Origin: a virus
Lineage: Duplodnaviria > Caudoviricetes
Strand: one strand, 5' to 3'
Virus record (IMG/VR): IMGVR_UViG_3300028591_000117
Coordinates: 59,530 to 123,529 of that record
Length of the DNA stretch: 64,000 bases
In this document: positions 1-64,000 of the stretch, one piece after another
Numbering within the stretch: position 1 is the stretch's first letter
Layout of the letters: each line of letters begins with the position of its first letter
The notes under the pieces: generated by a model
What the model saw: the letters and a program-made list of their open reading frames with translations, nothing else
What the model was told of the DNA's origin: nothing
The model's database searches: none
Made by a program: the position numbers and the translations under genes

Positions 1-997
1 AGAACTGATACATACTCACAATATATTATAGTTGGTTTATTCTCTCTGATATTTTGTAATAATACTTTTAATAATAATTTTTCTTTATTTGAAATTTCTT
101 CTCTATCTATTTCATCAGAAACATTATCTACAACAAATGTTATATCTCTTAGTCGAACTGACCAAAAATCTTTAGCTTTCTCAGACATTTTACCACCAGA
201 AGCTTTTAGATAATTCTTAGTTTCAGTTTCATTAAGATGAGTTGTATGATAGTTAAACTCTAAATTATACTCTTTTTGTCTTACTATAATTACTTCATTT
301 AAAATAGATTGTAATCTCTCTATATTTTTATATCCAACTATTTCTTCTATTGTTCTTTGAACTTTCTGTCTATTTCTTGTAGTTTGCGTTATTCTTTTTC
401 TATTAATAATTAAATAGTTATATTTAAAATTAGACCACGCTCCTAAAAGACTTGGATTTAATAATGTAATCATCCAATACATTCCTTCTATATTATTTTT
501 GCAACTAGTAGCTGTTAAAAAATATAATATACAAAATATCTTTCTTATTTGTATAAATTGTTTATACATATTAGACTTAGGATTTTGTAGTCCATTATGA
601 CTTTCATCAACAATTCCTAAAAGTTTATGCGTTTTATACAACTCAGCTAAAGTTGGTATTGCTTTATCGATGCATGTATTAGATATTAATAAAAATCTTC
701 CATTAGGATTTTTAAATGATTTCTCAGTACTTATCATTGAATAGCTTACATGTAATTTTTCAGTTAACTCTTTTTCAAAAGACATTAAAGCTTTAGGTGG
801 AGCTATAACTATAGTTATCAAATCTCTATTCTTTAACATGAGTTGAGTTGCTAAAGTAACTGCTGTATAAGTTTTACCTAAACCAGTTAAGTCTGGCCAG
901 ATATAACTGCATAAGGTCTTCTTATTGCAAAGTCTATCATTTCATTTTGTTCTTGTTTTAATGGAAACTCTTTTGATAGTGTATAATCTGGAACCAT
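1..997 (-). CDS. SNF2/SF2-type helicase, truncated by the window edge and interrupted by a 5-nt gap in Walker A (missing from the ORF track)
   Basis: RBS AGGAGG and ATG at 997 give MVPDYTLSKEFPLKQEQNEMIDFAIRRPYAVISGQT*. A second frame from 887 reads TGLGKT...IVAPPKAL...IVDESH...FLTATS (motifs I, Ia, II, III) and stays open to position 1. Confidence 0.85.
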
Positions 998-1017
998 TTA
1001 AGCACCACCTCCTTTAA

Positions 1018-1359
1018 TTAAAATTCTATATCTAATTCTTTTATTACATACTCTGTAATTCTATCTAAGTTTGGTTCTAATTGATACCAAATATCTATTT
1101 TAAATACTTCATCTTTATCTGGTCTATGATGTAAACTAGTCACTAAAACCTCATGTTCAGCTTTAGACCAGTAATAATACATTAGTATACTTTTAATTCC
1201 TTCTTTTAATTTTTCATAATTATCTATTTTATCACGTTTTATTCTTTTAAATAAATCATTTACAAACCACTCACCTAAAACATTAACTCTTTCTAGCTTA
1301 TTACTATTGAAATCTTCTCTAAAAGCATACCATTCTAATTTTTTATTCTTTTTCTTCAT
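1018..1359 (-). CDS. Hypothetical phage protein
   Basis: 113-aa ORF overlapping the end of the upstream gene; no motif recognised. Confidence 0.75.
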   Translation of the reverse strand: MKKKNKKLEWYAFREDFNSNKLERVNVLGEWFVNDLFKRIKRDKIDNYEKLKEGIKSILMYYYWSKAEHEVLVTSLHHRPDKDEVFKIDIWYQLEPNLDRITEYVIKELDIEF

Positions 1360-1921
1360 AATTATCTTCTCTTTCTTCTATTAATCTATCTAATAAAGTA
1401 CATGCTTGACTATACTCTCTCATATTAAAACCAGTATATGTATCACATTTAACTAAATAAGGAGTTAAATCTCTTTTAAAACCTACCATATCAGTGTCAT
1501 CATCTAAAATAACCATAACAGTTTTATCAATATCATAGTTATTTTCAATCATCCAATTCTCTATCTGAACTCCTCTAGTTTTAAAATAATTCTTATTAGC
1601 TCCATCAATAACTTCTACTCTACTGTCTAAACCACTATTTCTAAGAGCTTTTTCAACATCTTTTAATTTATGTCCTATAAGCCATGTAGATGTAATAACT
1701 ATTTTTAAATTATACTCTAAACAAAGTTTATTTAACCACCTAACTGCAAATTCATTAGATACTCTTTTATCATTAGGCCAACATAAATCGAAATAAAAAC
1801 CATCTTTTTCTACCATTCTTCTACCATCAATTGGTTCTGAATATATCATGTGAGTATTTACAACACCATCAATATCTAAAAATAATAATCTATCATAACT
1901 TAATCTTATACTAGTTACCAT
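1343..1921 (-). CDS. HAD-superfamily protein (Swiss-army-knife RNA-repair-type HAD domain)
   Basis: FLDIDGVVN, IVITSTW, RGVQI..W and VILDDDTD motifs. Start moved to ATG 1921 (RBS GAGGTGGAG) because the track start at 1960 lies inside a terminator hairpin. Confidence 0.8.
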   Translation of the reverse strand: MVTSIRLSYDRLLFLDIDGVVNTHMIYSEPIDGRRMVEKDGFYFDLCWPNDKRVSNEFAVRWLNKLCLEYNLKIVITSTWLIGHKLKDVEKALRNSGLDSRVEVIDGANKNYFKTRGVQIENWMIENNYDIDKTVMVILDDDTDMVGFKRDLTPYLVKCDTYTGFNMREYSQACTLLDRLIEEREDNYEEKE

Positions 1922-1937
1922 ACTCCACCTCAATACT

Positions 1938-1947
1938 ATTATATGAA
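1938..1947 (-). promoter_or_regulatory. TTCATATAAT promoter-like motif (copy 1 of 4; also 3040-3049, 11622-11631, 12314-12323)
   Basis: Identical 10-mer containing TATAAT just upstream of four gene or RNA starts. Confidence 0.6.
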
Positions 1948-1972
1948 AAAAGAGACTCAATTGAGTCTCTTT
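1946..1972 (-). terminator. Intrinsic terminator directly after the large ncRNA
   Basis: Palindrome AAAGAGACTCAATTGAGTCTCTTT with a longer U-tract on the minus strand. Confidence 0.85.
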
Positions 1973-2826
1973 AAATATATTAACTAGGTAGGAATTATTT
2001 ATTTACCTACAAGTTTAAGACTTAGCTCTGTTTATTAGTTGTACTCTAATGAGGAAGGATTGATTACCTTCAAGACTGCTAGCTTTAGACAATGTAATAC
2101 GGTCAAAATCTTTTTCTAAGATTTCGCGTTCCAATTTACACCTTCTGACACAGATTTGTACTGAGTGATTAATTGCCAAACTATTATACACCTTTTTACA
2201 GGCTTCAACTGCATCTACTTAATGAAAGCTGTGTATATATGCCTCGAACACGTACATATATCACTATCATCTAGTCGCAACCATCATTCTAGACTGATTA
2301 TATAAAATTTCGCTATATAAACTCGTTATTATCATAACTCTAAGTCCATTTCAGAACTGTCTATATACCACTTACTCCAAGCAAGAGTATTCGTGCACTA
2401 CATTTGTAGGAAAGTTGTCAAATCTTTCATTATTAAATATAACCATCTTATTAAACTACTATATTTATTATTATCTGGCCAAGATAATAACATTTTATAA
2501 TATAGATTGGATTGATTACCAATATATCAGTACTCAACTACCTATTTCCATTTAACACGGATTTTAGCAGACAACATCTATCAAATTTATAGGAGCATAT
2601 CTCTCCATCAACCGCGAACATTTCTCGTTCTCTCTACTGTTTAGTCGCAACACCACATGTAGACTAGAATGCATTCGATAGACTCAACTTACACTAACTA
2701 AGAATAACAACAAAACTCCCTCGGCTTTTGACCTGGCTACTTAGCTCATGACGAGTTTTTTAACTCGTGTTAGTTTCTACTCTTATAACGTCGAAATATT
2801 GTTTGAGTTACTAAGTTAATATATTT
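1973..2826 (-). ncRNA. Large (~850 nt) structured non-coding RNA, GOLLD/ROOL-class candidate
   Basis: No ORF of 60 aa or more. Ends form a 13-bp stem (2814-2826 with 1973-1985). Many local hairpins and repeated modules, a boxA-like leader upstream, a terminator downstream and a tRNA nearby. Confidence 0.75.
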
Positions 2827-2853
2827 TCAAAGAACTTAGTGTATTTAACACTA
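2824..2853 (-). promoter_or_regulatory. rRNA-operon-like antitermination leader (boxB-like hairpin plus boxA)
   Basis: Minus strand TAGTGT-TAAAT-ACACTA hairpin followed by GTTCTTTGAAAA, which matches the boxA consensus of Bacillota rrn operons. Confidence 0.6.
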
Positions 2854-2865
2854 CTCTAATTAATA

Positions 2866-3032
2866 GCTGATAATATACTTAAGATTAAAAATAGTTATAT
2901 TTGTCTATATCAAGGTACCGTCTTCGATATTCCACAGCAAACTACAGCAAATCTTCTTAATTTTGGTTTACTGACTTCATTAAGTAGAGTAACTTAATTG
3001 AAAGTCACTCTTTTAACTAGTATACTATCAGC
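2866..3032 (-). ncRNA. ~167-nt structured RNA with paired ends
   Basis: 5' GCUGAUAGUAUACU pairs with 3' AGUAUAUUAUCAGC (14 bp, one G-U). It starts about 8 nt after a TATAAT box and has three internal hairpins. Confidence 0.6.
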
Positions 3033-3039
3033 ATATTTT

Positions 3040-3049
3040 ATTATATGAA
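3040..3049 (-). promoter_or_regulatory. TTCATATAAT promoter for the ncRNA pair
   Basis: Same 10-mer as 1938-1947, correctly spaced from the 5' end of the 167-nt stem. Confidence 0.6.
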
Positions 3050-3075
3050 GTTTTTTAAACTTCCTATAATTAAAG

Positions 3076-3152
3076 TGGTAGGCAGAGTAGGACTTGAACC
3101 CACGACCAAAGCTGTATAAGAACCTCACTCTAACCAACTGAGTTATCTGCCT
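3076..3152 (-). tRNA. tRNA-Ile, anticodon UAU
   Basis: AGGCAGA TA ACTC AGTTGGTTA GAGT G AGGTT CT-TAT-AC AGCTT TGGTC GTGGG TTCAAGT CCTAC TCTGCCT A CCA: a full cloverleaf with encoded CCA. Confidence 0.93.
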
Positions 3153-3205
3153 AAAACCGTTGTTTGTTATTTAGACAGGTCCTACAACGTGAGCTGACCT
3201 CAATT

Positions 3206-3221
3206 AAATTATACCATAAAT
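3206..3221 (-). promoter_or_regulatory. Extended -10 promoter (TGGTATAAT) upstream of the tRNA
   Basis: Minus strand ATTTATGGTATAATTT; the same 16-mer recurs at 3368-3383. Confidence 0.65.
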
Positions 3222-3247
3222 AATTTAAAATGTTTATACTAAATTAT

Positions 3248-3301
3248 AAAATAATAAAACACTAGCGAGATGTAGTTATTTAACTAGTGTTTTATTATTT
3301 T
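3248..3301. repeat. Perfect 18-bp inverted repeat
   Basis: AAAATAATAAAACACTAG-N18-CTAGTGTTTTATTATTTT. Confidence 0.85.
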
Positions 3302-3367
3302 GAGAATTTCTCTACATAAGATTTTGAAACCTGTATATAAAACTAAGCACCAAATTTATATACAAAT

Positions 3368-3383
3368 AAATTATACCATAAAT
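3368..3383 (-). promoter_or_regulatory. Second extended -10 promoter
   Basis: Minus strand ATTTATGGTATAATTT, identical to 3206-3221. Confidence 0.6.
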
Positions 3384-3398
3384 TAGTAAAAAATAAAA

Positions 3399-4118
3399 CT
3401 ATTTTTCTGAAATAGTCTTATCTTCTTTCATAACAAGTTCTCTAATCTGTTCAAGTTTATCTTCAGGTAACATCATCATGCTATCTAATAGTTTTCTATA
3501 TTCATTATTTAAACTACCAAACTGACTATTATTTTGAACAGTTCTCATTGAAACATCTAAAATGTTTGTAATATCTTTATTTAAATTAGTTAATGTTGAT
3601 GATAAAGTTTTTAAGTCCATGTCATATAAATTTGAAGGGTCAAATAATCTTTCTTGTACTTGATTTGTATAAGCAGTTAACATAGGTATTCTAGAAAGTT
3701 GCATTAAAGTCATTATAGCTGACATTTCTTTTAGACGACCTTCAGTATCAGACATAAATTTATCTACAAATAAAGGTTTTTCACCTTTACCTGCAATATA
3801 ATTAAATAGGTCTTGTATATCTTCAGGAGTAAGACCTAGTGTAAGTTCATTTCTTTTAACTAGTACTGCATCAAGAGGTTTTTCTTCACAAATATTTTCA
3901 ATATTTTCAGGAATAGTATTAAAATTAATTTCTTGCTCTAAACTATCTTCTAACGTTTTATTTTCTAAAACTTTAGCCATAGGAGTATCTTCAAATTTAG
4001 TATCTGAAGGAAGTTTAACCCATTGAGCTTCTCCAGTTTCTTCATTACTAATTACTTCTGGATTTTCTTTAGTCTTAGTCAACATATTCTTTAAATCTTC
4101 ATCTGTAATTTTCTCCAT
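3399..4118 (-). CDS. Hypothetical protein (acidic N-terminus, helical C-terminus)
   Basis: 239-aa ORF with RBS GAGGAGGAG. Confidence 0.8.
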   Translation of the reverse strand: MEKITDEDLKNMLTKTKENPEVISNEETGEAQWVKLPSDTKFEDTPMAKVLENKTLEDSLEQEINFNTIPENIENICEEKPLDAVLVKRNELTLGLTPEDIQDLFNYIAGKGEKPLFVDKFMSDTEGRLKEMSAIMTLMQLSRIPMLTAYTNQVQERLFDPSNLYDMDLKTLSSTLTNLNKDITNILDVSMRTVQNNSQFGSLNNEYRKLLDSMMMLPEDKLEQIRELVMKEDKTISEK

Positions 4119-4235
4119 AATATCTCCTCCTCATTAATAAATATATAATATAATGTAATATTTAACTAGAAATAACTTAGAGACACTCTGGAATATCTTT
4201 TAATTATATTAATATAAATATATTAGAAACTAGTT

Positions 4236-4445
4236 TTATTTAAATCTGAATAAATCTGATATCTTTTTCTTTCTAACAGTAATTAAATTACTATTTGATT
4301 TATCTGATTGAATAAATTTAAATTTTCGTGTATCTAATAACATTCTCATATCATATTGACTAGCATAGTTAATTTTACAATTAACAGGTCTTCCTTTAAA
4401 TAAGTCTTCAATATGTGCTATGTGAACAAATACCTCTATATACAT
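4236..4445 (-). CDS. Hypothetical protein
   Basis: 69-aa ORF with RBS GGAGG at the end of the polymerase gene. Confidence 0.7.
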   Translation of the reverse strand: MYIEVFVHIAHIEDLFKGRPVNCKINYASQYDMRMLLDTRKFKFIQSDKSNSNLITVRKKKISDLFRFK

Positions 4446-4449
4446 AATA

Positions 4450-7161
4450 TTACCTCCATAAGTTTACATTATTTTTCATCTGTCTATTTCTACCAATGGT
4501 ATCATCCCAGCCAGAACCTTGAGGAGAATATAGATTTGCATTATCTTCATTCTCTTCAGTAAATAAATCATCAAAATAGTTAGAATTATCTACTTCATCT
4601 GAACTAACTTCTTCTTTAGTCTCAGTAGTTTCTTTAACTTCATAGTCTTTTTCAGTAAGCTCATCTCCAGCAGGTCCTATAATATGAAGATAATTAGGAT
4701 TTTTCATTAAGTTACCATTAATATCTTCTATATACTTCATTAAACCATGAATATCATTTTTAGCAGCTACATCATCATTCATCTTTATATATCTTTTTCC
4801 TGTAAAATCTTTAGGAGCTTCGATATATGGTTTAGTATCATACTCAAATGCTACAGTCTGACCCCATCTAGTTCCAATATCTAGACCTACTTGCATAGGA
4901 AAATCCCAGTCTTCATACCAAAGTCTCATACAAGATAGAACCATAGGTACTATAGACTCAACGTGCTGCTTAGATATATTATAATTTATTTCATCATGAA
5001 CTGTATTAAGAAATTTAATATAATTACGATTTTTATTTCTAGTTTCTGGATTGGAATAAAACTTATTATAAATATTTAAAAAACTTATCTTAAGAATATC
5101 TGCACCAGTTCCTTGAATAACTGTATTTGTGCAACTTCTAATTCCAAAGTTATACATTCCTCTATCTTTATGTGATAAATACCATCCAAGTCTTCTAGGT
5201 CTTCCAAACATAGTTTGAGTTACTCCAGTATCTATTGTTTTTTGTTCATTTTCATGAACCCAGTTAAATAAAACTGGAGCGCTAGCTTTATAGTCATGAA
5301 CTAGTTGTTCAGCTTCTTCTAATGGTATTTCAAAGTCTATAGCAAAGTTTCTTGGAGTCATTCCATATAAAATACCAAAATTACATCTTTTTGCTTTCTT
5401 TCTCTTACTCTTATCATAGTTCTCATCACCCCAAATTTTTCTAGCCATAACCTCATGTAAGTCTCCTCCAGTTTCAAATGTATGAGACCATAGAGGTTCT
5501 CTAGTTAATAAAGCAGGAACTCTTAATTCTTGAGCACTAAAATCACAAGATACCCAATATTTATCATCATCTGGAGTAAATCCAGAACGAATATTTAAAT
5601 CTTGTTGAAATCCTTCAATCTTCATTTCATGTAATCCTGGTATATTCCAAATTGACTCTTTAAATACCCACTTTAATATTCTAAAACATTTCTCATATCC
5701 TTCTTTAAAGTCATAGTCTATAGGAACTTCAGTTACATCTTTAGTAGTATTATTAAACATACATTCTTCTCTAGGATTATCTAATTTTCCTATAAATTGA
5801 GGATATAACTCAATTAATTTATCATATTCTACATAATAACAATTTCCAATTTTTGGTTTTGTTATATTTTGAATATTACTATCTGCAAAATATGAGTTCT
5901 TTTTATCTCCACCAGCAGCTAATCTACCTGAAGGAACTACCATAGTTTTATAACCAAATCTAAGTCTATTTCCATTAGGATTATCTTTACAAAACTTTAC
6001 AAAATTATCAGCATAAGTTCCTTTTTGTTTTTGATAATTAGCCATTTTCATGAGACTTTCCATAAAAATTCTCTTACTATCTTTACTATCTAGATTAAGT
6101 CTCTCAATAGTATACTGCATACTACCTTTATCTGATTTTGCTTCTCCTCTTTTATTTAAAGCTGGAATTAAAGCTCCTGAGTCTGTTGGTTCATAAGTTA
6201 CAATACCTAACCTTTTAAATGCTTCAGACTTTTGTTTAGGAGAACCTGCATTTATATATCCACCATTAATTTTATTTAAAGTTTCTTGAGTTTCATCAAT
6301 TTTCTTTTGATATATCTTAGAATATTTTTTCATCATATTAATATCAACATTAACTAACTCATCTTCCATCATCATTAATGGATATAAGAATTGAGTATCA
6401 AGCTCGGCTGAGTTTTTCATATTAGGATATTTAGATTTAGGATATCGAGTTCTTCTACCAGGTTCTTCATAGTAGTCCCAAAGAGCTTGAGCTAGTAGAT
6501 AAGTTCCTAAAGCATCAGTAGCTGCATAAGTATAACATTCACTAGGTCTTAGTTGATAGAAGTTCTCAGCATCTCCTAAAGTTTCTTTAAAACTAGCACC
6601 TCTCCAACCTAAATAGTATTCCTCAGAACCTTTTAAATTAGGATAAGGTACATTAGTATCAGAGTCAAAGATAATAGCTTGAACATCTATCATCTTATCT
6701 ATATATTTAGACATATCAAACTCAAAGACTCTTCTTCTATATCTCTCATCCATAGGAATATTATTTTCAATAAATCCACATTTTTCTATTACTCTTACAT
6801 CAAATCGTTGGTTAAAAGTAAAGATATATCTTACTTTTTCTAAAGCTCTATAAAACTTCCGTACTGCTTCTATACCTAAACTATCATTATGTTCAACTCC
6901 ATTTTCATCATAGTATGGAGCATGATTTACAGGAACATAAAAAGCATTTTTTCCGTCATAACAAAAAGAATATCCTACAATAAAACTTTTATCTAAGTTA
7001 AGTCCTGTAGTTTCAGTATCAAATGCAACAGCAGTTCCAAATAAACTTAGTACTTTATCTAACTGGTCTAGACTTTTTATTAAATAAAAGTTATAGGCAT
7101 AAGGATATAGATTACTTATAGGAGCTTCAGGTACCCACCTTTTATAGTCTCCTTTAGGCAT
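4450..7161 (-). CDS. Family A DNA polymerase with 3'-5' exonuclease
   Basis: Exo I AFDTETTGL, exo III YAATDA, SGRL..NIQNI, motif A CDFSAQELR, motif B RKKAKRCNFGILYG, motif C TVHDEI. Confidence 0.96.
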   Translation of the reverse strand: MPKGDYKRWVPEAPISNLYPYAYNFYLIKSLDQLDKVLSLFGTAVAFDTETTGLNLDKSFIVGYSFCYDGKNAFYVPVNHAPYYDENGVEHNDSLGIEAVRKFYRALEKVRYIFTFNQRFDVRVIEKCGFIENNIPMDERYRRRVFEFDMSKYIDKMIDVQAIIFDSDTNVPYPNLKGSEEYYLGWRGASFKETLGDAENFYQLRPSECYTYAATDALGTYLLAQALWDYYEEPGRRTRYPKSKYPNMKNSAELDTQFLYPLMMMEDELVNVDINMMKKYSKIYQKKIDETQETLNKINGGYINAGSPKQKSEAFKRLGIVTYEPTDSGALIPALNKRGEAKSDKGSMQYTIERLNLDSKDSKRIFMESLMKMANYQKQKGTYADNFVKFCKDNPNGNRLRFGYKTMVVPSGRLAAGGDKKNSYFADSNIQNITKPKIGNCYYVEYDKLIELYPQFIGKLDNPREECMFNNTTKDVTEVPIDYDFKEGYEKCFRILKWVFKESIWNIPGLHEMKIEGFQQDLNIRSGFTPDDDKYWVSCDFSAQELRVPALLTREPLWSHTFETGGDLHEVMARKIWGDENYDKSKRKKAKRCNFGILYGMTPRNFAIDFEIPLEEAEQLVHDYKASAPVLFNWVHENEQKTIDTGVTQTMFGRPRRLGWYLSHKDRGMYNFGIRSCTNTVIQGTGADILKISFLNIYNKFYSNPETRNKNRNYIKFLNTVHDEINYNISKQHVESIVPMVLSCMRLWYEDWDFPMQVGLDIGTRWGQTVAFEYDTKPYIEAPKDFTGKRYIKMNDDVAAKNDIHGLMKYIEDINGNLMKNPNYLHIIGPAGDELTEKDYEVKETTETKEEVSSDEVDNSNYFDDLFTEENEDNANLYSPQGSGWDDTIGRNRQMKNNVNLWR

Positions 7162-8183
7162 TAATCATCATCTCCAAGATTATTATATGAAGTATCTTCA
7201 TCTTTAATAGCTGAGACTCCATAGTAAATACAAGTTTCTTGTTTTCTATCAGTACATTGAGTGACTAATTCACTAATAGGTTCATTATAAATATAAATAT
7301 TATAAAATTTTTCTTCTTCTAATAAGCTATAAGTATTAAACTCAGTTGGTTTAGTAGTTAGAGAACCAGTTAATAAATAAAAGTTAATTACAAAAAGTTT
7401 AAGATATTTATTATATTTAATTAATGTTTTATAACCAAGTAAACTAATTAGAGCTTGAAAATCAGCTGCTAATTTATAGTGTCCAAAATACATCTCATAC
7501 TTTCCTTCAGCTTTAGTTTCTATAATATCTAGATGAATAAGAGTATCTAAAAAGTCTTGCAAATATTCAATATTTTTTAAGAAATACTTAGTTATTTTAG
7601 AACAATCTCTATTATATATTTCTAGAAGCTCTTTACTTTCATTATAATATTCAGTATTATCTCTATTCATTTGAACAAAGACATCACTAAAATGATAAAA
7701 GTTAAGAAGTATCTTATATAATAGTTTGCTATCAAGAGTCTTATTTTGTACAAATTTATTATCTTTTACTATAAAGAAACTTTCTAAAATATAAGAAAGA
7801 ATTAACTTATTTAAATTTGTCATCTTATATTCTTTAGAATTAAAGTTTATTACTACATTTGTATCTATTTTATTAAACTCTTTTATATCATCTGGTATAT
7901 TTTCAGATATTTTCAAATTAAATGGTTTATTAAAATAATTTTCAATAAGATTTCTATCTTTATAAGCTTTAAAGTTTCCAATATAATCTACAAAAAGCCT
8001 CTTTCCAGAAATAATATTTCGTTCAGAACTAGAACAAGTTACTATATCAAAATGACTAGTCACTTTCAAAATGTTGTCTTCATTTATATAATAAACAAAG
8101 TCATCTTCTTTAACATCTTCAATTGGTACCATTCCTCGACCAGTTAAAATACGAGTCGAGTTGCGATAAAATAAATTTTCCAT
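7161..8183 (-). CDS. Stand-alone degenerate intein-like protein (Hint blocks around a LAGLIDADG-like core)
   Basis: N-terminal FYRNSTRILTGRGMVPIEDVKEDDFV resembles intein block A/N2. FLDTLIHLD and KLAADFQALISLLG resemble endonuclease blocks E/H, and EEKFYNIYI resembles block F. Cys1 and the terminal His-Asn are absent. Confidence 0.6.
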   Translation of the reverse strand: MENLFYRNSTRILTGRGMVPIEDVKEDDFVYYINEDNILKVTSHFDIVTCSSSERNIISGKRLFVDYIGNFKAYKDRNLIENYFNKPFNLKISENIPDDIKEFNKIDTNVVINFNSKEYKMTNLNKLILSYILESFFIVKDNKFVQNKTLDSKLLYKILLNFYHFSDVFVQMNRDNTEYYNESKELLEIYNRDCSKITKYFLKNIEYLQDFLDTLIHLDIIETKAEGKYEMYFGHYKLAADFQALISLLGYKTLIKYNKYLKLFVINFYLLTGSLTTKPTEFNTYSLLEEEKFYNIYIYNEPISELVTQCTDRKQETCIYYGVSAIKDEDTSYNNLGDDD

Positions 8184-8320
8184 AACTACACCTCTCTATT
8201 TTATATTATGAACACGACTCCGAATTTTTCCACAGAGCATTGTGAATAAAAAATAAAAAATTTTTTAGGTCCATCGCATCGAAGAGCTTGCTCTCGTGTG
8301 CGTTATTTATACTTTAGTAT

Positions 8321-8343
8321 AAGAATTTCTTTTAGAAATTCTT
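8321..8343. repeat. Perfect 10-bp inverted repeat in a structured intergenic region
   Basis: AAGAATTTCT-TTT-AGAAATTCTT. Confidence 0.8.
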
Positions 8344-8378
8344 TTCTTGGTTACTTCTTTCTTATTTCCTTTTCTTTG

Positions 8379-8807
8379 TTAATTTGATATTTGACTACAT
8401 AACTCACTCTTTAGTTGAGCATAAGTACTCTGTCCAATTCTAAACTTTCTATAAGTCTCAATATTTTCTAATGGAGCATTATCGTCAAACTCTCCAAAAA
8501 TGTCATACATTTGAGACTGCTCAGCTTTAGTAAGCTTAGACCATAAGTCATTAAATACATACTCCATATTTAAATTATAGACATGTTGGTAAACATCATA
8601 AGTTCCAAATTGTCTTTGCTCATTAAAGCAATAAAAATGCCATCCGGTCTGGTCTTTAAATAACTTTGCTGCTGGAGTATTATAGTTGTCATGCATTGGA
8701 CACATCATTAATCCATTAGGTTGAACATTAATATCAATGTCTTTTAATATCTTAGGTAAATTTCCATAATAATTTATTACAAATATCTTAAATAGCTTAG
8801 AATTCAT
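8379..8807 (-). CDS. Stand-alone CHC2-type zinc-finger protein (primase zinc-binding-domain-like)
   Basis: MMCPMHDNYNTPAAKLF...FYCFNE; no TOPRIM domain; adjacent to the DnaB-like gene. Confidence 0.7.
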   Translation of the reverse strand: MNSKLFKIFVINYYGNLPKILKDIDINVQPNGLMMCPMHDNYNTPAAKLFKDQTGWHFYCFNEQRQFGTYDVYQHVYNLNMEYVFNDLWSKLTKAEQSQMYDIFGEFDDNAPLENIETYRKFRIGQSTYAQLKSELCSQISN

Positions 8808-8869
8808 TTTAGATACCTCCTTTAAACATTTTTATTTTCTAATATAAATTATTAACTTTTAATAAAAAG

Positions 8870-8902
8870 TGTCCCAGAATTAACTTGGTGAACTCTGGGA
8901 CA
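8870..8902 (-). terminator. CCAGA/TCTGG-family hairpin, probable terminator after the helicase gene
   Basis: TGTCCCAGA-N15-TCTGGGACA followed by a U-tract on the minus strand. Confidence 0.6.
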
Positions 8903-8908
8903 TATCTT

Positions 8909-10330
8909 TTACATTCCACTTAATAAACTATCTAAATTTATCTCATCTGAAGAGTTATTATTTTCAAATGGATTAAATGGAGAGTCATTATTATCAAATA
9001 CAGCACCAACTTGTTGAGCTTGAGTTTGATAACCATTTCCAACTAGATAGTACTCAGGTCTTACAGAGACAGCTTGAGGTTCTAGCATAACTTCACCATA
9101 TCTATTTTTTAATATTTGAACTTGTAGCTGTCCTGAAGCTCTAAGTTCATCACTATTAAATACTGAAATTACACAAGTAGCTCCTCTTTCTAGTTCATTA
9201 CTTTCAGCAAGACCAGTTAATAGATATTGTCCTCCATGTTTATAAGCATACTCATATCCTTGTCTTGAAGTTTGTGATACCATAGTTACAGCATAATTTT
9301 GTCTTGCTGCTAACTGTCTAAAATAAGAAGCATAAGTATTTATAACTTGATATGGGTCTTTATTTGCAGACTTCTCATCATATTTTAGTAGTTGAGCATG
9401 GTCTAAATAAATAGCAAATAAACCATTTTTAGTTTCTTCTATAAATCTTTTTTCAGTATTTCTTATTACCTCATTAAACTTTTCTACACCATAAGTACCA
9501 AGCATAGACTCGTCATAAATCATTATTTTACCAGGTAAACTCATAACTTCATTATAGATTTTACTAAACTTTTCTTTATCTTTATAAATAAGTTTATTCA
9601 TATCTTCTCTTTTAATAGGTTCATTAGTACAAGAAATTGTATATAAAGACATTAAACTAATAATAGCTTCTTCAGCACTTACTTCTAATGAAAAATATAA
9701 GCAATTATAACCCATCTGCATAGCAATAAAGCATTGGTTTAGAGCTAGTGTAGTTTTTAATGAACCAGTATATCCAGCAATAATATTAAATGATTTATGT
9801 GTTAGTCCTGGATAAACTTCATCAATAAAATCAATTCCAAATGGAACTCCTCTTTCAGGTTCTTCTTTATTAATAATCTCTTTTAACTTTTCTTCTGAGA
9901 ATGTAGATAATACTTTATCTTTATCAGTATCTATATAACTATTATTAATTAATTCTAGTAACTTCTCTTTAGAACTTTCTAAAGTATCTCCAGGTTTAGT
10001 TACATCCATTAATATATTAGTTACATCAGAAGAAAATTTCATTTTTCTTTTATTTTGAATAAATATTTTAGTTAAATCTTCTAAAGAGTTTTCACTAATA
10101 GTATTTGCATTAGTAAATGTAATATCTCTACTTACTAAAGTTCCTGAGTCAGGAATACCTCCAACATCATTACATAAGTTATTAAATGTATCAAGGACTT
10201 TCTTTTCATCAGTATCTAGTCCATCAAATAGATTTAATTGGTCTATAACATACTGAATTTTCTCTTTATCAGATGCTTTAGTGACAGAATATAATAAATC
10301 GTATATTGTTGCATAAGTTCCATCTACCAT
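8909..10330 (-). CDS. dnaB: Replicative DnaB-like (SF4) helicase
   Basis: AGYTGSLKTT (H1), FSLEVS (H1a), IYLDHAQLL (H2), VSQTSR (H3), ELERGA...ILKNRYG (H4). Confidence 0.9.
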   Translation of the reverse strand: MVDGTYATIYDLLYSVTKASDKEKIQYVIDQLNLFDGLDTDEKKVLDTFNNLCNDVGGIPDSGTLVSRDITFTNANTISENSLEDLTKIFIQNKRKMKFSSDVTNILMDVTKPGDTLESSKEKLLELINNSYIDTDKDKVLSTFSEEKLKEIINKEEPERGVPFGIDFIDEVYPGLTHKSFNIIAGYTGSLKTTLALNQCFIAMQMGYNCLYFSLEVSAEEAIISLMSLYTISCTNEPIKREDMNKLIYKDKEKFSKIYNEVMSLPGKIMIYDESMLGTYGVEKFNEVIRNTEKRFIEETKNGLFAIYLDHAQLLKYDEKSANKDPYQVINTYASYFRQLAARQNYAVTMVSQTSRQGYEYAYKHGGQYLLTGLAESNELERGATCVISVFNSDELRASGQLQVQILKNRYGEVMLEPQAVSVRPEYYLVGNGYQTQAQQVGAVFDNNDSPFNPFENNNSSDEINLDSLLSGM

Positions 10331-11038
10331 CTAAAACACCTCCTCATCATTAATTTCTTTACTCATTTTACTATATGTTTTTTGTTGGTTGTTTTTGATT
10401 ATAGTATCACTATTAAAATTCTCTTTCTTATATTGAATTCCAAAGAGTTTTTCTTCAATAGGACTAAACTCTTTCTCAGTTCCTAAAAATAAAATAATTG
10501 TTATTAAACCAGAAACTCCACGATAATCAACTAAATTTTTAAATAATTCATAATAATATTTTTCACTATAACCGTCTTTACCTTTATATACATATTTATT
10601 AGCCATAACAAAGAGAATATCTGTTTTGTGTATCTTATTAATTTCTTCATAATTATTCGTAATATTTAAACTATAATACTTATCAACTGAAACAGTGTCA
10701 TAAGTAAGACAGTCATTACCACCTTTAATTATTTTAGAAATCATATCACTATATTCTCGCCAGTTAGCTAAAAAGTTAAGATATAAATGAAACTTTAATG
10801 AGTTTACTATTCTATAATCAGTTTGTTTAAAAAATATAACTAAAGTTTTATCTCTACAAACATTTAAATCTTTTTTAGAAACAAACTTAATTATATCTTC
10901 TGTTGTTTGAGCTGGTATAAAATCATTTATTATTGGTTTAAATACTTTTTCTACATGTTCTTTAGGAGGACTAAAATAACCTTTATAGACGTTTTCTTTA
11001 GTGTCTAGTTTACTTTGTAAAAAGTTTCTTCTGTCCAT
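10331..11038 (-). CDS. Putative degenerate DnaC/IstB-like helicase loader
   Basis: KIHKTDILFV...ELFKNLVDYRGVSGLITII resembles the IstB/DnaC C-terminal pattern. No Walker A; it abuts the helicase gene. Confidence 0.45.
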   Translation of the reverse strand: MDRRNFLQSKLDTKENVYKGYFSPPKEHVEKVFKPIINDFIPAQTTEDIIKFVSKKDLNVCRDKTLVIFFKQTDYRIVNSLKFHLYLNFLANWREYSDMISKIIKGGNDCLTYDTVSVDKYYSLNITNNYEEINKIHKTDILFVMANKYVYKGKDGYSEKYYYELFKNLVDYRGVSGLITIILFLGTEKEFSPIEEKLFGIQYKKENFNSDTIIKNNQQKTYSKMSKEINDEEVF

Positions 11039-11039
11039 C

Positions 11040-11207
11040 TTACTCCTCCTTTTCTAAAAATAACTTAACATCACCATTAATTATCTTTACAAGAGAAATC
11101 ATTTTTTGCTTCTCATATAAAGTATATAAATCTTCTAGTGTTAGAGTTCTTACTTCTTTTTCTTTATTTTCAACTTTTATAAAGTCATCTAACTTAAACT
11201 CTTGCAT
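11040..11207 (-). CDS. Small hypothetical protein (55 aa, below the track cutoff)
   Basis: RBS AGGAGG; MQEFKLDDFIKVENKEKEVRTLTLEDLYTYMRSKKMISLVKIINGDVKLFLEKEE*; fills the gap exactly. Confidence 0.75.
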   Translation of the reverse strand: MQEFKLDDFIKVENKEKEVRTLTLEDLYTLYEKQKMISLVKIINGDVKLFLEKEE

Positions 11208-11235
11208 AAGACACCTCCTACTTTAATTATTATGA

Positions 11236-11616
11236 TTAACTAAAATTTCTAGTTAGCCAGAAGTAGCCAAATAAAAGCATTGTATATCCATGGTCTTTAA
11301 ATTGATTATTTATTGACAAAATAAATTGAGAATATCTATTAATACTATTGTTTACATCTTTTATAGTATCGTATTTAAATGGTACGTCTTGAATTTCAGA
11401 ATAAATAATATTAAATCCATTAACTAACTTTTCTGCTGTAATACTAGGAAAAGTCTCGTTTAAAAGACTAATTATTTTATTTTTATTTTTAATTAACTGC
11501 TTTTTATTTTTTAACTTCATTCCTATAATATCTAATATTTCTTCAAAGTGATTGTTTACTAAACTTTCACCAAATGTAAACTGTAAAGTATTATTATCCA
11601 TATTAGCTACCTCCAT
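11236..11616 (-). CDS. Hypothetical protein (true start probably the second Met, MDNNT)
   Basis: ORF with GGAGG preceding the internal ATG. Confidence 0.7.
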   Translation of the reverse strand: MEVANMDNNTLQFTFGESLVNNHFEEILDIIGMKLKNKKQLIKNKNKIISLLNETFPSITAEKLVNGFNIIYSEIQDVPFKYDTIKDVNNSINRYSQFILSINNQFKDHGYTMLLFGYFWLTRNFS

Positions 11617-11652
11617 AGTATATTATATGAATTGATAGTATAATAAAAGCAA

Positions 11653-12297
11653 CTACTTAGGTTGCTTTTTATCTACAAAGAAGTTACTTGGAAGCTCTTT
11701 AAAATCTCTTAGTTCTTTAACATTAGGAAGTTTTCCTATCTCAAGAATTTTATTTAACTTATTAGAAACAAGACAAGTTGTTTCGAAGTTTCTATCTTTA
11801 AGTCTCTTAGAGCATTTACTTATAAGTCTAAACTCTTGAATTCCTTCAGGTATTTTAGTTATTGCATCGTCATCTTTATATCTATTTATTAAATATCCAT
11901 AACAAAGAATATACCATCTTCCAAACTTCGAGTTATTAAAACATCTTTCATTTATTTCTGAAATTTTTCTAAAAACTCTTTCATTAATAATAAATAACTC
12001 TTTATCTTCTAAAGGTCTTACATAGTCATAGCTAGGAATTAACTTATTAGTTCTTATTATTTCTAAAGGTATTGTAGCTTTAAGTACTGAGATATTTGAT
12101 ATCTTAGGAGGACCTAGATATACAGTATACTCATTAGTCTTTTTATTATATTTTCCTATATAAAGTATTTTAAATAAATAAGGTTTAGTAGCAAACTTCT
12201 TATTATCATATTGTTGTATTATATTTTCCATAGGAATATTTAATGTTTTTTCATTTATTTTATATTGTATATAACTTAATTTATTTATATTTTCCAT
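11653..12297 (-). CDS. Hypothetical basic protein
   Basis: 214-aa ORF preceded by the TTCATATAAT motif. Confidence 0.75.
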   Translation of the reverse strand: MENINKLSYIQYKINEKTLNIPMENIIQQYDNKKFATKPYLFKILYIGKYNKKTNEYTVYLGPPKISNISVLKATIPLEIIRTNKLIPSYDYVRPLEDKELFIINERVFRKISEINERCFNNSKFGRWYILCYGYLINRYKDDDAITKIPEGIQEFRLISKCSKRLKDRNFETTCLVSNKLNKILEIGKLPNVKELRDFKELPSNFFVDKKQPK

Positions 12298-12326
12298 AAA
12301 CTACACCTAGTAAATTATATGAAAAT

Positions 12327-12354
12327 AAAAAGTTCTATCTAATAATAGAACTTT
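12327..12354 (-). terminator. Intrinsic terminator ending the structural/lysis unit
   Basis: AAAGTTCTAT/ATAGAACTTT stem with a U-tract on the minus strand. Confidence 0.7.
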
Positions 12355-12383
12355 AAAAATATGGAGTGAATAGAACCTTCAAA

Positions 12384-12650
12384 TTAACCTTCAATATTAG
12401 TAGGAGTTGAAGGTTCTGTAGGTTCAGTTTCACTAGGTTCTGATAAATTATCTTGGTTTTCAGGATTAATATTTACTAATTCTATTGCAAGACCATTAAT
12501 CTCTCCATTTATATCTAAAAGTTTAGTATATACAAACTTAAAGTTTTCTGTATTATTTGCTTTCTTAATAAACTTCTTTAAAACTAGTTGTTCATTAGCA
12601 TCTGCAGTATTTAATACTAACTTTTTATTTTCTTTAAATATAGCTTTCAT
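12384..12650 (-). CDS. Hypothetical protein, paralogue of the N-terminal domain of 23163-23774
   Basis: MKAIFKENKKLVL..DANEQLVL..F...LLDINGEINGLAIEL versus MRALLKSSKKIVI..DQSERALI..F...LFDIDNELDGISLEL. Confidence 0.75.
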   Translation of the reverse strand: MKAIFKENKKLVLNTADANEQLVLKKFIKKANNTENFKFVYTKLLDINGEINGLAIELVNINPENQDNLSEPSETEPTEPSTPTNIEG

Positions 12651-12698
12651 TTGTTTAATTTCCTCCTCTTAAATAATTTATATTAGTTAAATTAAAAT

Positions 12699-12734
12699 GA
12701 CATCCAGAAGTACTCCAGAGTATCTCTGGATGTC
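12699..12734. repeat. CCAGA/TCTGG-family palindrome
   Basis: GACATCCAGA-N16-TCTGGATGTC. Confidence 0.75.
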
Positions 12735-12742
12735 TATTCTAA

Positions 12743-13726
12743 TTAAAGTTTCTTTAATGAACTAGCTTGATAAAATCCTGTAGTTCCTTTTTCATTACCA
12801 ACTTGATAAGGATAAGGACGACCTTTATAAACTCTTAGAATTTTACGAGTCCATCCAATACCACCAGCAGTTGGATTATCTCCATAAGAAGAAGCTTTAC
12901 CATAACCAGTAATTTTTACTTTATCTCCAGCTTTTAGTTCAGTTGGAACTGGTTTTGGTGGTTCAGGTTTTGGTTCTGGAGTATATTTTGTTAATGAACT
13001 CTCATCACACCAACCTAAGTCACCAGTTGTGTTATAAGGATGAGCTGCTCCTTTAACTTTTCGAGTAACTTTAGTTCTTTTATTTCTAATAGTATTAGCA
13101 GCTTTTGAAGCATTAGAACTTACATATATAGGTCCATTTAATACTACTTCATCTCCAATATTAAATTTATCTGCTGGAGTAGGTTCAGGTCTTGGTTCTT
13201 CATCTATAATTTTCTGAACATCATCAGGTAAATAGATAAATCCTCTAAATTTATAAGCACTACCTGAGCCCCAACGACCATTACTATTATAACGATGAGC
13301 ATTCCAGAAATAATTTGAGTTATATCCAGACTCAGATGTATATACATGATTATTATCATATACTTGTTCTACAATACAAACATGTCCTGCTCCATCACTA
13401 CCAGAAAGAGTAGAACCTTTTTGCCAGCACATAATAGCTCCTCTTTTTGGAGTATTACCTACTTTTAAGCCCGCTGATTTAGCTCTTTCAATCCAGTTTT
13501 CAGCATTACAGTTTAAAGTATTAAACTTATTTCCTGTAATACCTAAAGCTATTGCAATAATTTCATTAAATCTACCATTAGCATAACCAACACAGTTAGC
13601 TAGAACATTACAGTATTGATGAGTTGGTTTACCTTGAATACAAGAGTTCCAACCACCATTAGTTTGTCTTATGTAATGTTTATTTCCTTGTCCAGGACAA
13701 CTAGTCCTTATTGAAAACTTCGACAT
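12743..13726 (-). CDS. Endolysin: CHAP domain plus two SH3-like cell-wall-binding domains
   Basis: NCVGYANGR (Cys), GHVCIVEQ (His), SESGY; Pro-rich linkers; two F/L-x-x-GD-x-V...PY repeats. Start moved to ATG 13726 (RBS AAGGAG). Confidence 0.9.
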   Translation of the reverse strand: MSKFSIRTSCPGQGNKHYIRQTNGGWNSCIQGKPTHQYCNVLANCVGYANGRFNEIIAIALGITGNKFNTLNCNAENWIERAKSAGLKVGNTPKRGAIMCWQKGSTLSGSDGAGHVCIVEQVYDNNHVYTSESGYNSNYFWNAHRYNSNGRWGSGSAYKFRGFIYLPDDVQKIIDEEPRPEPTPADKFNIGDEVVLNGPIYVSSNASKAANTIRNKRTKVTRKVKGAAHPYNTTGDLGWCDESSLTKYTPEPKPEPPKPVPTELKAGDKVKITGYGKASSYGDNPTAGGIGWTRKILRVYKGRPYPYQVGNEKGTTGFYQASSLKKL

Positions 13727-13910
13727 TCTCAACAACTCCTTCCTCAACAAGTTCATCTAAGCTGTCTTCATTAAACGTTGTTTGAACTTCTTCGATATTT
13801 TGAGTTTCTTCTAACTTTAATTCATGTCCTTCTTGTAGAGGCATTGGTTCAGCTTCTCCAATTCCTTTATTTCCTCTAAAGAAGTTTTTAATTCTACTAA
13901 ATAATCCCAT
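13701..13910 (-). CDS. Small acidic protein in the lysis cassette with an N-terminal amphipathic helix
   Basis: MGLFSRIKNFFR...; RBS AAGGAGG; lies between holin and endolysin. Confidence 0.65.
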   Translation of the reverse strand: MGLFSRIKNFFRGNKGIGEAEPMPLQEGHELKLEETQNIEEVQTTFNEDSLDELVEEGVVENVEVFNKD

Positions 13911-13913
13911 AAA

Positions 13914-14207
13914 CTATTCCTCCTTACTAAGATTTCTTAGATTTTTAACTGTTTCAAATCCTCCAGTTGAAGCCCATCCTAAAGCTAAACCACAAATAGC
14001 ACAGCTTAGAATATCTTTTCCTGGAAAAATGTCAGGTATAAAAATACCTAAAAGAATACCAATAATACCTCCAATTAATGGAATTAAGTCATTATTGATA
14101 AATTTGATAGATTGTTTTATAATCATTCCAGTTACAAATGTTGCGACTGCAATAATCAATCCATCAGATACAAATAAATTAGTTATAAAATCAAATACAC
14201 CTTCCAT
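13914..14207 (-). CDS. Holin
   Basis: 97 aa, three hydrophobic segments, IPLI..IIG..LG and GLALGWASTGGFE; upstream of the endolysin. Confidence 0.85.
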   Translation of the reverse strand: MEGVFDFITNLFVSDGLIIAVATFVTGMIIKQSIKFINNDLIPLIGGIIGILLGIFIPDIFPGKDILSCAICGLALGWASTGGFETVKNLRNLSKEE

Positions 14208-14229
14208 TTAATTCACTCCTTTCTAAAAT

Positions 14230-14260
14230 AATATATAAAAAAAGAGCTTATATAGCTCTT
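14230..14260 (-). terminator. Terminator fused to a TTATATATT late-promoter-like motif
   Basis: AAGAGCT-ATATA-AGCTCTTTTTTT then ATATATT on the minus strand. Confidence 0.75.
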
Positions 14261-14645
14261 AGTTTATTTCTAATATTTTATTTATTAAACTAGCTAAAGA
14301 CTCAGTAGTATCAGCATAAACTCCTTTTACTCGTAAGTTATCAACTAGTTGAGACTTACAAGATTGAATTTCTGTTATATATGGAAGAGTATCAACATAT
14401 TTTAAGTTATCTTTTTCAGATATAGCTTCTAGGTCTCCACCATAAGTTATAAATTCTAATAATCTTACTACATTTTTAATATCAGAAAATGTCATATTTA
14501 AAGCTCTTGGAAAAGAAGCAAATGGACTTTCATCAGTTATATAATCTCCTCCACCAATATCTTTAATAATAGTTCTTAATCTATTTTTAATTATATTTAT
14601 TTCAGTTAATTTTTCTAATAACGTATTACTTTCAATATTAGCCAT
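14259..14645 (-). CDS. Putative tail-fibre adaptor made of two copies of a docking module
   Basis: Two L..I...K..L...I/L...G repeats, also present at the N-termini of the two neighbouring genes. Confidence 0.55.
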   Translation of the reverse strand: MANIESNTLLEKLTEINIIKNRLRTIIKDIGGGDYITDESPFASFPRALNMTFSDIKNVVRLLEFITYGGDLEAISEKDNLKYVDTLPYITEIQSCKSQLVDNLRVKGVYADTTESLASLINKILEIN

Positions 14646-14662
14646 AAATATTATTCTCCTTT

Positions 14663-16192
14663 TTAACTATTTAAACTAGCTTCATATTCTTCTACTGTTT
14701 TAACATTTGTAAGACGTGAAAACTTTGTATTAACCCAAGATTTTTGTGTAGTGTCTTTTACGATAATTAAGCAGTTGTTTGGAACACCGTATGAAGCTGA
14801 GCCGCCAAATAAGTTTTGATAATTTGTAACTGCTGTAAAGTCTAAATTTCTTATATCAATATATTCAAGTGCTTTACAGTTATAAAATAGATTACGTAAA
14901 TTTACATTACTAGTTGAGTCTTTATTAAAAGCTAAATTTGATAAATCAACTCTTTTTAGTGAAGAACAACCACTAAACATAACACTATAGTCTGCTGATT
15001 TATAAGATGAAAGATTTATAGTTCCTAGTCCTGATAAATTTAATTCTATTAATTTACTACAGCTACCAAACATAGCTGATGTAGAATAAAGTGTATTTGT
15101 TGTAAAATTGCCTAAGTTTAAACTTTCTAAATTACTACATGTTTCAAACATATTTATAGTACTTTTTAAATTACTTACATCAAAATTACTAATATCTAAG
15201 CTAATTAAACTACTACAACTTCTAAACATGCCACTCATATCAGTTACATTACTAGTATTAAAATTACTTAAATCAAGTTCTTTTAAGTTAGTACAACCAT
15301 AAAACATTGAAGTCATATCAGTTACATTGCTAGTATTTAATGTAAAACCAAGTTCTTTTAAGTTTGTATTATTCTGAAATAAACAGTAACCAGTATCTAT
15401 TGTAAAACTACCAACTCTATTATTAACTAGAAAGTTTAAATCTCTTTTTGTACCTTGTGGAAATGAACCTTGAGTAATACCTGAATTAGTATAACCTTTA
15501 GAACTTGTTAAATAGTTACTTCCATTTTCATTAAGACCAATATCTGTATAACTCCAAGAACTGTTTTTATAAGAGAATAATCCACCAAAAGTTGTAATAC
15601 TAACTTGCATAAATTTGCTAATGTTAGTGCTAAAGCTACTACCAAAGTTTATACTGCTAGGTAGCGTTACTGTATTACCATCAACAAGAGAAGTGCCTGT
15701 AGCCTCGTCTGTAGCTTCAAGACTTTCTCTAGTAAACGTAGCTCCATCATCATAACTAGTATAATTAACACTTAAATGAAATGTGTCACTATAAGCATTT
15801 AAATAGAAAGAGTCAAAAGTTAAATCATAACTACCTATATAATTATTATTTGAGTCATATACTGTGCCACTTGCTTGTAAACCATCTGGAGATACAGTTT
15901 CAGGAAAAGTTATAACTGAAGCTTCAGTGCCACTTTGCCAATCTCCTATAGAAGATGTATATACTACACACATATCGTCTTCATTAATATTTGTTAAAGC
16001 ATCTCTTTCAGCAATAGAAGCTACTCTATAAATATTTGTAGCTCCACTACTTATATTTAAAACCTCAGGAACTAACTCAGTAAATGTTTCATTACCAGTT
16101 AGTCCTGTTATTCCTTTAGTTTCTAGATTATCAACAAAGTCTTCTCTATCTTGTTGTAATTGTTCAAGATATTCATTAGTCGTATGGTTCAT
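14663..16192 (-). CDS. Receptor-binding/fibre protein with C-terminal BspA-like (DUF285-type) leucine-rich repeats
   Basis: Tandem NTSNVTDM..MF.GC..L..LDLSNF repeats. Confidence 0.8.
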   Translation of the reverse strand: MNHTTNEYLEQLQQDREDFVDNLETKGITGLTGNETFTELVPEVLNISSGATNIYRVASIAERDALTNINEDDMCVVYTSSIGDWQSGTEASVITFPETVSPDGLQASGTVYDSNNNYIGSYDLTFDSFYLNAYSDTFHLSVNYTSYDDGATFTRESLEATDEATGTSLVDGNTVTLPSSINFGSSFSTNISKFMQVSITTFGGLFSYKNSSWSYTDIGLNENGSNYLTSSKGYTNSGITQGSFPQGTKRDLNFLVNNRVGSFTIDTGYCLFQNNTNLKELGFTLNTSNVTDMTSMFYGCTNLKELDLSNFNTSNVTDMSGMFRSCSSLISLDISNFDVSNLKSTINMFETCSNLESLNLGNFTTNTLYSTSAMFGSCSKLIELNLSGLGTINLSSYKSADYSVMFSGCSSLKRVDLSNLAFNKDSTSNVNLRNLFYNCKALEYIDIRNLDFTAVTNYQNLFGGSASYGVPNNCLIIVKDTTQKSWVNTKFSRLTNVKTVEEYEASLNS

Positions 16193-18396
16193 TATTCACC
16201 ACCTCCATTATTACTGCTCGGCGTTGCTAATGTTGAAAAAATATCTGAAATATTTTCAATATAGGTTATATTTATGTCCATATCATCATAAGCTATTATG
16301 TTATTAGTTCCTTTAAATAAGTCTGCATCAACATTATATTCTAGGTCGATTAAATCGCTTTCTTCTAAAGGATAAATCACATCTGGAGTATTTTCTTCAG
16401 CCCATTGTTTCCATTCTGCTAATGTTGTTATTGATGACATACCAAATGAAATCCACTTAAAAGTATTTAATGTAGTTATTCTACCGTTTGCATTTACAGA
16501 TGAGTCACCCCAATAATATTTTTTAAAATGTGTGCTCATTATTCCAGTAGACATTTTCCATACTGTATTCGTAGCAACTTCCATATCTGATAGACTAAGT
16601 CTTACATTCCATCTTTCATTTGCATAATAAGCATAATTTTCAGTACCATTTAATGTTATTCTTTTCAATTTTTTATTCAGCCAGCAATGTCCATTCTTAT
16701 CAATTATGTATTTATCTTTATAATCATCTATTCCAATTATTTCATTATCTCTTAGTGGTAATGTAATTATATTTTCTTTGTAAGCTTCGTATGATGTTGC
16801 TTGAGAACCAATTTCTAATTGGTCCTGTCCTTTACTAGATGACCAATAAGAATTGCTTATTTGAAATCCAATATATCCATCTTGCTCAATTGTAAATGAG
16901 CTATCAAAACCTGTTACTCCACTTCCACGTGTTATTAAATTTTTATTTATATCATATACATACATTCTTTGCCAAGCACCTTTACGATAATATACTGTAT
17001 TTGCTTTAACAGGAATTAAGTATTTAGAATAAGTAGAAGTATTATCAGATATTTCAACACCATTATCATTAAGTATTTTCCCTGTAACTAATTTAGACTC
17101 AAATTCATTTACATCAAACATATTTTTACCAACAATTTTCTTATATATCCAATTAGTTCCGTAAGGTACATAAGGAAGAATATTATCTCCTTCTGTAAAT
17201 AAAATATCATAATATTGTGTTTTTTCACCTAATTGTACTGGGTTTGAAGCATCATTATAAATTAAAAATCTATAATACTTATAACCTGATACAGTCCAAT
17301 TTAAACTATATTCTTGATTAACTATTGGCGTATTTTCACTAATTGTTTTTATTGTTGTAAAATCTGTTCCATCATTTGAACCATATATTGTTATCTGTAT
17401 TCTTGCATAACTACCTTCTCCAGCTACTAACTTTTTAGCTTTAAATGATAATGTATAATTTTTAGTATCATCAAAACCATCAAATACGTATGTTGCACTT
17501 TGAGCACCTGTTGTTCCTATTGCTTCTAAGGTTATTGAATTATTTTCTATTTCATATTTTAAATGATTTTGAGGATAATAACCCGTAGGAGTATTTATAT
17601 CAAATAAATTTCTATAACCTGTCACAGTCTTAATCTCTTGTGGGTATGATGGGTTAGGTGAAGGACCATTAGTATATGACTCATAATCTGTAGATGTTTC
17701 TCCTTCTTCTAATTGCCAATATAAATTAAAGTTTTGATTTGTCAAATTAGGATTTATATAAAGATAAGCATAAGTATAAGTAGTATCAGAGCTCAATGTA
17801 GCAGTAATAGTAGTTATTTTAGTAGTACCTATAGCTTTCCAAGTATTTCCAAAGCTATTACTATCACTAGCATAATTTGTAGTTAATAGTCTAATTGCAA
17901 CATTTGCATTACTTATTACAGAGTCATTATCAGCTCTTACTGAAAGAGTATAGGTCTTATTAGTAGTAAGAGTAATATTATTTAGTAAAGGAATATAGTA
18001 ATTTATAGACGTACTTGCACTATCACCTTCAAAATGTATAATACCATTTTTTATAACAATATTTTTATCTTGACTAGTATATGTTCCATCTTGTAAGCTC
18101 AGTTTATTTTTTCCATTAGTTATTGCTTGTGTACTTTCTTTACTTAATTTTATTTCATGAGCTGGTACATCTATAGCATTTTCTATAGTTATATTTTTAC
18201 CAGAGGCTTCTTTTTTAGGAGAAGCCTCTTCTAAAGTTTCATATTTACTTTTTAATTTATTTATTCTTGTATTTAAAATTGTAGGATATTCTCTAAATGA
18301 GTTATTAGTTATATTAGCTCCAGTATTATTAATTGAAGTCTTTAATAACTCTTTAGTTTCATTTAAGTAAGTTAATTTTTCACTTATTGTTCCCAT
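16192..18396 (-). CDS. Tail/receptor-binding protein with repeated carbohydrate-binding-like modules
   Basis: Three G[KY].N[KLM][LF]...[LF].[EI]G...Y.[SPA]Y modules and a PSPNPSYPQEI motif. Confidence 0.7.
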   Translation of the reverse strand: MGTISEKLTYLNETKELLKTSINNTGANITNNSFREYPTILNTRINKLKSKYETLEEASPKKEASGKNITIENAIDVPAHEIKLSKESTQAITNGKNKLSLQDGTYTSQDKNIVIKNGIIHFEGDSASTSINYYIPLLNNITLTTNKTYTLSVRADNDSVISNANVAIRLLTTNYASDSNSFGNTWKAIGTTKITTITATLSSDTTYTYAYLYINPNLTNQNFNLYWQLEEGETSTDYESYTNGPSPNPSYPQEIKTVTGYRNLFDINTPTGYYPQNHLKYEIENNSITLEAIGTTGAQSATYVFDGFDDTKNYTLSFKAKKLVAGEGSYARIQITIYGSNDGTDFTTIKTISENTPIVNQEYSLNWTVSGYKYYRFLIYNDASNPVQLGEKTQYYDILFTEGDNILPYVPYGTNWIYKKIVGKNMFDVNEFESKLVTGKILNDNGVEISDNTSTYSKYLIPVKANTVYYRKGAWQRMYVYDINKNLITRGSGVTGFDSSFTIEQDGYIGFQISNSYWSSSKGQDQLEIGSQATSYEAYKENIITLPLRDNEIIGIDDYKDKYIIDKNGHCWLNKKLKRITLNGTENYAYYANERWNVRLSLSDMEVATNTVWKMSTGIMSTHFKKYYWGDSSVNANGRITTLNTFKWISFGMSSITTLAEWKQWAEENTPDVIYPLEESDLIDLEYNVDADLFKGTNNIIAYDDMDINITYIENISDIFSTLATPSSNNGGGE

Positions 18397-18407
18397 AATT
18401 TACCTCC

Positions 18408-21400
18408 TTAAATACTTTCACCATTTATAGCATCAAGAACTGTTCCTATATCTCCAATAGCAGCACTTATACTGTCATCAACATATTTTTTAGCCGTTAG
18501 TTGAGTATTGTTTGTTGGAGCTGTATATGAACTTACTTTAGGTATGTCTACAAATATTTTTTCACCTCTAAAAGTTTGAGAATAAACAGTCAACATACTA
18601 GCTGCGTAATAGTTATCATAGTAATTCATTACATATTTAGTTCCATTATAGGTTACTACAAATTGTTTTAATGAACCAGCACCATCTAAGAAAGTTCCAA
18701 CAGCGTATACTTTAGATGTATCTGGATTTTCTGCAGTTACTTTATTATTTATTATAAATGAAACAACAGTTCCATTACTACCACCACCAGTATCATCAGA
18801 TAAGAATTTATACATAAAGTTTATTCTATTAGTATTTGTTGGATAGTAAACACCAACATCTTTACCTTCAAACAAGAATTCTTGTCTTGCATCAAAGTAA
18901 TTAACACTAGCGCCACTAGGAATAGCTGATATACTATCATCAACATATTTTTTAGCAGCTAACTGAGTATCTTGTGTTGGAGCTGTATATGAGCTTAGTT
19001 TTGGTATTGAATAAAATGTTTTTACACCAAGATATTCTTGGTTTCCATTAGATATAGCTGTAAATAGTGTAGTTTCTCTTGGTTGTATATTTACTGTACT
19101 TGATGTTTTTACACAAGCTCCTCTGTATATTACACCAGTTGAAGACTGAATAGAGAAAGTATAACCAAGAACTTCATTTTCATTAATATTTTCAAAATCA
19201 TCTTTTAATATTATATAAAACATGTAAGCTGTTTCAAATTCAATGTTTTTAACAGTTTCAGCTTCATAACCTTTAAAATAAAAGCTAGTTACATTATTGT
19301 AAATTATATGATAAATTCCTTTTTTCTTTCCTTCAAAGACAAATGGTTCACTCTGTGATACAACACAAGTTTCTGTTGCACAATCACCACTCATACTTGC
19401 AACTAAGTCATCAACATATTTCTTTGCTGTTAATTGTGTATCTTGTGTTGGAGCGGTATATGAACTAACTTGTGGGATTGAACTAAATGTTTTAACACCA
19501 GTAATTTCTTGATTATTATATGTTATTAATCCACCTTGTAATCCAGCAGGAGCACCTATTGTTAATACTGTAGATGTTGATTTTCTTACATCAATATATG
19601 TTATTCCACCATTACTATTATTAATTGCATATCCTTTTCCAAATACTTCATTTACTTCTGCATCATCAAAATTTTTATATATAACAAGAAATAATATATG
19701 TAATCCTAAATTTCGAGGATTGGTTAGAGACTCTTTATTATCATAATAATAGAAATAATTTATATTATAATACTCATATTTAGGAATATAAATTCCTGGT
19801 TCTTTAGTAAAAGCATTAAATGGACTTGTACTAGAATACTCAGTAAGTTCATAACCTATAGAAAAATTATTTTGATTTACTAAATCCCATACAGCCTTTG
19901 CACTAGCATACTGTGTATCTGTACTCGTACTATCTATTGTTGTTACTTTATTAGCAACATCTTCTTTTAAAGTATCTCGGTCATCAACATATTTTTTAGC
20001 AGTTAACTGCATATTATTAGTTGGAGCTGTGTATGAACTAACTTGTGGGATTGAACTAAATGTTTTAACACCAGTAAAATTTTGTCTATCTCTTGTTACA
20101 AATGATATACCAATACTTTGGTATCTACCATAATTATCAAGTTTAATAAAGCCATCGCTATCTTTCAATATTAAACGATAGTCTATACCACCAAAGGCTG
20201 TTGCACCAGGGTCATATCCAAGTACAGCATATACTACCCCAATAGTATCTCCAACTTGTGCATCATTAATATCTTTTTCTATAATAATAAATAAGCAGTC
20301 AAGTCCCCATAAAGATTGAACAGAAGAAGACTCACTTTTTTTATAATAAAAATCACCAGTTCTACTACTATAAGAATTTTCAAAAGACAAATTTACATAA
20401 ATACCAGGTAATTTTCCATCAAAAATAAACGGATTTTTATTATCATTTGTAAATGTTTGAATATTTTTTCCTTTTGTTTTTATTAAATCGAAAACAGCTT
20501 TAGCACTTGGATATTGGTCATCTGTACTCTGGTCATCTAAACTAGTTACTTTATTAGCTATATCTTCTTTTAATGCATCTTGGTCATCAACGTATTTCTT
20601 TGGAGTTAATTGAACATCTTGTGTTGGAGCTGCATAAGTATGTAGCTCAGGAATAACTCCAAATAATTTTTTTCCTCCAATATATTGTTGTACTGATGTA
20701 AGATATCTAAAATCAGCATGTTCAGCAACACCAACTATAAGCTCATCTACATCAGGTTTTTTAGAAATTCTTGTAAATAAAAATCTATCTCCTGTATCAA
20801 CACTTCCTGAAGTTGCTTGTATTCTATAACCAAGTCCCCAACCCATAGTACCTGAGCCTTCAGCAATAATTTCATCATAAGTTTTAGTAATAGCTAAATA
20901 AAGAATATACTCTGAAGTTGTGCTCGTAGCTCCAGTTGATTTTTTTGAGATATATTTAAATGTTCTATTTTTTCCATTTGGTATATATACTCCTCTAGGA
21001 GCTGTAAATAAATTTATAACTGTATTGTTATCGAACATATAAACATTATCATAAGGTAAATCAAATACTGCTTTAGCACTAGGATATTCATCATCTGTTG
21101 ATAAAGCTGATAAACTAGTTACTTTATTAGCTATATCTTCTTTTAAAGCGTCTTTGTCGTCAACATATTTCTTATTAGTAAATTCAGCATCATTTGTAGG
21201 AGCTGTTGTATCTGACTGTTTTGGTATTGAATTGAATGTTTTAACTCCTCTAATATTTTGAGATTGAGAGTTAAGAGCTATCTCATCATAAGTTTTAGAA
21301 TATGTTATAGATAGGCTTTGATTTTCATAAGATATTCCTATAATTTTTCTATAATACTGAGCGTTACCACTAGTTCTGTCAACACCTATAAAGTAACAAA

Positions 21401-23144
21401 ATATTCCATTACTAGAACTATCTGTCCACTCTGAAGCTTCTTTTACTATTAGTATTATATGTGGGGTAAACTGTGTTTGAAGTCTTTCTATTCTACCTGA
21501 TGGAAGTTTAAAATAAATATATTGAGTACCTATATTAGGACTATTATTAAAATAAATACCCTTTTTTAAGTTAACAAGGTCTAGTGCATTTTGAGACTCG
21601 ACAGCGTCAGCAGAGTCTAGTGGACTTGGTACTGTAAAGACAGTTTGATTTTCTAGCTCTTTACCTTTAATAACATTTTCAAGTGTTCCTTTAGAAATAA
21701 ACTTATTAGTATTTGAAGCAACATAATTTTCATAACTTAGTTCTTTACAAAATAATTGTCCATTAGCATTAACTTGCGTTCCATAAGAGTCTGCTGATTT
21801 TATTACACCACCAGTATTAGTTGAAGCATAATCAGTTGACTGTATAGCACTATCAGCTAAATCTAAACTATCTTGTACATTTTGTTCTAAATCAGTTTTA
21901 GGTATTCCTGTACTTGGTTTATCATATTTTGCATTCCAATTTGTTTTATCAGTACTACTTACAAATTTGTTTGTGTTATTAGTATCATCAACTAAATCAC
22001 TACTTAACTTATGTGAACTATCTATTTTAGTTTGATATCCACTTAAATCAACTGTTCCAGCTAAAACATCCCAGTCTTCTCCACTCCAAGCAACATTATC
22101 TCCTGCTTTTATATTATGAGTGTCATCAGCTGTTTCTATATTATAAACATCACCTACAGTTAATTCACTTCTAGGTAAATCATTATAAGAATGAACAGTT
22201 CCTTTATATTTATAAACTGAAAATATTTTACTATCTACTGTAGATTTATCATAGTAATTTACTAAATCATCTACAGTATTATCAATATAGTTCATATCAT
22301 TATCAAGTTCACTAACTACAGTTGGAATTTCAGTTTTATCTGCTTTAGTATTACTTAAATTTGTTATACTACTTTCTAGCTCAGAGTCTTTAGTTTTTAA
22401 ATTAGATATATCACCTTCAAGTTTAGTATCTTCATCTTGTAGGTCACTAATATTTTCATCTAATTCTTGCTTAGTACTATTTATTTTAGTATCTAAAGTC
22501 GTAGCTGTAGTATCTATCTTATTATTTAATCTAGTGGCTTCAGTATCAACTTTTGTATCTAAAGTTTCTATTTCTCCATCTAGTTCTTGCTTAGTACTAT
22601 CTATTTTAGTATCTAAAGTTGTAGAAACATTATCTATATTACTATTTAATTCATCTTTAGTTGTATCTATCTTAGTATCTAAAGTCGTAGCTGTAGTATC
22701 AACTTTTGTATCTAGTGTAGTAATTTTATTATCTAAAGTTTCTAATTCTCCGTCAATTTCACTTTTACTATTATCTATTTTAGTATCTAGTCTAGTAACT
22801 TCAGTATCAACTTTAGTATTTAAAGTACTTATATCTTCATCAGTTTCACTTTTATTTGCATCTATTTTAGTATTTAATGTAGTAACTTCATTATCAACTT
22901 TTGTATTTAATGTAGTAACTTCAGTGTCTATCTTTGTATCTAAAGTCGTAGCTGTATTATCTATTTTAGTATCTAATCTAGTAACTTCAGTATCAACCTT
23001 AGTATCTAAAATATCTATAGTATTATTTAATTCATCTTTAGTATTATTAATTTTAGTATCTAGAGTTTCTGCAGCATTATTAACAGTTTCTTTAACTTTT
23101 TCTGTATAATGCGTTAATCCTCTAATATCTAAATATTTTTTCAT
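18408..23144 (-). CDS. Long tail fibre: 11-residue coiled-coil repeats followed by six repeated modules
   Basis: TLDTKIDTEVT-type repeats in the first ~260 aa; six Q..GVKTF.SIP....APT...QLT.KKYVDD spacers. Confidence 0.8.
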   Translation of the reverse strand: MKKYLDIRGLTHYTEKVKETVNNAAETLDTKINNTKDELNNTIDILDTKVDTEVTRLDTKIDNTATTLDTKIDTEVTTLNTKVDNEVTTLNTKIDANKSETDEDISTLNTKVDTEVTRLDTKIDNSKSEIDGELETLDNKITTLDTKVDTTATTLDTKIDTTKDELNSNIDNVSTTLDTKIDSTKQELDGEIETLDTKVDTEATRLNNKIDTTATTLDTKINSTKQELDENISDLQDEDTKLEGDISNLKTKDSELESSITNLSNTKADKTEIPTVVSELDNDMNYIDNTVDDLVNYYDKSTVDSKIFSVYKYKGTVHSYNDLPRSELTVGDVYNIETADDTHNIKAGDNVAWSGEDWDVLAGTVDLSGYQTKIDSSHKLSSDLVDDTNNTNKFVSSTDKTNWNAKYDKPSTGIPKTDLEQNVQDSLDLADSAIQSTDYASTNTGGVIKSADSYGTQVNANGQLFCKELSYENYVASNTNKFISKGTLENVIKGKELENQTVFTVPSPLDSADAVESQNALDLVNLKKGIYFNNSPNIGTQYIYFKLPSGRIERLQTQFTPHIILIVKEASEWTDSSSNGIFCYFIGVDRTSGNAQYYRKIIGISYENQSLSITYSKTYDEIALNSQSQNIRGVKTFNSIPKQSDTTAPTNDAEFTNKKYVDDKDALKEDIANKVTSLSALSTDDEYPSAKAVFDLPYDNVYMFDNNTVINLFTAPRGVYIPNGKNRTFKYISKKSTGATSTTSEYILYLAITKTYDEIIAEGSGTMGWGLGYRIQATSGSVDTGDRFLFTRISKKPDVDELIVGVAEHADFRYLTSVQQYIGGKKLFGVIPELHTYAAPTQDVQLTPKKYVDDQDALKEDIANKVTSLDDQSTDDQYPSAKAVFDLIKTKGKNIQTFTNDNKNPFIFDGKLPGIYVNLSFENSYSSRTGDFYYKKSESSSVQSLWGLDCLFIIIEKDINDAQVGDTIGVVYAVLGYDPGATAFGGIDYRLILKDSDGFIKLDNYGRYQSIGISFVTRDRQNFTGVKTFSSIPQVSSYTAPTNNMQLTAKKYVDDRDTLKEDVANKVTTIDSTSTDTQYASAKAVWDLVNQNNFSIGYELTEYSSTSPFNAFTKEPGIYIPKYEYYNINYFYYYDNKESLTNPRNLGLHILFLVIYKNFDDAEVNEVFGKGYAINNSNGGITYIDVRKSTSTVLTIGAPAGLQGGLITYNNQEITGVKTFSSIPQVSSYTAPTQDTQLTAKKYVDDLVASMSGDCATETCVVSQSEPFVFEGKKKGIYHIIYNNVTSFYFKGYEAETVKNIEFETAYMFYIILKDDFENINENEVLGYTFSIQSSTGVIYRGACVKTSSTVNIQPRETTLFTAISNGNQEYLGVKTFYSIPKLSSYTAPTQDTQLAAKKYVDDSISAIPSGASVNYFDARQEFLFEGKDVGVYYPTNTNRINFMYKFLSDDTGGGSNGTVVSFIINNKVTAENPDTSKVYAVGTFLDGAGSLKQFVVTYNGTKYVMNYYDNYYAASMLTVYSQTFRGEKIFVDIPKVSSYTAPTNNTQLTAKKYVDDSISAAIGDIGTVLDAINGESI
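19459..20077. repeat. Identical 46-bp direct repeat (19459-19504 and 20032-20077)
   Basis: tatgaactaacttgtgggattgaactaaatgttttaacaccagtaa twice, 573 nt apart. Confidence 0.85.
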
Positions 23145-23162
23145 TATTTTCCTCCTTTCACA

Positions 23163-23774
23163 CTACTCAAATAAGTCATCGATATCCCAATCACTTATTC
23201 TATCCATTTGCTCTTGTATTCCAAGTTCATCTAAATATTTACTTCCAATTAAAGTAACATCATTTATTTTAGGTAACTCAGTAAGATTTTCATAGCTCAT
23301 TGTACCAGTACCGTCTAGGTATAAAACTGTTACATTTATTGGTACAATTGTTGTATCATAATCTTGTTTATTAAGTATAACATTAATAACATATTGCTGA
23401 GTAGTACTTTTAAGCTCTTCAATATTTAAAGCTTTAATTGAAATAATCTTATCTTCTATAGATACATCTAGATAATTTAATACATCATCAGAAACAATAT
23501 CTATAGAAGTATATTGGTCTACTTTTAAATCAACTTTAGTAGTTCCACCAGCAGTTACAACTTGAATACAAGGAGTTTCATATTTAATAAGTCTTGTCTT
23601 CTTTTTTGTAAGCTCTAAACTAATTCCATCAAGCTCATTATCTATATCAAATAAACTTTTTAGAGTAGTTGATAAATCTTTAGACCTATTTACAAAGTCA
23701 TTTATTAATGCTCTCTCACTTTGGTCTACATGAGTAATAACTATTTTTTTACTACTTTTAAGTAATGCTCTCAT
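23163..23774 (-). CDS. Hypothetical structural protein
   Basis: C-terminal YENLTELPKINDVTLIGSK.LDELGIQ fibre-type motif. Confidence 0.7.
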   Translation of the reverse strand: MRALLKSSKKIVITHVDQSERALINDFVNRSKDLSTTLKSLFDIDNELDGISLELTKKKTRLIKYETPCIQVVTAGGTTKVDLKVDQYTSIDIVSDDVLNYLDVSIEDKIISIKALNIEELKSTTQQYVINVILNKQDYDTTIVPINVTVLYLDGTGTMSYENLTELPKINDVTLIGSKYLDELGIQEQMDRISDWDIDDLFE

Positions 23775-23791
23775 TTAATTACCTCCTTATA

Positions 23792-24418
23792 TTATTTTTT
23801 GTCCATATTTAATATGTTCTCTTCAATAAATGCAGCGAGTCTTAAAAGTTCATGGTCATTTTTAATAAATTTAGTTTTATCTAGCCATTGAACTTCAATA
23901 AAACCTACAGGCTCTTTTAAACTATTCATTATAACAACATTTGTATAAGCTTTAATACCTTGAGATATCTTCATATTATAAGTTGCAGGCATTACCTCTT
24001 TAATAGCTGTAATATCTCTAACATCAACAATAGAATTATCTAATATACTAGCAATATATCTAGGCATTATTGAGATAGGTACTGACATACTTTCTCTTTG
24101 AATTGAATTTATACCAATTCTACATATCTCATAAGTACAAGAAACTTTAAGAGCTGAACGACCATTAGCATAGTGTTCACCATTATGGAATTCATATACA
24201 TGAACTCTATCTGCATTCATTATTTCTTTAACTTCTTCCATTCTGTTTAGTATCTTAATATCTAGTTGTGATTGTTTTGGAACTTTATTACTTACAGAAC
24301 CTTGCCAATTTTTTAAAAATCGGTCAATGTGTTGTTTACAAACTTTATAACAAATATAAGCACCTGCGAGAAATGTTCCGACGGCGGTAGCAATTGCTTC
24401 AATGTTTATTCCATTCAT
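23792..24418 (-). CDS. Single-TM protein with a GAF-like domain (T4 holin T-like architecture)
   Basis: N-terminal TM segment; ADRVHVYEFHNG...SCTYE...GIKAY...PVGFIEV...LLRLA pattern. Confidence 0.55.
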   Translation of the reverse strand: MNGINIEAIATAVGTFLAGAYICYKVCKQHIDRFLKNWQGSVSNKVPKQSQLDIKILNRMEEVKEIMNADRVHVYEFHNGEHYANGRSALKVSCTYEICRIGINSIQRESMSVPISIMPRYIASILDNSIVDVRDITAIKEVMPATYNMKISQGIKAYTNVVIMNSLKEPVGFIEVQWLDKTKFIKNDHELLRLAAFIEENILNMDKK

Positions 24419-24452
24419 TTTATTGCTCCTTCCTTCATTTATCTCTCATAAT

Positions 24453-24488
24453 AATATATAAATAAAAAGCAGATAAATTATCTGCTTT
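24453..24488 (-). terminator. Terminator followed by TTATATATT motif
   Basis: AAAGCAGATAA-T-TTATCTGCTTTTT then ATTTATATATT. Confidence 0.75.
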
Positions 24489-26283
24489 ATATTATCTCTA
24501 TTCCATTAAATTTCATACCAATAACTTCTTTTCCATTTAATCTGGCTGAGTCTGACATTTTACCATTAAATTTAAAACCACCTTTTGTTTTAAATGTTAA
24601 TGTATATTCACTAGATGTTCTTGACCAGTTATCAGTTACAGTTATTTTAGCTGTATAATTTTTTCCTGGCTTTAATATATCTCCTGTTGCTTTTGAGTTA
24701 GTAGTACTAGTTAATGTATTTGTTAATGTATTATTTAAATATAGTTTAATAGTCATACTAGAAATACGTGCATTAGTATCAAAGCTACTAGTTATAGATA
24801 TTGTAGCTGACTTTGACTTTATATTAGTAACAGTTCCAGATGAAATTGTTGGATTATTTCCTGTAGTAGTATCATTACCAGTATACCAACTTGATGTTCT
24901 ACTTTGATTATCTGTTACCTTAACTCTAAAATAGTAGTTTGTATTAGGAGATAAGTTTGAAATAGTATTTCCTGTAGTTGAACTTCCATAACTTGTACTT
25001 GTACCATATTCAATTGTTTGAGAACTAAAACTTGCATTAGTATCATAAGAAACACTAGGACTTACAGTAATAGATGTTCTTGACTTACTAACAGAAACAC
25101 TATTTATTGTTGGAGCATTACCTGAAGTTTTAAAACTTCCAGTACTCCAACTTGATGTTCTACTAAAGTTATCAGTAACTCTAACTCTATAATAATATGT
25201 TGTATTAGGAGTTAAATTTGATATACTAGTTCCTGTAGTTGAACTTCCATAGTTTGTACTTGTACCATACTGAATTTCTCTAGAGCTAAAACTTGCATTA
25301 GTATCATAAGAAGCTGAAATACTAAAAGTACAACCAGTTCTAGTTTGAGTTGTTGACTTAGCAGTGATACTAGGAGCATTACCTGTAGTTCTAAAACTAT
25401 TTGTATAAGTTGAAGTTCTTCCTTGAGTACTTGTAGCAGTAATCTTATAGTAATAAACTGTATTTGCAGATAAACCTGAAATTGAATTACTTGTAGTTGA
25501 ACTTCCATAACTTGTAGTTGTACCATAATCTATCTTTTCACTTGATTTACTATCATTAGTATCATAAGTAACTATATATGAAAAAGTACATTCTGTTCTA
25601 GTTTGACTATGCACTACTCCAGTAATACTAGGAGCATTACCTAAAGTTTTAAAACTTCCAGTAGCTGATGCAGAATATCCAGCAGTATTTTGAACTGTAT
25701 ACTTATAATAATATGTTGTATTAGGAGTAAGTCCTGATAACTCATTTCCACCTTGTCCATAACTTGTTGAAGTACCCCAGTCCCAGGCATAACCAGCATA
25801 TTCAGCATAATCTCCTATAGAGCTATAACCTCCAGACAATAAAGCTGATGTTCTAGTTACATTTGAATGACTAGCCCAAACTCCAGAAGGAGCTGTTGGT
25901 ACAGGTAAATCAGTTACAGTTAATTTTACAGAACCTGCTTGACTACTAGGATTATAATAATTCTGGTTAACTCCAATAGTTATTTGAAATGAAGTATCAT
26001 TATTTCCAATAGTAAATGATTGTGTTTCTTCACCACCATAATATTTAGTACCTTTAGTAGTATGTGTTCCAGAAGAACCTTGGAATGCTGTATGTTTCTT
26101 TCCATTATACCATAAACAAATACTATTTTCAGAATAATAACCAGAAGTTGGATTATAACCATATATATTATAAGTTAATGTTATAGTATTTCCTGAACGT
26201 GTACAAGATGATATTGTTCCTCCAACATAAAGTGTGACATTTGAATAGGAGCTCGCATTGGCTTCTCCTGTAAAACTTGCCAT
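24487..26283 (-). CDS. Virion protein with five fibronectin type III domains
   Basis: ~86-aa repeats YGTSTSYG...ISNL.PNT.YY.RV. Confidence 0.85.
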   Translation of the reverse strand: MASFTGEANASSYSNVTLYVGGTISSCTRSGNTITLTYNIYGYNPTSGYYSENSICLWYNGKKHTAFQGSSGTHTTKGTKYYGGEETQSFTIGNNDTSFQITIGVNQNYYNPSSQAGSVKLTVTDLPVPTAPSGVWASHSNVTRTSALLSGGYSSIGDYAEYAGYAWDWGTSTSYGQGGNELSGLTPNTTYYYKYTVQNTAGYSASATGSFKTLGNAPSITGVVHSQTRTECTFSYIVTYDTNDSKSSEKIDYGTTTSYGSSTTSNSISGLSANTVYYYKITATSTQGRTSTYTNSFRTTGNAPSITAKSTTQTRTGCTFSISASYDTNASFSSREIQYGTSTNYGSSTTGTSISNLTPNTTYYYRVRVTDNFSRTSSWSTGSFKTSGNAPTINSVSVSKSRTSITVSPSVSYDTNASFSSQTIEYGTSTSYGSSTTGNTISNLSPNTNYYFRVKVTDNQSRTSSWYTGNDTTTGNNPTISSGTVTNIKSKSATISITSSFDTNARISSMTIKLYLNNTLTNTLTSTTNSKATGDILKPGKNYTAKITVTDNWSRTSSEYTLTFKTKGGFKFNGKMSDSARLNGKEVIGMKFNGIEII

Positions 26284-26298
26284 CTATACCACCTCCTA

Positions 26299-26505
26299 TT
26301 AACTTTCTAATTTTATATATAATACTCCATTTTCTTCTGTAGTTGGATAATCATTTACTATTCTTATCTCTTTAACAGTTGATGAAGATACTTTAGTATT
26401 ATTTAAATTAGATATATCAGACGTATTTTGATTAGTATCAGATATTGCTTGTTCTACCTCATCAATATCTAATATAGTTTTTCCATTAAATTCTATTTTA
26501 TTCAT
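26299..26505 (-). CDS. Small fibre-associated protein
   Basis: C-terminal YPTTEENGVLYIK motif; RBS AGGAGG. Confidence 0.65.
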   Translation of the reverse strand: MNKIEFNGKTILDIDEVEQAISDTNQNTSDISNLNNTKVSSSTVKEIRIVNDYPTTEENGVLYIKLES

Positions 26506-26515
26506 ATCTTACCTC

Positions 26516-27190
26516 CTACATTAATTTATTCCATGTTGGACTAGATGAAGTACCATTTGTTGTTTTATAAATATTACATTTATTCCAATGAGCTCCATAA
26601 TCTGTAGTTTTATATACAAATTGATTTTGAGACCAGTTTGAACCTGAGTTTACTGTTCTACGACCTTTACTATATCTTTCAATTCTATCTGGAGTAACTG
26701 TTATAGCTCCAGAACCATCTCTAATATATATTCTTTTATCAGAACCTGTTCCATAAAGACACTGGAAAACTCCATAAACAGTAAACGAAGTATAACCTTC
26801 ATCATTATAATATATTGTTTTACTTCCTTTAGCTAAAATACCATATTTTTTAACATAACCATCAAATGTATATGATGGTCTAGATACATAGTGAGTTGTC
26901 TGTTTATCTTGGTCTTCTCTAGTATACATTGGATATGGTTTACTTTTTGTTCCATCTCCTGTACTAGTAACATTCCAGATTTTATCACCATCTAATTGAA
27001 AATAGTTTCTATCTGTTCCATATATTCTGTATTTTGTAGTAGCTGATGAATTATAACCATATAATTTATAGTTAAGAGTTGCTGTTCCTGCAATAGGGTC
27101 AGGATTTTTAACTTCCCAGTCAAAATATATCCATAAACCAGTAGTACCAGGAAAAGCAGAATTTGTTTTAAGAGTTCCTTTATTGGCCAT
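26516..27190 (-). CDS. Hypothetical structural protein with C-terminal Asp-box-like repeats
   Basis: RTVNSGSNW, YKTTDYGAHW, YKTTNG. Confidence 0.7.
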   Translation of the reverse strand: MANKGTLKTNSAFPGTTGLWIYFDWEVKNPDPIAGTATLNYKLYGYNSSATTKYRIYGTDRNYFQLDGDKIWNVTSTGDGTKSKPYPMYTREDQDKQTTHYVSRPSYTFDGYVKKYGILAKGSKTIYYNDEGYTSFTVYGVFQCLYGTGSDKRIYIRDGSGAITVTPDRIERYSKGRRTVNSGSNWSQNQFVYKTTDYGAHWNKCNIYKTTNGTSSSPTWNKLM

Positions 27191-27200
27191 AAATTACCTC

Positions 27201-29039
27201 CTACCAAATACCATATCCAGTTTGTGTTGGAATACTACCTTCTCCACCAAGTCTTAAACTATAACCACCTACTACAATATAACCATTATCTACATTAATT
27301 CTTTTACTAGAACCCATAGTTAAATTACCATTTAATGTTGAAGCTCCACCAACAGTTAATGCACCAGAAATACTAGAATTTCCTGTTGTATATGTATTTC
27401 CAGAAGCATCAATATCTTTAACATATAAGTTATTAAATCTCTTATTAGATAAACCTAAGTTATAAGAAGTTGTTGACTCAGGAATTATACTTCTACTTGT
27501 AAGCTCTCCTGAAATTGAACTAGCTCCAGAAGCATTTAATGCAGTTACATATATTGTTCCAAATCTTGATGAACTAGTACCTATATTATGAGTACTGTTT
27601 GTTGTAATAGCCCCTTTAACTGAAAGTGTACTTCCTAAAGATACAGCTCCATTTAATGTAGATGTTCCATAAACAGTTAAGTTTTTAACTGAACTTGAAG
27701 TACCTATAGCAACATTACCACTAATAGTTCCACCAGTCTTTAAATAATATAAACCAGAAGCAGCTGAAGCAGCACTTGATAATATAGATGAAACAGTATA
27801 ATTTGTATAGCTATCATCTAATGTAACTGGTTGACCTTGAGAGTTATATAGTTGATTTAATTTAACTCTATGTGGATTTGTTCTATCTCCAACATGGTCA
27901 TTTAATACTGAGTTAGCATTATCTGCTATAGTCAAAGCTTGTCTTGCTTTTGTTATAGCTTCTTGAGCTTGTTGTCTTGTAAATGTATCACTATCTAATA
28001 CTTCTTTTTCATTATAATCAAGATTAATTATTCTCCATGTATCTTCAGATATTGCACTAGTAGTATTTTTAGTAATTATAGCCGCAACTGGAATTAAATA
28101 CTCAATACCATCTGGTATTTTATAACTCATAACTGAGTCTATAGCATATACAGCTTCTTCCATAGTATTATAAGCTGCATTACCATACATAGCTATAATT
28201 GTCTTTGTATAAATATCATAATATAGTTTTTGTATTGAAAACTTATTAGTATTTACTGAAGATATAGCTCCAGTATTATAATTCATTAATCTATTCAATG
28301 TCAATGCTTCTAGTGGTTCAGAGTCCCAATCAACTCTAGGAACTTTGTCAGTACTATCCCAAATACTTGCATACCTTATAGGAACTGCATTACCTTCAAA
28401 TTTAACTTCTAAACAATCTGGTGATGATTTATTATCGAAGTTAATTCCACTAAATCTAATTTTAGCATCAGTTAATGTAAGCTGTTTAGTATTTTTATTT
28501 ACAACTTCAACTCTTAAACCATCAGTAACTTGATAGAACTGGTTTCCTTTAATATAATCAGCAGAACCTGCAAATGGAAGCATTACATAGAATTGCTTAG
28601 TATTACCTTGATTATCTAAAATAAATCTAGCAAATACTATCTTTGTATCATCAGATTGGAACATATCATCATATACTTCATAAGTTCCTCTATGTGATAA
28701 TACAATATATAGATAATGTGGTTTATTATCTCTATAATTCTTTAAATTACAATTAATATTTATACTTAATAATTCATTAGATGCTCTAGTAAATACTTTA
28801 AAGTCTCTTATTACAAAGTCATCTATATAATCTTTAGTTATTACTAAGTTTGTTCCTCTGAAAGCTGGTTGATTGTTAACAAATCCATACATTTCATTAG
28901 CTTCAAAAAACACTTGACCATTTGTTAACATAGACTTATATAAAAAGTCAGTATCATTTAAGTTTTCTACAGTAACTCGATAACTATCATAGTACTCTCT
29001 ATACTCAGCATCTTCATCTACTTGTCTATAAACTTTCAT
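27201..29039 (-). CDS. Tail fibre/baseplate-attached protein
   Basis: H...NPH.V motif, Gly/Thr-rich beta-repeats and I.P....YNLG....RF..LY repeats. Confidence 0.7.
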   Translation of the reverse strand: MKVYRQVDEDAEYREYYDSYRVTVENLNDTDFLYKSMLTNGQVFFEANEMYGFVNNQPAFRGTNLVITKDYIDDFVIRDFKVFTRASNELLSININCNLKNYRDNKPHYLYIVLSHRGTYEVYDDMFQSDDTKIVFARFILDNQGNTKQFYVMLPFAGSADYIKGNQFYQVTDGLRVEVVNKNTKQLTLTDAKIRFSGINFDNKSSPDCLEVKFEGNAVPIRYASIWDSTDKVPRVDWDSEPLEALTLNRLMNYNTGAISSVNTNKFSIQKLYYDIYTKTIIAMYGNAAYNTMEEAVYAIDSVMSYKIPDGIEYLIPVAAIITKNTTSAISEDTWRIINLDYNEKEVLDSDTFTRQQAQEAITKARQALTIADNANSVLNDHVGDRTNPHRVKLNQLYNSQGQPVTLDDSYTNYTVSSILSSAASAASGLYYLKTGGTISGNVAIGTSSSVKNLTVYGTSTLNGAVSLGSTLSVKGAITTNSTHNIGTSSSRFGTIYVTALNASGASSISGELTSRSIIPESTTSYNLGLSNKRFNNLYVKDIDASGNTYTTGNSSISGALTVGGASTLNGNLTMGSSKRINVDNGYIVVGGYSLRLGGEGSIPTQTGYGIW

Positions 29040-29063
29040 ATATTTTCCTCCTTTATTTTAAAT

Positions 29064-29099
29064 AAGCTCCCAGATTAATTCTGGATTATCTAGGAGCTT
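29064..29099. repeat. CCAGA/TCTGG-family palindrome
   Basis: AAGCTCCCAGATTAATTCTGGATTATCTAGGAGCTT. Confidence 0.65.
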
Positions 29100-29126
29100 T
29101 GAAATTATCTTTTTAATATATTTATA

Positions 29127-29702
29127 TTAGAATTCTAAAAGCACAACTACGTCTTCAGCTTGGTCTGCAGACCTAGTAATAATACCTCTAGTTGAAATTA
29201 ACTCTAAAGTACCTTTATCTGTAACTCTAGTATTCCAATCAGATGGACTTATAAAATAAATATCAGATAAAGTTCCAGGATTTACATTTATGTACATACC
29301 TAAAACATTATACATAGCTGCACCTTCATCAACTACTACTGGAAAGTACTCATCTTTATCAAGAACATATCTCATCATTATTCTTGTATATCCTTCATCT
29401 AAAGCTTGTTGATAATCTGAAATAGTTTCATAATAAACTTCTTTATAGTATACACAAGTATCTCTCTGTTCTTCAGTAGGATTTGTTATTGGTTTAGCAA
29501 ATAGAATTTCTTTATAAGTTTGATATCCTAGAATTGAAGTATTATAAGTACTTAAGTCATCAGTCTCTATAGGAGTTATTGGATTATTTATCCATTGGTC
29601 TGAATAACCAACAGCTAAATAAACCATACTATGTTGACTAATACTATTGTAAAATTCCATCATTCTTCTTTGTTTTGATTTTCTTGTTAATACTGTAGGC
29701 AT
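29127..29702 (-). CDS. Putative baseplate wedge component
   Basis: YLAVG...W...P...ILGY pattern; located in the baseplate block. Confidence 0.55.
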   Translation of the reverse strand: MPTVLTRKSKQRRMMEFYNSISQHSMVYLAVGYSDQWINNPITPIETDDLSTYNTSILGYQTYKEILFAKPITNPTEEQRDTCVYYKEVYYETISDYQQALDEGYTRIMMRYVLDKDEYFPVVVDEGAAMYNVLGMYINVNPGTLSDIYFISPSDWNTRVTDKGTLELISTRGIITRSADQAEDVVVLLEF

Positions 29703-31069
29703 TAGTTATTACCTCCTTCTACTAAACTATCTATATCTACATCTGTATCTGCAGAGTAATTCATAGTAACATTATAACTTTGAACTGTTCCATTAACTGT
29801 AACTTTAACTACATAGTCTGAGTTATCTTTAGGAATATTATTGTACATCTTAATATTAGCTGTAGTAGATGTAGGAGTCATCTCAGTTCCATTCTTATAT
29901 AAACCAAACTCTGAATATAATGTAGAACTTAAAATACAGTTTGTTACTATATTATCAGCGTCAAGTACAAATGCTAGAACTCCGATTTTACTATCTAACT
30001 CAGAATAATCAGCTAAATCACCTACAAATATTGTATTTATATTTCCTGAGTTTTGTACTAAACCACTTTTATCAGTTATTTCTTGTTGAACTCTAGCAAT
30101 TTCAGTATCTACATAATTCTTTTGAGCTGTAGATAAAGGTTTATCTAAGTCTGATGTATTATCTACATTTCCAAGCATTACTGTAGTTTTAGTAACATGA
30201 TGTGGATTACTATAATCTACTAAATGAGCTTCTAGCTCATCTGAAGCTGCATCAGCACTTGATTTAGCTTCAGTCGCTTTATCTTCTATTAAACTCATAC
30301 TATCTGAAACAGTAACCTTATAAGCTCTAAATTCATCTAAATGACTATTTAAAGCATTACTAACTCCAGAAATACTATTTTGTAATGATACAATATCATT
30401 TTGAATAGCTGTTATTGTTCCATCTAAATTAGTAAACTGTGTTTGAATTTCAGTAAATTTAGCCATTAAATCTTCTTGAGTTGTAATATCTCCAATTAAA
30501 TGACCCCAAGGAATATTAGTTATAGTTGGTTGTTCATACCAAGTTCTTCCATCAGGAGACCATTGAAATACTGCATTATTTAATCTAATAGCTTTTATAT
30601 TAGTTGAATTTACTTTTTCAGTTAATGCTTCTAATATATCTGAAATATCATTTGTATTTGTTCTTATATTAGTTACGTTATTTTCAACTTGGTTTCTAAC
30701 TGTTTCAAAGTTAGTATTTAATGTTGATAATAAGTTACTTAACGTGTCTACAGTTTCAACTGCAGCTTTACTTTCTAGAATATTCCATAAGTCTGTCTGG
30801 TCTTCTATATTTCCACTAATATTACCCCATTTTGTAATATCTACTGGAGTCCATTCTCTAGTATCTTCACCTTCAGTAGGAGCTTCTTCTAAAGTATAAC
30901 TAACAACATTATCAATAACTCTAAATTCTTTAATATCAGTTGATTTTATTTTATATATCATTGTTGCAAGAATATCTACTAAGCATTCATCTGCTATAGT
31001 AAAATTATCATTAAAGGCTTTTATAAAATCTCTACCAACCATACCATGATATATCTGTGTAAAGTTCAT
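29702..31069 (-). CDS. Coiled-coil tail/baseplate protein
   Basis: WG.I.G.I..Q.DL repeats; NPHHVTK...LGNVDNTSDLDKPLSTAQ motif. Confidence 0.7.
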   Translation of the reverse strand: MNFTQIYHGMVGRDFIKAFNDNFTIADECLVDILATMIYKIKSTDIKEFRVIDNVVSYTLEEAPTEGEDTREWTPVDITKWGNISGNIEDQTDLWNILESKAAVETVDTLSNLLSTLNTNFETVRNQVENNVTNIRTNTNDISDILEALTEKVNSTNIKAIRLNNAVFQWSPDGRTWYEQPTITNIPWGHLIGDITTQEDLMAKFTEIQTQFTNLDGTITAIQNDIVSLQNSISGVSNALNSHLDEFRAYKVTVSDSMSLIEDKATEAKSSADAASDELEAHLVDYSNPHHVTKTTVMLGNVDNTSDLDKPLSTAQKNYVDTEIARVQQEITDKSGLVQNSGNINTIFVGDLADYSELDSKIGVLAFVLDADNIVTNCILSSTLYSEFGLYKNGTEMTPTSTTANIKMYNNIPKDNSDYVVKVTVNGTVQSYNVTMNYSADTDVDIDSLVEGGNN

Positions 31070-31080
31070 TCTATACCTCC

Positions 31081-32148
31081 TTACTTATATAAATACAAAC
31101 TTTCATCTATTATTCCATCATCTAGTAATAAACCACGAATATTTTGTAGTCCATATTCTTGAAACATCCATAAGTCTGTAAATGGTCGAGAATAATATTT
31201 TCTAATTTGTGTACTAGGATGAAAATTAAATGTATCTACGTATTTATATATAACTTTCGAACTCTTGTCTTTATCTGTTTCTATATCAAGTTCTTTATCC
31301 CAACCTTTAAAACCAGGTTGTAACCACATTCTAATTTTTCCAACAACTGCTGGAGCAGGATAATATCCAAGACGATGTCCAAATTGGTCTTCATTTGTAG
31401 TTCCTATATCTATTCTATAAGCAAATCTTAATCTTGTACCCATTAGTTTAATATCTTCAGCAGCGTCTCTTAGAATTCTACTCATTTCAGGAATTTCTAT
31501 TCTTATATCTCCTGGAAATAATCCATATTTATTTCCATTAGTATATTCCATAATTCTAACTCCTGAGTTATCTGAAGTTTGATATAAAGATTTAGTTGTT
31601 TGACCGAAAATTCTAATTAAATTTTTAAGACCAAATGAAGTACCTCTCATTCGTCTTAAATACATATAAAATTTAATACTTTCTCTTTGTTCTTCAGCTG
31701 TAAGAGCTTCAACCCACTCATATCCTATTAATTTGCAAAGATGTCTTAAATGTTCTTCATCAACATAATCTATATTTATAGCATCATCTACATTTTTAGA
31801 AATTGTATATAAATCTCCATAAATAACTCCAATTAGTTTTAAAAATACATCAATATCTTTAGTAATTAAACTCTCAGTAATAGCGTTATGAGCTAATTGA
31901 TAAATATATTTACGATAAGCTCTTGTATAATAAATATCTATTACATTTCTATTTTCATTAGATGTTAGAGTTATTGGTAAATTATCTTTAGCTCTAAAGT
32001 AAAAGTCTGTTTGTACATCACTTACATTTTCAATAATATCTCCAATATTACCTCTATAAGTTTCAGTTGTAAGAAGCTCAAATGAGTATGGATTATCTGA
32101 GCTTCTGTCATCATACCATCGATTTACTATATATTTAGTTTCTTCCAT
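31081..32148 (-). CDS. Baseplate wedge protein (P2 gpI/T4 gp7-like)
   Basis: INID.V.EE.L..L..LIGYEW...R...Y..R.RGT..GL..L...FG. Confidence 0.7.
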   Translation of the reverse strand: MEETKYIVNRWYDDRSSDNPYSFELLTTETYRGNIGDIIENVSDVQTDFYFRAKDNLPITLTSNENRNVIDIYYTRAYRKYIYQLAHNAITESLITKDIDVFLKLIGVIYGDLYTISKNVDDAINIDYVDEEHLRHLCKLIGYEWVEALTAEEQRESIKFYMYLRRMRGTSFGLKNLIRIFGQTTKSLYQTSDNSGVRIMEYTNGNKYGLFPGDIRIEIPEMSRILRDAAEDIKLMGTRLRFAYRIDIGTTNEDQFGHRLGYYPAPAVVGKIRMWLQPGFKGWDKELDIETDKDKSSKVIYKYVDTFNFHPSTQIRKYYSRPFTDLWMFQEYGLQNIRGLLLDDGIIDESLYLYK

Positions 32149-32156
32149 AATATCAC

Positions 32157-34037
32157 CTAGCTTTCATAAGGAACTACTTTAACTGTTATATTTTCAGCTA
32201 GTAATTCAACATATTGAGTCATATTAGGTTTTATAGCTCCATCAACTGCTCCTTCTAAACTTAATATCTCTAAATAATTAATATAATCAAACTTAGATAA
32301 AATATCTTTAGAAATATGAGATTGATATATAGGTTCTCCAATTTTATGATTTTCTCTAGAGTATAAACTTTCTAGATATGTAGCAATTGTTGTACTCGTA
32401 CTTGTATATCTTAAGTCATCTTCATTCATATAAACTTTAATTGTTAACTGAGGCTTTATATAGTTAACATCCATATAATTAACTTTAATTCCTGCAGGTT
32501 TTTTCTTTTTAACATCAGATACATATAACTTAATTTCATCTAAAAGTTCTGTAGTATACACAGGTTCTTCTGGAATTTCATTAGTAGCATATATAGATAC
32601 TTTTACTAAGTCATTTCCAAAATATGAAGTTCCATCCTTTGTATAAAATAGATTTAATGTATCATTAACTTTAACTTCATCTAATGAGAATTGACCTGAA
32701 GTTTCACCTGAAGTTCTAACTCTAGCATCATTATTATAATCAATGTATAAATAGTCATAATGCTCTTCAGTTTCAGTTTCATATTTTACAACAACTTTCT
32801 TCCAGTTATTTCTAAACTTTAGAACTGAGTTACATGAAGAACTAGCAATTTTAGCATTAGTATTATAAAAGTATTTATTTTGAGAATTATATGCAAATTG
32901 ATATTCAGTTCCTGAGTCCTCTATAATAAAATCAGAGTTAGTTAATAAAGTCATTTGAGAAGTATCATCTTCCTCATCTTCTTTATATATACTATCTGAT
33001 GCTTCAGGTAATATATAAAGATTAACTTTATAAGCATCATTAACTGTATCATCTGTTGGTTGAATTAGTCCACTTTCAGGATAGTTATAGTCAAGAGCTA
33101 CTACATCTGAAATTCCATTAAAGTCTTTAGCTAGAATTCTAAAATCTTTAAGAGTAACTAATGTATTCATAGTACTAGCATACGCTGGAGCTTCTTGTCT
33201 AATTTCTTCTACAGTTTCAGGATTATAACCACCTTCAGAAGCACTTAAGTTATTATAAGAAATATTTATACCATTACTTAAAGTTATAGTTCCAGTAATA
33301 ACTCCTGAACCAACTCGACCATTAATTCCATCACTTATTAAATAAACAACATCAATTGGAGTTGTATTACTCATTATTGTTGCATAGTAAGTTGGTAGTT
33401 GGATATATAATTTATTATCTAAGTTTATATGTACTGAGAAACAAGCTTCTCCTTCACCATATAAAGCATTATCAACTCTTTTAAATCTTAAACCAGCTTG
33501 GCTTAAAACTAGTGTATTTGTTCCTATTTCATAATCATCAAGAAGAATTCTACCATTTTCATCTATATTAGTATAATCATAAGTTTTACTAACAATATTA
33601 CCTTGATAAACTTTTATTGAGTTTATTCCAGTATATATTGGAGTATCTTCTAATGTATAAAAACGTACATTTCCAGTACTATCTGAAAAACTTGAGTATG
33701 CTGGAATTCTTAAATCTTCTGTAGCAACATCATTATATTCTGCAGTTAATTCTACTTCAGCACTTTGATAATGTCTTGGTTCATATCCAATTAACTTACA
33801 AAGAGCTATTGCATTAACTCTTTCAATTGCTGTGTCTAAATATAACTCACTTATACCTTTTTCTATTTGATAGTTTGTAGTATCTGCATTCATAGCCATG
33901 AGTTTTAATAGCACAGTTCCTATATCAGCATCTGAAAAGTCAGTCCACTCACCATTAGAAAAATACTCAGCTTGCTTTTTTAAGTATTCTAATATAGAAT
34001 AGTAGTCCATTCTGTCATACGAAAAGTTAGTATTCAT
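32157..34037 (-). CDS. Baseplate wedge protein (T4 gp6/baseplate J-like)
   Basis: WTDFSDADIGTVLL, ELYLDTA.ER, GG.NPETVEEIR..AP, VTLKDF. Confidence 0.88.
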   Translation of the reverse strand: MNTNFSYDRMDYYSILEYLKKQAEYFSNGEWTDFSDADIGTVLLKLMAMNADTTNYQIEKGISELYLDTAIERVNAIALCKLIGYEPRHYQSAEVELTAEYNDVATEDLRIPAYSSFSDSTGNVRFYTLEDTPIYTGINSIKVYQGNIVSKTYDYTNIDENGRILLDDYEIGTNTLVLSQAGLRFKRVDNALYGEGEACFSVHINLDNKLYIQLPTYYATIMSNTTPIDVVYLISDGINGRVGSGVITGTITLSNGINISYNNLSASEGGYNPETVEEIRQEAPAYASTMNTLVTLKDFRILAKDFNGISDVVALDYNYPESGLIQPTDDTVNDAYKVNLYILPEASDSIYKEDEEDDTSQMTLLTNSDFIIEDSGTEYQFAYNSQNKYFYNTNAKIASSSCNSVLKFRNNWKKVVVKYETETEEHYDYLYIDYNNDARVRTSGETSGQFSLDEVKVNDTLNLFYTKDGTSYFGNDLVKVSIYATNEIPEEPVYTTELLDEIKLYVSDVKKKKPAGIKVNYMDVNYIKPQLTIKVYMNEDDLRYTSTSTTIATYLESLYSRENHKIGEPIYQSHISKDILSKFDYINYLEILSLEGAVDGAIKPNMTQYVELLAENITVKVVPYES

Positions 34038-34065
34038 CTTTATTCCTCCTTATATTTATTTATAA

Positions 34066-34461
34066 TTATTTGTCTACTTTATTAAATAAAGTAAGATTAA
34101 TTGAAGATATATTTTGAGATGCATCTGAATATAGATATCTTATATCTACATATATAATGTGACTTTCAGGTTCCATATTAACATCAACTCCAACTAAAGT
34201 TATTTGAGGATAATACTTTTCCATTAAAGTATATATCTCAGTTTGAATTTGTTTACCTAAAGTAGGAGTCATTGGTTCAAATAGATATTTCTGAAGCTCA
34301 CTACCAAACTCAGGGTCAGGATAGAACTTACCTTTTTCTTGAGTTAATAGAAACTTTATATCTTCTTGAAGTTTTAACTCACCACTTTGTTCATCAGTTC
34401 CTCCTTGAAGATTAAATGTTCCATTTTCATAAGCCATACCATTAAGTAAATTAACATTCAT
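34066..34461 (-). CDS. Baseplate wedge gp25/gpW-like protein
   Basis: LLTQEKGKFYPDPEFGS.L..YLFEP...YYPQI. Start moved to ATG 34461 (RBS AGGAGG). Confidence 0.85.
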   Translation of the reverse strand: MNVNLLNGMAYENGTFNLQGGTDEQSGELKLQEDIKFLLTQEKGKFYPDPEFGSELQKYLFEPMTPTLGKQIQTEIYTLMEKYYPQITLVGVDVNMEPESHIIYVDIRYLYSDASQNISSINLTLFNKVDK

Positions 34462-34471
34462 TTTATACCTC

Positions 34472-34846
34472 CTATCTAACAATTAGACCATTAGCTCCAT
34501 ATAATGAGTTCATCGCAGGTATTCTAATTAGTTGACCTTTCTTTAATTGTGATTTTTCTCTAAAACCATTAGCTCCAAGAATTACCCAATATAATCTAGC
34601 ATCTCCATAGAAAGCTAGAGCAATTAAATCTGGTCTCTGGTCTTCATCTAAAGTAACTGTATGCACAATATCTCTATCTGACTCTTCAGCTTTTAAGTCA
34701 GGTTTCTTTAAATTTCTAATAACTAGTTTATCGTTTTTAAGTCTGAGTCTTACTTTAGAGTCATATCTAGTTTTAAACTCTCTTTTAGTAGACTCAATAA
34801 CATCTCTAACTTCATCTGAAAAGTATTCTTTTTTATAAATTTGCAT
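34472..34846 (-). CDS. Baseplate wedge gp53-like LysM protein
   Basis: RPDLIALAFYGDARLYWVILGAN...G..IRIP. Confidence 0.85.
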   Translation of the reverse strand: MQIYKKEYFSDEVRDVIESTKREFKTRYDSKVRLRLKNDKLVIRNLKKPDLKAEESDRDIVHTVTLDEDQRPDLIALAFYGDARLYWVILGANGFREKSQLKKGQLIRIPAMNSLYGANGLIVR

Positions 34847-34862
34847 ATTATCACCTCACTAT

Positions 34863-35180
34863 CTAAATTATCTCTGTTCTAGACATATCTAACATTTCAG
34901 AAGATATATAAATATCTTCATAATATACTTCTTTTAATTTATTACCATTATCATCTTTACTAAAAGCTCTTAAATAATAAACTCCTTGAGATAAGAAGTA
35001 TTCATAAGTTCCATCTCTATTATCTTTCTTAGGTTTAACTACTTGTTGATTTTCATTAGTTATTTCAATAATATAATCTCCAGAACTTGATATTACTGTA
35101 AATCTAAAGTTTTCATCATAATATCTTATTTTCTCTATTCCTAAAATTGTATTTGCCATATTGTGTAATTTATCTATCAT
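34863..35180 (-). CDS. Hypothetical protein
   Basis: 105-aa ORF in the baseplate block. Confidence 0.7.
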   Translation of the reverse strand: MIDKLHNMANTILGIEKIRYYDENFRFTVISSSGDYIIEITNENQQVVKPKKDNRDGTYEYFLSQGVYYLRAFSKDDNGNKLKEVYYEDIYISSEMLDMSRTEII

Positions 35181-35182
35181 AA

Positions 35183-36004
35183 CTAATCACCACTTTCACC
35201 TAAAATCATATCAGCTAAATTAATTTCATCAGTTAAATCATTAGAGTTTATTTGTTTAAAATTATCTGTTTCAAATATTATATTTTTACTTTTTAAATGT
35301 ATTTTTCCATCAGATACTGTAATACTATCTCCAGCAGAGTTAGTAATTACAATTTGACTTCTTTGATTTTTTCCTACATTATTACCTCTTCTTTTTAATG
35401 TTTCTAATGATAAGTTTTCCATTATGATACTTTGACCAGATTGGTCTGTAATATTTATACATTCATGTCCATCTCTATCATCTATATAAATAACAGCTCC
35501 TTTAAGTGATTTATATAGAATTCTTTCAGTACCATTAACAACTTCTAAAGGTAAATCATCAGTTACTACAGGAGCTATTCTATTACCATAGACTTTAGCT
35601 GAAGCGACTCCTTTTTGTACACCATCTTCATCATCTTTTCTAGATGTCCAAATTCCTCCAAAATAAATTGGAGATGTTGGTATTCCTGACTCAAATGTCA
35701 CAAAGACTGTATCTCCAATATTAGGAGGTAAAAATGTTCCACTATCATTTCCAGCTGGAGATATAGCGCAATTAGCCCAAGGAATAGAACTAGTTGGAAT
35801 AAATGTTTCATTATCACCATCACTAGTTCCATATATTTGAGGAATTCTTACTTTAACTCTTCCTTTAATTTCTGGGTCTAAGTTATCTACAACTATTCCT
35901 CTATAAAATTGAGTATAATCAACTTTTAAACTATTTAAAAAATCATTTAACTCTTCATCAACTATTATGTCATTATTATTTGTATTTAAATTAACTCCAA
36001 ACAT
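35183..36004 (-). CDS. Baseplate central spike (gp5/VgrG/gpV OB-fold)
   Basis: YRGIVVDNLDP..KGRVKVRIP, IPWA, PPNIGDTVFVTFESG..SPIYFG. Confidence 0.9.
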   Translation of the reverse strand: MFGVNLNTNNNDIIVDEELNDFLNSLKVDYTQFYRGIVVDNLDPEIKGRVKVRIPQIYGTSDGDNETFIPTSSIPWANCAISPAGNDSGTFLPPNIGDTVFVTFESGIPTSPIYFGGIWTSRKDDEDGVQKGVASAKVYGNRIAPVVTDDLPLEVVNGTERILYKSLKGAVIYIDDRDGHECINITDQSGQSIIMENLSLETLKRRGNNVGKNQRSQIVITNSAGDSITVSDGKIHLKSKNIIFETDNFKQINSNDLTDEINLADMILGESGD

Positions 36005-36016
36005 TTCTATACCTCC

Positions 36017-37843
36017 TTAAAAAACAATATTTCTACTTGTCGAAGCTTTTACATTATTTACTAATAAGCCATCTTTAGGATTTATATAAGTATATTCTTT
36101 TTTAATAGTATATTTTAAATCTGCAACAGCTTTATTTTCTGTATCTTCAACATAAGCTGTATTACCCATATTACCGATATTCTTAATCATATTTAAATCA
36201 GAAGTAAATACTCCATCTGAAATAGTATCTTTAATTGATAGTATAAAATAAGTTCCTGACATGTGATGATGTGTTGGTATTCCAGTATTATTTTTAGGTA
36301 ATAATACAATTTCAATATAACTTTGAGGAGTTAACTTATTAAAACCTGAAATTGTTGCACTTGCTCTATAAGCTAATTCAGATGCATCTTCAAATGTTTT
36401 AATTATCTTAGACTCAGCTATACTTTTATTTGAAGAAACTTTTGATGCTGGAGATATACTAACTACACCCCACTTAATATTATATCTACCTTCACTTGAT
36501 TTACTTTTAGCACTAACAGTTATTTTAGTTTCTTTACCATTAGCATCAGTTAAGTTTACTGAAGATATATCTGCTTGACTATTCTTATCAACATAAGTTC
36601 CTTGAGTTATCATTGAAGTCATTATATCTAATGAAGGAGAAAATGATATCATTCTACCTTTATTAGTTCCATCATCTTCAAATTGTCCATAATAAGTATA
36701 TTTAGGAGCATTTGTTACTTGAGCACTAGCATCTAATCTTGACATAGTAACAGTTCCTTTATTATTTCCACTACCTTCTTCAAAGCTTAAATAGAAGTTT
36801 GTATAGCTTTTATTATCTTTTTTCTGTACACATTTTGATAACAAATTATTGTATATAAATTCCATATAAGACTCTTTTACTTGTGTAAGCTCATCTTCAG
36901 ACCATACAGTATCATAGTTGCAGTTAAACTTACTATAACCCATACCAGAAAAACTACCTTGTTTTTCAAACCACTTCTTAATATAATACCATTCAGCTTC
37001 ACTTAAGTCATCATCATAAAAAGAAGTTCCTTTATAATCAGTATACTCTTTTTCAAGAATATCACTATATTTACCTCCACAACAAATTAATTTTATTAGT
37101 TTATGAGGTTTTACTGGTATTACATAACTTCCTTCTGATTTACTTATATTATCATCTTCATCATCTTGAGAAACTTCACCAGTCATTTTATTACTTTCAT
37201 TTTTTGCATAATTAGTGTCTCTTTTATATTTTTGTATATAATAGTTTCCTTCTTGGTCAATACTAATTAAATCTTTAGAAAAGATAGCATCTATTATTTC
37301 TTTATAGTCTGATAGTGAATTCCAGTTATCAGTAAAAACTGATTTCCAACCTACTCCAGATTTTTTAAAGAAATTTAAAAATCCTTGAAAGAACTGGTCT
37401 AGTCCTGAGTCTACACTATAATTTGCATCTAAGATATTTGCATTTGCATCTCCTAAAACTTGACTCATATTAAACTTAGGAACTACATTCCAAGAGAATG
37501 AGTATTTTTGATATTTATCTTTTATTCCAGAACCAACGAGACCTTTTATTGTTAACATGTTTCTATTGTTAATAAATGAACTACTAATCTTATAAGCAAA
37601 ACCAGCTAATGTCTTATATATATCAAGAGTATCATCAATATAACTTATTTGAATAAAGTTTTCTCCAGAAAGTAATGCTCCTTCTATTTCATAAGCATCA
37701 TCATCTAAAACACTTAATTCAAAGTTATCATTAACATCATTAGCAGTTCTCTCTACTACTAATTTACTAAAATTAGAATGAGTTACTACATACTCAGAAT
37801 TTCCAATAGTTACACAAATATTTGCAGTTTTTGGAGCAGCCAT
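36017..37843 (-). CDS. Baseplate hub (gp27/gpD-like)
   Basis: C-terminal A.ATI.G...L.P...I...SGTYFI..I.DTI..G.FTS.L; lies just before the spike gene. Confidence 0.7.
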   Translation of the reverse strand: MAAPKTANICVTIGNSEYVVTHSNFSKLVVERTANDVNDNFELSVLDDDAYEIEGALLSGENFIQISYIDDTLDIYKTLAGFAYKISSSFINNRNMLTIKGLVGSGIKDKYQKYSFSWNVVPKFNMSQVLGDANANILDANYSVDSGLDQFFQGFLNFFKKSGVGWKSVFTDNWNSLSDYKEIIDAIFSKDLISIDQEGNYYIQKYKRDTNYAKNESNKMTGEVSQDDEDDNISKSEGSYVIPVKPHKLIKLICCGGKYSDILEKEYTDYKGTSFYDDDLSEAEWYYIKKWFEKQGSFSGMGYSKFNCNYDTVWSEDELTQVKESYMEFIYNNLLSKCVQKKDNKSYTNFYLSFEEGSGNNKGTVTMSRLDASAQVTNAPKYTYYGQFEDDGTNKGRMISFSPSLDIMTSMITQGTYVDKNSQADISSVNLTDANGKETKITVSAKSKSSEGRYNIKWGVVSISPASKVSSNKSIAESKIIKTFEDASELAYRASATISGFNKLTPQSYIEIVLLPKNNTGIPTHHHMSGTYFILSIKDTISDGVFTSDLNMIKNIGNMGNTAYVEDTENKAVADLKYTIKKEYTYINPKDGLLVNNVKASTSRNIVF

Positions 37844-37846
37844 ATC

Positions 37847-38863
37847 TTACACCACCTTTATATGAATTTGTCTAATCTTACTAGAGTCAACTTCATATTT
37901 ATTTCCATCATATACAGGAACATATACTACAAAGTAAGTAACTATAGCTCCTTTATATAAAAGATAATTAGTATCTGTTGGTTGTGAATATAAATTTACT
38001 TTTTTAGAATTACATGCACAAGTTGATGTTCCAGTATTACTTATCTTTATATCACCTATAGAAACTGAAGTAGCTAAATCACTTCCATAAAAAGCTTTTA
38101 TAGTATACTTATTTGTATTACTAATTGCATATCCAGACTCTTTCCATAAACCACTACTAATAGCAGCTTCAATACTACCTGAGTTATTTGATATATTAAC
38201 ATTAGTACTTCCTATAAGAGTAAAATAACATTTATCATCTCTTGATGTAGTTATTGAATTTATATTAGCTGAACTTGAACCTGAGTAAGATTGACCAGAT
38301 GTTCTTGTATTTCTTAATACTTTAACTTTACTATTAGCTATCCATTTAGCATCTATATTTCTTACATCATTAATTATTTCCATAAAAGATAAACTAATAA
38401 TTGCAGACATACTACCATCATTAGCATATCTATCAGTTTTATATTCTATTCCACAGTTAGAACAAACTCCATCTAATTCTATATTAGAAGTTAATAGTCT
38501 ACAATGAGGACTTTCAACTCTACCTCCAGAAAGAGAATACTTAGGATATACTAAAGCTCTAAAAGCATTTAAGTAATCTTCAAAATCAGTAAAGTCAGAA
38601 TTAGGAGGTAAATAATCTAAAGGTAACTCAATAGAGAATGACACTTGTCTAGCTCCAGTCGCAGTATACGTTACTTGAGGAGCACTAGCACCAGGAATAG
38701 TTTGTTGATGGAATGAAGCTTGTACTGTATCTGACAAACTACTAGGACTAAATACAAATGGAATAATATGTCCTTTTATTCCAGCATCAATAGCATAATT
38801 AGTTATAGAACCTGAGAAATTTGATTGAAAACTTTTAGGATTTCCTTTTACTAAACCTTTCAT
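37847..38863 (-). CDS. Tail tube initiator-like protein
   Basis: F.FSPSSLSD...IPG.S.P...Y..TGARQVSFSI...LVYP.Y. Confidence 0.65.
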   Translation of the reverse strand: MKGLVKGNPKSFQSNFSGSITNYAIDAGIKGHIIPFVFSPSSLSDTVQASFHQQTIPGASAPQVTYTATGARQVSFSIELPLDYLPPNSDFTDFEDYLNAFRALVYPKYSLSGGRVESPHCRLLTSNIELDGVCSNCGIEYKTDRYANDGSMSAIISLSFMEIINDVRNIDAKWIANSKVKVLRNTRTSGQSYSGSSSANINSITTSRDDKCYFTLIGSTNVNISNNSGSIEAAISSGLWKESGYAISNTNKYTIKAFYGSDLATSVSIGDIKISNTGTSTCACNSKKVNLYSQPTDTNYLLYKGAIVTYFVVYVPVYDGNKYEVDSSKIRQIHIKVV

Positions 38864-38874
38864 ATTTTACCTCC

Positions 38875-41679
38875 TTAATATCTTAAAATACTTGAGCTTT
38901 TTCCAGAAGTAAGTATTCTTAATACTTCTTCTTGAGTATCTTGTCTTGTTGATAATTCTTCTAATTTTGCATTAAGACCTGCAAAACCTGTTGTAACTGC
39001 TTCTACAACATCATCATTTCCAGCACCAATACCTTTAGATTGATTTGAAAGAGTATCTGCAGAAATAACTGTTTGTAATAGTTTTTCTCCTTCTTTCGAC
39101 TCTTCTTGTTGAGCTAATAGAGCTGCTTGATTAATATACTTATCACCATTAGCTTCAAATAAACCAGATGTTGCATAAGGTAATGGATTTTTCCAGCTTC
39201 CAGAAATCTTAGTACCAAAGTGTAAGTGAGCTCCAGTAGAATAACCAGTATTTCCTGATAAACCTATCATTTCACCAGCATTAACTCTCTGTCCTTTTTG
39301 AACACCAACATGACTTAAATGCCAGAATTGATATAAAATTCCATTATCACCTAGCAAATAAATACCAGAACCTGCACCTTTAGGTCCTTTAGGAAATGTG
39401 TTTCTATTATCAACTTGAGTACTAGATACTACTCCACTAACTGGAGCACCTATAGGAGTTCCAGTTCTTATACCAAAGTCAACACCATTATGATGACTCT
39501 TATCTCCATTACTTAAAGTTCTAGGTCCAAATGGAGAAGTTATATGCCAAGGAAAACCACCAGCAGCTCCCATTCCATTAGTAGAACCTGTAGGAATATG
39601 AATATCTGGAGCAGCTCCTTCACCAGTATCTTTTCTTCTTCCAAATATATCATCTATACCATTAGCAATACGTTCTCCACCAATTCCACCAGTAATTCCA
39701 CCAGCTACTAAACCAATTAAACCACCAATTACCCAACCAGCAACATTACCAATTCCTGGAAAGATAGAACCTATAGCAGCTCCAGCAAGAGCATATTTAC
39801 CAGCATTCTTAAGAGTTCTTGATAAACCATTTTCATCAGTTCCACCAATGAAACCTCCAATTGCAGCTGCAGTTTTACCTGTACCCCATTTATCAGCATT
39901 ACTAGCTCCATTGCTTGCATCATTAACAAACATAGCTAAACTAGCAACTCCAGCAGCTATCGCTACTAATGGACTTAAACTAGTTCCAAGAACAGCTTGA
40001 ATTCCTTTTGGATTTGTTCCATCTAAGCTTGGAGCCATCTTATTAGTATTAAATGCAATAGTTTTTAAGAAAGCTCCGATAATCTTCATTGTAGCAGGTA
40101 GTTTAGTTAGTAACTCAACTGTTGCTAAAGCATAATAAACATTTTGAAGAGTTAATACTTGACTAAATGGTAGTAAAGATAATATATTACTTCCAGCATT
40201 AATTATTTTATCTGACCAATCTTGATTAAACTCTCTTATTGTTTCTGCTATATCTTTAGAAGCACTATTTATATCAGACATAGATTTATTTACATTCTCC
40301 ATAGAACCTGTAGCATTCGCAAGAGCCATTACATTATTATCAGCTCCTAAAGCATTTGCAGCATAAATATTACTTCCAGCTACTCTAGTTGCATTACTAC
40401 CTCTGACTGATTGTATTATAAGTTTAACAGCTTCATCCATCTGACCACTTTGTGCATATTGAACTATTTGATTATAATTTCCAGATATAAAACCATTTGT
40501 CAAATATCTATTTCCTGATGGATTATTCATAATCTCAGTTAATATATTCATAGCAGCATCTGAAGCTGATTTACCATATTCTTTAGTAACTGCTGCTTGT
40601 ATTTTAAATAATTGCTGCATTACACGTCCATCTCCTCCTAAGAAAACAGACATATCAGTTAAACTAGCAGCTTGGTTAGCCATCTGATTTAATTGGTCTT
40701 TACTAACACCTAGCTGAGCATTCATAATCTGAACCATAGTCTCATTAGTTTGAGTTAACAAGTTCATATTATTAGTATCTCTAGCAACTTTTAAAATCTT
40801 AGCTTGAGTTTCTGTAGTTAAACCTAAATACTTAGTTCCTTGAATTACTGCAAGATACTGTTGTTCAGCCATCTCTTGACTAGTAATATTTAAATCACCT
40901 AACTTATTTAAATAATCAGCTGTATCTTTCCATCCAAAATTAAAGAAATTATCTGACTTAGCTAATTGTTTAGTTAAGTCTAACTTAAATCTATTAAATT
41001 CAGAATTAGATAAACCTAGTTGAGCACTTGTATTTCTATATACATTATACATACTGGCTGAATTACCTTTATCAAATAAACCTGATGAAATATCTCCTAC
41101 TCCTTTAATAACTGATAGTTTTCCAATTTCATCTTTAAGATTATGAATTCCTTCAGTAAAAGCAGTTAATTGACTTTTAGAAGCTTCTTTATTAGTTTCA
41201 ATCATTTCATTAGCTTGTTTTAATAAAGAATTATATTCTTTTTGTCTCTCTATAGACTCATCATCTAATTTTTTAATAGCCGCTTTCTTTTCAGCTTGGT
41301 CTTCAATATTCTTAACTTCTCTTAGTCCAGCAGCATATTGAACATCAGATAATTGTTCAGTTGTTTTAAAAATCTCTTGTAAGTTTTTTAAATACTTCTC
41401 ATAATCATTATCTTTTCTAAGTTGAAATTCTTCTTGTTCTTTTAGTAATAAATTAGCATCTCTTAATTTCTTTCGCTCACTCTCATGAAGGTCATTTATT
41501 TTTTCAAGAGCTTCAATTTGTTCACGAAGCATTTTTATATATTCTTCTCCGCCACCATTTTGAATATTCCTGATATCTTCTCTTCTTTGAGCTCTTGCAG
41601 ATGATATACTACTTAAAGAACCAGGTTTATAACTTTCAGAGTTTTCAACACTAAAAGAGGTATTTCTATCTATAGCCAT
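38875..41679 (-). CDS. Tape measure protein with C-terminal M23 peptidase
   Basis: Long helical region, Gly/Ala-rich hydrophobic stretch, then ITSPFGPR, HNGVDF, HLS, TGYSTGAHLHF. Confidence 0.88.
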   Translation of the reverse strand: MAIDRNTSFSVENSESYKPGSLSSISSARAQRREDIRNIQNGGGEEYIKMLREQIEALEKINDLHESERKKLRDANLLLKEQEEFQLRKDNDYEKYLKNLQEIFKTTEQLSDVQYAAGLREVKNIEDQAEKKAAIKKLDDESIERQKEYNSLLKQANEMIETNKEASKSQLTAFTEGIHNLKDEIGKLSVIKGVGDISSGLFDKGNSASMYNVYRNTSAQLGLSNSEFNRFKLDLTKQLAKSDNFFNFGWKDTADYLNKLGDLNITSQEMAEQQYLAVIQGTKYLGLTTETQAKILKVARDTNNMNLLTQTNETMVQIMNAQLGVSKDQLNQMANQAASLTDMSVFLGGDGRVMQQLFKIQAAVTKEYGKSASDAAMNILTEIMNNPSGNRYLTNGFISGNYNQIVQYAQSGQMDEAVKLIIQSVRGSNATRVAGSNIYAANALGADNNVMALANATGSMENVNKSMSDINSASKDIAETIREFNQDWSDKIINAGSNILSLLPFSQVLTLQNVYYALATVELLTKLPATMKIIGAFLKTIAFNTNKMAPSLDGTNPKGIQAVLGTSLSPLVAIAAGVASLAMFVNDASNGASNADKWGTGKTAAAIGGFIGGTDENGLSRTLKNAGKYALAGAAIGSIFPGIGNVAGWVIGGLIGLVAGGITGGIGGERIANGIDDIFGRRKDTGEGAAPDIHIPTGSTNGMGAAGGFPWHITSPFGPRTLSNGDKSHHNGVDFGIRTGTPIGAPVSGVVSSTQVDNRNTFPKGPKGAGSGIYLLGDNGILYQFWHLSHVGVQKGQRVNAGEMIGLSGNTGYSTGAHLHFGTKISGSWKNPLPYATSGLFEANGDKYINQAALLAQQEESKEGEKLLQTVISADTLSNQSKGIGAGNDDVVEAVTTGFAGLNAKLEELSTRQDTQEEVLRILTSGKSSSILRY

Positions 41680-41710
41680 AATTAATTCACCTCCTATAAT
41701 TTAAATTAGT

Positions 41711-41742
41711 TGTCCAGAGTCATTTGGAGATACTTCTGGACA
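41711..41742. repeat. CCAGA/TCTGG-family palindrome
   Basis: TGTCCAGA-N16-TCTGGACA; its reverse complement closely resembles 12699-12734. Confidence 0.75.
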
Positions 41743-41783
41743 TCGTTTTAATATAAATTAATAATTTATATTATCTTTTATTT

Positions 41784-42020
41784 TTATTTACCAGATATAG
41801 CTTCTTTATTTTTCTTATTCTTCATCTCAATAAAGTTAGAATAAGAAGTAATTAAATCTTCTCTTTCGTAATACGGTATGGAGTCTGTATACGAAAAAGA
41901 AACTCCTTGCTCTTGTAAGAAAATTTGTGAGTCTATAACGTTATAATAACGATTTATATTTGCTTCTATAAATTCTTTCAAGTCAGAAGTTTCTATTAAT
42001 TCTATATTAGAAAGAACGAA
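41784..42020 (-). CDS. C-terminal extension of the tail assembly chaperone, probably reached by a +1 frameshift
   Basis: The track ORF starts at TTG with no RBS, but its frame is open back through TTC TTT CGT at the end of the chaperone gene. Confidence 0.6.
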   Translation of the reverse strand, partial: FVLSNIELIETSDLKEFIEANINRYYNVIDSQIFLQEQGVSFSYTDSIPYYEREDLITSYSNFIEMKNKKNKEAISGK

Positions 42021-42732
42021 AGAACTCAGGCACTGCCATGCCTTGTACCTCTACTTCCTCTCCACAATTCTTACATACTCTTGTATTTGTTGTATCTAGA
42101 CCAATATGAATATTTGATAAAGCTCTTTTTATTTCATTAAAGTCTTTCAAATTTAAATTGTCTAGATAATCAATAACTTCTCTAATTTCTTTTTCTTCAC
42201 CATTAATTGTTTCTACTAACTTAGCAAATCGATAAGTATATTCATAACCTTCTGGGTCTTGTAACTTATTCTCTTTAGTAAGTCTTTTAATAGTTCTACT
42301 AATTTCATCCATATCTCCATTAGAGATTAATTTAATTTTAATAGTATCTCCACAAATAGGTAAAGTAAATTTTGAATATTTTTCTAGTTCATCAAAATCA
42401 AGTAAGTATGTAGTCATTTCAGTTATATCTATCTCTATATCTTGCTTATGATTGCAGTAAGGACACTGCATTGCTTGTTTATATGTAGGACCGAATGTCA
42501 TTTCTCTTATCATATATAATAGATAAGTAATATCTGATGAATGTAACTCATCTAAGTTACAATCTGCAGGTTCTACAATGCATGACTTAACTATCTTATT
42601 TAAAAATGAATTATCTCTAGCAGTATAAATCATTTTCTCCTCTTTGGTAGTCATTGGTCTAACTGTTACTTTCTTAGGTCCTCCAAATAAACCTTGAGAA
42701 GGTAACTCAAAATCTTTTGTAAGTGTTTCCAT
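42007..42732 (-). CDS. Tail/baseplate assembly chaperone (T4 gp26-like)
   Basis: ELPSQG, VRPMTTKEEK, D..YLL..IR..TFG, CPYC, C..CG, EFFR; lies between tube and tape measure. Confidence 0.85.
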   Translation of the reverse strand: METLTKDFELPSQGLFGGPKKVTVRPMTTKEEKMIYTARDNSFLNKIVKSCIVEPADCNLDELHSSDITYLLYMIREMTFGPTYKQAMQCPYCNHKQDIEIDITEMTTYLLDFDELEKYSKFTLPICGDTIKIKLISNGDMDEISRTIKRLTKENKLQDPEGYEYTYRFAKLVETINGEEKEIREVIDYLDNLNLKDFNEIKRALSNIHIGLDTTNTRVCKNCGEEVEVQGMAVPEFFRSF

Positions 42733-42779
42733 AAATCTTCCTCCTTAATAAATCTTTAAATTATATTACTTACATATTT

Positions 42780-42814
42780 AATATATAAAAAAAGAACTAA
42801 TAACTTAGTTCTTT
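42780..42814 (-). terminator. Terminator after the tube gene, fused to TTATATATT
   Basis: AAAGAACTAA-GTTA-TTAGTTCTTTTTTT then ATATATT. Confidence 0.8.
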
Positions 42815-42822
42815 ATTATTAA

Positions 42823-43362
42823 CTATCGAGTAGCTTCTGGAGCAAAATCATCAATATCATGTCTATATGCTTTATCATAAGTAATAGTAGCAGTAATTTG
42901 TTTTTCTCCAGCTTCATTATAAGTTAAGTCTCCATATTCAACTGAAGATGGCCAGCATCCAATAACGTCCCATTCACGAACAATATCTCCTGAAGGAGAA
43001 AACTCACGAACTTTAGCATTGCATTTAAAATCTTCAGCATATCCAACTTTACCAGTTTTAGGATTATAAACTCTTAATCTCCATGTCATAAATTGTTTTT
43101 CAGTATCATAATTGATAGCATCTTTAATGACTAACTGTGAAGTTTCAAAATTAGTCTTACCAGGAAGATTTACAGAGTCATTCCAGAAATTAGCTTTAAA
43201 AGTATCAGTACTTTCTTTAGGTAAAGCAAAGCTTGTAACTAAGAATGATAAACCATTATTAATCATGCTAGAGTCAAAAGTTATTTCAAAGTGATTTTGT
43301 CTTTGAATTTGAAACTCTCTTTGGTTGAAACGAGTAGCAGTTATATTAGTAGGTAATGCCAT
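42823..43362 (-). CDS. Tail tube protein (T4 gp19-like)
   Basis: QRQNHFEI, LPGK, W...YNPKTG..G...FK, W...GCWP.SV.YGDL.Y, TITYD. Confidence 0.9.
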   Translation of the reverse strand: MALPTNITATRFNQREFQIQRQNHFEITFDSSMINNGLSFLVTSFALPKESTDTFKANFWNDSVNLPGKTNFETSQLVIKDAINYDTEKQFMTWRLRVYNPKTGKVGYAEDFKCNAKVREFSPSGDIVREWDVIGCWPSSVEYGDLTYNEAGEKQITATITYDKAYRHDIDDFAPEATR

Positions 43363-43383
43363 ACTTAATCATCCTCCTTTAAA

Positions 43384-44841
43384 TTAGACCTCTGAGGTCA
43401 ATACAAAGTCTATATCAATAAACTCAGCGACCTCAGTAGGTTTAACACTAATTTGTCCAATTAAATAATTTTCAGCAATTGTAGCTTCAGTATTATTTTC
43501 TTCATCCATCTTATATCTATAATCAATTATACCTTGATTTGTTTTAATATCTTCAAGTAAAGAACTAACTCTTAAGCCCCAATTTGTAAATGTATTTTCA
43601 TTTATAGGTTCAAATAAGAACTCAGTTGAAATATTATAAACTTCTCTATAAACATATTTAACTAATCTTGCAATATTAATTCTGTCCATATATACCTTAT
43701 CAGTAGCTGTTGTTTTTTGACCCCAAACTACATAACCTGTATTAGGAACATATTTAATAACATTAATAGGAATTAGGTTGTCATATAAATCTGACATTTC
43801 TTCTTCAGTTAAATTTCCAGGAACATTTAGTTCTGTAACTAAAGATAAAGTTCCACGATTAACTCCAGCAGGACTTAACCATTTATTAATATTATCATTT
43901 CTTGCATAAGCTGTTAGTACAGCAACAGATGCAGGAATAACAGTATCAAAATTAGCATATTTTACGTTAGGCCAGTAAACAGCTAAACTTTCAGATTTAG
44001 GATATGTAACAACTTCAGTAATTGCTGTAGAAAATTCAGAAGCACTTGGTGAAGCTAAATACATAAATCCAAACTCTTCAGCAGCTTTAACTCCTGCTGT
44101 AATAACTTCAGTACTAGTAAACTCTGGAGCAACTAATACATCAATTTGAATATCTGAAGCAGCATACTCATTAATAGCAGCAATAACATCATTATTTTGA
44201 ATTCCAGTTAAACCACTATCACCTTCAGAAACAGCACATACTTTTTCAGCTCCAATAACTGGTTTAGCATCTGTTTCAACTTTATTTACATATAAGTTAG
44301 TAGCTTTAAATCCTAAACTCATAGCATTAATACTATTTACTATAACATCTAATGCTTCAGAAATAGTAACTGCAGTAGCCGTTGATAAATCAATTGTTTG
44401 TTTAACTGATGTAACTGTACTTGAGTTAATTACTGTTGTTACAAATAACTTCTTAGTCTCCTCATCATAAACTAATTTTAATTCAGTACCGTTGAATGAA
44501 GCTGTTTTATAAGTTGTTTTAAAACTTAGTAAATCGATGTCATTATTTTCAGCATCTTTAACAGTAAGTTTTGCAGTACCATAAGCAGCACTTGAGCTAG
44601 CAACACGAGTAACATAAATAAAACTGTAAGTTCTTAAGTATGATTGAATTGCGTAAGCTGCTGGAGTATCTGCTGTTCCTTTACCAAATTTAGCTATAAA
44701 TTCAGACTCAGAACGAATAATTTGTCTTGTACCAATATCACCTGACATCGTTTTCATAATTATTACTGGTACAAAGTCTACACTAGTAGTGTAATATCTA
44801 GTAGTGTCCTCTGATACACTTAATTTTACTCTTGGTATCAT
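43384..44841 (-). CDS. Tail sheath protein (gp18-like)
   Basis: EF..KFG, W.SPAG.NRG, INVI, VWGQKT, RINIARL, FLFEP.N, VKPT.VAEFI. Confidence 0.95.
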   Translation of the reverse strand: MIPRVKLSVSEDTTRYYTTSVDFVPVIIMKTMSGDIGTRQIIRSESEFIAKFGKGTADTPAAYAIQSYLRTYSFIYVTRVASSSAAYGTAKLTVKDAENNDIDLLSFKTTYKTASFNGTELKLVYDEETKKLFVTTVINSSTVTSVKQTIDLSTATAVTISEALDVIVNSINAMSLGFKATNLYVNKVETDAKPVIGAEKVCAVSEGDSGLTGIQNNDVIAAINEYAASDIQIDVLVAPEFTSTEVITAGVKAAEEFGFMYLASPSASEFSTAITEVVTYPKSESLAVYWPNVKYANFDTVIPASVAVLTAYARNDNINKWLSPAGVNRGTLSLVTELNVPGNLTEEEMSDLYDNLIPINVIKYVPNTGYVVWGQKTTATDKVYMDRINIARLVKYVYREVYNISTEFLFEPINENTFTNWGLRVSSLLEDIKTNQGIIDYRYKMDEENNTEATIAENYLIGQISVKPTEVAEFIDIDFVLTSEV

Positions 44842-45497
44842 TCTTTTACCTCCTTAACTTTCTTATTGTTTTCACTTGATATTAGATAATCTATATCAAT
44901 TTTTGGTTTGTGAACTGTGAAGTAGTTCTCAGTTCTAAAAATTGCTGTAGATAGTAGTATATTAGTCGTATATCTATATATTTTGCCATTACTTTCATAA
45001 TTAACCAAATCAGTATTATCTTGTATATTATTTCCTACAGTAAAGGTAAACGTTAATGGTTGACCATAAAAGGTTACAGACAATTCTTGATTTTCATAAA
45101 ACCAGAACATAAGTTCACGTGTTACTTCCTCAGCAGTTTGTCTGTCTACTGCCCAAACATCAACTTGATATTCTATATTTATATATAGTGATTTTACATT
45201 TTTAGCTACTTTATCATCAGATTTTAAGTAGTTTCCATACTCATCGAAGACTGGAGCTTGAGTAAGCATAGGACTTCCTATATGATAACTAGGAAAACTA
45301 TTTTTACTATTTTCAAACTCAATTGTAGGAGTAGGATATAAAGATATAAATGGAAATTGCATTTTTCCTTTAACTTGTTTTATAGCATTATCATAAGCAG
45401 CATCAACATCTTCTAAAACAACTTGTCCAGAAAATGCTGATTTAATTAATCTTCTAACAGCTTCATGATAAATACTAAAGTTAGATGACATATTCAT
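44838..45497 (-). CDS. Tail completion/terminator-like protein
   Basis: FPFISL...YQVDVW...; immediately upstream of the sheath gene. Confidence 0.6.
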   Translation of the reverse strand: MNMSSNFSIYHEAVRRLIKSAFSGQVVLEDVDAAYDNAIKQVKGKMQFPFISLYPTPTIEFENSKNSFPSYHIGSPMLTQAPVFDEYGNYLKSDDKVAKNVKSLYINIEYQVDVWAVDRQTAEEVTRELMFWFYENQELSVTFYGQPLTFTFTVGNNIQDNTDLVNYESNGKIYRYTTNILLSTAIFRTENYFTVHKPKIDIDYLISSENNKKVKEVKE

Positions 45498-45801
45498 AAC
45501 CTTTAACCTCCTTTAAAATCTTTCTAGTAGAATAAGTAATAATATGATATGACTTATTATTTTGAGTACCGTATTCTAAAGCTCTTAATATTTGACCATT
45601 AAGACCAGTTGTAGGACAAAAAATTGAAGTTCCAACAAGTGATATAGACTCAATTGCTTCCATAATCTGGTCTTCATCAAATAAAGATAAAATTCCTTTG
45701 AGTAAATGTTTATAAGCTTTATAAGTTTGTTTTATCTCATGTTTTATTAATCTTAGATAAACTAGCCTGTTATAAACCATACTAAGACTTGTTATTATCA
45801 T
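45481..45801 (-). CDS. Hypothetical neck-region protein
   Basis: LRALEYGT motif; start moved to ATG 45801 (RBS GGAG). Confidence 0.6.
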   Translation of the reverse strand: MIITSLSMVYNRLVYLRLIKHEIKQTYKAYKHLLKGILSLFDEDQIMEAIESISLVGTSIFCPTTGLNGQILRALEYGTQNNKSYHIITYSTRKILKEVKGYEYVI

Positions 45802-46387
45802 CTTTACTCCAATAATCATCTTTAGTTCTATACTCATCTGTATATGTAATATCTCTTTTAAACCATTTATTTTCATTAATAGGGTCTTCAGAAGAATTTA
45901 GTTCAGAATAAGGTATAGCACGTTCTCTATGTGGTACTAAATTACAAATAAACATATTCATTTCAAAATCTACTTTAGCAGCTAAAATATCAAATTTGTT
46001 TGCAACGTATTTCATTTCATGAGGAGTCTGTCTTGCAGAAACCTCTAGGATGGCTCCTTCAGAAGGATAAATATCATTTCCTTCACTATCTTGAAAAGTT
46101 AAATAACACAAAATTGGTTTAGATTGCTTATCTTCTGGGTTCCATCCTATCTTTTGAAGATGTTTTTGTCTAGGATTTTCTATTAAATAGTAGCTTACTT
46201 CAACTGGCTTTTTATGAGTATAATATGAGTCAGTACCAATATTCTTAGTTAACTCGTCATCAACTTGGTATAGAAAACCAGTTCTACCTATTTGATTAGC
46301 TCCTTCAACAAAGTTTCTTCTATAATATTCTATTTCTCTTTCAGAAGGGTATAAACTACCTCTTGTCTTCCTTCTAGGTTTAGACAT
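45782..46387 (-). CDS. Putative head-closure/neck protein (gp14-like position)
   Basis: Position in the neck block; weak motif support only. Confidence 0.5.
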   Translation of the reverse strand: MSKPRRKTRGSLYPSEREIEYYRRNFVEGANQIGRTGFLYQVDDELTKNIGTDSYYTHKKPVEVSYYLIENPRQKHLQKIGWNPEDKQSKPILCYLTFQDSEGNDIYPSEGAILEVSARQTPHEMKYVANKFDILAAKVDFEMNMFICNLVPHRERAIPYSELNSSEDPINENKWFKRDITYTDEYRTKDDYWSKDDNNKS

Positions 46388-46402
46388 AAGATTAGCACCT
46401 CC

Positions 46403-47866
46403 TTATTCATTATGAGTTTTTCTATATTTCTCTATAACATCATATATTCCAGAGTCTTTAGCTTCTTGAGCAGACATTATACGACCATAAGTTCCATCTT
46501 CTTTTTGATAAATACTATCAGAATAATGACTATAGTTTTCTAAAATATCTGCAGCATTTTCATAAGCTTTTTTAAGAGCTTCGTAACCATATTCATCAGC
46601 TTCCATAGCAAGATGGATTAAGTTATCAATTTCTTCAGCTATTTCTCTATTAAGAGCTTCAAATTTACTTTCATCAGCAGACTCAGTAAGAATTGGTTTA
46701 TTAACAAAGTTTAAAACTGCTTCACGAACTCCTTTAGATTTTAAGAAATCTCTAAGAGCTTTTCTTCTTTCTCTAAGATTATCGAGTTTTTTATCATGAT
46801 ACTTTTTATTACTTTGATTATCTTTTTTAAGTTCCTCAATTTCTTTATCTAGTTCTTTTTGCATCTTAGCTATTTTCTTTTCAAGTTCTTTGTCAGTCAT
46901 ATAACTATCATAAGATAAACTATCCTTAGCATTTTCGATATCATTATTTAATTCATGATATGTATCTAAAGTTTTATTAGTTTCAGGACGACCATTTCTT
47001 CCAAAATATTCAGAGTTATATTCACCATATTCTTGGTCAAAATCATATTTACTACCATGACCATATTGATTTGAATTTGTATCTTTATAAGGTTTTCCTA
47101 AATCAGGTTTAGTTAAATAATTTAGATAATCAATTGTTGCATCTGCTGTATTTTTACTATTATATCTACTTCTATAATAAACATCAGTTTCATGTCCAGC
47201 TCTTCTATCTAGTTTAGTTTCTCTATTCTCTTCTCTAGCATCAGGTAATTCTTCTTTATATTCTTTTCTATAACGTTTGATTGAGTCTTTCAAACTTTGT
47301 ATAGAGTCTTCTTTACGAGCTTGAGCTTTCTTTAAAGAAGTTGTATTAAAATATTTTAAAAGACCTTTATCATCTAAACTTCTTAATGTCTTTAATTCAT
47401 CTCTACACTCTTGTTCAGCTTTTTGAGCTCTTTCAACAGCTCGAGTACTCCAACCATCATTTTCTTTATGTGTATCATTATGTCCAGGTTTTGTAGGTCC
47501 ATATACTTCTTTTGAACTTGCACTTAGTACTTTTCCATTAGAACCTGTAAGAGTAACTCCTTGAGGATTAGAATAATCTATTGTAATACCTTTAGATTTA
47601 AGTACATCTTCATATTTTTTAGCTAAACCTTTACTTCTTAGAACTTGTCCAATAATATTATTTATTTCTTTATTTTCTTGATTTATTTTTTCTGTTAATA
47701 CTCTTTCAGCCTCATTGAATTCGTCTTCAGTCATGATAAACTTAGAACCATCAGAGATTGACTCAAATATTAACTTTTCTTCGTCTCTTTTAGAGAAACG
47801 ATAAATACTTTCGTTAATAGTAAACTTTTTACCTTTAACAAACTTGTCTCCTCTATAAGTTAACAT
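46403..47866 (-). CDS. Putative internal head protein, paralogue of 52369-53244
   Basis: Highly charged, with INES, IFES, VLTE, VREA and ILTES sites. Shares N.EN.E.N.I..Q.L, L.G.NGK.LS and DY.NYL.KP with 52369-53244. Confidence 0.6.
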   Translation of the reverse strand: MLTYRGDKFVKGKKFTINESIYRFSKRDEEKLIFESISDGSKFIMTEDEFNEAERVLTEKINQENKEINNIIGQVLRSKGLAKKYEDVLKSKGITIDYSNPQGVTLTGSNGKVLSASSKEVYGPTKPGHNDTHKENDGWSTRAVERAQKAEQECRDELKTLRSLDDKGLLKYFNTTSLKKAQARKEDSIQSLKDSIKRYRKEYKEELPDAREENRETKLDRRAGHETDVYYRSRYNSKNTADATIDYLNYLTKPDLGKPYKDTNSNQYGHGSKYDFDQEYGEYNSEYFGRNGRPETNKTLDTYHELNNDIENAKDSLSYDSYMTDKELEKKIAKMQKELDKEIEELKKDNQSNKKYHDKKLDNLRERRKALRDFLKSKGVREAVLNFVNKPILTESADESKFEALNREIAEEIDNLIHLAMEADEYGYEALKKAYENAADILENYSHYSDSIYQKEDGTYGRIMSAQEAKDSGIYDVIEKYRKTHNE

Positions 47867-47880
47867 AAACTACCTCCTTC

Positions 47881-48540
47881 TTAAATTACAAAAATTGTAC
47901 CAGTTAATTTACTTTCTAAGTCTTGTTTAGCACTTTGTGCTTCAGAGATTAGTCGTTCACCATCTAACTGGTAAGGTGAACCATCAACTTGAAACTTACT
48001 ACGAATTCTTCCTACAGCTTCTTTTGCTAATGCTAAAGCATAATCTTTTACCCAAGCATAATACTCAGACTCTGGGTCAATATCTGATAAATCTTCAGGT
48101 CTAACTAAAGCTTCAATAACTACTGAACTGCTATAATCATCTAAATATAAATTAGGCTTTATATATTTAAAATTCATGTCTTTAGTATAATTTAACTCAT
48201 TATATAGCATTTTATAACAGGTATATAGTTGTAATCTATCCATCAGTCTAGATGAATAAATCATAATACCATTTCCACCAAATACATATTCTTGTAAAGA
48301 ATAAATATTAGAGTTAGTTGTATTATAAACTTTCAAAATCTCCTTTATTGCTGGAGCGTGGTCAGATAAATCTATTACTTTACCTGTTCCTAAAATATAT
48401 CTTCGTCCATCATAAAATGGAGCTATTTTATCTAAAGTTTGTTTTATTATTGTATTTAATGCTTCATCAGTTAACTCTACTTCAACATAGTCATCACCAA
48501 GCATTGTAGTTACATAGCTTTTTAACTCTTCATTAGGCAT
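47881..48540 (-). CDS. Neck/head-tail adaptor (T4 gp13-like)
   Basis: LG...VEVEL, WVKDYALALAKE..GRIRSKF...LDG..L.SEA. Confidence 0.85.
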   Translation of the reverse strand: MPNEELKSYVTTMLGDDYVEVELTDEALNTIIKQTLDKIAPFYDGRRYILGTGKVIDLSDHAPAIKEILKVYNTTNSNIYSLQEYVFGGNGIMIYSSRLMDRLQLYTCYKMLYNELNYTKDMNFKYIKPNLYLDDYSSSVVIEALVRPEDLSDIDPESEYYAWVKDYALALAKEAVGRIRSKFQVDGSPYQLDGERLISEAQSAKQDLESKLTGTIFVI

Positions 48541-48555
48541 TAACTATCACCTACC

Positions 48556-48975
48556 TTATTTCTTAGAGCTCTTTTTAGTACTCTTCTTTTTAGTTGTTTT
48601 AGAACTTTCTTTTTTAGGTTCATCTAATTCAATAGGTCCATTAGAACCAGAACTTAATATTGATTTAACTTCATTATTACTAATAGCTTCTGTACCACGT
48701 CTATCAATAACATATCGTTTATCATTAAGTAATGAAGCTTCTCTATTATAATCATCTAAATCTAAAATTTTATAAGCTCCATTAGGTTTAGCTCCTATTG
48801 CAATTTCAATTAACATTCTTCTTAGTTGTCTTAAGTTATCTATAGTATCTACATCAGCATTATATAAAAATACTGGTTTATCTTTAGTTATACTAACTTC
48901 TCCTACTTTCTTAACTGTGAACTTAAATTCACCTTCACCTTTGTAGTTAATTAAAACATTATACTTACTATCCAT
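48556..48975 (-). CDS. Hypothetical protein with a basic C-terminal tail
   Basis: 139-aa ORF following the major capsid gene; RBS AAGGAGG. Confidence 0.75.
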   Translation of the reverse strand: MDSKYNVLINYKGEGEFKFTVKKVGEVSITKDKPVFLYNADVDTIDNLRQLRRMLIEIAIGAKPNGAYKILDLDDYNREASLLNDKRYVIDRRGTEAISNNEVKSILSSGSNGPIELDEPKKESSKTTKKKSTKKSSKK

Positions 48976-49039
48976 TGAATATTCCTCCTTAATTTAATAT
49001 ATATTTTACAGTACAGAGTTAAAATACTAACTCTAAAAT

Positions 49040-49073
49040 AATATATAAAAAAAGAACTCATTAAGAGCTCTTT
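49040..49073 (-). terminator. Terminator after the major capsid gene, fused to TTATATATT
   Basis: AAAGAGCTC-TTAAT-GAGTTCTTTTTTT then ATATATT. Confidence 0.8.
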
Positions 49074-49100
49074 AATTTTCATTTAAGTTTAGTAACTAAA

Positions 49101-50459
49101 TTATTCAGTTACATGAGTAATTAAACCATTTACATAGAAATCAGCACTTAGTAACTTTTTAGCATAAGAAGTTGCATAACCTTGAGTACCTAAGAAGTTC
49201 TCACCCATAATGAATTGAGTTGATGTAATAGCCATATAAGGAGCATATACATAACCTCCATCCCAAGGAGTGTCGCCATTGTAACCAACAACGAAATCAT
49301 CTGCACCAAAGTAAGGGTTCTTAACTACTAAGAATTTACCGTTTAAAGTACCAGCAACATGTGGTCCAGCTTCATTTAAGCTTGCAGCAGCTTTGAATTT
49401 TGAATGTGTTTCAAGGATATTAGCAGCATTTTCTCCAACAATTACGAAGTTACCTGTAATTCTACGAGTTTTTGCGTAGATTTTATTAGCAGCTTCAACA
49501 ATTGTTTGATAGAAAGCTTCATAGTGGTCAGCACGTGAAATACCAAATGGAACAGGTTGATTGAAAGATACAGTCATTGTAGTTCCAGAGTTAGCTAAAT
49601 CAGATAAGATTTCTCCATCGATTTCTGAACGAATTTCGTCAGTAGCTGCTCCAGCAATGATTGATTGTAAATCAACATTTTGAGTCATTTGTAAATCATA
49701 AGCTGCATCCAATGAGAAAGCAGTTGCTAATTTACGTGGTCTAGCAGTAACTGTGATATCAGTTACGATTGTTTTGATACGAGGAACTCTAATTGGAGCT
49801 GCATACATATCATGTTCATAATCTGCTTCTAAATCACTACCAGTTAAACCAGAAATTACACCAGTTTCATAATCAATTGTAGCACTACCAATATGTCCTG
49901 CTCCGTCATCAGTATCAGTACCGATTTTAACAGAACCAGGAACTACTGGAGTCCAAGCTAATTTAGCTTTTCCATCTTCAACTACTAAAGCTTCAGCTTC
50001 AACAGTTTCAGAAGTATATTTGAAAGCTGAGTCTAGTTTTTCATTTTCAACATAAACTCTTTCAAATGAACTGATTACGTCACCTTTTTCAATTTTTCCT
50101 TTGTTATCATCAAACACATTCTTTAAGTAGAATACTACTCCTGCTTTTTGCTTAAGAGGTTGAACGTTAACTAAGTCTTCAGCAACTAATGTAGGCATAA
50201 CTGCAGAAATAAGATTTAAATAATCATTTTTCTTAGCAATATCACCAACTTGAGTACCTTGAGCTTCAGTTAATTTAGCACGTACATCAAAAGCGTGAGA
50301 TACGTTTTCAAGCATAACAGCTAAATTAGATTTTTTGAAATCATCAAGTTCTCTACCATAGTTAGCATTTTCTTTAAGAGCTTTGTTAACAGCACTTATC
50401 ATACGGCTATGTTTTCTAAGTAAATGTTCATTCTCTGTTAAATATTCTCTAACTTGCAT
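49101..50459 (-). CDS. Major capsid protein (T4 gp23-like)
   Basis: VMPTLVAEDLVNVQPL, VTARPRKL, EIRSEIDGEI, GYVYAPY. Start moved to ATG 50459 (RBS AAGGAGG). Propeptide has LTE/LKE/MLE/LTE-A sites. Confidence 0.95.
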   Translation of the reverse strand: MQVREYLTENEHLLRKHSRMISAVNKALKENANYGRELDDFKKSNLAVMLENVSHAFDVRAKLTEAQGTQVGDIAKKNDYLNLISAVMPTLVAEDLVNVQPLKQKAGVVFYLKNVFDDNKGKIEKGDVISSFERVYVENEKLDSAFKYTSETVEAEALVVEDGKAKLAWTPVVPGSVKIGTDTDDGAGHIGSATIDYETGVISGLTGSDLEADYEHDMYAAPIRVPRIKTIVTDITVTARPRKLATAFSLDAAYDLQMTQNVDLQSIIAGAATDEIRSEIDGEILSDLANSGTTMTVSFNQPVPFGISRADHYEAFYQTIVEAANKIYAKTRRITGNFVIVGENAANILETHSKFKAAASLNEAGPHVAGTLNGKFLVVKNPYFGADDFVVGYNGDTPWDGGYVYAPYMAITSTQFIMGENFLGTQGYATSYAKKLLSADFYVNGLITHVTE

Positions 50460-50599
50460 GAACTTTTCCTCCTTCGTCAAATTTGTATTACATTTTTTAT
50501 TTAATAACTCATAAATAATTGTAACCCAATAGACAATATTTCTATGTTTTATTAAATAGTCTAATACTCGAAAAGTTTATTTTTTAACTTTTCATTATT

Positions 50600-50608
50600 T
50601 ATATATAA
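50600..50608 (-). promoter_or_regulatory. TTATATATA late-promoter-like motif upstream of the capsid gene (~140-nt leader)
   Basis: Same motif as at the other structural-unit junctions. Confidence 0.5.
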
Positions 50609-50668
50609 ACAATTTGCATTTTTCTTGGAAATACTTGGAAATTAAAAAGAACCAGAAATTGGTATTAT

Positions 50669-52354
50669 CTAGTTCTTTTTCTTTCTTCCAGATTTAACTG
50701 TACCGATTACACCATCTATATTATTATCTTTTTTATATTTCTCAGCTTCTTCTTTAGTTTCAAAGTACTTTGCTTCATCTTTTTTATTTACCCATTCAGT
50801 TTTATTTTTATAATATAAAGGAGACGTATTTGTTCTAGTTTTATAAATCAAATAATACTCTTTATTAGCTTCATTTCTTCCTTTATTACTAGCTTCATTT
50901 AATTTAATACTTTCATTAATTAAAGATTTTATAGTTTTATTCATTATACTTTCTTTAATTTTTGATTGGTCTACCATTTTATTAAGACTTACTTTAGCTT
51001 TGTCACTTAATAGTTCATAACATTGATTTAATGTCATATTACCTTTTTCTATCTGGTCTTTATACCAAGTTAATACAGTTTTAAATACTTTCTGGTCAGA
51101 CATTGCTGCTTCAGTCATAGGTCTTGTTTCTGTTGTTTTATTTTCTTCAGGTATTTCATTATCTAAAATATATTGATAAACTTCTCTTGCACTAGCTTCA
51201 TCACCATAAAAGTCCTCTTCTTCATACTCAGGTTGAACATTAGCTTCATTATATCTAAATACAGTTTCATGTACAATGTCTTCTATATCAGATAATGATT
51301 TCTTTCTCCAATCAACACCTAATTGGTCTGATAAAGCATCATGACACATATCAAGTGCAGCCATATTGCAGTAACTCATAGTATGTCTTTTCTTTTCAAC
51401 TGGTCTCTCTCCTGAATAATCTGTATATGTTTCAAAGTCACTTTCAGTAATTTTCATATCTCTTTTTCTAGCTTTTTCCATAATATTTCTAATATCTGCT
51501 TCAGTATAATCATCTTCATAGATTGTATCTAAAGCTTCTCTTTTATTATGTAAACCATGATATTTTTGTACTTCATCACATATTTCAGATAAATCATAAC
51601 CGGCTATTTCTACTTCTCCTGGAGTAGGTAAAGCATTTTTATGATAATAATTTTTTAAAGCTCTTTTTACATTGTCTGAATTTCCCATTTTGTATTTTTT
51701 AAATGAGTCTAAATCAAATGATTTACCATTTAATATTGCATCATCTAATTCATCTTCAGACATCATAGCATCTTCTTTTAAACTAGTTTTATAACCTTCA
51801 AGAATATTTTTTACTTTATCATCACTATTATTATCTATTTCAGGTTGAACACTTTCAACTATCATATTTAGTCTTGCAGCTTCACATGAAGGTCTAGCAA
51901 CAAAGTCAAATGTAACAAATTGATAGTCTGGGTCTACTATATTATTAGGTCCAACTGAACCAGCACCACGAGAGCTAATACCAATATCAGTTCCATAATC
52001 TATTAACTCAGAAACTATTTTACCTGATGGAGTTGGTAGTATATCTATAGTACCCATTACACTATCACCTTCAATCCACATGTCGTTGATAACATGTGAT
52101 ACATTTTGAAGTGATATTTCTAGTCTTTCTTCTGGATGGTCAAGCTCTCCAACAAGACCATGACTTTCTATCATTTCCTTTACATAATCAGAATTAAGCA
52201 CATTTTCCCATAATTCTTTTGGATATATTCTACCATTTCTATTAGTTTTAAAATCAGATAGAACTCCTTGAATTCTTTTAAGAACATTAGCTGGCTTGTG
52301 CTCTAAAACTTTAAACTTAGACTTAGTAGACTCTGTTAATATATTTTTAGCCAT
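50669..52354 (-). CDS. Prohead protease (T4 gp21-like) with a ~370-aa C-terminal extension
   Basis: NRNGRIYP, GELDHP, SHVI, TPSG.I, GISSRGAGS, TFDFVARPS. Confidence 0.92.
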   Translation of the reverse strand: MAKNILTESTKSKFKVLEHKPANVLKRIQGVLSDFKTNRNGRIYPKELWENVLNSDYVKEMIESHGLVGELDHPEERLEISLQNVSHVINDMWIEGDSVMGTIDILPTPSGKIVSELIDYGTDIGISSRGAGSVGPNNIVDPDYQFVTFDFVARPSCEAARLNMIVESVQPEIDNNSDDKVKNILEGYKTSLKEDAMMSEDELDDAILNGKSFDLDSFKKYKMGNSDNVKRALKNYYHKNALPTPGEVEIAGYDLSEICDEVQKYHGLHNKREALDTIYEDDYTEADIRNIMEKARKRDMKITESDFETYTDYSGERPVEKKRHTMSYCNMAALDMCHDALSDQLGVDWRKKSLSDIEDIVHETVFRYNEANVQPEYEEEDFYGDEASAREVYQYILDNEIPEENKTTETRPMTEAAMSDQKVFKTVLTWYKDQIEKGNMTLNQCYELLSDKAKVSLNKMVDQSKIKESIMNKTIKSLINESIKLNEASNKGRNEANKEYYLIYKTRTNTSPLYYKNKTEWVNKKDEAKYFETKEEAEKYKKDNNIDGVIGTVKSGRKKKN

Positions 52355-52368
52355 ATCAATCTACCTCC

Positions 52369-53244
52369 TTACTTAGTTAATATTTTTTCAATTTGTGTAA
52401 GTTCTTCTTTAGTTATGTCTAACCACTTAGTTTCTCCAGTAGTTCCAGTTATTTTTAATCTATAAATATCATCATTCAAATCAAGTTTATTAAACTCATA
52501 TCTACGATATTCCATAACAGATGGGTTTTCTACAGACTCTTTAAAATTTTTAGAATGAAGTTGTTTAAGCTCTCTATTAGTTTTATCTAGTTTCTTCTTT
52601 GCTTCATCATAACCAGCAAGTTCATCTTCAAGTTCTTCTCTATCTTTATTTAATTTAACATACTTACGAGGTCTTCTATTTAATGATTTTTCCTCTGGAG
52701 TTAATGCTTCATCAGGTAAATTATAACCTGTTTTACCTTTATTATCATTCCATTTTTTAGCTTTATTAGCATTATCAGTTTCTTCTTGATAATCATTTGC
52801 AGGTTTATGTAAATAATTATAATAGTCGAATGACTTAGCTCTATCTCCAGTAAAATCTATACGGTCCATATTATTATAATTTTTACTATGGCGATTTTTA
52901 AACTCTAGTTCTTTTTTATAATGTTTTTCACTACTTCCACCAGTATGCCAAATATTATTTCCATCTGGGTCAACACTCAATTGCTTACCGTTAGGACCAT
53001 TAAGATAAATAGTACTTCCATACATTAAATCATCTTCATCACCATATTTATCATATTCATAATTTAAATCACTAGCACTAATTCCCATCTTTTTTAGAGC
53101 TTCTCTATTTTTTCGTAAGCTCTTAGGACCTTTTAAAGCTTGTCTAATTATTTTATTTTTCTCTTCATTTTCTGGATTAAAAGCTTCATTTACTAAGTTA
53201 TTTATAATATTATTATCTACTCTATTAGTTTCAATTAGTCTCAT
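52369..53244 (-). CDS. Putative internal head protein with leader
   Basis: MRLIETNRVDNNIINNLVNE-A leader; paralogue of 46403-47866. Confidence 0.65.
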   Translation of the reverse strand: MRLIETNRVDNNIINNLVNEAFNPENEEKNKIIRQALKGPKSLRKNREALKKMGISASDLNYEYDKYGDEDDLMYGSTIYLNGPNGKQLSVDPDGNNIWHTGGSSEKHYKKELEFKNRHSKNYNNMDRIDFTGDRAKSFDYYNYLHKPANDYQEETDNANKAKKWNDNKGKTGYNLPDEALTPEEKSLNRRPRKYVKLNKDREELEDELAGYDEAKKKLDKTNRELKQLHSKNFKESVENPSVMEYRRYEFNKLDLNDDIYRLKITGTTGETKWLDITKEELTQIEKILTK

Positions 53245-53717
53245 TATTCACCATCTCCTTCATCTTCAAAAGATTGAATTGTTTTTACATTAACTCTTTT
53301 AGCTTTATAGTACTCTAAGTTCTCAATTAACTCTTCTTCTCCAAAACATTTAAGTAACATAAAACCAGTATATTCTATTTTACCATTTTCAGCTTTAACA
53401 CATCTAAATTCGAATACTTCTCCTTCTTCAAATGCTTTAGTTGCTCTAGCAAAACGTTCATCTTGTTTCTTATCGAACTCTTCGTCTTCTCCTCTATTCC
53501 AACCGTCATTATAACCATTGTCATAGTCTTCAGGTCTTTCATTATCATAAGAAACTTCTATTTTATATATGTTTGAACCTTCTTCTGAAGAGTAATCAAC
53601 TTCATTTAATTTAACATATACATCTTTACCTTGAATAACATCCCAATATATATCTTCATAAATACTATTAGACTCACTCAAGTATTTCATTATTTTCTGA
53701 CTTTCATTAAGTTTCAT
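53244..53717 (-). CDS. Putative internal head protein with leader (acidic)
   Basis: Start moved to ATG 53717 (RBS AGGAGG): MKLNESQKIMKYLSE-S. Confidence 0.7.
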   Translation of the reverse strand: MKLNESQKIMKYLSESNSIYEDIYWDVIQGKDVYVKLNEVDYSSEEGSNIYKIEVSYDNERPEDYDNGYNDGWNRGEDEEFDKKQDERFARATKAFEEGEVFEFRCVKAENGKIEYTGFMLLKCFGEEELIENLEYYKAKRVNVKTIQSFEDEGDGE

Positions 53718-53730
53718 ATTTTTCCTCCTA

Positions 53731-54399
53731 TTATTTAATTGGATTAAGCGCTTTTGCTGTTTGTCTTTGTTTATTAGCAACTTCTTTTTTATGCTCTTCA
53801 GAAATTTTAAAAGCCTCATCTATAAACTTTCTACGTATCTCTTCACATTTATCTACACAAGCACTGATAATTTGATGCTTTACTGATAATAGTTTTAAAG
53901 ACATGTCTTTTAGTTTATCTACCGTTTCAGTATCTTTTTCTTCCTCAGCATCTCTAATTACTTCTGGTAATGAAGTAATATCATTTGAACCAAGTACTAG
54001 GTCATAATCAGCCTGACCATCAGGAAGTAACATTACTGAAATTCTATGGTCAAAACCTAACATTCCAGATTTATCATAAGTTATGAACATTGGTCCATAA
54101 ACTTTAATCTCTAAATTATCAACTTCACCAGTATATAAAATTTCACCAACATCAGGATAAGCAAAACCTAGGTCATCATCAACAAGATAGTCTTGAACTA
54201 ACGGACTTTTTATTTTATATAATCTATATAATGGTTGTGCTATATCACTATCTCCTTCATCAAAGTAGCTAAAAGCTATATCATCTAAGTTATTTTGTAA
54301 ATCTTTTAAAGCTTTAATTACTTTATCTGTTGATACTCCTCCTACTTCATAAGTTTCTTTAATATTTCTTAGTATACTTTCACTTAAATTCATTTTCAT
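53731..54399 (-). CDS. Putative internal head protein with leader
   Basis: MKMNLSESILRNIKE-T. Confidence 0.7.
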   Translation of the reverse strand: MKMNLSESILRNIKETYEVGGVSTDKVIKALKDLQNNLDDIAFSYFDEGDSDIAQPLYRLYKIKSPLVQDYLVDDDLGFAYPDVGEILYTGEVDNLEIKVYGPMFITYDKSGMLGFDHRISVMLLPDGQADYDLVLGSNDITSLPEVIRDAEEEKDTETVDKLKDMSLKLLSVKHQIISACVDKCEEIRRKFIDEAFKISEEHKKEVANKQRQTAKALNPIK

Positions 54400-54415
54400 T
54401 TTAAATTCCTCCTAC

Positions 54416-54784
54416 CTATTCCATATTTTTGTATACAAAACTATCTATATCTCTTAAAAGTTCATCTAACTTATTTATTAGTTCATCTTCAGTATATAGA
54501 TATATAACTTTTTCTTTTAAAAATGGTTTATCTTCTTCATACTCATCTTCAGTATGTTTTATCTTTTCCCATTCATCTTTACTATATAACTTTCCTTTAT
54601 ATAGTACTGAGCCTTCTCCATAATTTTTACCATTATAAATAGCTCTTCTCCAACAAATAATATCATATAAAGAACATAACATATTATTTGCATTTAAATA
54701 TAATTCCATTTGTCTTTTGTCTGCTGTTTCTATTTTATATCTAGTTTCAGCTTTCTCAAAAGAGTAATCTTCAAATTCTTCCAT
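54416..54784 (-). CDS. Hypothetical protein without the leader motif
   Basis: ATG 54784 after AGAGG. Confidence 0.7.
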   Translation of the reverse strand: MEEFEDYSFEKAETRYKIETADKRQMELYLNANNMLCSLYDIICWRRAIYNGKNYGEGSVLYKGKLYSKDEWEKIKHTEDEYEEDKPFLKEKVIYLYTEDELINKLDELLRDIDSFVYKNME

Positions 54785-54800
54785 AAACAATACCTCTAAA

Positions 54801-55526
54801 TTAATATAAATCTATAGCTCCATCTGAAGTATATGTATAGTCATAGCTTAAGTCTCTACCTAAAGCATCATAATCAAAATATTGCTCTATAAAGTCTTCA
54901 TTTCCATCACTTACATAACTATCTATCATTACATCTGCTTCTTCTTCGGCTCCACCATATTCTTCTAGTTCTTCTTCAGAATATGTAGACTCTATCATAT
55001 CTATAACAGCTTGTCTATCAATGTAATTTTCTTTATTAGATACTCCTTCAAAACCAACCATATCTACATAAGCTTCACCTAATCCTGCATCATCAGAAAC
55101 TCCAGGAAACCATATATAGTCTCCTCTTTCAAGAACATCTATATATTCATCAACAGTACTATACATTCCTGTTTCCATAGCATTCTTTAAAAGCTCTTTA
55201 TCTTCAAATTCATTATATCTAATTAATTCTTGTAATTTTTCTGGAGCATTATCATACTCAGATACTTCTATAGGACAGTTATCAACATCATTTATAAATG
55301 GTTCATCTTCAGCATATTTCTTACAAAATTCTAAACCTTGTTCTGGAGTCATCCAACCATCTTTAATTCCATAAGCTTCTAAATCTGCACCATACTCATT
55401 ATAATTTTTCCAAGTATTCATATATACCATTATATTATCTGAACTGCTTTCATCTTCTTTAAGTAATCTATGAGGTTTTATAAATGACTCTTTAAGGTTT
55501 CTTTGTATACTGTTAAATATACTCAT
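54801..55526 (-). CDS. ardA: ArdA-like antirestriction DNA-mimic protein with an N-terminal leader
   Basis: VY..TW..YNE.G.....GW, FIND....EVSEY and YFDYDALGRDL; very acidic. Confidence 0.82.
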   Translation of the reverse strand: MSIFNSIQRNLKESFIKPHRLLKEDESSSDNIMVYMNTWKNYNEYGADLEAYGIKDGWMTPEQGLEFCKKYAEDEPFINDVDNCPIEVSEYDNAPEKLQELIRYNEFEDKELLKNAMETGMYSTVDEYIDVLERGDYIWFPGVSDDAGLGEAYVDMVGFEGVSNKENYIDRQAVIDMIESTYSEEELEEYGGAEEEADVMIDSYVSDGNEDFIEQYFDYDALGRDLSYDYTYTSDGAIDLY

Positions 55527-55537
55527 ATTTACACCTC

Positions 55538-56308
55538 CTATTTCTTTATATTTATATCACTAACTCTAGCAATTACATTATTATTTAAAGTAACTACTAA
55601 GTAATTATCTTCACTAGCAGCTAGCTTCATTTGTCTTGAGTTTAATCTTGTTGTATTATAAGTAAGACCAGTAAGTTCATTTAAATAAGAACAAGCTTCA
55701 CTAACTGATTTATTTAATAGTTCATTTTTTAAATTATCTGCATCAACTACTTCTGTAGTTTCAGGTACTTCATCAGGAGTTGTTGTTTCCATCTCAGCTT
55801 TTCCACGAGTTTCTTCTTCAATATATCTCTTAACTTCTCCTATAGATTTAAATTCAAGGTCAGTAAAACCATTACCAATATCTACATCCCAATATGAATA
55901 ATCTGGAGTAAATGAATGATATATTGTTTTACAATTATCAGGTGAATAGCCATCAGTTGTAGGAGCATCACTAGCCCACATTCCATTAGCACATCCTGAA
56001 GCTCCAACTTTAAAACAACAATATTTATCAAAACCAAGTTTTATTGCTTGTTGTAAAAATGCTTTCATTTGTTTTAATTTACTTATAGACAAATACTCAG
56101 GCCACCAGTCAAATATAGCTAATTCATTATAAATATTATCTATTCTCCATCTAGCTCCTGGATAAGCATTACTTAATAGCTTATCTATATTAGCTATTAC
56201 ATTTGCAGGAACAGAGTTAGAATAATCTTTATTTCCTTTAGCTTCATTTAATTTCTTTATTTTATTATCTTGAGAAATACTCTCAAATATTTTAGCACTT
56301 ATATTCAT
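55538..56308 (-). CDS. Leader-bearing protein of unknown function
   Basis: MNISAKIFES...KKLNE-A leader; conserved-looking core CFKVGASGCANGMWA...DGYSP...SF....YW. Confidence 0.75.
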   Translation of the reverse strand: MNISAKIFESISQDNKIKKLNEAKGNKDYSNSVPANVIANIDKLLSNAYPGARWRIDNIYNELAIFDWWPEYLSISKLKQMKAFLQQAIKLGFDKYCCFKVGASGCANGMWASDAPTTDGYSPDNCKTIYHSFTPDYSYWDVDIGNGFTDLEFKSIGEVKRYIEEETRGKAEMETTTPDEVPETTEVVDADNLKNELLNKSVSEACSYLNELTGLTYNTTRLNSRQMKLAASEDNYLVVTLNNNVIARVSDINIKK

Positions 56309-56319
56309 ATTTATACCTC

Positions 56320-57852
56320 CTATATATTTCTACTTTTTATTATTCCATTATCTCTCATCTTTTGAATTATTCTAGATGCTTCAGAGTATGGTATATGTAA
56401 AGCCAACTGTAAATCTGCAGTAGATAACTTTTTATTTTCTCTAGCAAATTGAAGAGCTTTATTATAATTTTCATCTGTTTTTTCTTTTTGAGTACTCTCT
56501 TTAGGTTTATCTTGATTATCTTCTCGAGTTCCATATTTATTATTTACAGACTTAACTATATCTTCTACTTCTTCATCAGATACAAAAGCTCCTTGAACTC
56601 TCTTAGCATTAGTTGAACCTATAGGCTTATATAACATGTCACCTTTACCTAAAAGTTTTTCAGCTCCACCTTGGTCTAAAATAGTTCTACTATCAACTTG
56701 TGATGGAGTAGTAAATGCTATACGTGAGTTAATATTAGATTTAATAACTCCAGTTACAACATCAACTGAAGGTCTTTGAGTAGCTACAATTAAATGAATT
56801 CCAGCGGCTCTCGCTAACTGAGTTAATCTCTGAATTGAGCTCTCAACTTGTTTTCCAGCAGTTTGCATTAAATCAGCTAACTCATCAATTATAACTATTA
56901 TATAAGGCATTAACTTAGCATTTTTACCTGACTCATTATATTTATTAACTAAGTTATTATACGAAGCTATATTTTTAACACCAACTTTTTCAAAATCTGA
57001 GTATCTTTTATCCATAACATTAGTTAACTCATCTAAAGTATCAGCCGCTTTTTGTGGGTCTGTAACTATAGGCATTAATAAATGTGGAATTGATTTATAA
57101 GCTGCAAGTTCTACTTTTTTAGGGTCTATCAATATTAATTTAACTTGGTCAGGACTATATGTTTCTATTAAACTACATATCATTGAGTTTATACAAGCTG
57201 ATTTACCTGAACCTGTAGTTCCACCAATTAAGATATGTTGTAACTTTAAGATATCTGCTGAAACTGAATTTCCATTAGTATCTTTACCTAAAGCCATACT
57301 AACTCCAGACTTGTCTGAGTCTTTCATAACATCATCTAATGATACTGATGTATCTTCTTTATTAGGAACTTGAATACCTAAAGTTGTAGAACCTTCAACA
57401 GAACCTATACTTACATTCTTAACAGCTAAACCCATAGCTATCTCTTTATTTAAATTAGATACTTCACTTATTTTAGTACCTGGAGCAAGTTCATACTCAT
57501 ATTGAGTTACTCTAGGACCTACTTTAGCATTAACTAGTTCTACTTTAACTCCATAGTTACTAAGTATTTTACTTATCTTTTCTCCAGTCTCTTTCAATTC
57601 AGGAGATAAATTAACTTCTTCTTTATTTTCTTCTTTATACTCATTAACCATTTTTTCAAGAGATTGTTTAACCAAATGTATATCTTCTTGGTCATTATTA
57701 CATCTTTTAGCAATTTCTTGAGATGGGTCTCTAGTAAAATCACCTTTTTCTTTATCGAAATAATGACTAAATATATCCATAGCTATCTCATCAGTATCTA
57801 ACATATTATCTTGTTCATATAGATAACTTAATAAATTTTTAGTTATACTCAT
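56320..57852 (-). CDS. ftsK: FtsK/SpoIIIE DNA translocase (alpha-beta motor plus gamma domain, no membrane domain) with an N-terminal leader
   Basis: GPRVTQYE, HILIGGTTGSGKS, IDPKKVEL, IIDELADLM, ARAAGIHLIVATQRPS, GAEKLLGKGDML; C-terminal winged helix LQ..L.I.Y..A.RI...M...GII. Confidence 0.93.
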   Translation of the reverse strand: MSITKNLLSYLYEQDNMLDTDEIAMDIFSHYFDKEKGDFTRDPSQEIAKRCNNDQEDIHLVKQSLEKMVNEYKEENKEEVNLSPELKETGEKISKILSNYGVKVELVNAKVGPRVTQYEYELAPGTKISEVSNLNKEIAMGLAVKNVSIGSVEGSTTLGIQVPNKEDTSVSLDDVMKDSDKSGVSMALGKDTNGNSVSADILKLQHILIGGTTGSGKSACINSMICSLIETYSPDQVKLILIDPKKVELAAYKSIPHLLMPIVTDPQKAADTLDELTNVMDKRYSDFEKVGVKNIASYNNLVNKYNESGKNAKLMPYIIVIIDELADLMQTAGKQVESSIQRLTQLARAAGIHLIVATQRPSVDVVTGVIKSNINSRIAFTTPSQVDSRTILDQGGAEKLLGKGDMLYKPIGSTNAKRVQGAFVSDEEVEDIVKSVNNKYGTREDNQDKPKESTQKEKTDENYNKALQFARENKKLSTADLQLALHIPYSEASRIIQKMRDNGIIKSRNI

Positions 57853-57875
57853 ACATTCAATCTCCTTTCTAATAT

Positions 57876-57884
57876 TATATATAA
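57876..57884 (-). promoter_or_regulatory. TTATATATA late-promoter-like motif upstream of the FtsK gene
   Basis: Minus strand AAATTATATATAATATTAGAAAGGAG. Confidence 0.5.
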
Positions 57885-57916
57885 TTTAGAAGACTTTGTG
57901 TATTGGAAAAAGTTGG

Positions 57917-58843
57917 CTATTTTCTTCTAATAAGTTTCTTTCCAAAAGTCTCTAGCTCTTGATTAACTTTAATAGGAACTCCATTTTTATCTACAATAAC
58001 AGTTACCCACCAGCAAGATTTATCATTATTAAAACCCATACTTCTTTCATAAGGAGTTAAATCTTGTAGACAAGATGTTTGAAAACAATGCGTTATTCCT
58101 TGTTTCATATAGAAAGCTTGATGTATATGACCTGTTTGTAAAATATGAGGTCTTTCTTCCATTGGAATAGAGTCTAAATATTTTTGAAGCTTATATGACC
58201 TTGCATAAGCTTGACCTCCAATTCCATGATATAACCTAACTCTTAATTTTCCTATTTGTAAATCTTCACAATCAGAACCTAAATAATGTAAATCAGGTCT
58301 TAATAAACAAATATCTCTTAATATATCTGAACCATTATTCTTATACCACATAGCTTCATGATTTCCAGCTATTAAAAATGTTGGTATCTCAGATTGAGGA
58401 TATCTATCAACTACATAGTCTCTTTGACCAGCATAAGAAGTTTCTTTTAATTCATAAACATGCTGAGGTCGATTACTTCTACCATCAACTAAATCTCCAG
58501 AATGTAATATATAATTAACTCCTCTTCTTTCTGCTTCAGAGTATAAATATCTAAGTATATCGAGTCTATCATATTTTGAAGCAAGATGTGTATCTGAAAT
58601 TAATAATAGTTTAATAGTTTCTAAATTACAAGGTAATGAATAAACTCCATTATCTTTTATAGGTCTATCTAATTTAATAACTTTACCATCAATAATATCA
58701 AATAAATATCCTTTTTCTTTTAGCATCATAATTAAACCATATACTTGATAATACTCTAAACCTAAATCTTTACATATACTTTCTAAATCTCTACTTTTAA
58801 CTTTATTTAGATAAAGTTTCATTTTATCTAAAAGCTCTTCCAT
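57917..58843 (-). CDS. Calcineurin-like metallophosphoesterase with an N-terminal HTH-like domain
   Basis: ISDTHL, HSGDLVDG, AGNHE, LYHG, GHIH. Confidence 0.9.
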   Translation of the reverse strand: MEELLDKMKLYLNKVKSRDLESICKDLGLEYYQVYGLIMMLKEKGYLFDIIDGKVIKLDRPIKDNGVYSLPCNLETIKLLLISDTHLASKYDRLDILRYLYSEAERRGVNYILHSGDLVDGRSNRPQHVYELKETSYAGQRDYVVDRYPQSEIPTFLIAGNHEAMWYKNNGSDILRDICLLRPDLHYLGSDCEDLQIGKLRVRLYHGIGGQAYARSYKLQKYLDSIPMEERPHILQTGHIHQAFYMKQGITHCFQTSCLQDLTPYERSMGFNNDKSCWWVTVIVDKNGVPIKVNQELETFGKKLIRRK

Positions 58844-58852
58844 TCTTTCCTC

Positions 58853-59449
58853 CTATCTCATTCGATTATATCTATCATAACGAAGTTTTAAGACTTTTTG
58901 CTCTTCTTCAGTTGCTCCTTCCATAAGTCTATCATAATAACCACAAGGTTTATACTCAGGACATCCTCCACAACGAACACATTCAGGAACACATGCCCAA
59001 TAAATATCTTCATCATATTCTTTAATTGCTTCTAATACAGCTTTCCAATATACTCTAGTTAATGGGTCTGCACAAGTACAAAGTCTTTTTCTAGATATAT
59101 TTATTAATGCTTGTATATTAGCTTCCATTTCCATTTGAACCATGTCCATTTGAGTTCTTTGACTTCTATCTTTAATCTCTGTTCTATCAGCTCTTGATGT
59201 ACTTACCCACTTCTCTACTCCTTCATGATGTCTTACAAAGTGAGTTGATATACAATAAGGTATTTCATCGAACTTCCAAGAAACTGAACCTCTTCTAATT
59301 GGAGAATGCTCACATAATAAAAGTCTTCTCTTCCATTCCTGAGAAGGCTCTTTATCTCCAGCTTCTTTTGATATTGTTGTCATACATGCTGACTTAATCT
59401 TCTTCCAATCTATATCATAATCTGTAATTCTTACTTTAACTTCTTCCAT
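58853..59449 (-). CDS. thyX: FAD-dependent thymidylate synthase (ThyX-like)
   Basis: EHSPIR, STHFVRHH...STSR, N..ALI...RKRLC..A, VP.C...G.CPE..PCG. Confidence 0.8.
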   Translation of the reverse strand: MEEVKVRITDYDIDWKKIKSACMTTISKEAGDKEPSQEWKRRLLLCEHSPIRRGSVSWKFDEIPYCISTHFVRHHEGVEKWVSTSRADRTEIKDRSQRTQMDMVQMEMEANIQALINISRKRLCTCADPLTRVYWKAVLEAIKEYDEDIYWACVPECVRCGGCPEYKPCGYYDRLMEGATEEEQKVLKLRYDRYNRMR

Positions 59450-59451
59450 AA

Positions 59452-60006
59452 TTAATTCTCCTTATTTTTATTATTTATATTTTTACTAATACAATCTCTA
59501 CATAATGGTACATATTCTGAATTTCCAACCATTATATCTTCAGTTTTATCTACTAGACAATATGTATATTCAGCATCTCTTCCACAATGCTCACACCTTG
59601 CTTTTAATTTCACTACATCAGTGGCTATTGCTAATATATCAGGCATGATATTAAATGGAGTTAATTCTGATGTCATATCTAGTCCAGCTATATAAATATC
59701 AATCTTATTATAAATCGTTAACCAGAGAAGCTCCTGGACATCTCCAGATAAAAACTGGACTTCATCAATTATAATAGTGTCTATATCTTCAGTTATATAA
59801 TTTTTAATTTGAGATAAATCTTTAATAACATAAGCATCTAGAGTATCTTCAATAGCTCTACTTCTTATTTTACTTTTATCTCTTGTATCTTTACTAGGTT
59901 TAAAACAAATTACATTATCTATATCTTTTTTCTTTCTTACTTTTGCTGCTTGTATAAGTCCTAGTGACTTTGCTGCATACATTGGTCCTGTAAATACTTT
60001 AATCAT
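59452..60006 (-). CDS. tdk: Thymidine kinase (TK1-type)
   Basis: TGPMYAAKS, FKP..DTR, IIDEVQF, AGLD....PF, KL.ARC..CG, YVPLCR.C. Confidence 0.93.
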   Translation of the reverse strand: MIKVFTGPMYAAKSLGLIQAAKVRKKKDIDNVICFKPSKDTRDKSKIRSRAIEDTLDAYVIKDLSQIKNYITEDIDTIIIDEVQFLSGDVQELLWLTIYNKIDIYIAGLDMTSELTPFNIMPDILAIATDVVKLKARCEHCGRDAEYTYCLVDKTEDIMVGNSEYVPLCRDCISKNINNKNKEN

Positions 60007-60212
60007 TTTCTCTTAACATAATGTCTATCGAACTCTTCATAAAGCACACAGCTTGGAGCTTGTTGCCATTCTGTTCGAAGAACTATTCCTTCCTTAAATA
60101 TTTCTTTATCTAATTTATCTAACATATAATATTTCTGCTCTTCATTATAAAATACTTCAATAAGTTCATATCTTGAATTATCTCTTCTTCTAGCCCAAAG
60201 TTCAAACTGCAT
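60003..60212 (-). CDS. Hypothetical protein
   Basis: 69-aa ORF coupled to its neighbours on both sides. Confidence 0.7.
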   Translation of the reverse strand: MQFELWARRRDNSRYELIEVFYNEEQKYYMLDKLDKEIFKEGIVLRTEWQQAPSCVLYEEFDRHYVKRK

Positions 60213-60757
60213 CAGACTACCTCTATCTCCAATATCTCTTGTTCTGATAATCCTTGTTTAAACTTAGCTAAATCTTCTAGTTCCTGGTTATCTTCTTCAG
60301 GTTCTTTTTCTACATGTTTATTTTCATTTGATAAATCTTCAAGAGTCATAGTTATTAAACTAAATGCTTGGTCTACATAGTCTTTACTTGATAAATCAAT
60401 TATACCAGTATTTTCTGTTTTACCATTATAAGTAACTTTAACAAACATATCATACTTAGCTATTCTATTTTGTAGTCCAGGCTCATATCGATTTATAAAC
60501 TCAAGAGTAACTCTTTTATCATTTTCATCTCTTCCAATATAAATTACATTACCAGGACCTTCTTCAATAGGTTTACTTAGCATATTAATTCCATAGTTCC
60601 TTAATATAGGAAATAGCTTAGTATCTATTCTTTGCTCATAAACTTGGTCCATGTGTTTATATCTAGGACCTGCAATATGTTTCCATTTAGTCGCTTCATC
60701 TAGAGAATTATCTTTACTTTTTTGTAAATTAATTAATATCTGATTATGTGCTTTCAT
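60212..60757 (-). CDS. Putative internal head protein with leader
   Basis: MKAHNQILINL...SLDE-A. Confidence 0.65.
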   Translation of the reverse strand: MKAHNQILINLQKSKDNSLDEATKWKHIAGPRYKHMDQVYEQRIDTKLFPILRNYGINMLSKPIEEGPGNVIYIGRDENDKRVTLEFINRYEPGLQNRIAKYDMFVKVTYNGKTENTGIIDLSSKDYVDQAFSLITMTLEDLSNENKHVEKEPEEDNQELEDLAKFKQGLSEQEILEIEVV

Positions 60758-60777
60758 ATAAATCTCCTTTCTAATTT

Positions 60778-60813
60778 AATATATAAAAAGAAGGCTCTAA
60801 GAACCTTCTTTTT
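60778..60813 (-). terminator. Terminator fused to TTATATATT
   Basis: AAAAAGAAGG..CCTTCTTTTT then ATATATT. Confidence 0.75.
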
Positions 60814-62338
60814 CATCAATTAAATCTTCCAGTCTATCTACTATCTCGCGCTTTAAACCTTGTTCTTCATTAGGTAATGCTTCACCAACAATGTCTGTTA
60901 GAATATCTCCTTTGTCTGTACTTGGAATAATCTGAAGTGTTTTAGCTAAGTCTGACATAATTTCAATTCTAGATAAACCTAAGTAATCTTCCATCTCAGA
61001 CCAGTCCCACTGAGCAACCATGTCATATTGATTTTGAACAGCAAGAGGTTGTTTCTGCATTTTATCTTCTTTATTACCTTCAAGATACTTATTCATATCA
61101 TCTGAAATAGCCAATAATACAAATGGTTTCATTACATAGTCAATAACAGACAAAATATGCTTACAAGCACCACCATTTAATCTTACATTATTAACTTTAG
61201 GAGCTTGTATAGCTTTCTTTAAATTAGGAATTCTATCATCAATATATAAGAAGTCATTTTTATATGCTTGATGTGCCCAAGCCCAAAAAGCAAATGACTC
61301 ATCAGTACACCAAATATTAACATCTTGGTCTTGAAAATTTTTCTTTATGTCATCAGGCATAATCTTATTTCCTGACTTAATAATATCTTCAAATGGTTTC
61401 ATATCTTTAAATTCTATTGTCTGATAATGATATCCACTTCTGGTTTCTGAAGTTGTTTTAAAATTTAATATACCAAACTTACTCATTCCTATGTAAGTTG
61501 TTTTAACATTTCTAGACTTTTGAATTCTTCTAGGGTCTTGATTTTGAGACTTCTGTTTTATTTGAGATAACTTCATTTCAACTAAATATTCTTCTTTATC
61601 TTTATGAAGAACATTACAAATAATATTCTCAATATCTTCAGAACGTTCACTATTTATATTTGATAAAGCACTATTTATACTGTTATAACCTAACTGTTTC
61701 AATTTAGCTTTTATACTAGCTTTCTCTTCTCTGCTAGCATCTTTTATTAATTGAGTTAATACTCTCTTCTTATTAATACTAGACTCACTTTCATCTAGCT
61801 CTCCTCTAGTAATTTTCCACATATCCTTAGAATAATCTTTTGGAACTTTATGAAATATCTCTTCACACATATCTTTAGCAAAATCTGGTTGTATAACATA
61901 TTCTTTATTAGCATCCCAATAATCTGATGGACCTTCATCATGCTGTCCAGCCATACTCAACCAGTCACATATTCTTTCTATAACATATAGTTTATATTCT
62001 TCTTCATCTATATTGTCTATTAAGTTATTATCTCCATCTATCCAATAATCCCAATGATGTTTATTGTTTTTTATATGATGTCTACAAGCTAATTCAAATT
62101 CTTCTTGTTTCATTCCTTCTTCATCATTAGTTGGATAAAAATGATGAAGATATGCTGACCACTCAGGTTCTTCATATTTAGAAGCATCATGCTCTTTTAC
62201 TATTTCTCTTAATTCATCTATATGCTCTTTTACATAAGGAATATCTAATGTATATAATAATTCTAATGCTTTTGATACATTTCCTATATGTCCTGTTAAA
62301 TATTCTTTATATTTTTCTATTGATTGTTCTTGAGTCAT
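60797..62338 (-). CDS. Multidomain protein: HD-like (DUF5662-type) domain plus SWIM-like zinc-finger domain
   Basis: H...V...HDASK...H...N.HH..YW...D.LS; later WCTDESF.FW...N.RL.G.ACKHI; LDE-S and LVE-M sites between the domains. Confidence 0.65.
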   Translation of the reverse strand: MTQEQSIEKYKEYLTGHIGNVSKALELLYTLDIPYVKEHIDELREIVKEHDASKYEEPEWSAYLHHFYPTNDEEGMKQEEFELACRHHIKNNKHHWDYWIDGDNNLIDNIDEEEYKLYVIERICDWLSMAGQHDEGPSDYWDANKEYVIQPDFAKDMCEEIFHKVPKDYSKDMWKITRGELDESESSINKKRVLTQLIKDASREEKASIKAKLKQLGYNSINSALSNINSERSEDIENIICNVLHKDKEEYLVEMKLSQIKQKSQNQDPRRIQKSRNVKTTYIGMSKFGILNFKTTSETRSGYHYQTIEFKDMKPFEDIIKSGNKIMPDDIKKNFQDQDVNIWCTDESFAFWAWAHQAYKNDFLYIDDRIPNLKKAIQAPKVNNVRLNGGACKHILSVIDYVMKPFVLLAISDDMNKYLEGNKEDKMQKQPLAVQNQYDMVAQWDWSEMEDYLGLSRIEIMSDLAKTLQIIPSTDKGDILTDIVGEALPNEEQGLKREIVDRLEDLIDEKEGS

Positions 62339-62358
62339 ACATCTTACCTCCTATTTTA

Positions 62359-62390
62359 AATATATAAAAAAAGAACTCTTAGAGTTCTTT
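62359..62390 (-). terminator. Terminator fused to TTATATATT
   Basis: AAAGAACTCT-A-AGAGTTCTTTTTTT then ATATATT. Confidence 0.8.
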
Positions 62391-62910
62391 AATTTATTTT
62401 CTTAAAACCAAGACTATCAACATAGTATAGTTCATTATTAATTTCTATAATATCACTTACAGAAATACTTCTAAACTTACCTTGTACATTAAACTCATCT
62501 TTATTAGTATTTCCTAAAACAAATATTTGTTCTAATACTTCATCAATAGAACCTTTCTTAGGTAATACTATAGAAGCGACAGCTTCATAGTCATTCATGT
62601 TTATATCATCTTTAACATAGTCATAAGCCATAAAAGCATACTTACAATTAGCTACATCTTTTATTTGATATATAGTTGCTGAATAACTTGTAGTATCTTC
62701 ATCTATATAACTATATTCAGTAAGAGCTTCATATTGTTCCATACGAATACTATTTAGCTCGAGTATCATTTTCTCTATAGCACTTACAGCTCTTTCATCT
62801 TTACACGCAGCTCTTACTTTTAATAAAGCTTGCTCAGCATCATTACATAAATAATACCAATCTTCTTTATTCTCTTTTAAATTAGAAAGTATCTGATTAT
62901 TTACTCTCAT
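62389..62910 (-). CDS. YodL-like domain protein with leader
   Basis: IYQIK...F..Y...Y..V...LEQIF...N...RSISVSDII...YYVDSLGF. Start moved to ATG 62910 (RBS GAGGAGG): MRVNNQILSNLKE. Confidence 0.75.
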   Translation of the reverse strand: MRVNNQILSNLKENKEDWYYLCNDAEQALLKVRAACKDERAVSAIEKMILELNSIRMEQYEALTEYSYIDEDTTSYSATIYQIKDVANCKYAFMAYDYVKDDINMNDYEAVASIVLPKKGSIDEVLEQIFVLGNTNKDEFNVQGKFRSISVSDIIEINNELYYVDSLGFKKIN

Positions 62911-62911
62911 C

Positions 62912-64000
62912 TTATACCTCCTCATATTTTGCTATATTCTTTAAATCTTTAAAGCTATAAGGTTCTCCACAATAAGGACATGTATATTCAGTTCCGTAGC
63001 CTTTATAGAACTCTCTATCAAAATCATTTATACTTTTAATTGACTTATGACAATATGAACAAACGTAATTTTTAATTTTTCTGTCATATAAACTATCTAA
63101 AGTAGCTTCTTCATCAGAACCAGGTTCTATAGCTAAGTCTCTTTTAACATCAGATATATCTTCATTAATTACTCTACCATGATATTTTGAAGGATACTGT
63201 TTTATTAAATTATTATTAACTAACTCATTTATCTCTTGTTCATTATAATATCCTAGTTTAATTAAAGCATCACATATATCTTGGTATCTACCTATAAAAT
63301 CAACAAAATACATAGGTCCTTCTTTATGAATTTGAAAGTTTAACTTAGGAAATTCAGGTTTATATGTAGACCATATCATACTTTGTGCATCAGATTTATC
63401 TTCTGACTCAGCATTAGAATAAATGTATAACTTCTCTTCTGACTCATTTAAATTTTCTGTTTCATTAAACCAATAGTCCATACCTTCATCATCATTCCAA
63501 TGCTCTAGATAGTAATCATAAATTCTCTTAGATATTTTATCAAAACTTAAAAATGAGATATATTCAGGTAATAATAAACCTTCACCACCAGAAATCCATT
63601 GAGGACCTTTAGACTCATCACGATAGGTATATGGTTTATCTTCACTATTGTGTCTCTTTGCTCTATTATCTAAAAAGAATGCAGTATAGTCCATATTACC
63701 GGTATCCATAAATCCAACTAGTTTTCCATCTTCTATGAAGTCAACTTCATACTCATCAACTTCCATAAACTCTCTTGCAAATTTTCCTTCTTCTGGGTCA
63801 AGGAAGCCATAATATACATTATAACCTAGTTTATTATCAATTTTACCTTTACAATACTCGATAAATTTATCTTTATAACTCATTTTACTTGGTTCTGCTT
63901 TTGGTTCTTCAACATCTTCTGACTCATTCATACTAAGACCTAACTTTTTATTAACTAAAGATATAACTTCTTCATCAGTCATATCTAAACTAAAGTCATC
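62912..64000 (-). CDS. Partial multidomain putative head protein (5' end beyond the window) with a C-terminal zinc ribbon
   Basis: The frame is open to the window edge (DDFSLD-MTDEE). MNE-S, LNE-S and INE-D separate segments; C-terminal C..C...CPYC. Confidence 0.7.
   Translation of the reverse strand, partial: DDFSLDMTDEEVISLVNKKLGLSMNESEDVEEPKAEPSKMSYKDKFIEYCKGKIDNKLGYNVYYGFLDPEEGKFAREFMEVDEYEVDFIEDGKLVGFMDTGNMDYTAFFLDNRAKRHNSEDKPYTYRDESKGPQWISGGEGLLLPEYISFLSFDKISKRIYDYYLEHWNDDEGMDYWFNETENLNESEEKLYIYSNAESEDKSDAQSMIWSTYKPEFPKLNFQIHKEGPMYFVDFIGRYQDICDALIKLGYYNEQEINELVNNNLIKQYPSKYHGRVINEDISDVKRDLAIEPGSDEEATLDSLYDRKIKNYVCSYCHKSIKSINDFDREFYKGYGTEYTCPYCGEPYSFKDLKNIAKYEEV

Follow-up and report, generated by a model that had tools for sequence, protein, structure and literature searches.

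Very few systems are known in which translational bypassing occurs naturally: gene 60 of phage T4 with its homologues, the mitochondrion of one yeast and, as a candidate, the Hau3 terminase. According to a bioRxiv preprint and earlier work cited in it, the insert in T4 gene 60 protects against the endonuclease MobA (bioRxiv 10.1101/2022.08.31.505936; Bonocora et al. 2011, cited there). [quoted passage not shown] Short hops over a stop codon were previously known from engineered constructs only. Synthetic stop-hops were described in E. coli by Weiss, Dunn, Atkins and Gesteland in 1987 (reviewed in PMC5009743), and at the time of the 2016 review by Atkins et al. a natural in-frame stop-hop was not known (PMC5009743).

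We analyzed a 64,000-nucleotide stretch of DNA (the window) from an uncultured gut phage; it makes up the right half of a viral contig in IMG/VR that is 123.5 kb long and has a G+C content of 28%. Near its left edge, on the minus strand, a helicase gene is interrupted within the Walker A motif, and the arrangement of the gap suggests that this is most likely a rare natural case of short translational bypassing. The minus strand around the gap reads GCA GTT ATA TCT GGC CAG ACT TAA, and a second ACT lies 5 nt on. The upstream open reading frame, including its stop, spans 997..887 (minus strand) and encodes 36 aa. The downstream frame (+2/-1) stays open from 941, across the window edge, as far as L001:972, a total of 489 codons; the ~295 open codons reported in the original prediction are correct for the part inside the window. 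The product had Pfam matches to Helicase_C (1.7e-14), ResIII (1.8e-8) and SNF2-rel_dom (1.3e-7), all above cut-offs, and the hallmarks of an SF2/SNF2-like helicase are present (GLGKT, DESH and a Helicase_C domain), with motif I complete only after a hop. The neighbors of the gene encode a HAD_SAK_2 protein, a 113-aa protein of unknown function and a 57-aa zinc-ribbon protein. The features are listed in Table 1.

Table 1. Features of the interrupted helicase gene and the tRNA gene, in window coordinates.
Feature	Position	Strand	Basis or remark
Strong Shine-Dalgarno (SD) sequence AAAGGAGGTGG	1005..1015	-	Sequence; upstream of ATG 997-995; kept in interrupted relatives
Helicase N-terminal 36 codons, MVPDY...AVISGQT, the last being the putative take-off codon	890..997	-	Sequence identical to the N-terminus of intact homologues
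Putative take-off codon ACT (Thr36)	890..892	-	Last upstream-frame codon common to intact homologues
Stop TAA immediately following the take-off codon (context TAAC)	887..889	-	Sequence
5-base gap TAACT, its last three bases (887-885) being the putative landing codon ACT	885..889	-	Absent from intact homologues
Putative resume codon GGT and remaining Walker A (GLGKT)	870..884	-	GGT TTA GGT AAA ACT
Rest of SF2/SNF2-like helicase, past the window edge to L001:972	1..884	-	Pfam
Local hairpin CAGUUA-UA-UCUG-GC-CAGA-CU-UAACUG, enclosing take-off codon, stop and landing codon	884..909	-	Minimum free energy (MFE) fold
tRNA-Ile, anticodon TAT	3076-3152	-	Only tRNA in contig

The locus resembles the synthetic stop-hops in having matched codons around a stop, putative re-pairing +5/+6 downstream and a slow A-site codon as the likely trigger. 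Unlike those engineered sites of low efficiency, the helicase sites occur in nature, within a conserved catalytic motif, and form a set of multiple alleles under selection. With Hau3 it shares a phage essential-enzyme gene and a short block after a slow codon (10 nt in Hau3, 7 nt in a prophage), the skipping of which restores a conserved junction, and the closest parallel to Hau3 is provided by the CGG variants described below (L117, 11 nt). The Hau3 trigger, however, is a rare UUA tied to bldA tRNA regulation, whereas that of the window would be a stop followed by a 5-nt hop, and the gene, the host group and the insert sequences differ. As in T4 gene 60, the codons match, a stop follows the take-off codon and, in the window copy, the take-off codon sits in a hairpin; as with gene 60 and MobA, the insert lies within the gene of a conserved enzyme and appears to pass from phage to phage through recombination. 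The gap measures 5 nt rather than 50, sequence homology to the gene 60/MobA cassette is absent, no endonuclease gene adjoins the helicase, and the hairpin is not conserved. The byp elements offer a likeness in their many independent short bypassed inserts, an unused A-site codon as trigger and some landing codons matched at two of three bases, but they are GC-cluster elements of 27-55 nt across a mitochondrial genome, while the gaps here measure 1-11 nt in one phage gene family. We found no paper describing such gaps in this helicase.

We identified 139 helicase homologues; close relatives were obtained from ENA and Logan by exact look-up, and a scan of IMG/VR gave distant relatives only. TAACT is not present in intact homologues, for example L041, L042 and L122. 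Intact homologue P0003 (507 aa, 90% identical) contains RRPYAVISGQTGLGKTYTAV, which is the window sequence with TAACT skipped, and skipping TAACT yields ...AVISGQT-GLGKT, exactly as encoded by intact homologues, so that the hop product would be the ancestral protein. In an alignment of 16 full-length relatives, Q35, G37, G39, K40 and T41 were invariant, and only a 5-nt hop restores Q35-T36-G37 of motif I. Two ACT codons read by the same tRNA (892-890 and 887-885) flank the stop, the TAA lies directly 3' of the first, and resumption at +5 gives the expected protein. The original prediction, made from the sequence alone, had proposed such a hop between matched ACT codons to give ISGQT-GLGKT, and the sequence and the intact homologues bear this out. 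It had also called for an alignment of the helicases of related phages; the hop product matches the intact copies, and at least 15 other gap variants were seen among relatives. A -1 shift upstream (giving WPDLTGLGKT), which it had offered as an alternative, was rejected because Q35 and T36 are lost; such a shift also leaves the in-frame 6-nt gaps of relatives without rescue. A prfB-type +1 frameshift was rejected as well: the net shift required is +2/+5, not +1, and the sequence has no SD-like element upstream of the take-off ACT.

We favor a reading in which one full-length SF2/SNF2-like helicase is probably made by short translational bypass, a +5 stop-hop. Ribosomes would start at the SD-preceded ATG (997), translate 36 codons and pause with peptidyl-tRNA-Thr on ACU (892-890) and UAA in the A site. 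The tRNA would then leave its codon and the mRNA slide 5 nt, with re-pairing at the identical ACU (887-885) and decoding resumed at GGU. The junction peptide predicted by the hop is PYAVISGQTGLGK. The sequences show the layout of the site and how the motif is restored; the hop itself, its efficiency and its purpose are inferred.

The gap variants in relatives down to ~40% identity were 2, 5, 6 (in frame), 7, 10 or 11 nt long (Table 2), while the distant clades (~30% identity) were all intact. These variants share a grammar, in which the take-off codon is followed by a stop or CGG, then by a usually synonymous landing codon, and then by GGN (Gly). A stop or CGG followed the last conserved codon in every gap variant found, and we estimate that a triplet drawn at random at this base composition is a stop with a probability of ~8%. 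In most variants the landing codon was synonymous with the take-off codon and in the others two of three bases matched; three variants, with GCT and ATT landings, had no synonymous landing codon. In the tabulated variants, reading would always resume at a Gly codon. The 10-nt family occurred in TAG, TAA and TGA versions that had diverged at up to 4 of 10 positions with the stop and the length kept. Gene calls of many homologues start at or slightly before GLGKT. At real gene ends in this genome, C followed the stop in 5 of 116 cases, but C after the gap stop is forced by the landing codon and is therefore not independent evidence of a weak-terminator signal. If hopping occurs as proposed, the helicase would amount to a natural mutagenesis series, with varied take-off and landing pairs, three stops, a hungry codon and gaps of 1-11 nt, and would allow the rules of short-range hopping to be tested directly.

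Table 2. Gap variants in relatives, written as take-off codon, gap, landing codon and next codon.
Locus	Take-off	Gap	Landing	Next codon	Offset
L116	ACT	TG	ACT	GGA	+5
L115	ACT	TA	ACC	GGT	+5
L009, L083, L053	ACT	TG	ACA	GGN	+5
L103	ACT	TG	ATT	GGG	+5
L044	ACT	TAGT	ACA	GGA	+7
L033-36	ACT	TAGGTTA	GCT	GGT	+10
L037, L038	ACT	TAAGTTA	GCT	GGT	+10
L121	ACT	TGAGTTA	ACA	GGT	+10
L039, L040	CTT	TAA	CTC	GGA	+6, in frame
L008, L052	CTT	TGA	CTT	GGG	+6, in frame
L119	CTG	TGAC	CTA	GGT	+7
L120	CTT	TA		GGT	+2
L117	ATT	CGGCGCAG	ATA	GGT	+11

A second type of interruption, with nine cases, consists of a single C directly before a Gly codon, which creates an in-frame CGG. It occurred in L006/L098, L053, L056/L095 and L054 (near locus position 130) and, mid-gene, in L064 (2450-2470), in contexts including ACA[C]GGT, TAT[C]GGA, ACT[C]GGT, TAC[C]GGA, ACT[C]GGA and TTA[C]GGT. 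L056 and L095 had two single-C sites in common despite coming from different samples. This phage uses no codon more rarely than CGG (1 in 35,457 codons), and since CGG is nearly unused, ribosomes should stall at it roughly as they do at a stop; the single-C inserts look like sites of +1 frameshifting at a hungry or unassigned codon. One relative stood apart from both types: in L010:1595-1625, which reads GGG CTT CGGCCTGA AAA ACG, no take-off and landing reading restored GLGKT. There, 8 nt stand where one Gly codon is expected, and they contain a GGC-UUCG-GCC mini-hairpin.

Both halves of the gene are under purifying selection. Downstream of the gap, omega was 0.03-0.23 overall and 0.03-0.1 for close pairs, including pairs in which both copies are interrupted; L033 and L037 had a dS of 1.6 and an omega of 0.06, and L037 and L039 differed by 3 nonsynonymous and 27 synonymous changes. 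Pairs with the same interruption type among L033-36 showed 0-5 synonymous and 0 nonsynonymous differences, L037 and L038 showed 2 and 0, and the near-identical interrupted and intact pair L121 and L122 showed 33 and 0. The N-terminal 33 codons of interrupted copies had a pN/pS of 0.00-0.22, and the copies inspected keep the SD and the start. The upstream peptide is conserved in interrupted copies, but in intact genes too. The allele of the window occurs on at least 4 downstream backgrounds, which differ by 120-134 synonymous and 41-44 nonsynonymous codon differences and are all open for 465-472 codons. The alleles interchange fast, so part of the measured selection may reflect intact ancestors or recombined segments. 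The original prediction had named a continuous gene in all relatives, together with relaxed selection on this copy, as an outcome contrary to bypass; many relatives proved to be interrupted and neither half is free of constraint. With the gene under strong selection and the same gap rules in many relatives, it seems that ribosomes most likely hop.

The gap turns over quickly. Out of 113 cluster representatives, 46 look interrupted (~40%), and the tree required at least 28 state changes among the 113 clusters, 17 of them forced by well-supported branches. L121 and L122 are 97-100% identical over 3.9 kb, their differences comprising a clean 10-nt block and four clustered substitutions, and L037 and L039 are 96-100% identical save for one 150-nt window spanning the N-terminus and the gap. 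Among contigs that carry the junction of the window, identity is 90-98% in a patch reaching from about -100 to +30 and 75-90% in the flanks around it. Because the patch is more alike than its flanks, the gap would seem to travel as a short recombination patch of ~130 nt. Alternatively, those nucleotides are under allele-specific constraint.

The hairpin reported in the original prediction is indeed present in the MFE fold of the window (an 81-nt fold at -18.4 kcal/mol with z -1.9, and a 63-nt fold at -17.7 kcal/mol with z -3.7). It was absent from L116, L044, L039 and L118, the last of which shares the TAACT insert and shows no significant fold, and its proposed place in a bypassing signature was not upheld; it appears to be specific to the allele of the window and not a conserved part of the signal. 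No stimulatory element common to the variants was identified. Weiss and colleagues reportedly found in 1987 that hops without stimulators were inefficient, at ~1%. Just upstream of the gap, the helicase mRNA contains the 10-mer TATCTGGCCA (894-903, minus strand), the exact complement of which lies at 2472-2481 (plus strand), in a large non-coding RNA region ~1.5 kb upstream; 2 matches to the complement were found versus 0.07 expected.

As for the proposal that bypass is regulated, the comparative evidence supports the hop and not the regulation; a tolerated or protective insert spread by short-patch recombination fits at least as well. One speculation, by analogy with T4 gene 60, is that the insert may persist by altering a conserved DNA site while translation tolerates it. 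Extended to the whole set, a tentative and rather doubtful reading is that a clade of large phages from gut and rumen carries a natural multi-allele series of very short recoding sites in one helicase gene, some being stop-hops that range from +2 to +11 and others +1 shifts at the unused codon CGG, all resuming at Gly, which spread as ~130-nt patches and persist by altering the target of a site-specific nuclease or guided defence while ribosomes repair the message. If true, the logic of gene 60 and MobA would recur here repeatedly on a miniature scale. No homing endonuclease adjoins the helicase, and HNH_3, GIY-YIG and LAGLIDADG_3 gave no match. About 8 kb from the helicase and outside the window (G000:C1:51471-51560; L124), a 136-aa ORF has an HNH domain at 24.1 bits, just above the Pfam cut-off, and is the only homing-type nuclease signature that turned up in the genome.

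The main rival to a hop is that the interrupted copies are loss-of-function alleles, which we consider unlikely. The helicase would be dispensable, or its loss sometimes favored (for example as an escape from a host defence that senses it), and null alleles from a mutational hotspot would spread by recombination with the gap never translated across. The fast turnover, the near-identical genomes with and without an insert and the large share of interrupted clusters fit this picture. So do two signs at the insertion sites: the insert of the window completes a quasi-palindrome, and in L009 TTGACA is an inverted copy of the adjacent TGTCAA. Both hint at an origin by template switching, and a quasi-palindrome template switch may have given rise to the insert of the window itself. 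Null alleles, however, would be expected to include nonsense, frameshift and deletion lesions elsewhere and to gather random secondary lesions, and none were seen; copies with several lesions had only the special kinds (gap grammar and single C). Each lesion begins with a stop or CGG right after the last conserved codon and precedes a Gly, with the motif restored if the lesion is skipped. The 10-nt family holds to its stop and length despite its divergence, the differences within an interruption type are all synonymous, and the 36-codon N-terminal ORF with its SD is still constrained. Should the hop be real, annotators are warned that such interrupted helicase genes are probably not pseudogenes.

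Other forms of recoding are distinctly improbable. A +2 frameshift, from ACU to UUA and then ACU, would give ...GQT-T-GLGKT, one residue longer than the hop product, with junction peptide PYAVISGQTTGLGK in place of PYAVISGQTGLGK, and in-frame variants would be read through. Its net frame change is the same as that of the hop, +2 and +5 being inseparable by sequence alone, and slow A-site codons promote both shifts and hops (PMC5009743). Yet a +2 shift adds residues inside the strictly spaced xQTGxGKT loop, where readthrough of the 6-nt gaps would put two extra residues and a shift through the 10- or 11-nt gaps three unrelated ones, and it leaves the recurring synonymous landing codons without explanation.

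We give very little chance to two separate polypeptides, in which the 36-aa peptide and a C-terminal protein initiated separately, by termination-reinitiation or at an internal start, would perhaps associate. The TTGAC and TTGAT variants do form a UUG that overlaps the stop (ACU UGA / UUG ACU GGA), and gene callers took that UUG as the start (P0082, P0071, P0114, P0087). In the window, however, the downstream frame reads GAC TTA ACT GGT with no start there, and its first ATG comes 34 codons in, past Walker A and without an SD. Most variants lack a start codon, and a split severs the P-loop from Q-T.

Removal or correction of the 5 nt at the nucleic-acid level, through RNA editing or processing or through DNA heterogeneity in the population, is likewise very improbable. 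Intact and interrupted alleles do coexist in nature at high identity, and the direct repeat ACT..ACT could support slipped-strand deletion, but the stop/CGG and landing-codon grammar would then serve no role, and the interrupted form is the consensus in assemblies from ten samples. We know of no process by which bacterial or phage mRNA would lose 1-11 nt.

That the gap is a sequencing or assembly artefact, an alternative raised in the original prediction and favored only by the general expectation that a lone frameshift in a metagenome contig is frequently an error, has a negligible chance, as all 10 contigs fetched (ten different samples, several assemblers) carry the identical junction, the exact 36-aa mini-ORF peptide is on record from 19 contigs and L118, a 70% identical relative, carries the same insert. 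A protein-search census of mini-ORFs gave 6 matches only, all ending in QT or QTGL, too few for statistics. The one seemingly broken copy, L134, proved to be a chimeric contig and thus an artefact of assembly: after ~1 kb it runs on into the 3' end of the same gene in reverse complement.

Genome-wide explanations were also rejected. The genome uses the standard code: under code 11, 96% of it lies in stop-to-stop ORFs of 100 codons or more. An alternative genetic code was rejected on this ground and because each of the three stops is found among the gaps and a change of frame is required in any case. A suppressor or frameshift tRNA was rejected in view of the tRNA content of the 123.5-kb contig, which is a single tRNA-Ile (Table 1). 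ATA is the most used Ile codon of this phage, at 40 per 1000. Across the whole genome, no other long ORF lacked a usable SD-preceded start as the helicase does. The only other long leader belongs to a 491-codon open frame at 49101-50576 (minus strand), in which a start is first possible after 32 codons and a start preceded by an SD first appears after 39, and is probably an ordinary intergenic leader.

These gaps also prompt one to ask why inserts of this kind are drawn to the ATP-loop codons of phage helicases. A different kind of insert was seen in L054:155-2628, where an intein-like element of ~1.1 kb sits at helicase motif II (...VDEAH/C ... HN/C). Its middle is endonuclease-like and is itself split into two overlapping ORFs. 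With an intein-like insert at its DEAH motif, the helicase family therefore does host selfish elements.

Follow-up and report, generated by a model that had tools for sequence, protein, structure and literature searches.

An open-reading-frame-free gap in the genome of an uncultured phage encodes, on the minus strand, a noncoding RNA of a new class, large (about 820–910 nt), pseudoknotted, and multidomain, which lies inside or beside phage tRNA genes and exceeds the flanking genes by far in RNA libraries. By analogy with ribosomal RNA (rRNA), it is fairly well supported that this RNA would be made as rRNA is made, from a transcription unit with a promoter, a hairpin, a boxA element and a 23–30-bp leader–trailer helix, as around the 16S gene of Bacillus. 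The likeness to the large phage RNAs GOLLD and ROOL hints, more weakly, that the mature RNA is a stable, trans-acting architectural RNA of their kind. Taken as a whole, this explanation, which combines a new noncoding RNA class, rRNA-style maturation and a trans-acting architectural role, is the one we favor and is in our judgment somewhat probable. To our knowledge, few bacterial or phage RNA classes of such size and complexity are known: GOLLD, ROOL, OLE, HEARO, and raiA. Those large RNA classes have each yielded unexpected structure, the cages recently seen by cryo-EM among them.

The window (the whole stretch of DNA analyzed, 64 kb) forms the right half of an uncultured phage record of 123.5 kb in IMG/VR, with ∼27% G+C and with genes that all lie on the minus strand. 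Within its replication-gene region, with DNA polymerase on one side and helicase on the other, a 1.47-kb gap separates the gene for a HAD_SAK_2 phosphatase (1924–1343) from a gene encoding a 239-aa protein (4118–3399). The longest ORF in the gap is 58 aa, and its contents are a tRNA-Ile(UAU) gene (3152–3076, minus strand) and the large RNA gene:

1965–2835, minus strand: the large RNA (871 nt), bounded by boxA and the far end of the closing helix, with full-length homology to 38 other distinct sequences.
3076–3152, minus strand: tRNA-Ile(UAU), 240 nt upstream of the large RNA.
3208–3236, minus strand: promoter-like sequence ahead of the tRNA (TAAACA, 17 nt, TG-TATAAT), from a consensus scan only.
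1949–1972, minus strand: intrinsic terminator, a 10-bp stem followed by UUUUUU.

The original prediction, made from the letters of the window, had proposed for positions 1973–2826 a structured RNA in an ORF-free stretch, with paired ends, a tRNA beside it and a terminator at its end, and had suggested checks against Rfam, for covariation among homologs and at the RNA level. Its account of the surroundings has held up: the longest ORF overlapping 1973–2826 is 58 aa and the neighbors are all long and on the minus strand, the tRNA (3152–3076) is on the same strand as the RNA, and a clear intrinsic terminator (1972–1949, minus strand) follows directly. Coding is excluded by the indels relative to close relatives, 12–20 of 18–24 of which are not multiples of three. 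The G+C content of the RNA stretch is above that of its surroundings, and the stretch is not AT-rich. Intrinsic terminator sites in the region number two, against 0.2 expected, while the total of promoter-like sites, counted by consensus scan, is not above chance. The terminator was rejected as a family-wide feature, since in a crude scan a canonical one directly follows the RNA in just 6 of the 39 family members described below. Two further observations concern the neighbors. The anticodon of the tRNA-Ile, UAU, is a rare one, here in a genome with 27% G+C, and relatives have a Trp, Cys, Phe, or Gly tRNA at that position. The SNF2-type helicase gene downstream (window positions 3–997, minus strand) is apparently split into a 36-aa ORF (997–887) and a 279-aa ORF (839–3); in relatives it is one gene of 450–500 aa.

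Relatives of the RNA were first reached through proteins like the neighboring HAD phosphatase, which led to contigs sharing gene order (DNA polymerase, 76 aa, about 195 aa, gap, HAD, helicase). The gaps of three such loci (L009, L011, and L012) align exactly to window positions 1971–2835, with 66–69% identity, and more distant copies are present in L017, L021, and L025. A motif common to all copies, GTTGAANCNNGTNANANNGNGTATAA, was scanned over viral, genome, and metagenome collections, and matches were confirmed by profile search. After removal of identical sequences, the family stands at 39 distinct full-length members of 816–906 nt, including the window copy; all but six were found with one sequence motif, so that the number reflects the reach of that motif. 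Other routes yielded little: a first guessed motif (AGTCTA..GTTGCGACTA) matched two unrelated loci only, a DNA search of cultured phages returned only a 59-nt tRNA match, and single-protein locus searches with two flanking proteins found no loci. A covariance model built from the 5′ domain (R1) matches family members only, and it found no further members in 110 other loci. The carriers are uncultured phage contigs of ∼80–130 kb from rumen and gut, and their sources include the gut or rumen of sheep, cattle, goats, and yaks as well as the human gut. The best cultured relative of the DNA polymerase is just 26% identical. Two members lie on 116–120-kb contigs binned in metagenome-assembled genomes labeled Bacilli and Bacteroidaceae, neither of which has rRNA genes. 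Judged by flanking genes, the nearest relative is L004, in which the RNA and the tRNA are both absent though those genes are kept, so that the RNA/tRNA unit is gained or lost as a module. Parts of the spacer that separates the tRNA from the RNA (2926–3011) and of the region upstream of the tRNA (3196–3384) are nevertheless 75–77% conserved in L004; this same spacer lies within an abundant RNA contig and is not conserved in the closer RNA-bearing relatives L009, L011, and L012.

Comparison of the 39 sequences reveals an elaborate fold, the elements of which are as follows:

2811–2834, minus strand: 5′ (leader) strand of the closing helix P1, paired with 1965–1987; 18 of 23 pairs are compensatory and 89% of cells are standard pairs.
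1965–1987, minus strand: 3′ (trailer) strand of P1, paired with the leader strand.
2712–2808, minus strand: 5′ domain, comprising the P2 hairpin and the P3 three-way element, whose helices have 94–100% standard pairs and compensatory changes.
2686–2708, minus strand: 5′ strand of a long-range helix that closes the central core (19 pairs, 88–100% standard, 11 compensatory).
2013–2039, minus strand: 3′ strand of the long-range helix, partner of 2686–2708.
2556–2616, minus strand: pseudoknot 1, CGCGG (2616–2612) with CCGUG (2560–2556), a 5-bp covarying stack that crosses helix 2684–2676/2586–2576.
2149–2213, minus strand: pseudoknot 2, UGCAG (2213–2209) with CUGUG (2153–2149), a 5-bp stack with four covarying pairs that crosses the helices closing at 2169–2160.
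2506–2523, minus strand: hairpin 1, with the conserved loop UAAUCAAU (GGUAAUCAAUCC) and a stem that covaries at five of five pairs.
2465–2491, minus strand: hairpin with the palindromic loop tetramer GGCC (2477–2480), a candidate kissing-loop self-association site.
2184–2209, minus strand: the most conserved core, GUUGAAGC-hairpin-GUAUAA, with columns invariant in the 39-sequence alignment; this is the motif used to find the family.
2051–2071, minus strand: hairpin 2, with the same loop as hairpin 1 in this clade, the sole similarity found between the RNA halves.
1988–2010, minus strand: 3′ hairpin GUAGG...CCUAC, in which all cells are standard pairs and four of five pairs covary.

With RNAalifold, the 39 sequences give 151 pairs, 124 of them with compensatory double changes. 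RIBOSUM scoring yields a 232-pair consensus fold over a 1089-column alignment, with standard pairs in 92.9% of cells and double compensatory changes at 172 pairs; when the 3′ partners are slid by 1–3 columns as a control, 40–46% of cells are standard pairs and 71–91 pairs show double changes. The covariation score is 0.53, compared with 0.10–0.15 for slid partners and 0.21 for shuffles, and none of 200 column shuffles reaches the observed values. Covariation among the 39 homologs is thus strong and, together with their conservation, excludes chance. The two 5-bp stacks that covary and cross nested helices identify the pseudoknots. The enclosing stem of the original prediction is confirmed, its arms lying at 1966–1990 and 2809–2833 and the helix extending over 23 bp in the family alignment with compensatory changes at 18 pairs. 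The individual hairpins that it had named fared less evenly: GUAGG..CCUAC (2010–1988) and UUAUUAUCU/AGAUAAUAA (2491–2465) are conserved and covary, but ACGAGUU..AACUCGU (2751–2768) is an insertion private to this phage. An origin of the RNA from duplicated halves was considered and rejected, the halves sharing just one short hairpin module (loop UAAUCAAU). The minimum free energy is −209 kcal/mol on the minus strand (z = −3.3) versus −169 on the plus strand. Across the alignment, paired cells are G-U in 11.4% and A-C in 1.3% of cases, a ratio of nine to one, which indicates that selection acts on the minus-strand RNA.

The RNA is also found in RNA libraries, the level at which the original prediction had proposed to confirm it. 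From one sheep sample, two metatranscriptome runs yield contigs that match the window without differences and span 2025–3128 (depth 16.8) and 2094–3057 (depth 96.8), and in the same runs the flanking genes are represented only by minimal 151-nt contigs at a depth of about 2. A bovine metatranscriptome from a separate study covers 2053–2819 only. In these sheep and bovine gut contigs, the RNA stands at roughly 50-fold the depth of the flanking genes. A DNA run, in contrast, covers window positions 1–9000 evenly in one contig at a depth of 12.8; contamination by DNA could not produce a contrast of this size. The RNA evidence consists of assembled contigs, so that strand, ends and true levels are beyond its reach, and uncovered parts are no sign of silence. 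One RNA contig continues past the site where 5′ processing is predicted, across the spacer and into the tRNA; because it is unbroken from 2025 to 3128, the large RNA is probably cotranscribed with tRNA-Ile in the window's phage, from the promoter-like site at 3236–3208.

These data bear on whether the element acts as DNA at all. A replication origin, a packaging site or a decayed gene could be imagined in a replication-gene region between DNA polymerase and helicase, and inverted repeats are present. However, the pairs are kept through G-U and not A-C, as expected of selection on one RNA strand, the element is about 50-fold overrepresented in RNA libraries and not in DNA, its G+C content exceeds that of the surroundings, promoter and terminator signals are present, and L004 lacks it despite having the same flanking genes. 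We therefore regard a DNA-level element or decayed gene as barely credible.

Of the known RNA families, none accounts for the element. Rfam 15, searched with cmscan over the whole window as the original prediction had advised, returned only tRNA at gathering score, and at E values up to 10 with lax filters it gave nothing meaningful in 1700–3400 or in the distant member L025. For GOLLD (RF02032), any similarity falls below the gathering score of 150 bits, with no match at E up to 10 on 1700–3400 or L025; a search of the entire phage record at E up to 1 was likewise empty. ROOL (RF03087, gathering score 99.1 bits) has no match in the RNA, in L025 or in the whole phage record, the model being one without a positive-control match here, and OLE (RF01071, gathering score 50 bits) has none in the RNA or the whole phage record. 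The GOLLD and OLE negatives are informative because both models matched elsewhere in related loci (L107 for GOLLD; L100 and L148 for OLE). A literature search found no description of this RNA; a large IMG/VR screen reports motifs of 29–151 nt only. The original prediction had left the choice between a member of the GOLLD or ROOL families and a new class, and it is the new class that the evidence bears out: Rfam 15 has no match, covariation among homologs is strong, and RNA-library contigs cover the element. The RNA represents an undescribed family within a known kind, the large ornate phage RNAs of tRNA islands.

The loci of relatives are rich in other structured RNAs. On L107, a 123.6-kb phage contig, a GOLLD match (RF02032) lies at 3626–4137 on the plus strand with 150.4 bits (cut-off 150), 380 nt downstream of a family member at 2339–3246; the two are different giant RNAs side by side, separate and each complete. 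The same contig has a c-di-GMP-I riboswitch match at 7990–8064. Partial strong matches to OLE (RF01071; 108 and 96 bits, model positions about 282–616) occur at L100:4004–4282 and L148:1–316 (plus strand), inside phage tRNA islands and 0.2–2 kb upstream of a member of the new family. Outside such loci, OLE has been described from the chromosomes of Bacillota that are anaerobes or extremophiles. Phage tmRNA genes are found in the same tRNA islands (L025:1650–2064, L105:8237–8634, L100:268–691, and L021:1000–1400).

The idea that the RNA is a very divergent GOLLD, ROOL, or OLE missed by the Rfam models can be weighed against these findings. Their size range, phage and tRNA-island context and rumen origin are the same (PMC12286853), and a relative, L107, has a GOLLD 380 nt downstream. 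Yet the three models find no match at E up to 10 with lax filters in either the window copy or the distant member, nor in the whole phage record; the L107 GOLLD and the new RNA are separate, complete units; and neither the L107 GOLLD nor the L100 OLE-like RNA has a boxA such as that of the new family. A divergent member of a known family is therefore very unlikely. Resemblance in kind is nonetheless considerable. GOLLD is likewise about 800 nt, ornate and pseudoknotted, is carried by phages or prophages usually by tRNA genes, and is strongly expressed, and in size and tRNA association the new RNA agrees with it (871 nt; 31 of 39 members). It differs in that the GOLLD model has no match here and in that the new RNA is closed by a long terminal helix with a Bacillota boxA, which the L107 GOLLD lacks. 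ROOL, too, is a large, ornate RNA of rumen and gut phages near tRNA islands and can equal rRNA in abundance (PMC12286853), but it measures about 580–660 nt and has another fold, and its model matches neither the RNA nor the phage record. OLE, again large and ornate, comes from anaerobic Bacillota and forms homodimers (PMC12286853), and two relatives have OLE-like sequences in their tRNA islands; in contrast to the new RNA, in which its model finds no match, OLE is a membrane-associated ribonucleoprotein of cellular genomes.

What sets the new family apart are its flanks, which resemble those of rRNA; this arrangement, like the strand of the RNA, had escaped the original prediction. Two elements in the window define the 5′ side:

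2838–2852, minus strand: small hairpin AGUGU-UAAAU-ACACU, 2 nt before boxA and in a boxB-like position.
2824–2835, minus strand: boxA-like 5′ element GUUCUUUGAAAA, which is also the base of the P1 5′ strand.

The element GUUCUUUGAAAA has a single match in the 64-kb window and is exact in 29 of 39 members. It has 8 variants, versus 24 (mostly G-U-compatible) for its 3′ pairing partner, and carries 20.7 bits versus 13.7, an asymmetry that suggests constraint on the 5′ strand beyond pairing. Among the exceptions, L117 has GUUCUAUUGAUU, and L017 and L131 are changed to ACU(U/C)UCUAAAAG with pairing kept by compensating trailer changes, which points to pairing as the more universal constraint. In Bacillus horikoshii, GUUCUUUGAAAA occurs four times in 4.3 Mb, and two of the copies precede 16S genes by 99 nt and share their strand. 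The leader there runs in the order promoter, hairpin, GTTCTTTGAAAACTAAAC.., and the trailer after 16S pairs with exactly that stretch, as P1 does. In Bacillus subtilis, the boxA-like consensus of the rrn operons, AUGAUCUUUGAAA, binds NusB, as a 2026 paper describes (PMC13753749), and GUUCUUUGAAAA agrees with this NusB-binding consensus at 10 of 11 positions. Hairpin-then-boxA is the order in Bacillus rRNA leaders as well (PMC13753749), and tethering through boxA has been modeled to promote formation of the leader–trailer helix (PMC10250234). In 31 Bacillota genomes, the 12-mer has 40 matches versus 31 for the reversed control, a difference too slight to carry weight, although several of the matches are at contig ends, as rRNA flanks are. 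Judged from boxA likeness alone, the phages may have a host of the Bacillota type.

The remaining parts of an rRNA-like unit are found across the family. At least 22 of the 37 members with enough flank have a strong promoter (TTGAAA or TTGATT, 17 nt, TGATATAAT) about 50–60 nt before boxA, and in many members a small hairpin is predicted directly before boxA, downstream of the RNA's own promoter. The RNA thus has a host-type boxA near its 5′ end and a long leader–trailer helix (P1, 23 bp, 18 covarying). The likeness to precursor rRNA extends to the whole arrangement of promoter, small hairpin, boxA, and long leader–trailer helix around a large structured RNA, often cotranscribed with tRNAs, and to the 12-nt boxA, identical to that of the B. 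horikoshii rrn leaders, where it is trailer-paired as well. The difference lies in what is enclosed, a phage-encoded body of only about 820 nt that is unrelated to 16S or 23S rRNA. Descent from rRNA was accordingly rejected, as only boxA matches the Bacillus rrn operon and there is no SSU or LSU Rfam match.

If the analogy with rRNA holds, boxA would recruit host NusB/S10 and other Nus factors, and the long untranslated transcript would then escape Rho termination. Folding of the body would take place with the two transcript ends kept in contact, and RNase III-type trimming could act on the long terminal helix.

The same flanks admit a different purpose, namely that of a pseudo-rRNA decoy: an abundant mimic of the pre-rRNA leader that soaks up host factors and so redirects ribosome production or blunts abortive infection. 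Candidate targets would be Nus factors, RNase III, ribosomal proteins, assembly factors, or ribosome- and tRNA-directed defense nucleases. Such a decoy would fit flanks that copy the Bacillus 16S leader and trailer, the abundance of the RNA and its translation and RNA-repair neighborhood, and for OLE RNA, sequestration of ribosomal protein bS21 has been proposed (PMC12286853). It fits less well with a body in which nothing resembles 16S or 23S, boxA alone matching, and about 800 nt of conserved, pseudoknotted structure would be needless for a simple decoy. We consider this role improbable, although it is the most credible of the rivals considered here.

Alternatively, the hairpin and boxA could form a cis-acting, nut-like antitermination site or long leader, loading Nus factors so that polymerase reads through terminators into the HAD phosphatase and helicase genes. 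The 5′ hairpin–boxA order does resemble that of rrn and lambda nut sites (PMC10250234), and in the window's phage the 5′ arm of the terminator hairpin overlaps the P1 3′ (trailer) strand. However, about 30 nt suffice for such a site, yet conservation with covariation extends over another 800 nt; RNA libraries contain far less of the genes that follow than of the RNA; and the downstream gene differs between clades, being HAD, a 113-aa protein, a 370–409-aa protein, or tRNAs. As the explanation of the element, cis antitermination is still less probable than a decoy, but it could coexist with a function in trans.

A role in trans for the mature RNA, the third part of the explanation that we favor, may involve self-association. 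Most members have GGCC as the loop core of the hairpin at 2491–2465; three have GAUC, two have GUAC, and one (L107) is ambiguous. The tetramer thus stays self-complementary through double changes of adjacent bases, of which only two or three are independent, and joint change of adjacent bases with the palindrome kept is what a loop–loop contact between two copies predicts. The RNA may therefore associate with its own copies through this loop, as the pattern of substitutions suggests. GOLLD, ROOL, and OLE are all homo-oligomeric, the first of them assembling into cages, and GOLLD and ROOL are neighbors of phage tRNA islands (PMC12286853); the new RNA has a candidate self-pairing loop. A bolder proposal would make the family a third unrelated group of giant self-assembling phage RNAs, one that hijacks the host's rRNA production line (boxA and Nus-factor antitermination, leader–trailer folding, and RNase III trimming) to reach rRNA-like amounts and multimerizes by a palindromic kissing loop into a cage or scaffold acting on tRNAs or ribosomes in the course of infection; this proposal is tentative and, in our estimate, doubtful.

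The gene neighborhood indicates where such an RNA might act. A same-strand tRNA lies at most 500 nt upstream in 31 of the 39 members, mostly 55–100 nt away, and an opposite-strand tRNA in none; several members lie within tRNA islands. A HAD_SAK_2 phosphatase is found within 1 kb in 21 of the 38 other loci, a Metallophos_2 phosphoesterase (phrog_547) lies upstream in 17 loci, and an uncharacterized 370–409-aa protein is encoded downstream in 16. Suppressor-type tRNAs adjoin the RNA in some phages, with anticodon UCA in L097, L143, and L153 and CUA in L168, where the tRNA is 8 nt upstream of the RNA; phages with such tRNAs, which would read UGA or UAG, may recode a stop codon. A more distant HAD-containing contig without the RNA (L006:4466–5210) has the HAD gene followed by a LuxS-like gene and an Acb2/Tad1-type antidefense hairpin protein. 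The tmRNA, the one GOLLD, and the OLE-like RNAs in the same islands suggest that the new RNA belongs, along with several other large RNAs, to a module for translation and RNA repair, and it probably serves this phage translation and tRNA-maintenance module rather than regulating a neighboring gene.

Collectively, these analyses provide a family of at least 39 diverse sequences with a well-supported fold, including two pseudoknots, and with high expression in ruminant gut samples. Its borrowed rRNA signals would constitute a concrete, testable route of biogenesis, and its palindromic loop is a specific candidate site of self-association. Furthermore, the family hints at how phages may get long untranslated RNAs past Rho termination.

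What the first reader, a model, noticed from the sequence alone, without database searches (positions are those of the whole stretch)
52369..64000. Shared 13-aa leader on unrelated proteins: a capsid-targeting, co-injected cargo system
Seen, N-termini that align without gaps: MSIFNSIQRNLKE (ArdA), MSITKNLLSYLYE (FtsK), MRVNNQILSNLKE (YodL-like), MNLSESILRNIKE (53731), LNESQKIMKYLSE (53244), MKAHNQILINLQK..LDE (60212), MNISAKIFESISQ..LNE (55538) and NRVDNNIINNLVNE (52369). The consensus is M-x-h-x3-I-h-x-N/Y-L-x-E. The same L-x-E ends the protease (ILTE-S) and capsid (LTE-A) propeptides, whereas interleaved ThyX, TK and 54416 lack the leader. Established: T4 internal proteins carry a short capsid-targeting sequence removed by gp21 at L/I-x-E and are injected with the DNA. 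Inference: a modular tag that loads anti-restriction, DNA-motor and unknown domains into the head so they act before phage gene expression. The unknown cargoes are anti-defence candidates and the leader is a potential protein-delivery tag.
Basis: partly seen in the sequence, partly recalled or inferred. Interest (0 to 1): 0.9.

Follow-up and report, generated by a model that had tools for sequence, protein, structure and literature searches.

The report
Capsid-loading leader peptides on phage proteins
An uncultured 123-kb AT-rich phage puts a short N-terminal tag, ending in the cutting motif of its own T4-type head protease, on about fifteen unrelated proteins (including an ArdA-like anti-restriction protein and an FtsK-like DNA motor), so they are probably loaded into the capsid and trimmed there as in phage T4; no cut or packaging has been measured.

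Summary
All eight quoted N-termini are in the sequence behind strong ribosome-binding sites. The tag is 9-24 residues long, not a fixed 13: an amphipathic stretch followed by L/I-x-E and a small or acidic residue. It is enriched at N-termini and concentrated in the portal-to-capsid gene block (9 of 19 genes against 10 of 135 elsewhere). It also sits on six more proteins outside the window.

Comparative data carry the case. All 66 distinct N-extensions of ArdA-like relatives keep an L-x-E just before the domain. About 36 of 40 FtsK-like orthologues keep a leader. Two small proteins share 14 identical leader residues with only synonymous DNA differences, and their similarity stops at the Glu. 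Related phages carry different tagged genes at the same place.

The phage has a gp21-type protease and a gp23-type capsid protein whose predicted maturation site (LTE65|A66) lies where T4's does.

Best reading: a T4-style capsid-targeting propeptide in a separate, uncultured phage lineage, carrying new cargo types. Cleavage, packaging and injection are inferred, not shown. The principle is established for T4, so this is a new variant of a known kind. This scan has noted similar leaders on other phage genomes.

The parts
54801..55526 (-). ArdA-like protein (241 aa, pI 4.05). The leader is residues 1-24 (w55455-55526), with LKE13|S and LKE24|D.
   Evidence: Pfam ArdA scores 23.6 bits, below the cut-off of 27, but 12/20 homologues match (best E 5.8e-10). 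The AF2 model has pLDDT 86.7, with a helix at 3-10, no regular structure at 11-32 and pLDDT about 50 over 11-30. The only significant Foldseek hit is ArdA 2W82 (E 6e-4). All 66 distinct N-extensions of homologues keep [LIMV]-x-E; in 58 of them it lies 8-11 aa before the domain.
56320..57852 (-). FtsK-like motor (510 aa) with alpha, beta and gamma domains. There is no membrane domain. The leader MSITKNLLSYLYE|Q is at w57814-57852.
   Evidence: Pfam FtsK_alpha, FtsK_SpoIIIE and FtsK_gamma all score above their cut-offs. About 36 of 40 phage orthologues keep a leader ending [LIVF]-x-E, while the cellular-type hit P0281 does not. Orthologues in L085, L088 and L090 are also tagged.
62389..62910 (-). 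YodL-like protein (173 aa from the second ATG). The leader MRVNNQILSNLKE|N is at w62872-62910.
   Evidence: Pfam YodL E 2.9e-11 over residues 83-177. The identical leader is present in L085. A terminator-like hairpin lies at w62390-62370, straight after the gene.
60212..60757 (-). Conserved head-block protein (181 aa) with a 21-aa leader ending LDE|A (w60695-60757). It is more likely a head-core component than exchangeable cargo.
   Evidence: It is homologous to the ~293-aa gene directly upstream of the protease in L005 (E 6e-12). That copy has no leader. Tagged orthologues occur in L085, L088 and L090.
55538..56308 (-). Unknown protein (256 aa) with a 22-aa leader ending LNE|A (w56243-56308).
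   Evidence: No Pfam, PHROG or Atlas match. It is absent from L085, L088 and L090.
53731..54399 (-). Unknown protein (222 aa) with a 15-aa leader ending IKE|T (w54355-54399).
   Evidence: No family or fold lead.
53244..53717 (-). Unknown acidic protein (157 aa) with a 15-aa leader ending LSE|S (w53673-53717).
   Evidence: The start was chosen by its strong SD. The orthologue in L090 begins with nearly the same leader.
52369..53244 (-). Charged protein (291 aa, pI 7.0) directly upstream of the protease, with a 20-aa leader ending VNE|A (w53185-53244). It is a candidate core or scaffold protein.
   Evidence: Weak similarity (E 6e-5) to a tagged 308-aa protein of L006. No Pfam or PHROG match.
62912..63982 (-). 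356-aa protein with a C-terminal zinc-ribbon-like motif. It has a weaker candidate leader of 20 aa ending MNE|S (w63923-63982).
   Evidence: It did not score in the PSSM test, so it counts as doubtful.
50669..52354 (-). Prohead protease (561 aa). It has a gp21-type S77 domain (about residues 36-190), a variable insert, a conserved C-terminal domain (about residues 330-486) and a variable tail. The N-terminus is MAKNILTE8|S.
   Evidence: Pfam Peptidase_S77 E 5e-19. A profile of 14 homologues hits the T4 gp21 structure 5JBL at E 3e-11. D72-H73-P74 and G125-I-S-S-R-G130 are invariant. In relatives the insert carries an LPD11 domain.
49101..50459 (-). Major capsid protein (452 aa from the conserved ATG). 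The N-terminus is MQVREYLTE9|N and the predicted maturation site is LTE65|A66 (propeptide w50265-50459).
   Evidence: Pfam Gp23 E 9e-54. Relatives start at the same Met. T4 gp23 reads FLTE65|AEIGG at the same position.
54416..54784 (-). Leaderless 122-aa protein just downstream of the ArdA-like gene in the window and L085, and two small genes after it in L088. It serves as an in-operon negative control.
57917..60006 (-). Leaderless enzymes inside the same block: phosphoesterase (w57917-58843), ThyX-like protein (w58853-59449) and thymidine kinase (w59452-60006).
   Evidence: Pfam Metallophos, Thy1 (weak) and TK. Their N-termini lack the tag.
57876..57884 (-). Promoter-like motif (a variant of TTTATATAT) 32 nt upstream of the FtsK-like gene. 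Full copies lie at about w62367 and w60786.
   Evidence: TTTATATAT occurs 17 times in the genome in the gene sense, 12 of them in the 7.9% that is intergenic. It also precedes the portal gene, the 629-aa gene between g5217 and that motif (probable large terminase, no Pfam match) and the gene after the MCP. No terminator-like site of 7 or more stem pairs lies between w62370 and w49073 on the gene strand (one weak 6-pair match at w56817-56801).

Best explanation
The shared N-terminal segment is a prohead-targeting propeptide of the T4 type. It is a short amphipathic helix on a flexible tether, and the tether ends in the L/I-x-E motif cut by the phage's gp21-family protease.

Proposed mechanism:
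1. Late in infection the tagged proteins are made together with the portal, the protease-scaffold protein and the capsid protein.
2. The tag takes them into the assembling prohead core.
3. The protease then removes the tag, as it removes the 65-residue capsid propeptide and its own N-terminus.
4. The mature proteins stay inside the head with the DNA.
5. At least the ArdA-like protein would then enter the next host with the DNA and block type I restriction before any phage gene is expressed.

Shown here: the motif, its enrichment and conservation, the protease and capsid families, the ArdA fold, and the turnover of tagged genes between relatives. Inferred: targeting, cleavage, retention and ejection. 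Some tagged proteins (w60212, w52369) are probably core or scaffold parts that are degraded rather than delivered.
For: (1) T4-type head machinery. Pfam gives Gp23 for the MCP, Peptidase_S77 for the protease and Portal_T4 for the portal. The protease profile hits T4 gp21 (5JBL) at E 3e-11.

(2) Same cutting grammar as T4. The MCP has LTE65|A66 against T4 gp23 FLTE65|A66. The protease has ILTE8|S against T4 gp21 LLIE9. T4 IPII and IPIII read MKTYQEFIAE|A, gp24 reads MAKINELLRE|S and gp22 reads MLKEQLIAE|A. The L/I-x-E rule and the 10-residue CTS are described in PMC9026906 and PMC5694885.

(3) N-terminal enrichment and clustering in the portal-to-MCP block.

(4) Conservation of the site but not of the rest of the leader. 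All 66 of 66 distinct ArdA-type leaders keep [LIMV]-x-E, with P3 = Leu in 59. In 58 the site lies 8-11 residues before the domain, while the remaining leader falls into about ten unrelated classes. FtsK-type leaders are kept in about 36/40 orthologues.

(5) Modularity. The mature parts of 15 tagged proteins share no BLASTP similarity. Two small proteins share 14 identical leader residues with 4 synonymous and 0 non-synonymous DNA differences, and their similarity ends at Glu14. A relative's homologue of g48053 carries a different leader, and homology starts at L-x-E|DFWNP.

(6) Different tagged genes occupy the same slot upstream of the protease in L085, L088 and L090. This resembles the variable T-even internal-protein loci (PMC12373910).

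(7) Structure. The ArdA leader is predicted as a short helix (3-10) followed by a coil of about 20 residues, with pLDDT about 50 over residues 11-30, that holds both sites, so they would be accessible to a protease.

(8) Cargo types. ArdA and YodL domains are typical of 'polyvalent proteins' transferred with DNA by conjugative elements (PMC5512222). In relatives, a domain of that repertoire (LPD11) is inserted in the protease polypeptide itself.

(9) Leaderless metabolic enzymes (TK, ThyX-like, phosphoesterase) sit in the same block, so the tag is not a property of the operon.

(10) A promoter-like motif is shared with the portal gene and a probable large-terminase gene (no Pfam match), and no strong terminator lies before the MCP.
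Against: There is no direct evidence of cleavage, packaging or ejection, and no cultured relative carries the tag. The nearest cultured phages (SP-15, LIS04, HSE3) show no enrichment: 2 of 80 ORFs.

The leader is not sequence-homologous to the T4 CTS; it shares only the pattern. The tagged proteins are acidic (pI 4.0-5.5) whereas T4 IPs are basic (PMC9026906); the whole proteome here has a median pI of 5.1.

A 57-kDa hexameric ATPase is an odd passenger for a capsid. The generic motif has an 8-11% background and the bare L-x-E is common. A few non-head N-termini, such as the tail-fibre proteins w16192 and w14259, fit loosely.

Late timing is inferred from a promoter-like motif only. The mid-distance homologue of w60212 lacks any leader.
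Confidence: 0.6

Rival explanations
1. The tag does target proteins to the prohead and is cut there. However, the tagged proteins are assembly-core or scaffold components that are degraded or expelled at maturation (like T4 gp22, gp67 and gp68), not cargo delivered to the next host.
For: w60212 is conserved next to the protease across the wider family. w52369 is a charged protein of no known family directly upstream of the protease. T4 core proteins carry similar N-termini (gp22). No separate scaffold gene lies between protease and MCP.
Against: Several tagged proteins are folded enzymes or effectors with functions outside assembly: an ArdA fold, a complete FtsK motor and a YodL domain. Their presence varies between close relatives, which is unlike essential scaffold parts. 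This probably holds for a subset only.
Confidence: 0.15
2. The leader is a recognition tag for something other than the prohead. Candidates are a modifying enzyme (RiPP-like, as an earlier scan note proposed for a shared tag in phage RB43), the phage's chaperonin, or a membrane or replication compartment. On this reading the L-x-E is part of that recognition element.
For: Amphipathic N-terminal helices can bind many partners (median hydrophobic moment 0.55 against 0.44 for other N-termini). A second cluster of tagged genes lies far from the head genes at genome 43-49 kb.
Against: The only radical-SAM gene in the genome lies directly upstream of a 747-aa gene that by its N-terminal sequence looks like an anaerobic ribonucleotide reductase (no family search run), so it is probably that enzyme's activase. 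The invariant element is exactly the gp21 cutting motif. It also marks the MCP and protease at the T4-equivalent positions. Genes move between the distal cluster and the slot next to the protease in relatives.
Confidence: 0.1
3. There is no function. The resemblance would come from AT-rich codon use at gene starts (Lys, Asn, Ile, Leu, Glu) plus the high frequency of L-x-E, picked out by eye.
For: Bare L-x-E is only 1.2-fold enriched at N-termini. The generic rule hits 8% of internal pseudo-N-termini. De novo EM gave only a modest gain over controls.
Against: The Glu and the P3 Leu are kept in all 66 divergent ArdA-type leaders at a fixed distance from the domain. There are synonymous-only differences in a duplicated leader. 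Clustering is strong (Fisher p 4e-5) and is replicated in relatives: 34% against 10%, p 2e-7.
Confidence: 0.03

Closest known systems
Phage T4 internal proteins IPI, IPII, IPIII and Alt, with the capsid targeting sequence (CTS) removed by gp21 (Mullaney and Black 1996; PMC9026906, PMC3012670, PMC12373910)
   Same: Both have a short N-terminal propeptide ending in L/I-x-E on otherwise unrelated proteins. Both have a gp21-family protease, gp23-family capsid and gp20-family portal. The MCP propeptide ends at the same residue (E65|A66). The tagged gene set varies between relatives, and an anti-restriction protein is among the cargo (T4 IPI-III inhibit GmrSD).
   Different: The lineage is different and uncultured: 28% GC, with SP-15-like Firmicute phages as the nearest cultured relatives at 36-39% MCP identity. 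The leader sequence is not homologous, is often longer (13-24 aa) and is sometimes bipartite (helix plus K-P-x-K-x-L-x-E). The cargo is acidic and includes large enzymes. The tagged genes sit mainly between portal and protease. The protease is fused to a long scaffold-like extension. Nothing has been shown experimentally.
Propeptides of giant phages phiKZ, 201phi2-1 and SPN3US, cut by gp175/gp245 at (S/A/G)-x-E (PMC5694885, PMC10052503)
   Same: A diverged gp21-type protease cuts after Glu. Paralogous ejection proteins share identical N-termini. Some leaders hold several cutting sites.
   Different: The giant-phage propeptides are mostly over 100 residues and the P3 residue is small (A/S/G). 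Here the leaders are T4-length with Leu/Ile at P3.
Polyvalent proteins of phages and conjugative elements (Iyer, Burroughs, Anand, de Souza, Aravind 2017, PMC5512222)
   Same: The effector domains are the same (ArdA, YodL, LPD11) and are predicted to travel with the DNA. The genes lie next to late virion genes.
   Different: In polyvalent proteins the domains are strung in one giant polypeptide, often with an embedded metallopeptidase. Here most are single-domain proteins, each with its own leader, and the presumed processing enzyme is the prohead protease.
Phage P1 DarA/DarB/Hdf anti-restriction head proteins (PMC9024508)
   Same: These are virion-packaged proteins that protect incoming DNA from type I restriction. 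PMC5512222 states that DarA is proteolytically processed.
   Different: The proteins are unrelated and the capsid system is not T4-type. No shared short leader with a Glu-specific site is known.

Membership tests
T4-type CTS / gp21-processed head proteins | The phage encodes a gp21-family (S77) prohead serine protease with the catalytic His and Ser | tested here: met
   Pfam Peptidase_S77 E 5e-19. The profile hits 5JBL at E 3e-11. H73 and S127 are invariant and align to the two Ala positions of that chain; from memory, that chain is an inactive mutant.
T4-type CTS / gp21-processed head proteins | A short N-terminal propeptide (about 7-20 aa) ending in L/I-x-E, followed by a small residue | tested here: met
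   There are 15 proteins with the site ending at residues 10-24. P3 is Leu or Ile in all but three (Val in w52369, Met in the doubtful w62912, and g43712 only if cut at NDE rather than LFE). P1' is S, A, D, N, T, Q or G. T4 controls were read from NC_000866.
T4-type CTS / gp21-processed head proteins | The leader is shared by otherwise unrelated proteins | tested here: met
   There is no BLASTP similarity among the 15 mature parts. Identical 14-aa leaders sit on two unrelated small proteins.
T4-type CTS / gp21-processed head proteins | Sequence homology of the leader to the T4 CTS (MKTYQEFIAE) | tested here: not met
   Only the pattern (amphipathic stretch plus L/I-x-E) is shared. It works like a CTS but is not the same sequence family.
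T4-type CTS / gp21-processed head proteins | The leader is necessary and sufficient for incorporation into the prohead core | not testable with these tools
   This needs genetics or packaging assays.
T4-type CTS / gp21-processed head proteins | The leader is removed by the protease during maturation, and the mature protein is present in virions and ejected | not testable with these tools
   No proteomics data and no cultured member are available. Only conservation of the site supports it.
ArdA (PF07275) | A match to the family model above its curated cut-off | tested here: inconclusive
   The window copy scores 23.6 bits against a cut-off of 27. Of 20 homologues, 12 match, with best E 5.8e-10.
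ArdA (PF07275) | ArdA fold and a strongly acidic, DNA-mimic-like surface | tested here: met
   The AF2 model (pLDDT 86.7) has ArdA 2W82 as its only significant PDB match (E 6e-4, TM 0.62 by target). pI is 4.05. Inhibition of type I enzymes was not tested.
FtsK/SpoIIIE translocases | Alpha, beta (RecA-like, Walker A/B) and gamma domains | tested here: met
   PF17854, PF01580 and PF09397 all score above their cut-offs. GGTTGSGKS and IIDELAD are present.
FtsK/SpoIIIE translocases | An N-terminal membrane anchor and a long linker | tested here: not met
   The first 74 residues are the leader plus an acidic soluble segment. The cellular-type hit P0281 has a hydrophobic N-terminus instead.
Polyvalent proteins (PMC5512222) | Several unrelated effector domains in one polypeptide | tested here: not met
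   The window proteins are single-domain. Only the relatives' protease carries an extra LPD11 domain.

The most novel reading that the evidence does not exclude
The FtsK-like hexameric DNA translocase is itself packaged through its leader and ejected with the genome. It would then act at the cell entry site as a virion-borne motor, pulling the rest of the phage DNA in or clearing or protecting it before any phage gene is expressed. More broadly, this uncultured lineage would use one exchangeable tag to deliver a whole toolkit (ArdA-like, YodL-like, motor, unknowns) ahead of gene expression.
Probability: 0.2. Interest if true: 0.85.

Novelty: new variant of a known kind. Interest (0 to 1): 0.55.

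Why it matters
If true, the T4 way of loading changeable proteins into the capsid is not confined to T-even phages. It would also operate, with its own tag, in a large uncultured lineage of AT-rich phages whose nearest cultured relatives infect Firmicutes. The tag would then give a sequence-only way to list that lineage's candidate injected proteins. The list includes an ArdA-type restriction inhibitor, a YodL-type domain, a complete FtsK-type motor and several proteins of no known family, which are candidates for anti-defence or take-over functions. It would also give a second, independent leader for packaging foreign proteins into phage heads. The principle itself is already known and used in T4, which limits the surprise.

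Tried and rejected
Neighbourhoods of the many close protease and ArdA homologues could therefore not be fetched. Related loci came only from the search for related loci.
- Megablast of the region against phage records found no match. A single-protein scan of viral contigs found nothing.
- tblastn of the ArdA-like protein against phage and plasmid records found no match.
- Sequence and profile searches of the ArdA-like family against PDB found no ArdA hit. Only the fold search found it.
- PHROGs and Pfam gave nothing for w52369, w53244, w53731, w54416, w55538 and w60212. The ESM Atlas gave no usable hit for w55538 or w53731.
- phmmer of the first 34 residues of the ArdA-like protein against 1.8 billion representatives was meant as a census of other cargo behind the same leader. 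It returned only two short hits, because the query is too short.
- De novo EM motif search on all N-termini recovered a motif ending [LI]-x-E, but with only a modest likelihood gain over internal controls. I do not lean on it.
- Complex prediction of the whole protease with residues 1-40 of the ArdA-like protein returned 'no answer' (score 0.00, controls not run). This is evidence neither for nor against binding.
- The generic leader rule on distant S77-protease phages (L012-L082) showed only a marginal excess (13.4% against 11.3%). That rule does not show that the phenomenon is general.
- Radical-SAM tag idea: the only radical-SAM gene in the genome is the presumed NrdG-type activase.

Full report
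**What the window is.** The window is the last 64 kb of a 123,529-bp virus record. It has 28% GC and nearly all genes lie on the minus strand. CheckV rates the record 86% complete. Megablast finds no phage record. By capsid protein, the nearest cultured phages are Listeria LIS04, Bacillus SP-15 (Thornevirus), B. cereus HSE3 and a Streptococcus phage, at 34-39% identity.

The head machinery is T4-type:
- w49101-50480 is a Gp23-family capsid protein (E 9e-54).
- w50669-52354 starts with a Peptidase_S77 (gp21) domain. A profile of 14 homologues hits the T4 gp21 structure 5JBL at E 3e-11.
- The portal (Portal_T4) lies at genome 1876-3858.

The ORF that runs off the contig start (genome 2-1801) is 57% identical to a gene that, in relative L085, lies directly upstream of the YodL-like gene. 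The two contig ends are therefore neighbours on the genome map. The block portal -> 600-aa ORF -> w62912 -> ... -> protease -> MCP is one head region of 19 genes.

**The observation.** The tag is better described as an amphipathic stretch of 6-20 residues after Met, followed by L/I-x-E and then a small or acidic residue. The site ends at these residues:
- 13: YodL-like, FtsK-like and ArdA-like (first site)
- 15: w53731 and w53244
- 20: w52369
- 21: w60212
- 22: w55538
- 24: ArdA-like (second site)

TK, the ThyX-like protein, the phosphoesterase, the DUF5662 protein, a 69-aa ORF and w54416 are interleaved in the block and lack it.

Outside the window, six more proteins carry the tag. They are genome 2-1801, 5217-6707, 43114-43401, 43411-43719, 43712-46303 and 48053-49330.

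The statistics are:
- A specific pattern gives 13 N-terminal hits against 2.9 expected.
- A PSSM from the eight seeds finds eight further N-termini above the 99.9th percentile of 31,081 internal windows, against 1.75 expected.
- A generic rule not trained on this genome marks 9 of 19 head-block genes against 10 of 135 elsewhere, which equals its 8% background (Fisher p 4e-5).

The leaders have a higher helical hydrophobic moment than other N-termini (median 0.55 against 0.44). The mature parts of the 15 proteins show no pairwise BLASTP similarity.

**Comparative evidence.** This is the strongest part.

- *ArdA-like family.* Among 106 ArdA-like homologues from metagenomes there are 66 distinct N-extensions of 17-38 residues before the conserved domain start. 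They fall into about ten unrelated leader classes, yet all 66 keep [LIMV]-x-E. P3 is Leu in 59, and in 58 the site lies 8-11 residues before the domain. In most classes the site is preceded by K-P-x-K/R-x. In the window protein the conserved site is therefore LKE24|D, with LKE13|S as an extra site.
- *FtsK-like family.* About 36 of 40 orthologues start with a leader ending [LIVF]-x-E. One subgroup has a 7-residue version on a different N-domain. The one cellular-type hit has a hydrophobic N-terminus instead.
- *Duplicated leader.* The two small proteins at genome 43.1-43.7 kb share 14 identical leader residues. Their DNA differs at four positions, all synonymous, and similarity stops directly after the Glu codon.
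- *Leader swap.* A relative's gene next to its protease is homologous to genome 48053-49330 from L-x-E|DFWNP onward (E 2e-18) but has a different leader.
- *Variable slot.* Upstream of the protease, L085 (95% protease identity), L088 and L090 carry different sets of tagged genes around a few constant ones: FtsK-like, the w60212-like protein, ArdA-like (seen in L085 and L088) and w54416-like (L085 and L088). More distant relatives with a short protease (L003-L007) also carry genes starting M-R/K-x-x-x-I-x-x-x-L-N-E|S in their head and neck regions.
- *Replication in relatives.* The generic rule marks 34% of ORFs in the close loci and 24% in the mid-distance loci, against 10% and 7% of internal controls (p about 2e-7 each). 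It shows only a marginal excess in distant S77 phages and none in the SP-15-like cultured phages.

**Parallels with T4, read from the T4 record.**
- IPII and IPIII begin MKTYQEFIAE|A. gp22 begins MLKEQLIAE|A and gp24 begins MAKINELLRE|S.
- gp21 has LLIE9; here the protease has ILTE8|S.
- gp23 reads FLTE65|AEIGG. Here the MCP, counted from the start shared with its relatives, reads KLTE65|AQG.

The literature establishes four points:
- gp21 cuts after L/I-x-E.
- The first 10 residues of IPIII suffice for capsid targeting.
- The IPs share nothing but this leader.
- The IPs are injected and inhibit GmrSD-type restriction enzymes (PMC9026906, PMC5694885, PMC3012670, PMC12373910).

The tag is already used to load foreign proteins into T4 heads (PMC10229621).

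**The cargo.**
- *ArdA-like protein.* Its Pfam score is just below the cut-off (23.6 against 27 bits), but 12 of 20 relatives match the model. An AlphaFold model (pLDDT 86.7) has ArdA 2W82 as its only significant PDB match. In the model the leader is a short helix (3-10), followed to residue 32 by a segment without regular structure (pLDDT about 50 over 11-30) that holds both sites.
- *FtsK-like protein.* It has complete alpha, beta and gamma domains and Walker motifs, but no membrane anchor.
- *YodL-like protein.* It matches PF14191.
- *Link to DNA-co-transferred proteins.* ArdA and YodL domains are known parts of 'polyvalent proteins' that conjugative elements transfer with their DNA (PMC5512222). 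In many relatives the protease polypeptide itself carries an LPD11 domain of that repertoire in its variable insert.
- *Unknowns.* w53244, w53731 and w55538 have no family or fold lead.
- *Probable core components.* w60212 is homologous to a leaderless gene that sits next to the protease in the wider family. w52369 is a charged protein with weak similarity to tagged proteins of L006. These two are more likely core or scaffold components. No separate scaffold gene lies between protease and MCP. The protease has a strongly conserved C-terminal domain (about residues 330-486) that may play that part; this is inference.

**Expression context.** The motif TTTATATAT occurs 17 times in the gene sense, and 12 of these fall in the 7.9% of the genome that is intergenic. 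It precedes the portal gene, the 629-aa gene at genome 6728-8617 (probable large terminase, which has no Pfam match), the gene after the MCP, a holin-like gene, and, within the block, w62338, w60757 and (as a variant) the FtsK-like gene. Terminator-like hairpins lie after the YodL-like gene and after the MCP; between them the scan reports only one weak 6-pair match on the gene strand (w56817-56801). Co-expression with the head genes is therefore likely but not shown.

**Verdict.** The reading as a T4-style capsid-targeting propeptide cut by the prohead protease is the best-supported explanation (about 0.6). Delivery into the host is plausible for the ArdA-like protein, which would be of little use if made late unless it were packaged. 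It is open for the FtsK-like motor and the unknowns.

The rivals are:
- tagged proteins that are only assembly parts (0.15, probably true for a subset);
- a tag for another partner (0.1; the only radical-SAM gene is the presumed NrdG-type activase);
- chance (0.03).

The principle is known from T4 and, in a longer form, from giant phages. This is a new variant: a different lineage, its own leader, often bipartite, with acidic and enzymatic cargo. The scan has recorded similar leaders on other uncultured T4-like phages, one of them with an ArdA-type module.

Noticed in passing
genome 2-1801 (L084:2-1801, minus strand) and window 62912-64000: A 600-aa ORF with a leader (MKNITKSLLE|S) runs off the contig start. 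Joined to the contig end, it stops 13 nt before the ATG of the w62912 gene. Its homologue in L085 lies directly upstream of the YodL-like gene. The contig ends are therefore neighbours on the map, and the record is probably a permuted, near-complete genome.
   Followed up: partly
genome 43114-49330 (L083:2115-8331, minus strand): A second cluster of leader-tagged genes lies far from the head block. It holds two small proteins with identical 14-aa leaders, plus proteins of 863 aa and 425 aa starting MRLL/MRLIE. In relative L088, a homologue of the 425-aa protein sits next to the protease.
   Followed up: partly
window 50669-52354: The protease is 561 aa long. It consists of the S77 domain, a variable insert (about residues 195-330), a nearly invariant domain (about residues 330-486) and a variable tail. 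In relatives the insert holds an LPD11 domain, and the whole protein reaches 590-944 aa. This may be a protease-scaffold-cargo fusion.
   Followed up: partly
window 54416-54784: A leaderless 122-aa protein of unknown function lies just downstream of the ArdA-like gene: adjacent in the window and L085, two small genes away in L088. It may be a partner or helper of the ArdA-like protein.
   Followed up: no
window 60797-62338: A 513-aa protein joins a DUF5662 domain (N-terminal) to a phrog_4315-type domain. In more distant relatives (L003-L007) the phrog_4315-type domain is a separate ~280-aa gene right after the portal. It is conserved in the head block but has no leader.
   Followed up: no
window 14259-14645, 14663-16192, 16192-18396: Three tail-fibre-region proteins share a different N-terminal module (L..L...K..L...I...G...I......F.E.P). 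It loosely matches the leader pattern and is a source of false positives for simple motif rules.
   Followed up: no
window 62390-62370 and 49073-49051; motif copies at about w62367, w60786 and w49048: A terminator-like hairpin is followed immediately by TTTTTATATAT(T)A. This recurs before structural genes (portal, a probable large-terminase gene, a gene after the MCP, a holin-like gene). It is a candidate late promoter resembling T4's TATAAATA.
   Followed up: partly
L095:16062-16886 (phage T4 gene 2): The T4 gp2 DNA-end protector begins MAIFQIINE|S, which fits the generic leader rule. The portals of this phage family begin similarly (M-x-I/L-F-N/S-R/K-K ... L-x-E).
   Followed up: no

Follow-up and report, generated by a model that had tools for sequence, protein, structure and literature searches.

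A membrane-less FtsK/SpoIIIE translocase with a putative capsid-targeting leader is encoded in the head-gene region of uncultured gut and rumen phages

Homologues of FtsK/SpoIIIE have been noted in phages for about two decades and, to our knowledge, no function has been assigned to them. SftA of B. subtilis is a soluble FtsK paralogue that has the motor and the gamma domain and no membrane domain, and its long N-terminal region takes it to the divisome. The virion RNA polymerase of phage N4 is a capsid-carried motor enzyme, which has been experimentally shown to be injected with the DNA and to aid genome entry. Previous studies have described FtsK homologues in Cluster J mycobacteriophages (Omega gp203) and in Bacillus phages, in which the membrane domain is absent and the gamma domain is present and unlike any bacterial one (PMC3706429, PMC4113786, PMC4197329). 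The internal proteins IPI-III of phage T4 are brought into the head by propeptides of 10-19 residues at their N-termini (PMC9026906), and Alt and even beta-galactosidase fusions were found to be packaged and delivered (PMC9026906, PMC3012670).

The FtsK gene analyzed here lies on the minus strand of a window of 64,000 nt (the whole stretch of phage DNA that was analyzed), and all coordinates are positions within this window. The phage is one of a family with T4-type heads and genomes of ∼120 kb, known from the gut and rumen and not in culture, from which at least 79 distinct FtsK proteins were collected. The features of the gene are as follows.

56320..57852, minus strand: membrane-less FtsK/SpoIIIE translocase, whole gene (open reading frame of 510 aa plus stop)
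57814..57852, minus strand: FtsK leader, putative capsid-targeting propeptide (residues 1-13, MSITKNLLSYLYE; putative protease site after Glu13)
57598..57813, minus strand: acidic N-domain (residues 14-85; modelled folded core 20-75)
57361..57630, minus strand: FtsK alpha domain (Pfam, residues 75-164; LKE-T, with LKE at 86-88, near its start)
56533..57321, minus strand: FtsK beta (RecA-like) motor domain (residues ∼178-440)
57199-57222, minus strand: Walker A, GTTGSGKS, residues 211-218
56881-56898, minus strand: Walker B, IVIIDE, residues 319-324
56323..56481, minus strand: wingless gamma winged-helix domain (residues 458-510; from Pfam and locus comparison)

The 510-aa product was searched against Pfam, and matches were obtained to FtsK_alpha (PF17854) at residues 75-164 (E 3e-21; score 75.9 bits, where the cutoff is 22.9), to FtsK_SpoIIIE (PF01580) at residues 178-363 (E 3e-61) and to FtsK_gamma (PF09397) at residues 458-508 (E 5e-10; score 39.4 bits, where the cutoff is 30.6), the last spanning profile positions 2-52 of 63. 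When phage and bacterial FtsK rows were aligned, the columns of Walker A, Walker B and ATQRPS (the arginine-finger region, at residue 357) were invariant. The motor showed 44-46% identity to bacterial FtsK motor structures in the PDB (45% to 6t8b), and the structure model of the phage protein matched the DNA-bound translocating FtsK 6t8b with a TM score of 0.83. Positions 56320-57852 thus encode a real FtsK/SpoIIIE motor with intact motifs, which like the bacterial FtsK/SpoIIIE proteins (2IUS, 2IUT, 6T8B) has alpha and beta domains, followed here by an incomplete gamma part. The preliminary description had listed all three domains as complete, with intact Walker motifs; this was borne out for alpha, beta and the Walker motifs, whereas the gamma domain has lost its wing. 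Pfam gave no match to the 4-TM membrane domain (PF13491) in the product, and no membrane segment was found, the highest 19-aa hydropathy being 1.23, on the Walker B strand, compared with 2.92 for a bacterial FtsK. Where bacterial FtsK has the 4-TM domain and a long linker, the phage protein has a leader of 13 aa and then a domain of 72 aa that is confined to phages. Judged by these sequence features, the product is an active-looking, soluble dsDNA translocase that is predicted to be hexameric.

The leader reads LYE at residues 11-13, followed by Q. In a de novo motif search of N-termini with the initiator Met masked, it was grouped with the N-termini of the major capsid protein (MCP), of ArdA-like and YodL-like proteins, and of others. 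A PSSM built without FtsK gave the FtsK leader 8.6 bits; scores this high occurred at 13/33,870 in protein interiors, which corresponds to p ∼0.008 for the first 22 residues, although the score itself is modest and a loose h-x-E near the N-terminus is common, being found in 36-41% of the AT-rich proteome. The LYE-Q leader noticed earlier was therefore confirmed at a level above chance. L11 and E13 were conserved at 90% or more among 34 FtsK orthologues. An [LI]-x-E motif ending at residues 5-16 was present in 21 of the 24 N-terminal types of the 79 phage FtsKs, as against 0/36 bacterial FtsKs and 16% of the other ORFs in the window's genome, and the leader persisted across phage FtsK clades whose N-domains are unrelated. 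The N-termini of the portal, the protease and the MCP are of this kind too, as are those of FtsK neighbours in lineages L010, L012 and L013; membership of the FtsK N-terminus in the leader class of portal, prohead protease and capsid protein is thus supported by sequence. In the structure model the leader was a low-pLDDT helix with a break at 11-16, and such a flexible break is the look that would be expected of an exposed cleavage site. A second site, LKE-T, had been placed just before the alpha domain. LKE is indeed present at 86-88 with T after it, but it lies inside the alpha alignment, and it was kept in the close clade only, the other clades having no h-x-E there.

As in T4 cargo, the FtsK propeptide is short (13 aa), ends in L/I-x-E and is of a kind common to unrelated proteins near the head genes. 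Its sequence differs from that of the T4 leader, and the putative cargo, an ATPase motor of 58 kDa that is predicted to be hexameric, is absent from described T4-type cargo. Since the protein starts with the same short head-loading peptide as the capsid protein, the protease and the portal, we consider it probable, by a modest margin, that FtsK is packed in the virion. In lineage L013, FtsK has no leader: its first residues are those of the N-domain, and a strong ribosome-binding site precedes the start, so FtsK works without a leader in that lineage. This leaderless start, together with leaderless nucleotide-metabolism genes in the interval described below, weakens the case for an obligatory virion role; if FtsK proves to be unpackaged, the conserved leader will still need explaining. 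The mature motor was also compared for depletion of protease sites, and the observed/expected ratio of [LI]-x-E was 0.91 in phage and 0.80 in bacterial FtsKs, which gave no signal.

The head genes downstream of FtsK in the window are the following.

50669..52354, minus strand: prohead protease (Peptidase_S77, T4 gp21 family, E 5e-19; long C-terminal extension; N-terminus MAKNILTE/S)
49101..50480, minus strand: gp23-type major capsid protein (L-x-E sites in the N-terminal region: YLTE/N, ALKE/N, MLE/N and KLTE/A)

The head genes matched phrog_207 and phrog_138, and the MCP matched T4-like phages; the protease and the capsid protein are homologous to those that serve the T4 IPI-III/Alt system (S77/gp21 and gp23). 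The FtsK gene sat in the portal-to-protease head-gene region in all lineages examined. It was upstream of the protease and the MCP in the window's lineage and in L010, between portal and protease in L012, and directly after the portal gene in L001 and L011. A leader-tagged YodL-like protein (cell-shape factor family) is encoded in the same block. Scans of IMG/VR returned a single related locus. HSE3, LIS04 and GXN1 have the most similar capsids among cultured phages, and none of them had such an FtsK in the head module: HSE3 and GXN1 were without FtsK, and the FtsK of LIS04 was only 34% identical and located elsewhere in its genome. The Cluster J and Bacillus phage FtsKs differ, by their description, in lying among non-structural genes, with no leader or head linkage reported.

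In the window, the FtsK gene directly follows genes for a thymidine kinase (TK), a ThyX-like protein and a Mre11/PolD-small-subunit-like metallophosphoesterase, and in L012 the TK gene comes directly after FtsK. Because these leaderless genes share the interval, a head protein cannot be recognized from gene position alone. The same neighbours favour another reading, in which FtsK is a cytoplasmic phage DNA translocase acting on replicating or concatemeric DNA (for example, clearing proteins or branches before packaging, separating genomes, or cooperating with the nuclease-like metallophosphoesterase) and the L-x-E peptide is incidental or otherwise used. Phage DNA is the presumed substrate of the membrane-less, odd-gamma FtsKs of Cluster J mycobacteriophages (PMC3706429), and FtsK/SpoIIIE is a delayed-early gene in Bacillus phage Fah (PMC4113786). 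The leaderless lineage fits this reading as well, and the retention of gamma in clade A would suit sequence-aware work on intracellular DNA. However, a purely cytoplasmic role leaves unexplained both the h-x-E in 21/24 N-terminal types, which spans unrelated N-domains and is missing from bacterial FtsKs, and the constant portal-to-protease position among leader-tagged genes. We regard it as a serious possibility that falls well short of an even chance.

The leader and the head-module evidence apply equally to a protein of the prohead core that is never delivered, acting in assembly or at the start of packaging near the portal and then being degraded or expelled with the scaffold. The position of FtsK directly after the portal gene in L001 and L011 agrees with this, and T4 genes 67 and 68, which lie between portal and protease, code for components of the core that are cleaved into pieces and lost from the head (PMC9026906). 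Unlike such cut-up scaffold proteins, the FtsK motor holds only six [LI]-x-E sites, close to the chance expectation. The terminase large subunit (phrog_2666) was matched only weakly by FtsK itself, and a separate large ORF of packaging type lies upstream of the portal in this phage. Moreover, we know of no ATP-driven role inside a prohead, and a core function of this kind appears unlikely.

The transcription signals around the gene were then compared with the promoter classes of the window's genome.

57853..57916, minus strand: intergenic element upstream of FtsK (sigma-70-like, TACACA-17-TATAAT; near-identical in L002 and L004)
49051..49073, minus strand: first convincing terminator downstream of FtsK, just after the capsid gene

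A late-type motif had been reported upstream of FtsK, and it did not hold up. The upstream element scored 9.2 bits on the structural-gene promoter PWM, a value of at least 9.2 was reached in 47 coding-strand and 43 other-strand windows of that search, and the element is therefore background. Both PWMs gave background scores, and its assignment to either promoter class of the genome was rejected. Structural-class promoters were located near 60786 and 62367. Between these and the post-MCP terminator no convincing terminator was found, a weak hairpin at 56817-56801 inside the FtsK gene being discounted. According to this prediction, the promoters and the terminator at 49051..49073 bound a unit in which FtsK is grouped with the leader-tagged genes and with the genes of the protease and the capsid protein.

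Residues 1-85 of FtsK comprise 21 acidic and 10 basic residues (net -11), and the N-domain core (20-75) was modelled with pLDDT ∼80-86. The earlier view of an ∼85-aa acidic segment in place of the membrane domain was upheld as to its acidity and the lack of TM segments; it is more than a linker, as residues 20-75 are predicted to fold (pLDDT ∼85). Among 1.84 billion representative proteins, the N-domain matched FtsK orthologues and their fragments only. No known fold was accepted for it, the best match (VIA, Z 6.1) being in the noise range for helical models, and comparison with a language-model atlas gave a chance-level score (∼0.8). The protein is also set apart by description from SftA, with its long N-terminal region, since the phage N-domain is of 72 aa and is found in phage orthologues only.

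Taken as a whole, the best explanation is that FtsK is head cargo and an injected motor acting on the entering DNA, a proposal that we put forward tentatively and hold at somewhat less than an even chance. From the leader, the protease and the gene order we infer the following course. FtsK would be transcribed together with the head genes, and its 13-residue amphipathic leader would bind the prohead core, like the T4 capsid-targeting sequence. The gp21-family protease would then cut FtsK after Glu13, and the matured protein (N-domain, alpha, beta and wingless gamma) would stay with the packaged DNA and exit with it at infection. In the new cell, FtsK hexamers may form on the DNA and translocate on host ATP, which could free the incoming genome of bound host proteins and/or help to pull it into the cell, with the sequence guidance by gamma altered or dispensable. 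Such a model would need at least six refolded FtsK copies per cell. The fully specified version, in which a capsid-packed and co-injected FtsK pulls DNA in or sweeps host DNA-binding defence proteins off it, is rather doubtful. The N4 polymerase offers a precedent from a different protein family and virion type; there the role was demonstrated, whereas that of FtsK is hypothetical. No description of a virion-borne or injected FtsK was found in a search of the literature.

The link by sequence and gene order of at least 79 phage FtsKs to a T4-type head-cargo system provides a first concrete, testable hypothesis for their function. If FtsK is delivered in the virion, it would represent a new class of injected enzyme, and if the whole proposal is true no earlier case of a DNA translocase delivered by a virion would be known. 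It would then bear on the entry of large genomes into Gram-positive cells and on escape from host DNA-binding defences, and it would widen the cargo range of capsid-targeting leaders, which is relevant to phage-based protein delivery.

The residues of the E. coli FtsK recognition helix that read KOPS/SRS have been defined previously (PMC2533119). The gamma helix of the window's FtsK, ADLQLALHIPYSEASR, was aligned to that of E. coli, GVQRQFRIGYNRAAR, and the alignment confirmed that the helix is non-canonical, as the preliminary description had stated. At the KOPS-reading positions (E. coli N1296, R1300 and E1303) the phage protein has S, R and Q, so that one of the three is kept. Compared with the orthologous loci L002 and L004, the gamma domain of the window has a 33-nt in-frame deletion, which removes the wing, and an early stop; the junction left by the deletion comes after Lys506 (∼56334/56335). 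Together with the S/R/Q positions, this loss of the wing in the window's genome distinguishes the protein from bacterial FtsK. Gamma was missing from many phage FtsK lineages and present in clade A. As only one of the three KOPS residues is kept and many lineages are gamma-less, host-type KOPS/SRS recognition is unlikely.

These results bear on a further alternative, that FtsK is a host-directed factor, made in the cell or injected, that acts on the host chromosome or divisome, for instance to block division or DNA transfer of the sporulation type, or to strip the nucleoid. Roles in sporulation or segregation have been proposed for phage FtsK/SpoIIIE homologues in reviews of Bacillus phages (PMC4197329, PMC4113786), the YodL-like protein of the same block is leader-tagged, and the nearest cellular relatives of the phage protein are Bacillota FtsKs (47-49% identity). 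In the tree, the phage FtsKs were separate from the sampled bacterial FtsKs with support of 100/99. However, the protein has no membrane or divisome-binding domain, its N-domain occurs in phage orthologues only, and the state of the gamma domain also argues against host-directed action, which we consider quite improbable.

Strand-skewed octamers, which the preliminary description had suggested as a sign of guidance, were sought by setting the strand skew of 7-mers and 8-mers against that in 150 synonymous-codon shuffles, and no polar guide motif emerged. This outcome, with one of three KOPS residues kept, the wing deleted and gamma missing in many lineages, fits the earlier proposal of altered or lost guidance, and a sequence guidance that is altered or dispensable would be consistent with all four observations. 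The known KOPS/SRS 8-mers had zero copies in the searched sequence. GAGAAG was rejected as a guide, its skew of 92:8 comparing with 73:9 in the shuffles and being mostly coding bias. AGACCCA (17:0, z 8.3) was the sole GC-rich outlier and was rejected as a KOPS-like signal: each of its 16 copies within genes encodes Asp-Pro (xxA-GAC-CCA), and the skew arises because total GATC avoidance forces the choice of Asp-Pro codons.

The ftsK gene lies on a single contig of 123.5 kb, the second half of which is made up by the window (28% G+C, with all genes on the minus strand). The open reading frame and its Pfam domains are as follows:

56320-57852, minus strand: FtsK ORF, 510 residues
residues 75-164: FtsK_alpha
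residues 178-363: FtsK_SpoIIIE
residues 458-508: FtsK_gamma

The motor shares 44-46% identity with those of E. coli and P. aeruginosa FtsK, and Walker A GTTGSGKS (211-218), Walker B IVIIDE (319-324) and ATQRPS (357) are all intact. An AlphaFold model, for which 34 orthologues were used as input (mean pLDDT 77.7), was superposed on 6T8B, a structure of FtsK translocating on bound DNA, with a TM-score of 0.83. When a hydrophobic segment was sought along the protein, none was found. Membrane-less FtsKs with odd gamma domains have already been described in Cluster J mycobacteriophages (PMC3706429), and Bacillus phages commonly encode FtsK/SpoIIIE homologues (PMC4113786; PMC4197329). A literature search for a phage FtsK leader or head-module link retrieved no report. 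In a distant gamma-less relative (928 aa), encoded directly 3' of the portal gene in the related phage locus L001 (7308-10094), an intein was observed within the Walker A loop (GGTTG/C...HN/SGKS).

The N-terminal 85 residues had been described as an acidic segment. The acidity was confirmed (21 acidic and 10 basic residues), but the segment is not a mere linker, given that residues 20-75 are predicted to fold. In both models of the protein, a low-confidence helix (2-15) with a flexible break at 11-16 precedes a small folded domain (20-75, pLDDT ∼85), which is joined to the alpha domain by a short floppy link. A fold search with this domain gave no clear match (best Z 6.1), and among 1.84 billion representative proteins the domain was confined to FtsK orthologues.

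The N-terminal 30 residues of each of the 154 ORFs were searched for motifs de novo after the initiator Met had been masked. The search recovered [N/E]-[Q/S/N]-I-L-x-[N/Y]-L-[K/T/Q]-E, whose members include the N-termini of the capsid protein, an ArdA-like protein, a YodL-like protein, several small neighbours and FtsK. The FtsK leader scored 8.6 bits on a matrix built without FtsK; scores as high occurred at 13 of 33,870 interior positions, corresponding to ∼0.008 per protein when its first 22 residues are considered. Taken alone, this score is modest, and the comparative data carry more weight as evidence for a leader. MSITKNILxNLYE was kept in seven orthologues found via the N-terminal region alone, and L11 and E13 were at least 90% conserved across 34 gamma-bearing orthologues, the adjacent residues being variable. 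A whole-protein search revealed a large phage FtsK family, comprising clade A (∼520 aa, with gamma) and several gamma-less lineages (525-716 aa) with very different N-domains, a zinc ribbon being present in some. Nearly all of these lineages open with a short peptide that has h-x-E at its end (for example MSRNIFYKLNE, MKLKLVE, MRIKSRLLE, MKKTLSNLILESFNE). An [LI]-x-E ending at residues 5-16 was found in 21 of the 24 N-terminal sequence types (79 phage FtsKs), which are not independent, yet the feature is kept in no fewer than four or five architectures whose N-domains are unrelated; the corresponding values were 16% for those ORFs of the genome that lie outside the head and cargo regions, and 0/36 for bacterial FtsKs. 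LKE-T (86-88), put forward in the preliminary description as a further leader site, was discounted because it falls within the alpha-domain alignment and its h-x-E is kept only in the close clade.

A tree built on the alpha-beta core separated the 27 phage rows from the 14 bacterial FtsKs sampled (support 100/99), with clade A (95/90) nested among gamma-less lineages. This topology fits one capture, followed by N-domain swapping and repeated gamma loss; no donor is named because the bacterial sample consists of best hits only. Two leaderless proteins, P0028 and P0029, fall inside clade A, so their leader loss is secondary.

The head genes of the phage provide N-termini of the same style (arrows mark putative prohead-protease cleavage sites):

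50669-52354, minus strand: Peptidase_S77 protease, T4 gp21 family
49101-50480, minus strand: gp23-type capsid protein
genome 1876-3858 (57.6 kb before the window), L001:5283-7169, L011:7005-8888 and L012:3097-5115: T4-type portals with a leader-like L-x-E peptide

The protease begins with MAKNILTE↓S, and the capsid protein carries YLTE↓N close to its N-terminus and KLTE↓A at the position where, in T4 gp23, the mature protein begins. The portals of the phage and its relatives open with ...SLNE↓A, ...NLKE↓S and similar peptides (for example MALFSRKSKQSLNE↓A and MGIFNRKSRAILDNLKE↓S); the T4 portal is not known to be processed in such a way. The protease, the capsid protein and the portal act as internal controls, linking the motif to prohead residence. 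Previous studies have shown that T4 IPI-III are directed to the core by N-terminal propeptides of 10-19 residues, which gp21 removes, with residues 4 and 7 mattering in targeting and 8 and 10 in processing (PMC9026906). Foreign proteins up to the size of beta-galactosidase have been packaged and delivered by this route (PMC9026906; PMC3012670).

The ftsK gene was located within the portal-to-protease region in all lineages fetched. The window, L002 and L004 share the order TK, DUF1599, ThyX-like, metallophosphoesterase, FtsK, variable leader-tagged genes, S77 protease and gp23, and L010 shows the same downstream order. In L012 the order is portal, DUF5662 gene, FtsK, TK, further genes and protease, while in L001 and L011 FtsK directly follows the portal. 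The neighbours concerned are:

60797-62338 (L010:6486-8417; L011:11844-14618; L012:7446-9020): DUF5662 gene accompanying FtsK
57917-58843: metallophosphoesterase, just upstream of FtsK
62389-62925: YodL-like protein (PF14191, E 3e-11)
54801-55526: ArdA-like protein (weak match, 23.6 bits, under the Pfam cutoff)

The DUF5662 protein, for which neither a solved relative nor an NCBIfam match was found, accompanies FtsK in all lineages examined, with a 20-nt overlap between the two genes in L012. The best-scoring leader copies sit on the YodL-like and ArdA-like proteins, so that the putative cargo set looks like host-takeover factors.

Judged by the length, chemistry and conservation of the leader, the T4 machinery, the head-module position and the leader style of proven prohead proteins, FtsK is rather probably targeted to the prohead. 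Several points count against certainty: the leader score is modest, one lineage is leaderless, leaderless metabolic genes share the FtsK interval, and protease sites were not depleted in the motor. The metallophosphoesterase has as its best NCBIfam match the small (DP1, Mre11-like) subunit of archaeal DNA polymerase II/PolD (E 1.5e-14), and it also matches a PHROG annotated as DNA repair exonuclease. The main alternative, that FtsK stays cytoplasmic and acts on phage DNA alongside a nuclease-like neighbour, is somewhat doubtful. Following prohead targeting, FtsK would be retained in the virion, ejected from it and active at DNA entry; this chain as a whole is proposed tentatively.

Two sharply defined promoter-like classes were found in the genome: TTTTTCATATAATA, before replication and nucleotide genes (in the window, for example, at 1945 and 11629), and (terminator)-TTTTTATATATTAxTTTAGA, before structural genes (in the window, for example, at 60786, 62367, 49048, 42788 and 14238). 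Past the promoters of the structural class at about 62367 and 60786, the first convincing terminator is at 49051-49073, just 3' of the capsid gene; a weak hairpin inside ftsK (56817-56801) was discounted as a terminator on account of its poor tail. The element upstream of FtsK, previously read as a late-type motif, resembles a hybrid of the two classes, but TTATATATAATATTAGAAAGGAG scored at background on both matrices. It belongs to the following stretch:

57853-57916 (L002:9940-10000; L004:3177-3238): 60-nt intergenic stretch upstream of FtsK (CCAATACACAAAGTCT...TTATATATAATATTAGAAAGGAG)

This stretch is almost identical in the three phages, while their FtsKs are only 73-76% identical; it is thus probably a regulatory element of unclassified type.

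The gamma domain, taken to be complete in the preliminary description, proved to be truncated relative to L002 and L004:

56323-56340 (versus L002:11540-11581; L004:4770-4813): 33-nt in-frame deletion removing the wing, and an AAG-to-TAG early stop

P0043, from another lineage, likewise ends before the gamma wing, and gamma is wholly absent from several lineages. The earlier reading of the gamma helix was borne out: the KOPS-reading residues of E. coli, N1296, R1300 and E1303 (PMC2533119), align with S/R/Q. Known KOPS/SRS octamers were absent from the genome. In a polar-motif search against synonymous-codon shuffles, the sole striking GC-rich 7-mer, AGACCCA (17:0), was rejected as a guide motif because it represents Asp-Pro codon pairs. 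Given the non-canonical residues and the lack of a polar motif, altered or lost guidance, as initially suggested, is a fair reading, and the function of the family does not centre on gamma. The strand skew of AGACCCA arises because GATC avoidance forces Asp-Pro to be written GAC-CCA; GATC occurs 0 times in the 64-kb window versus 154 ± 13 expected, a total avoidance of this Sau3AI/MboI/DpnII-type site.
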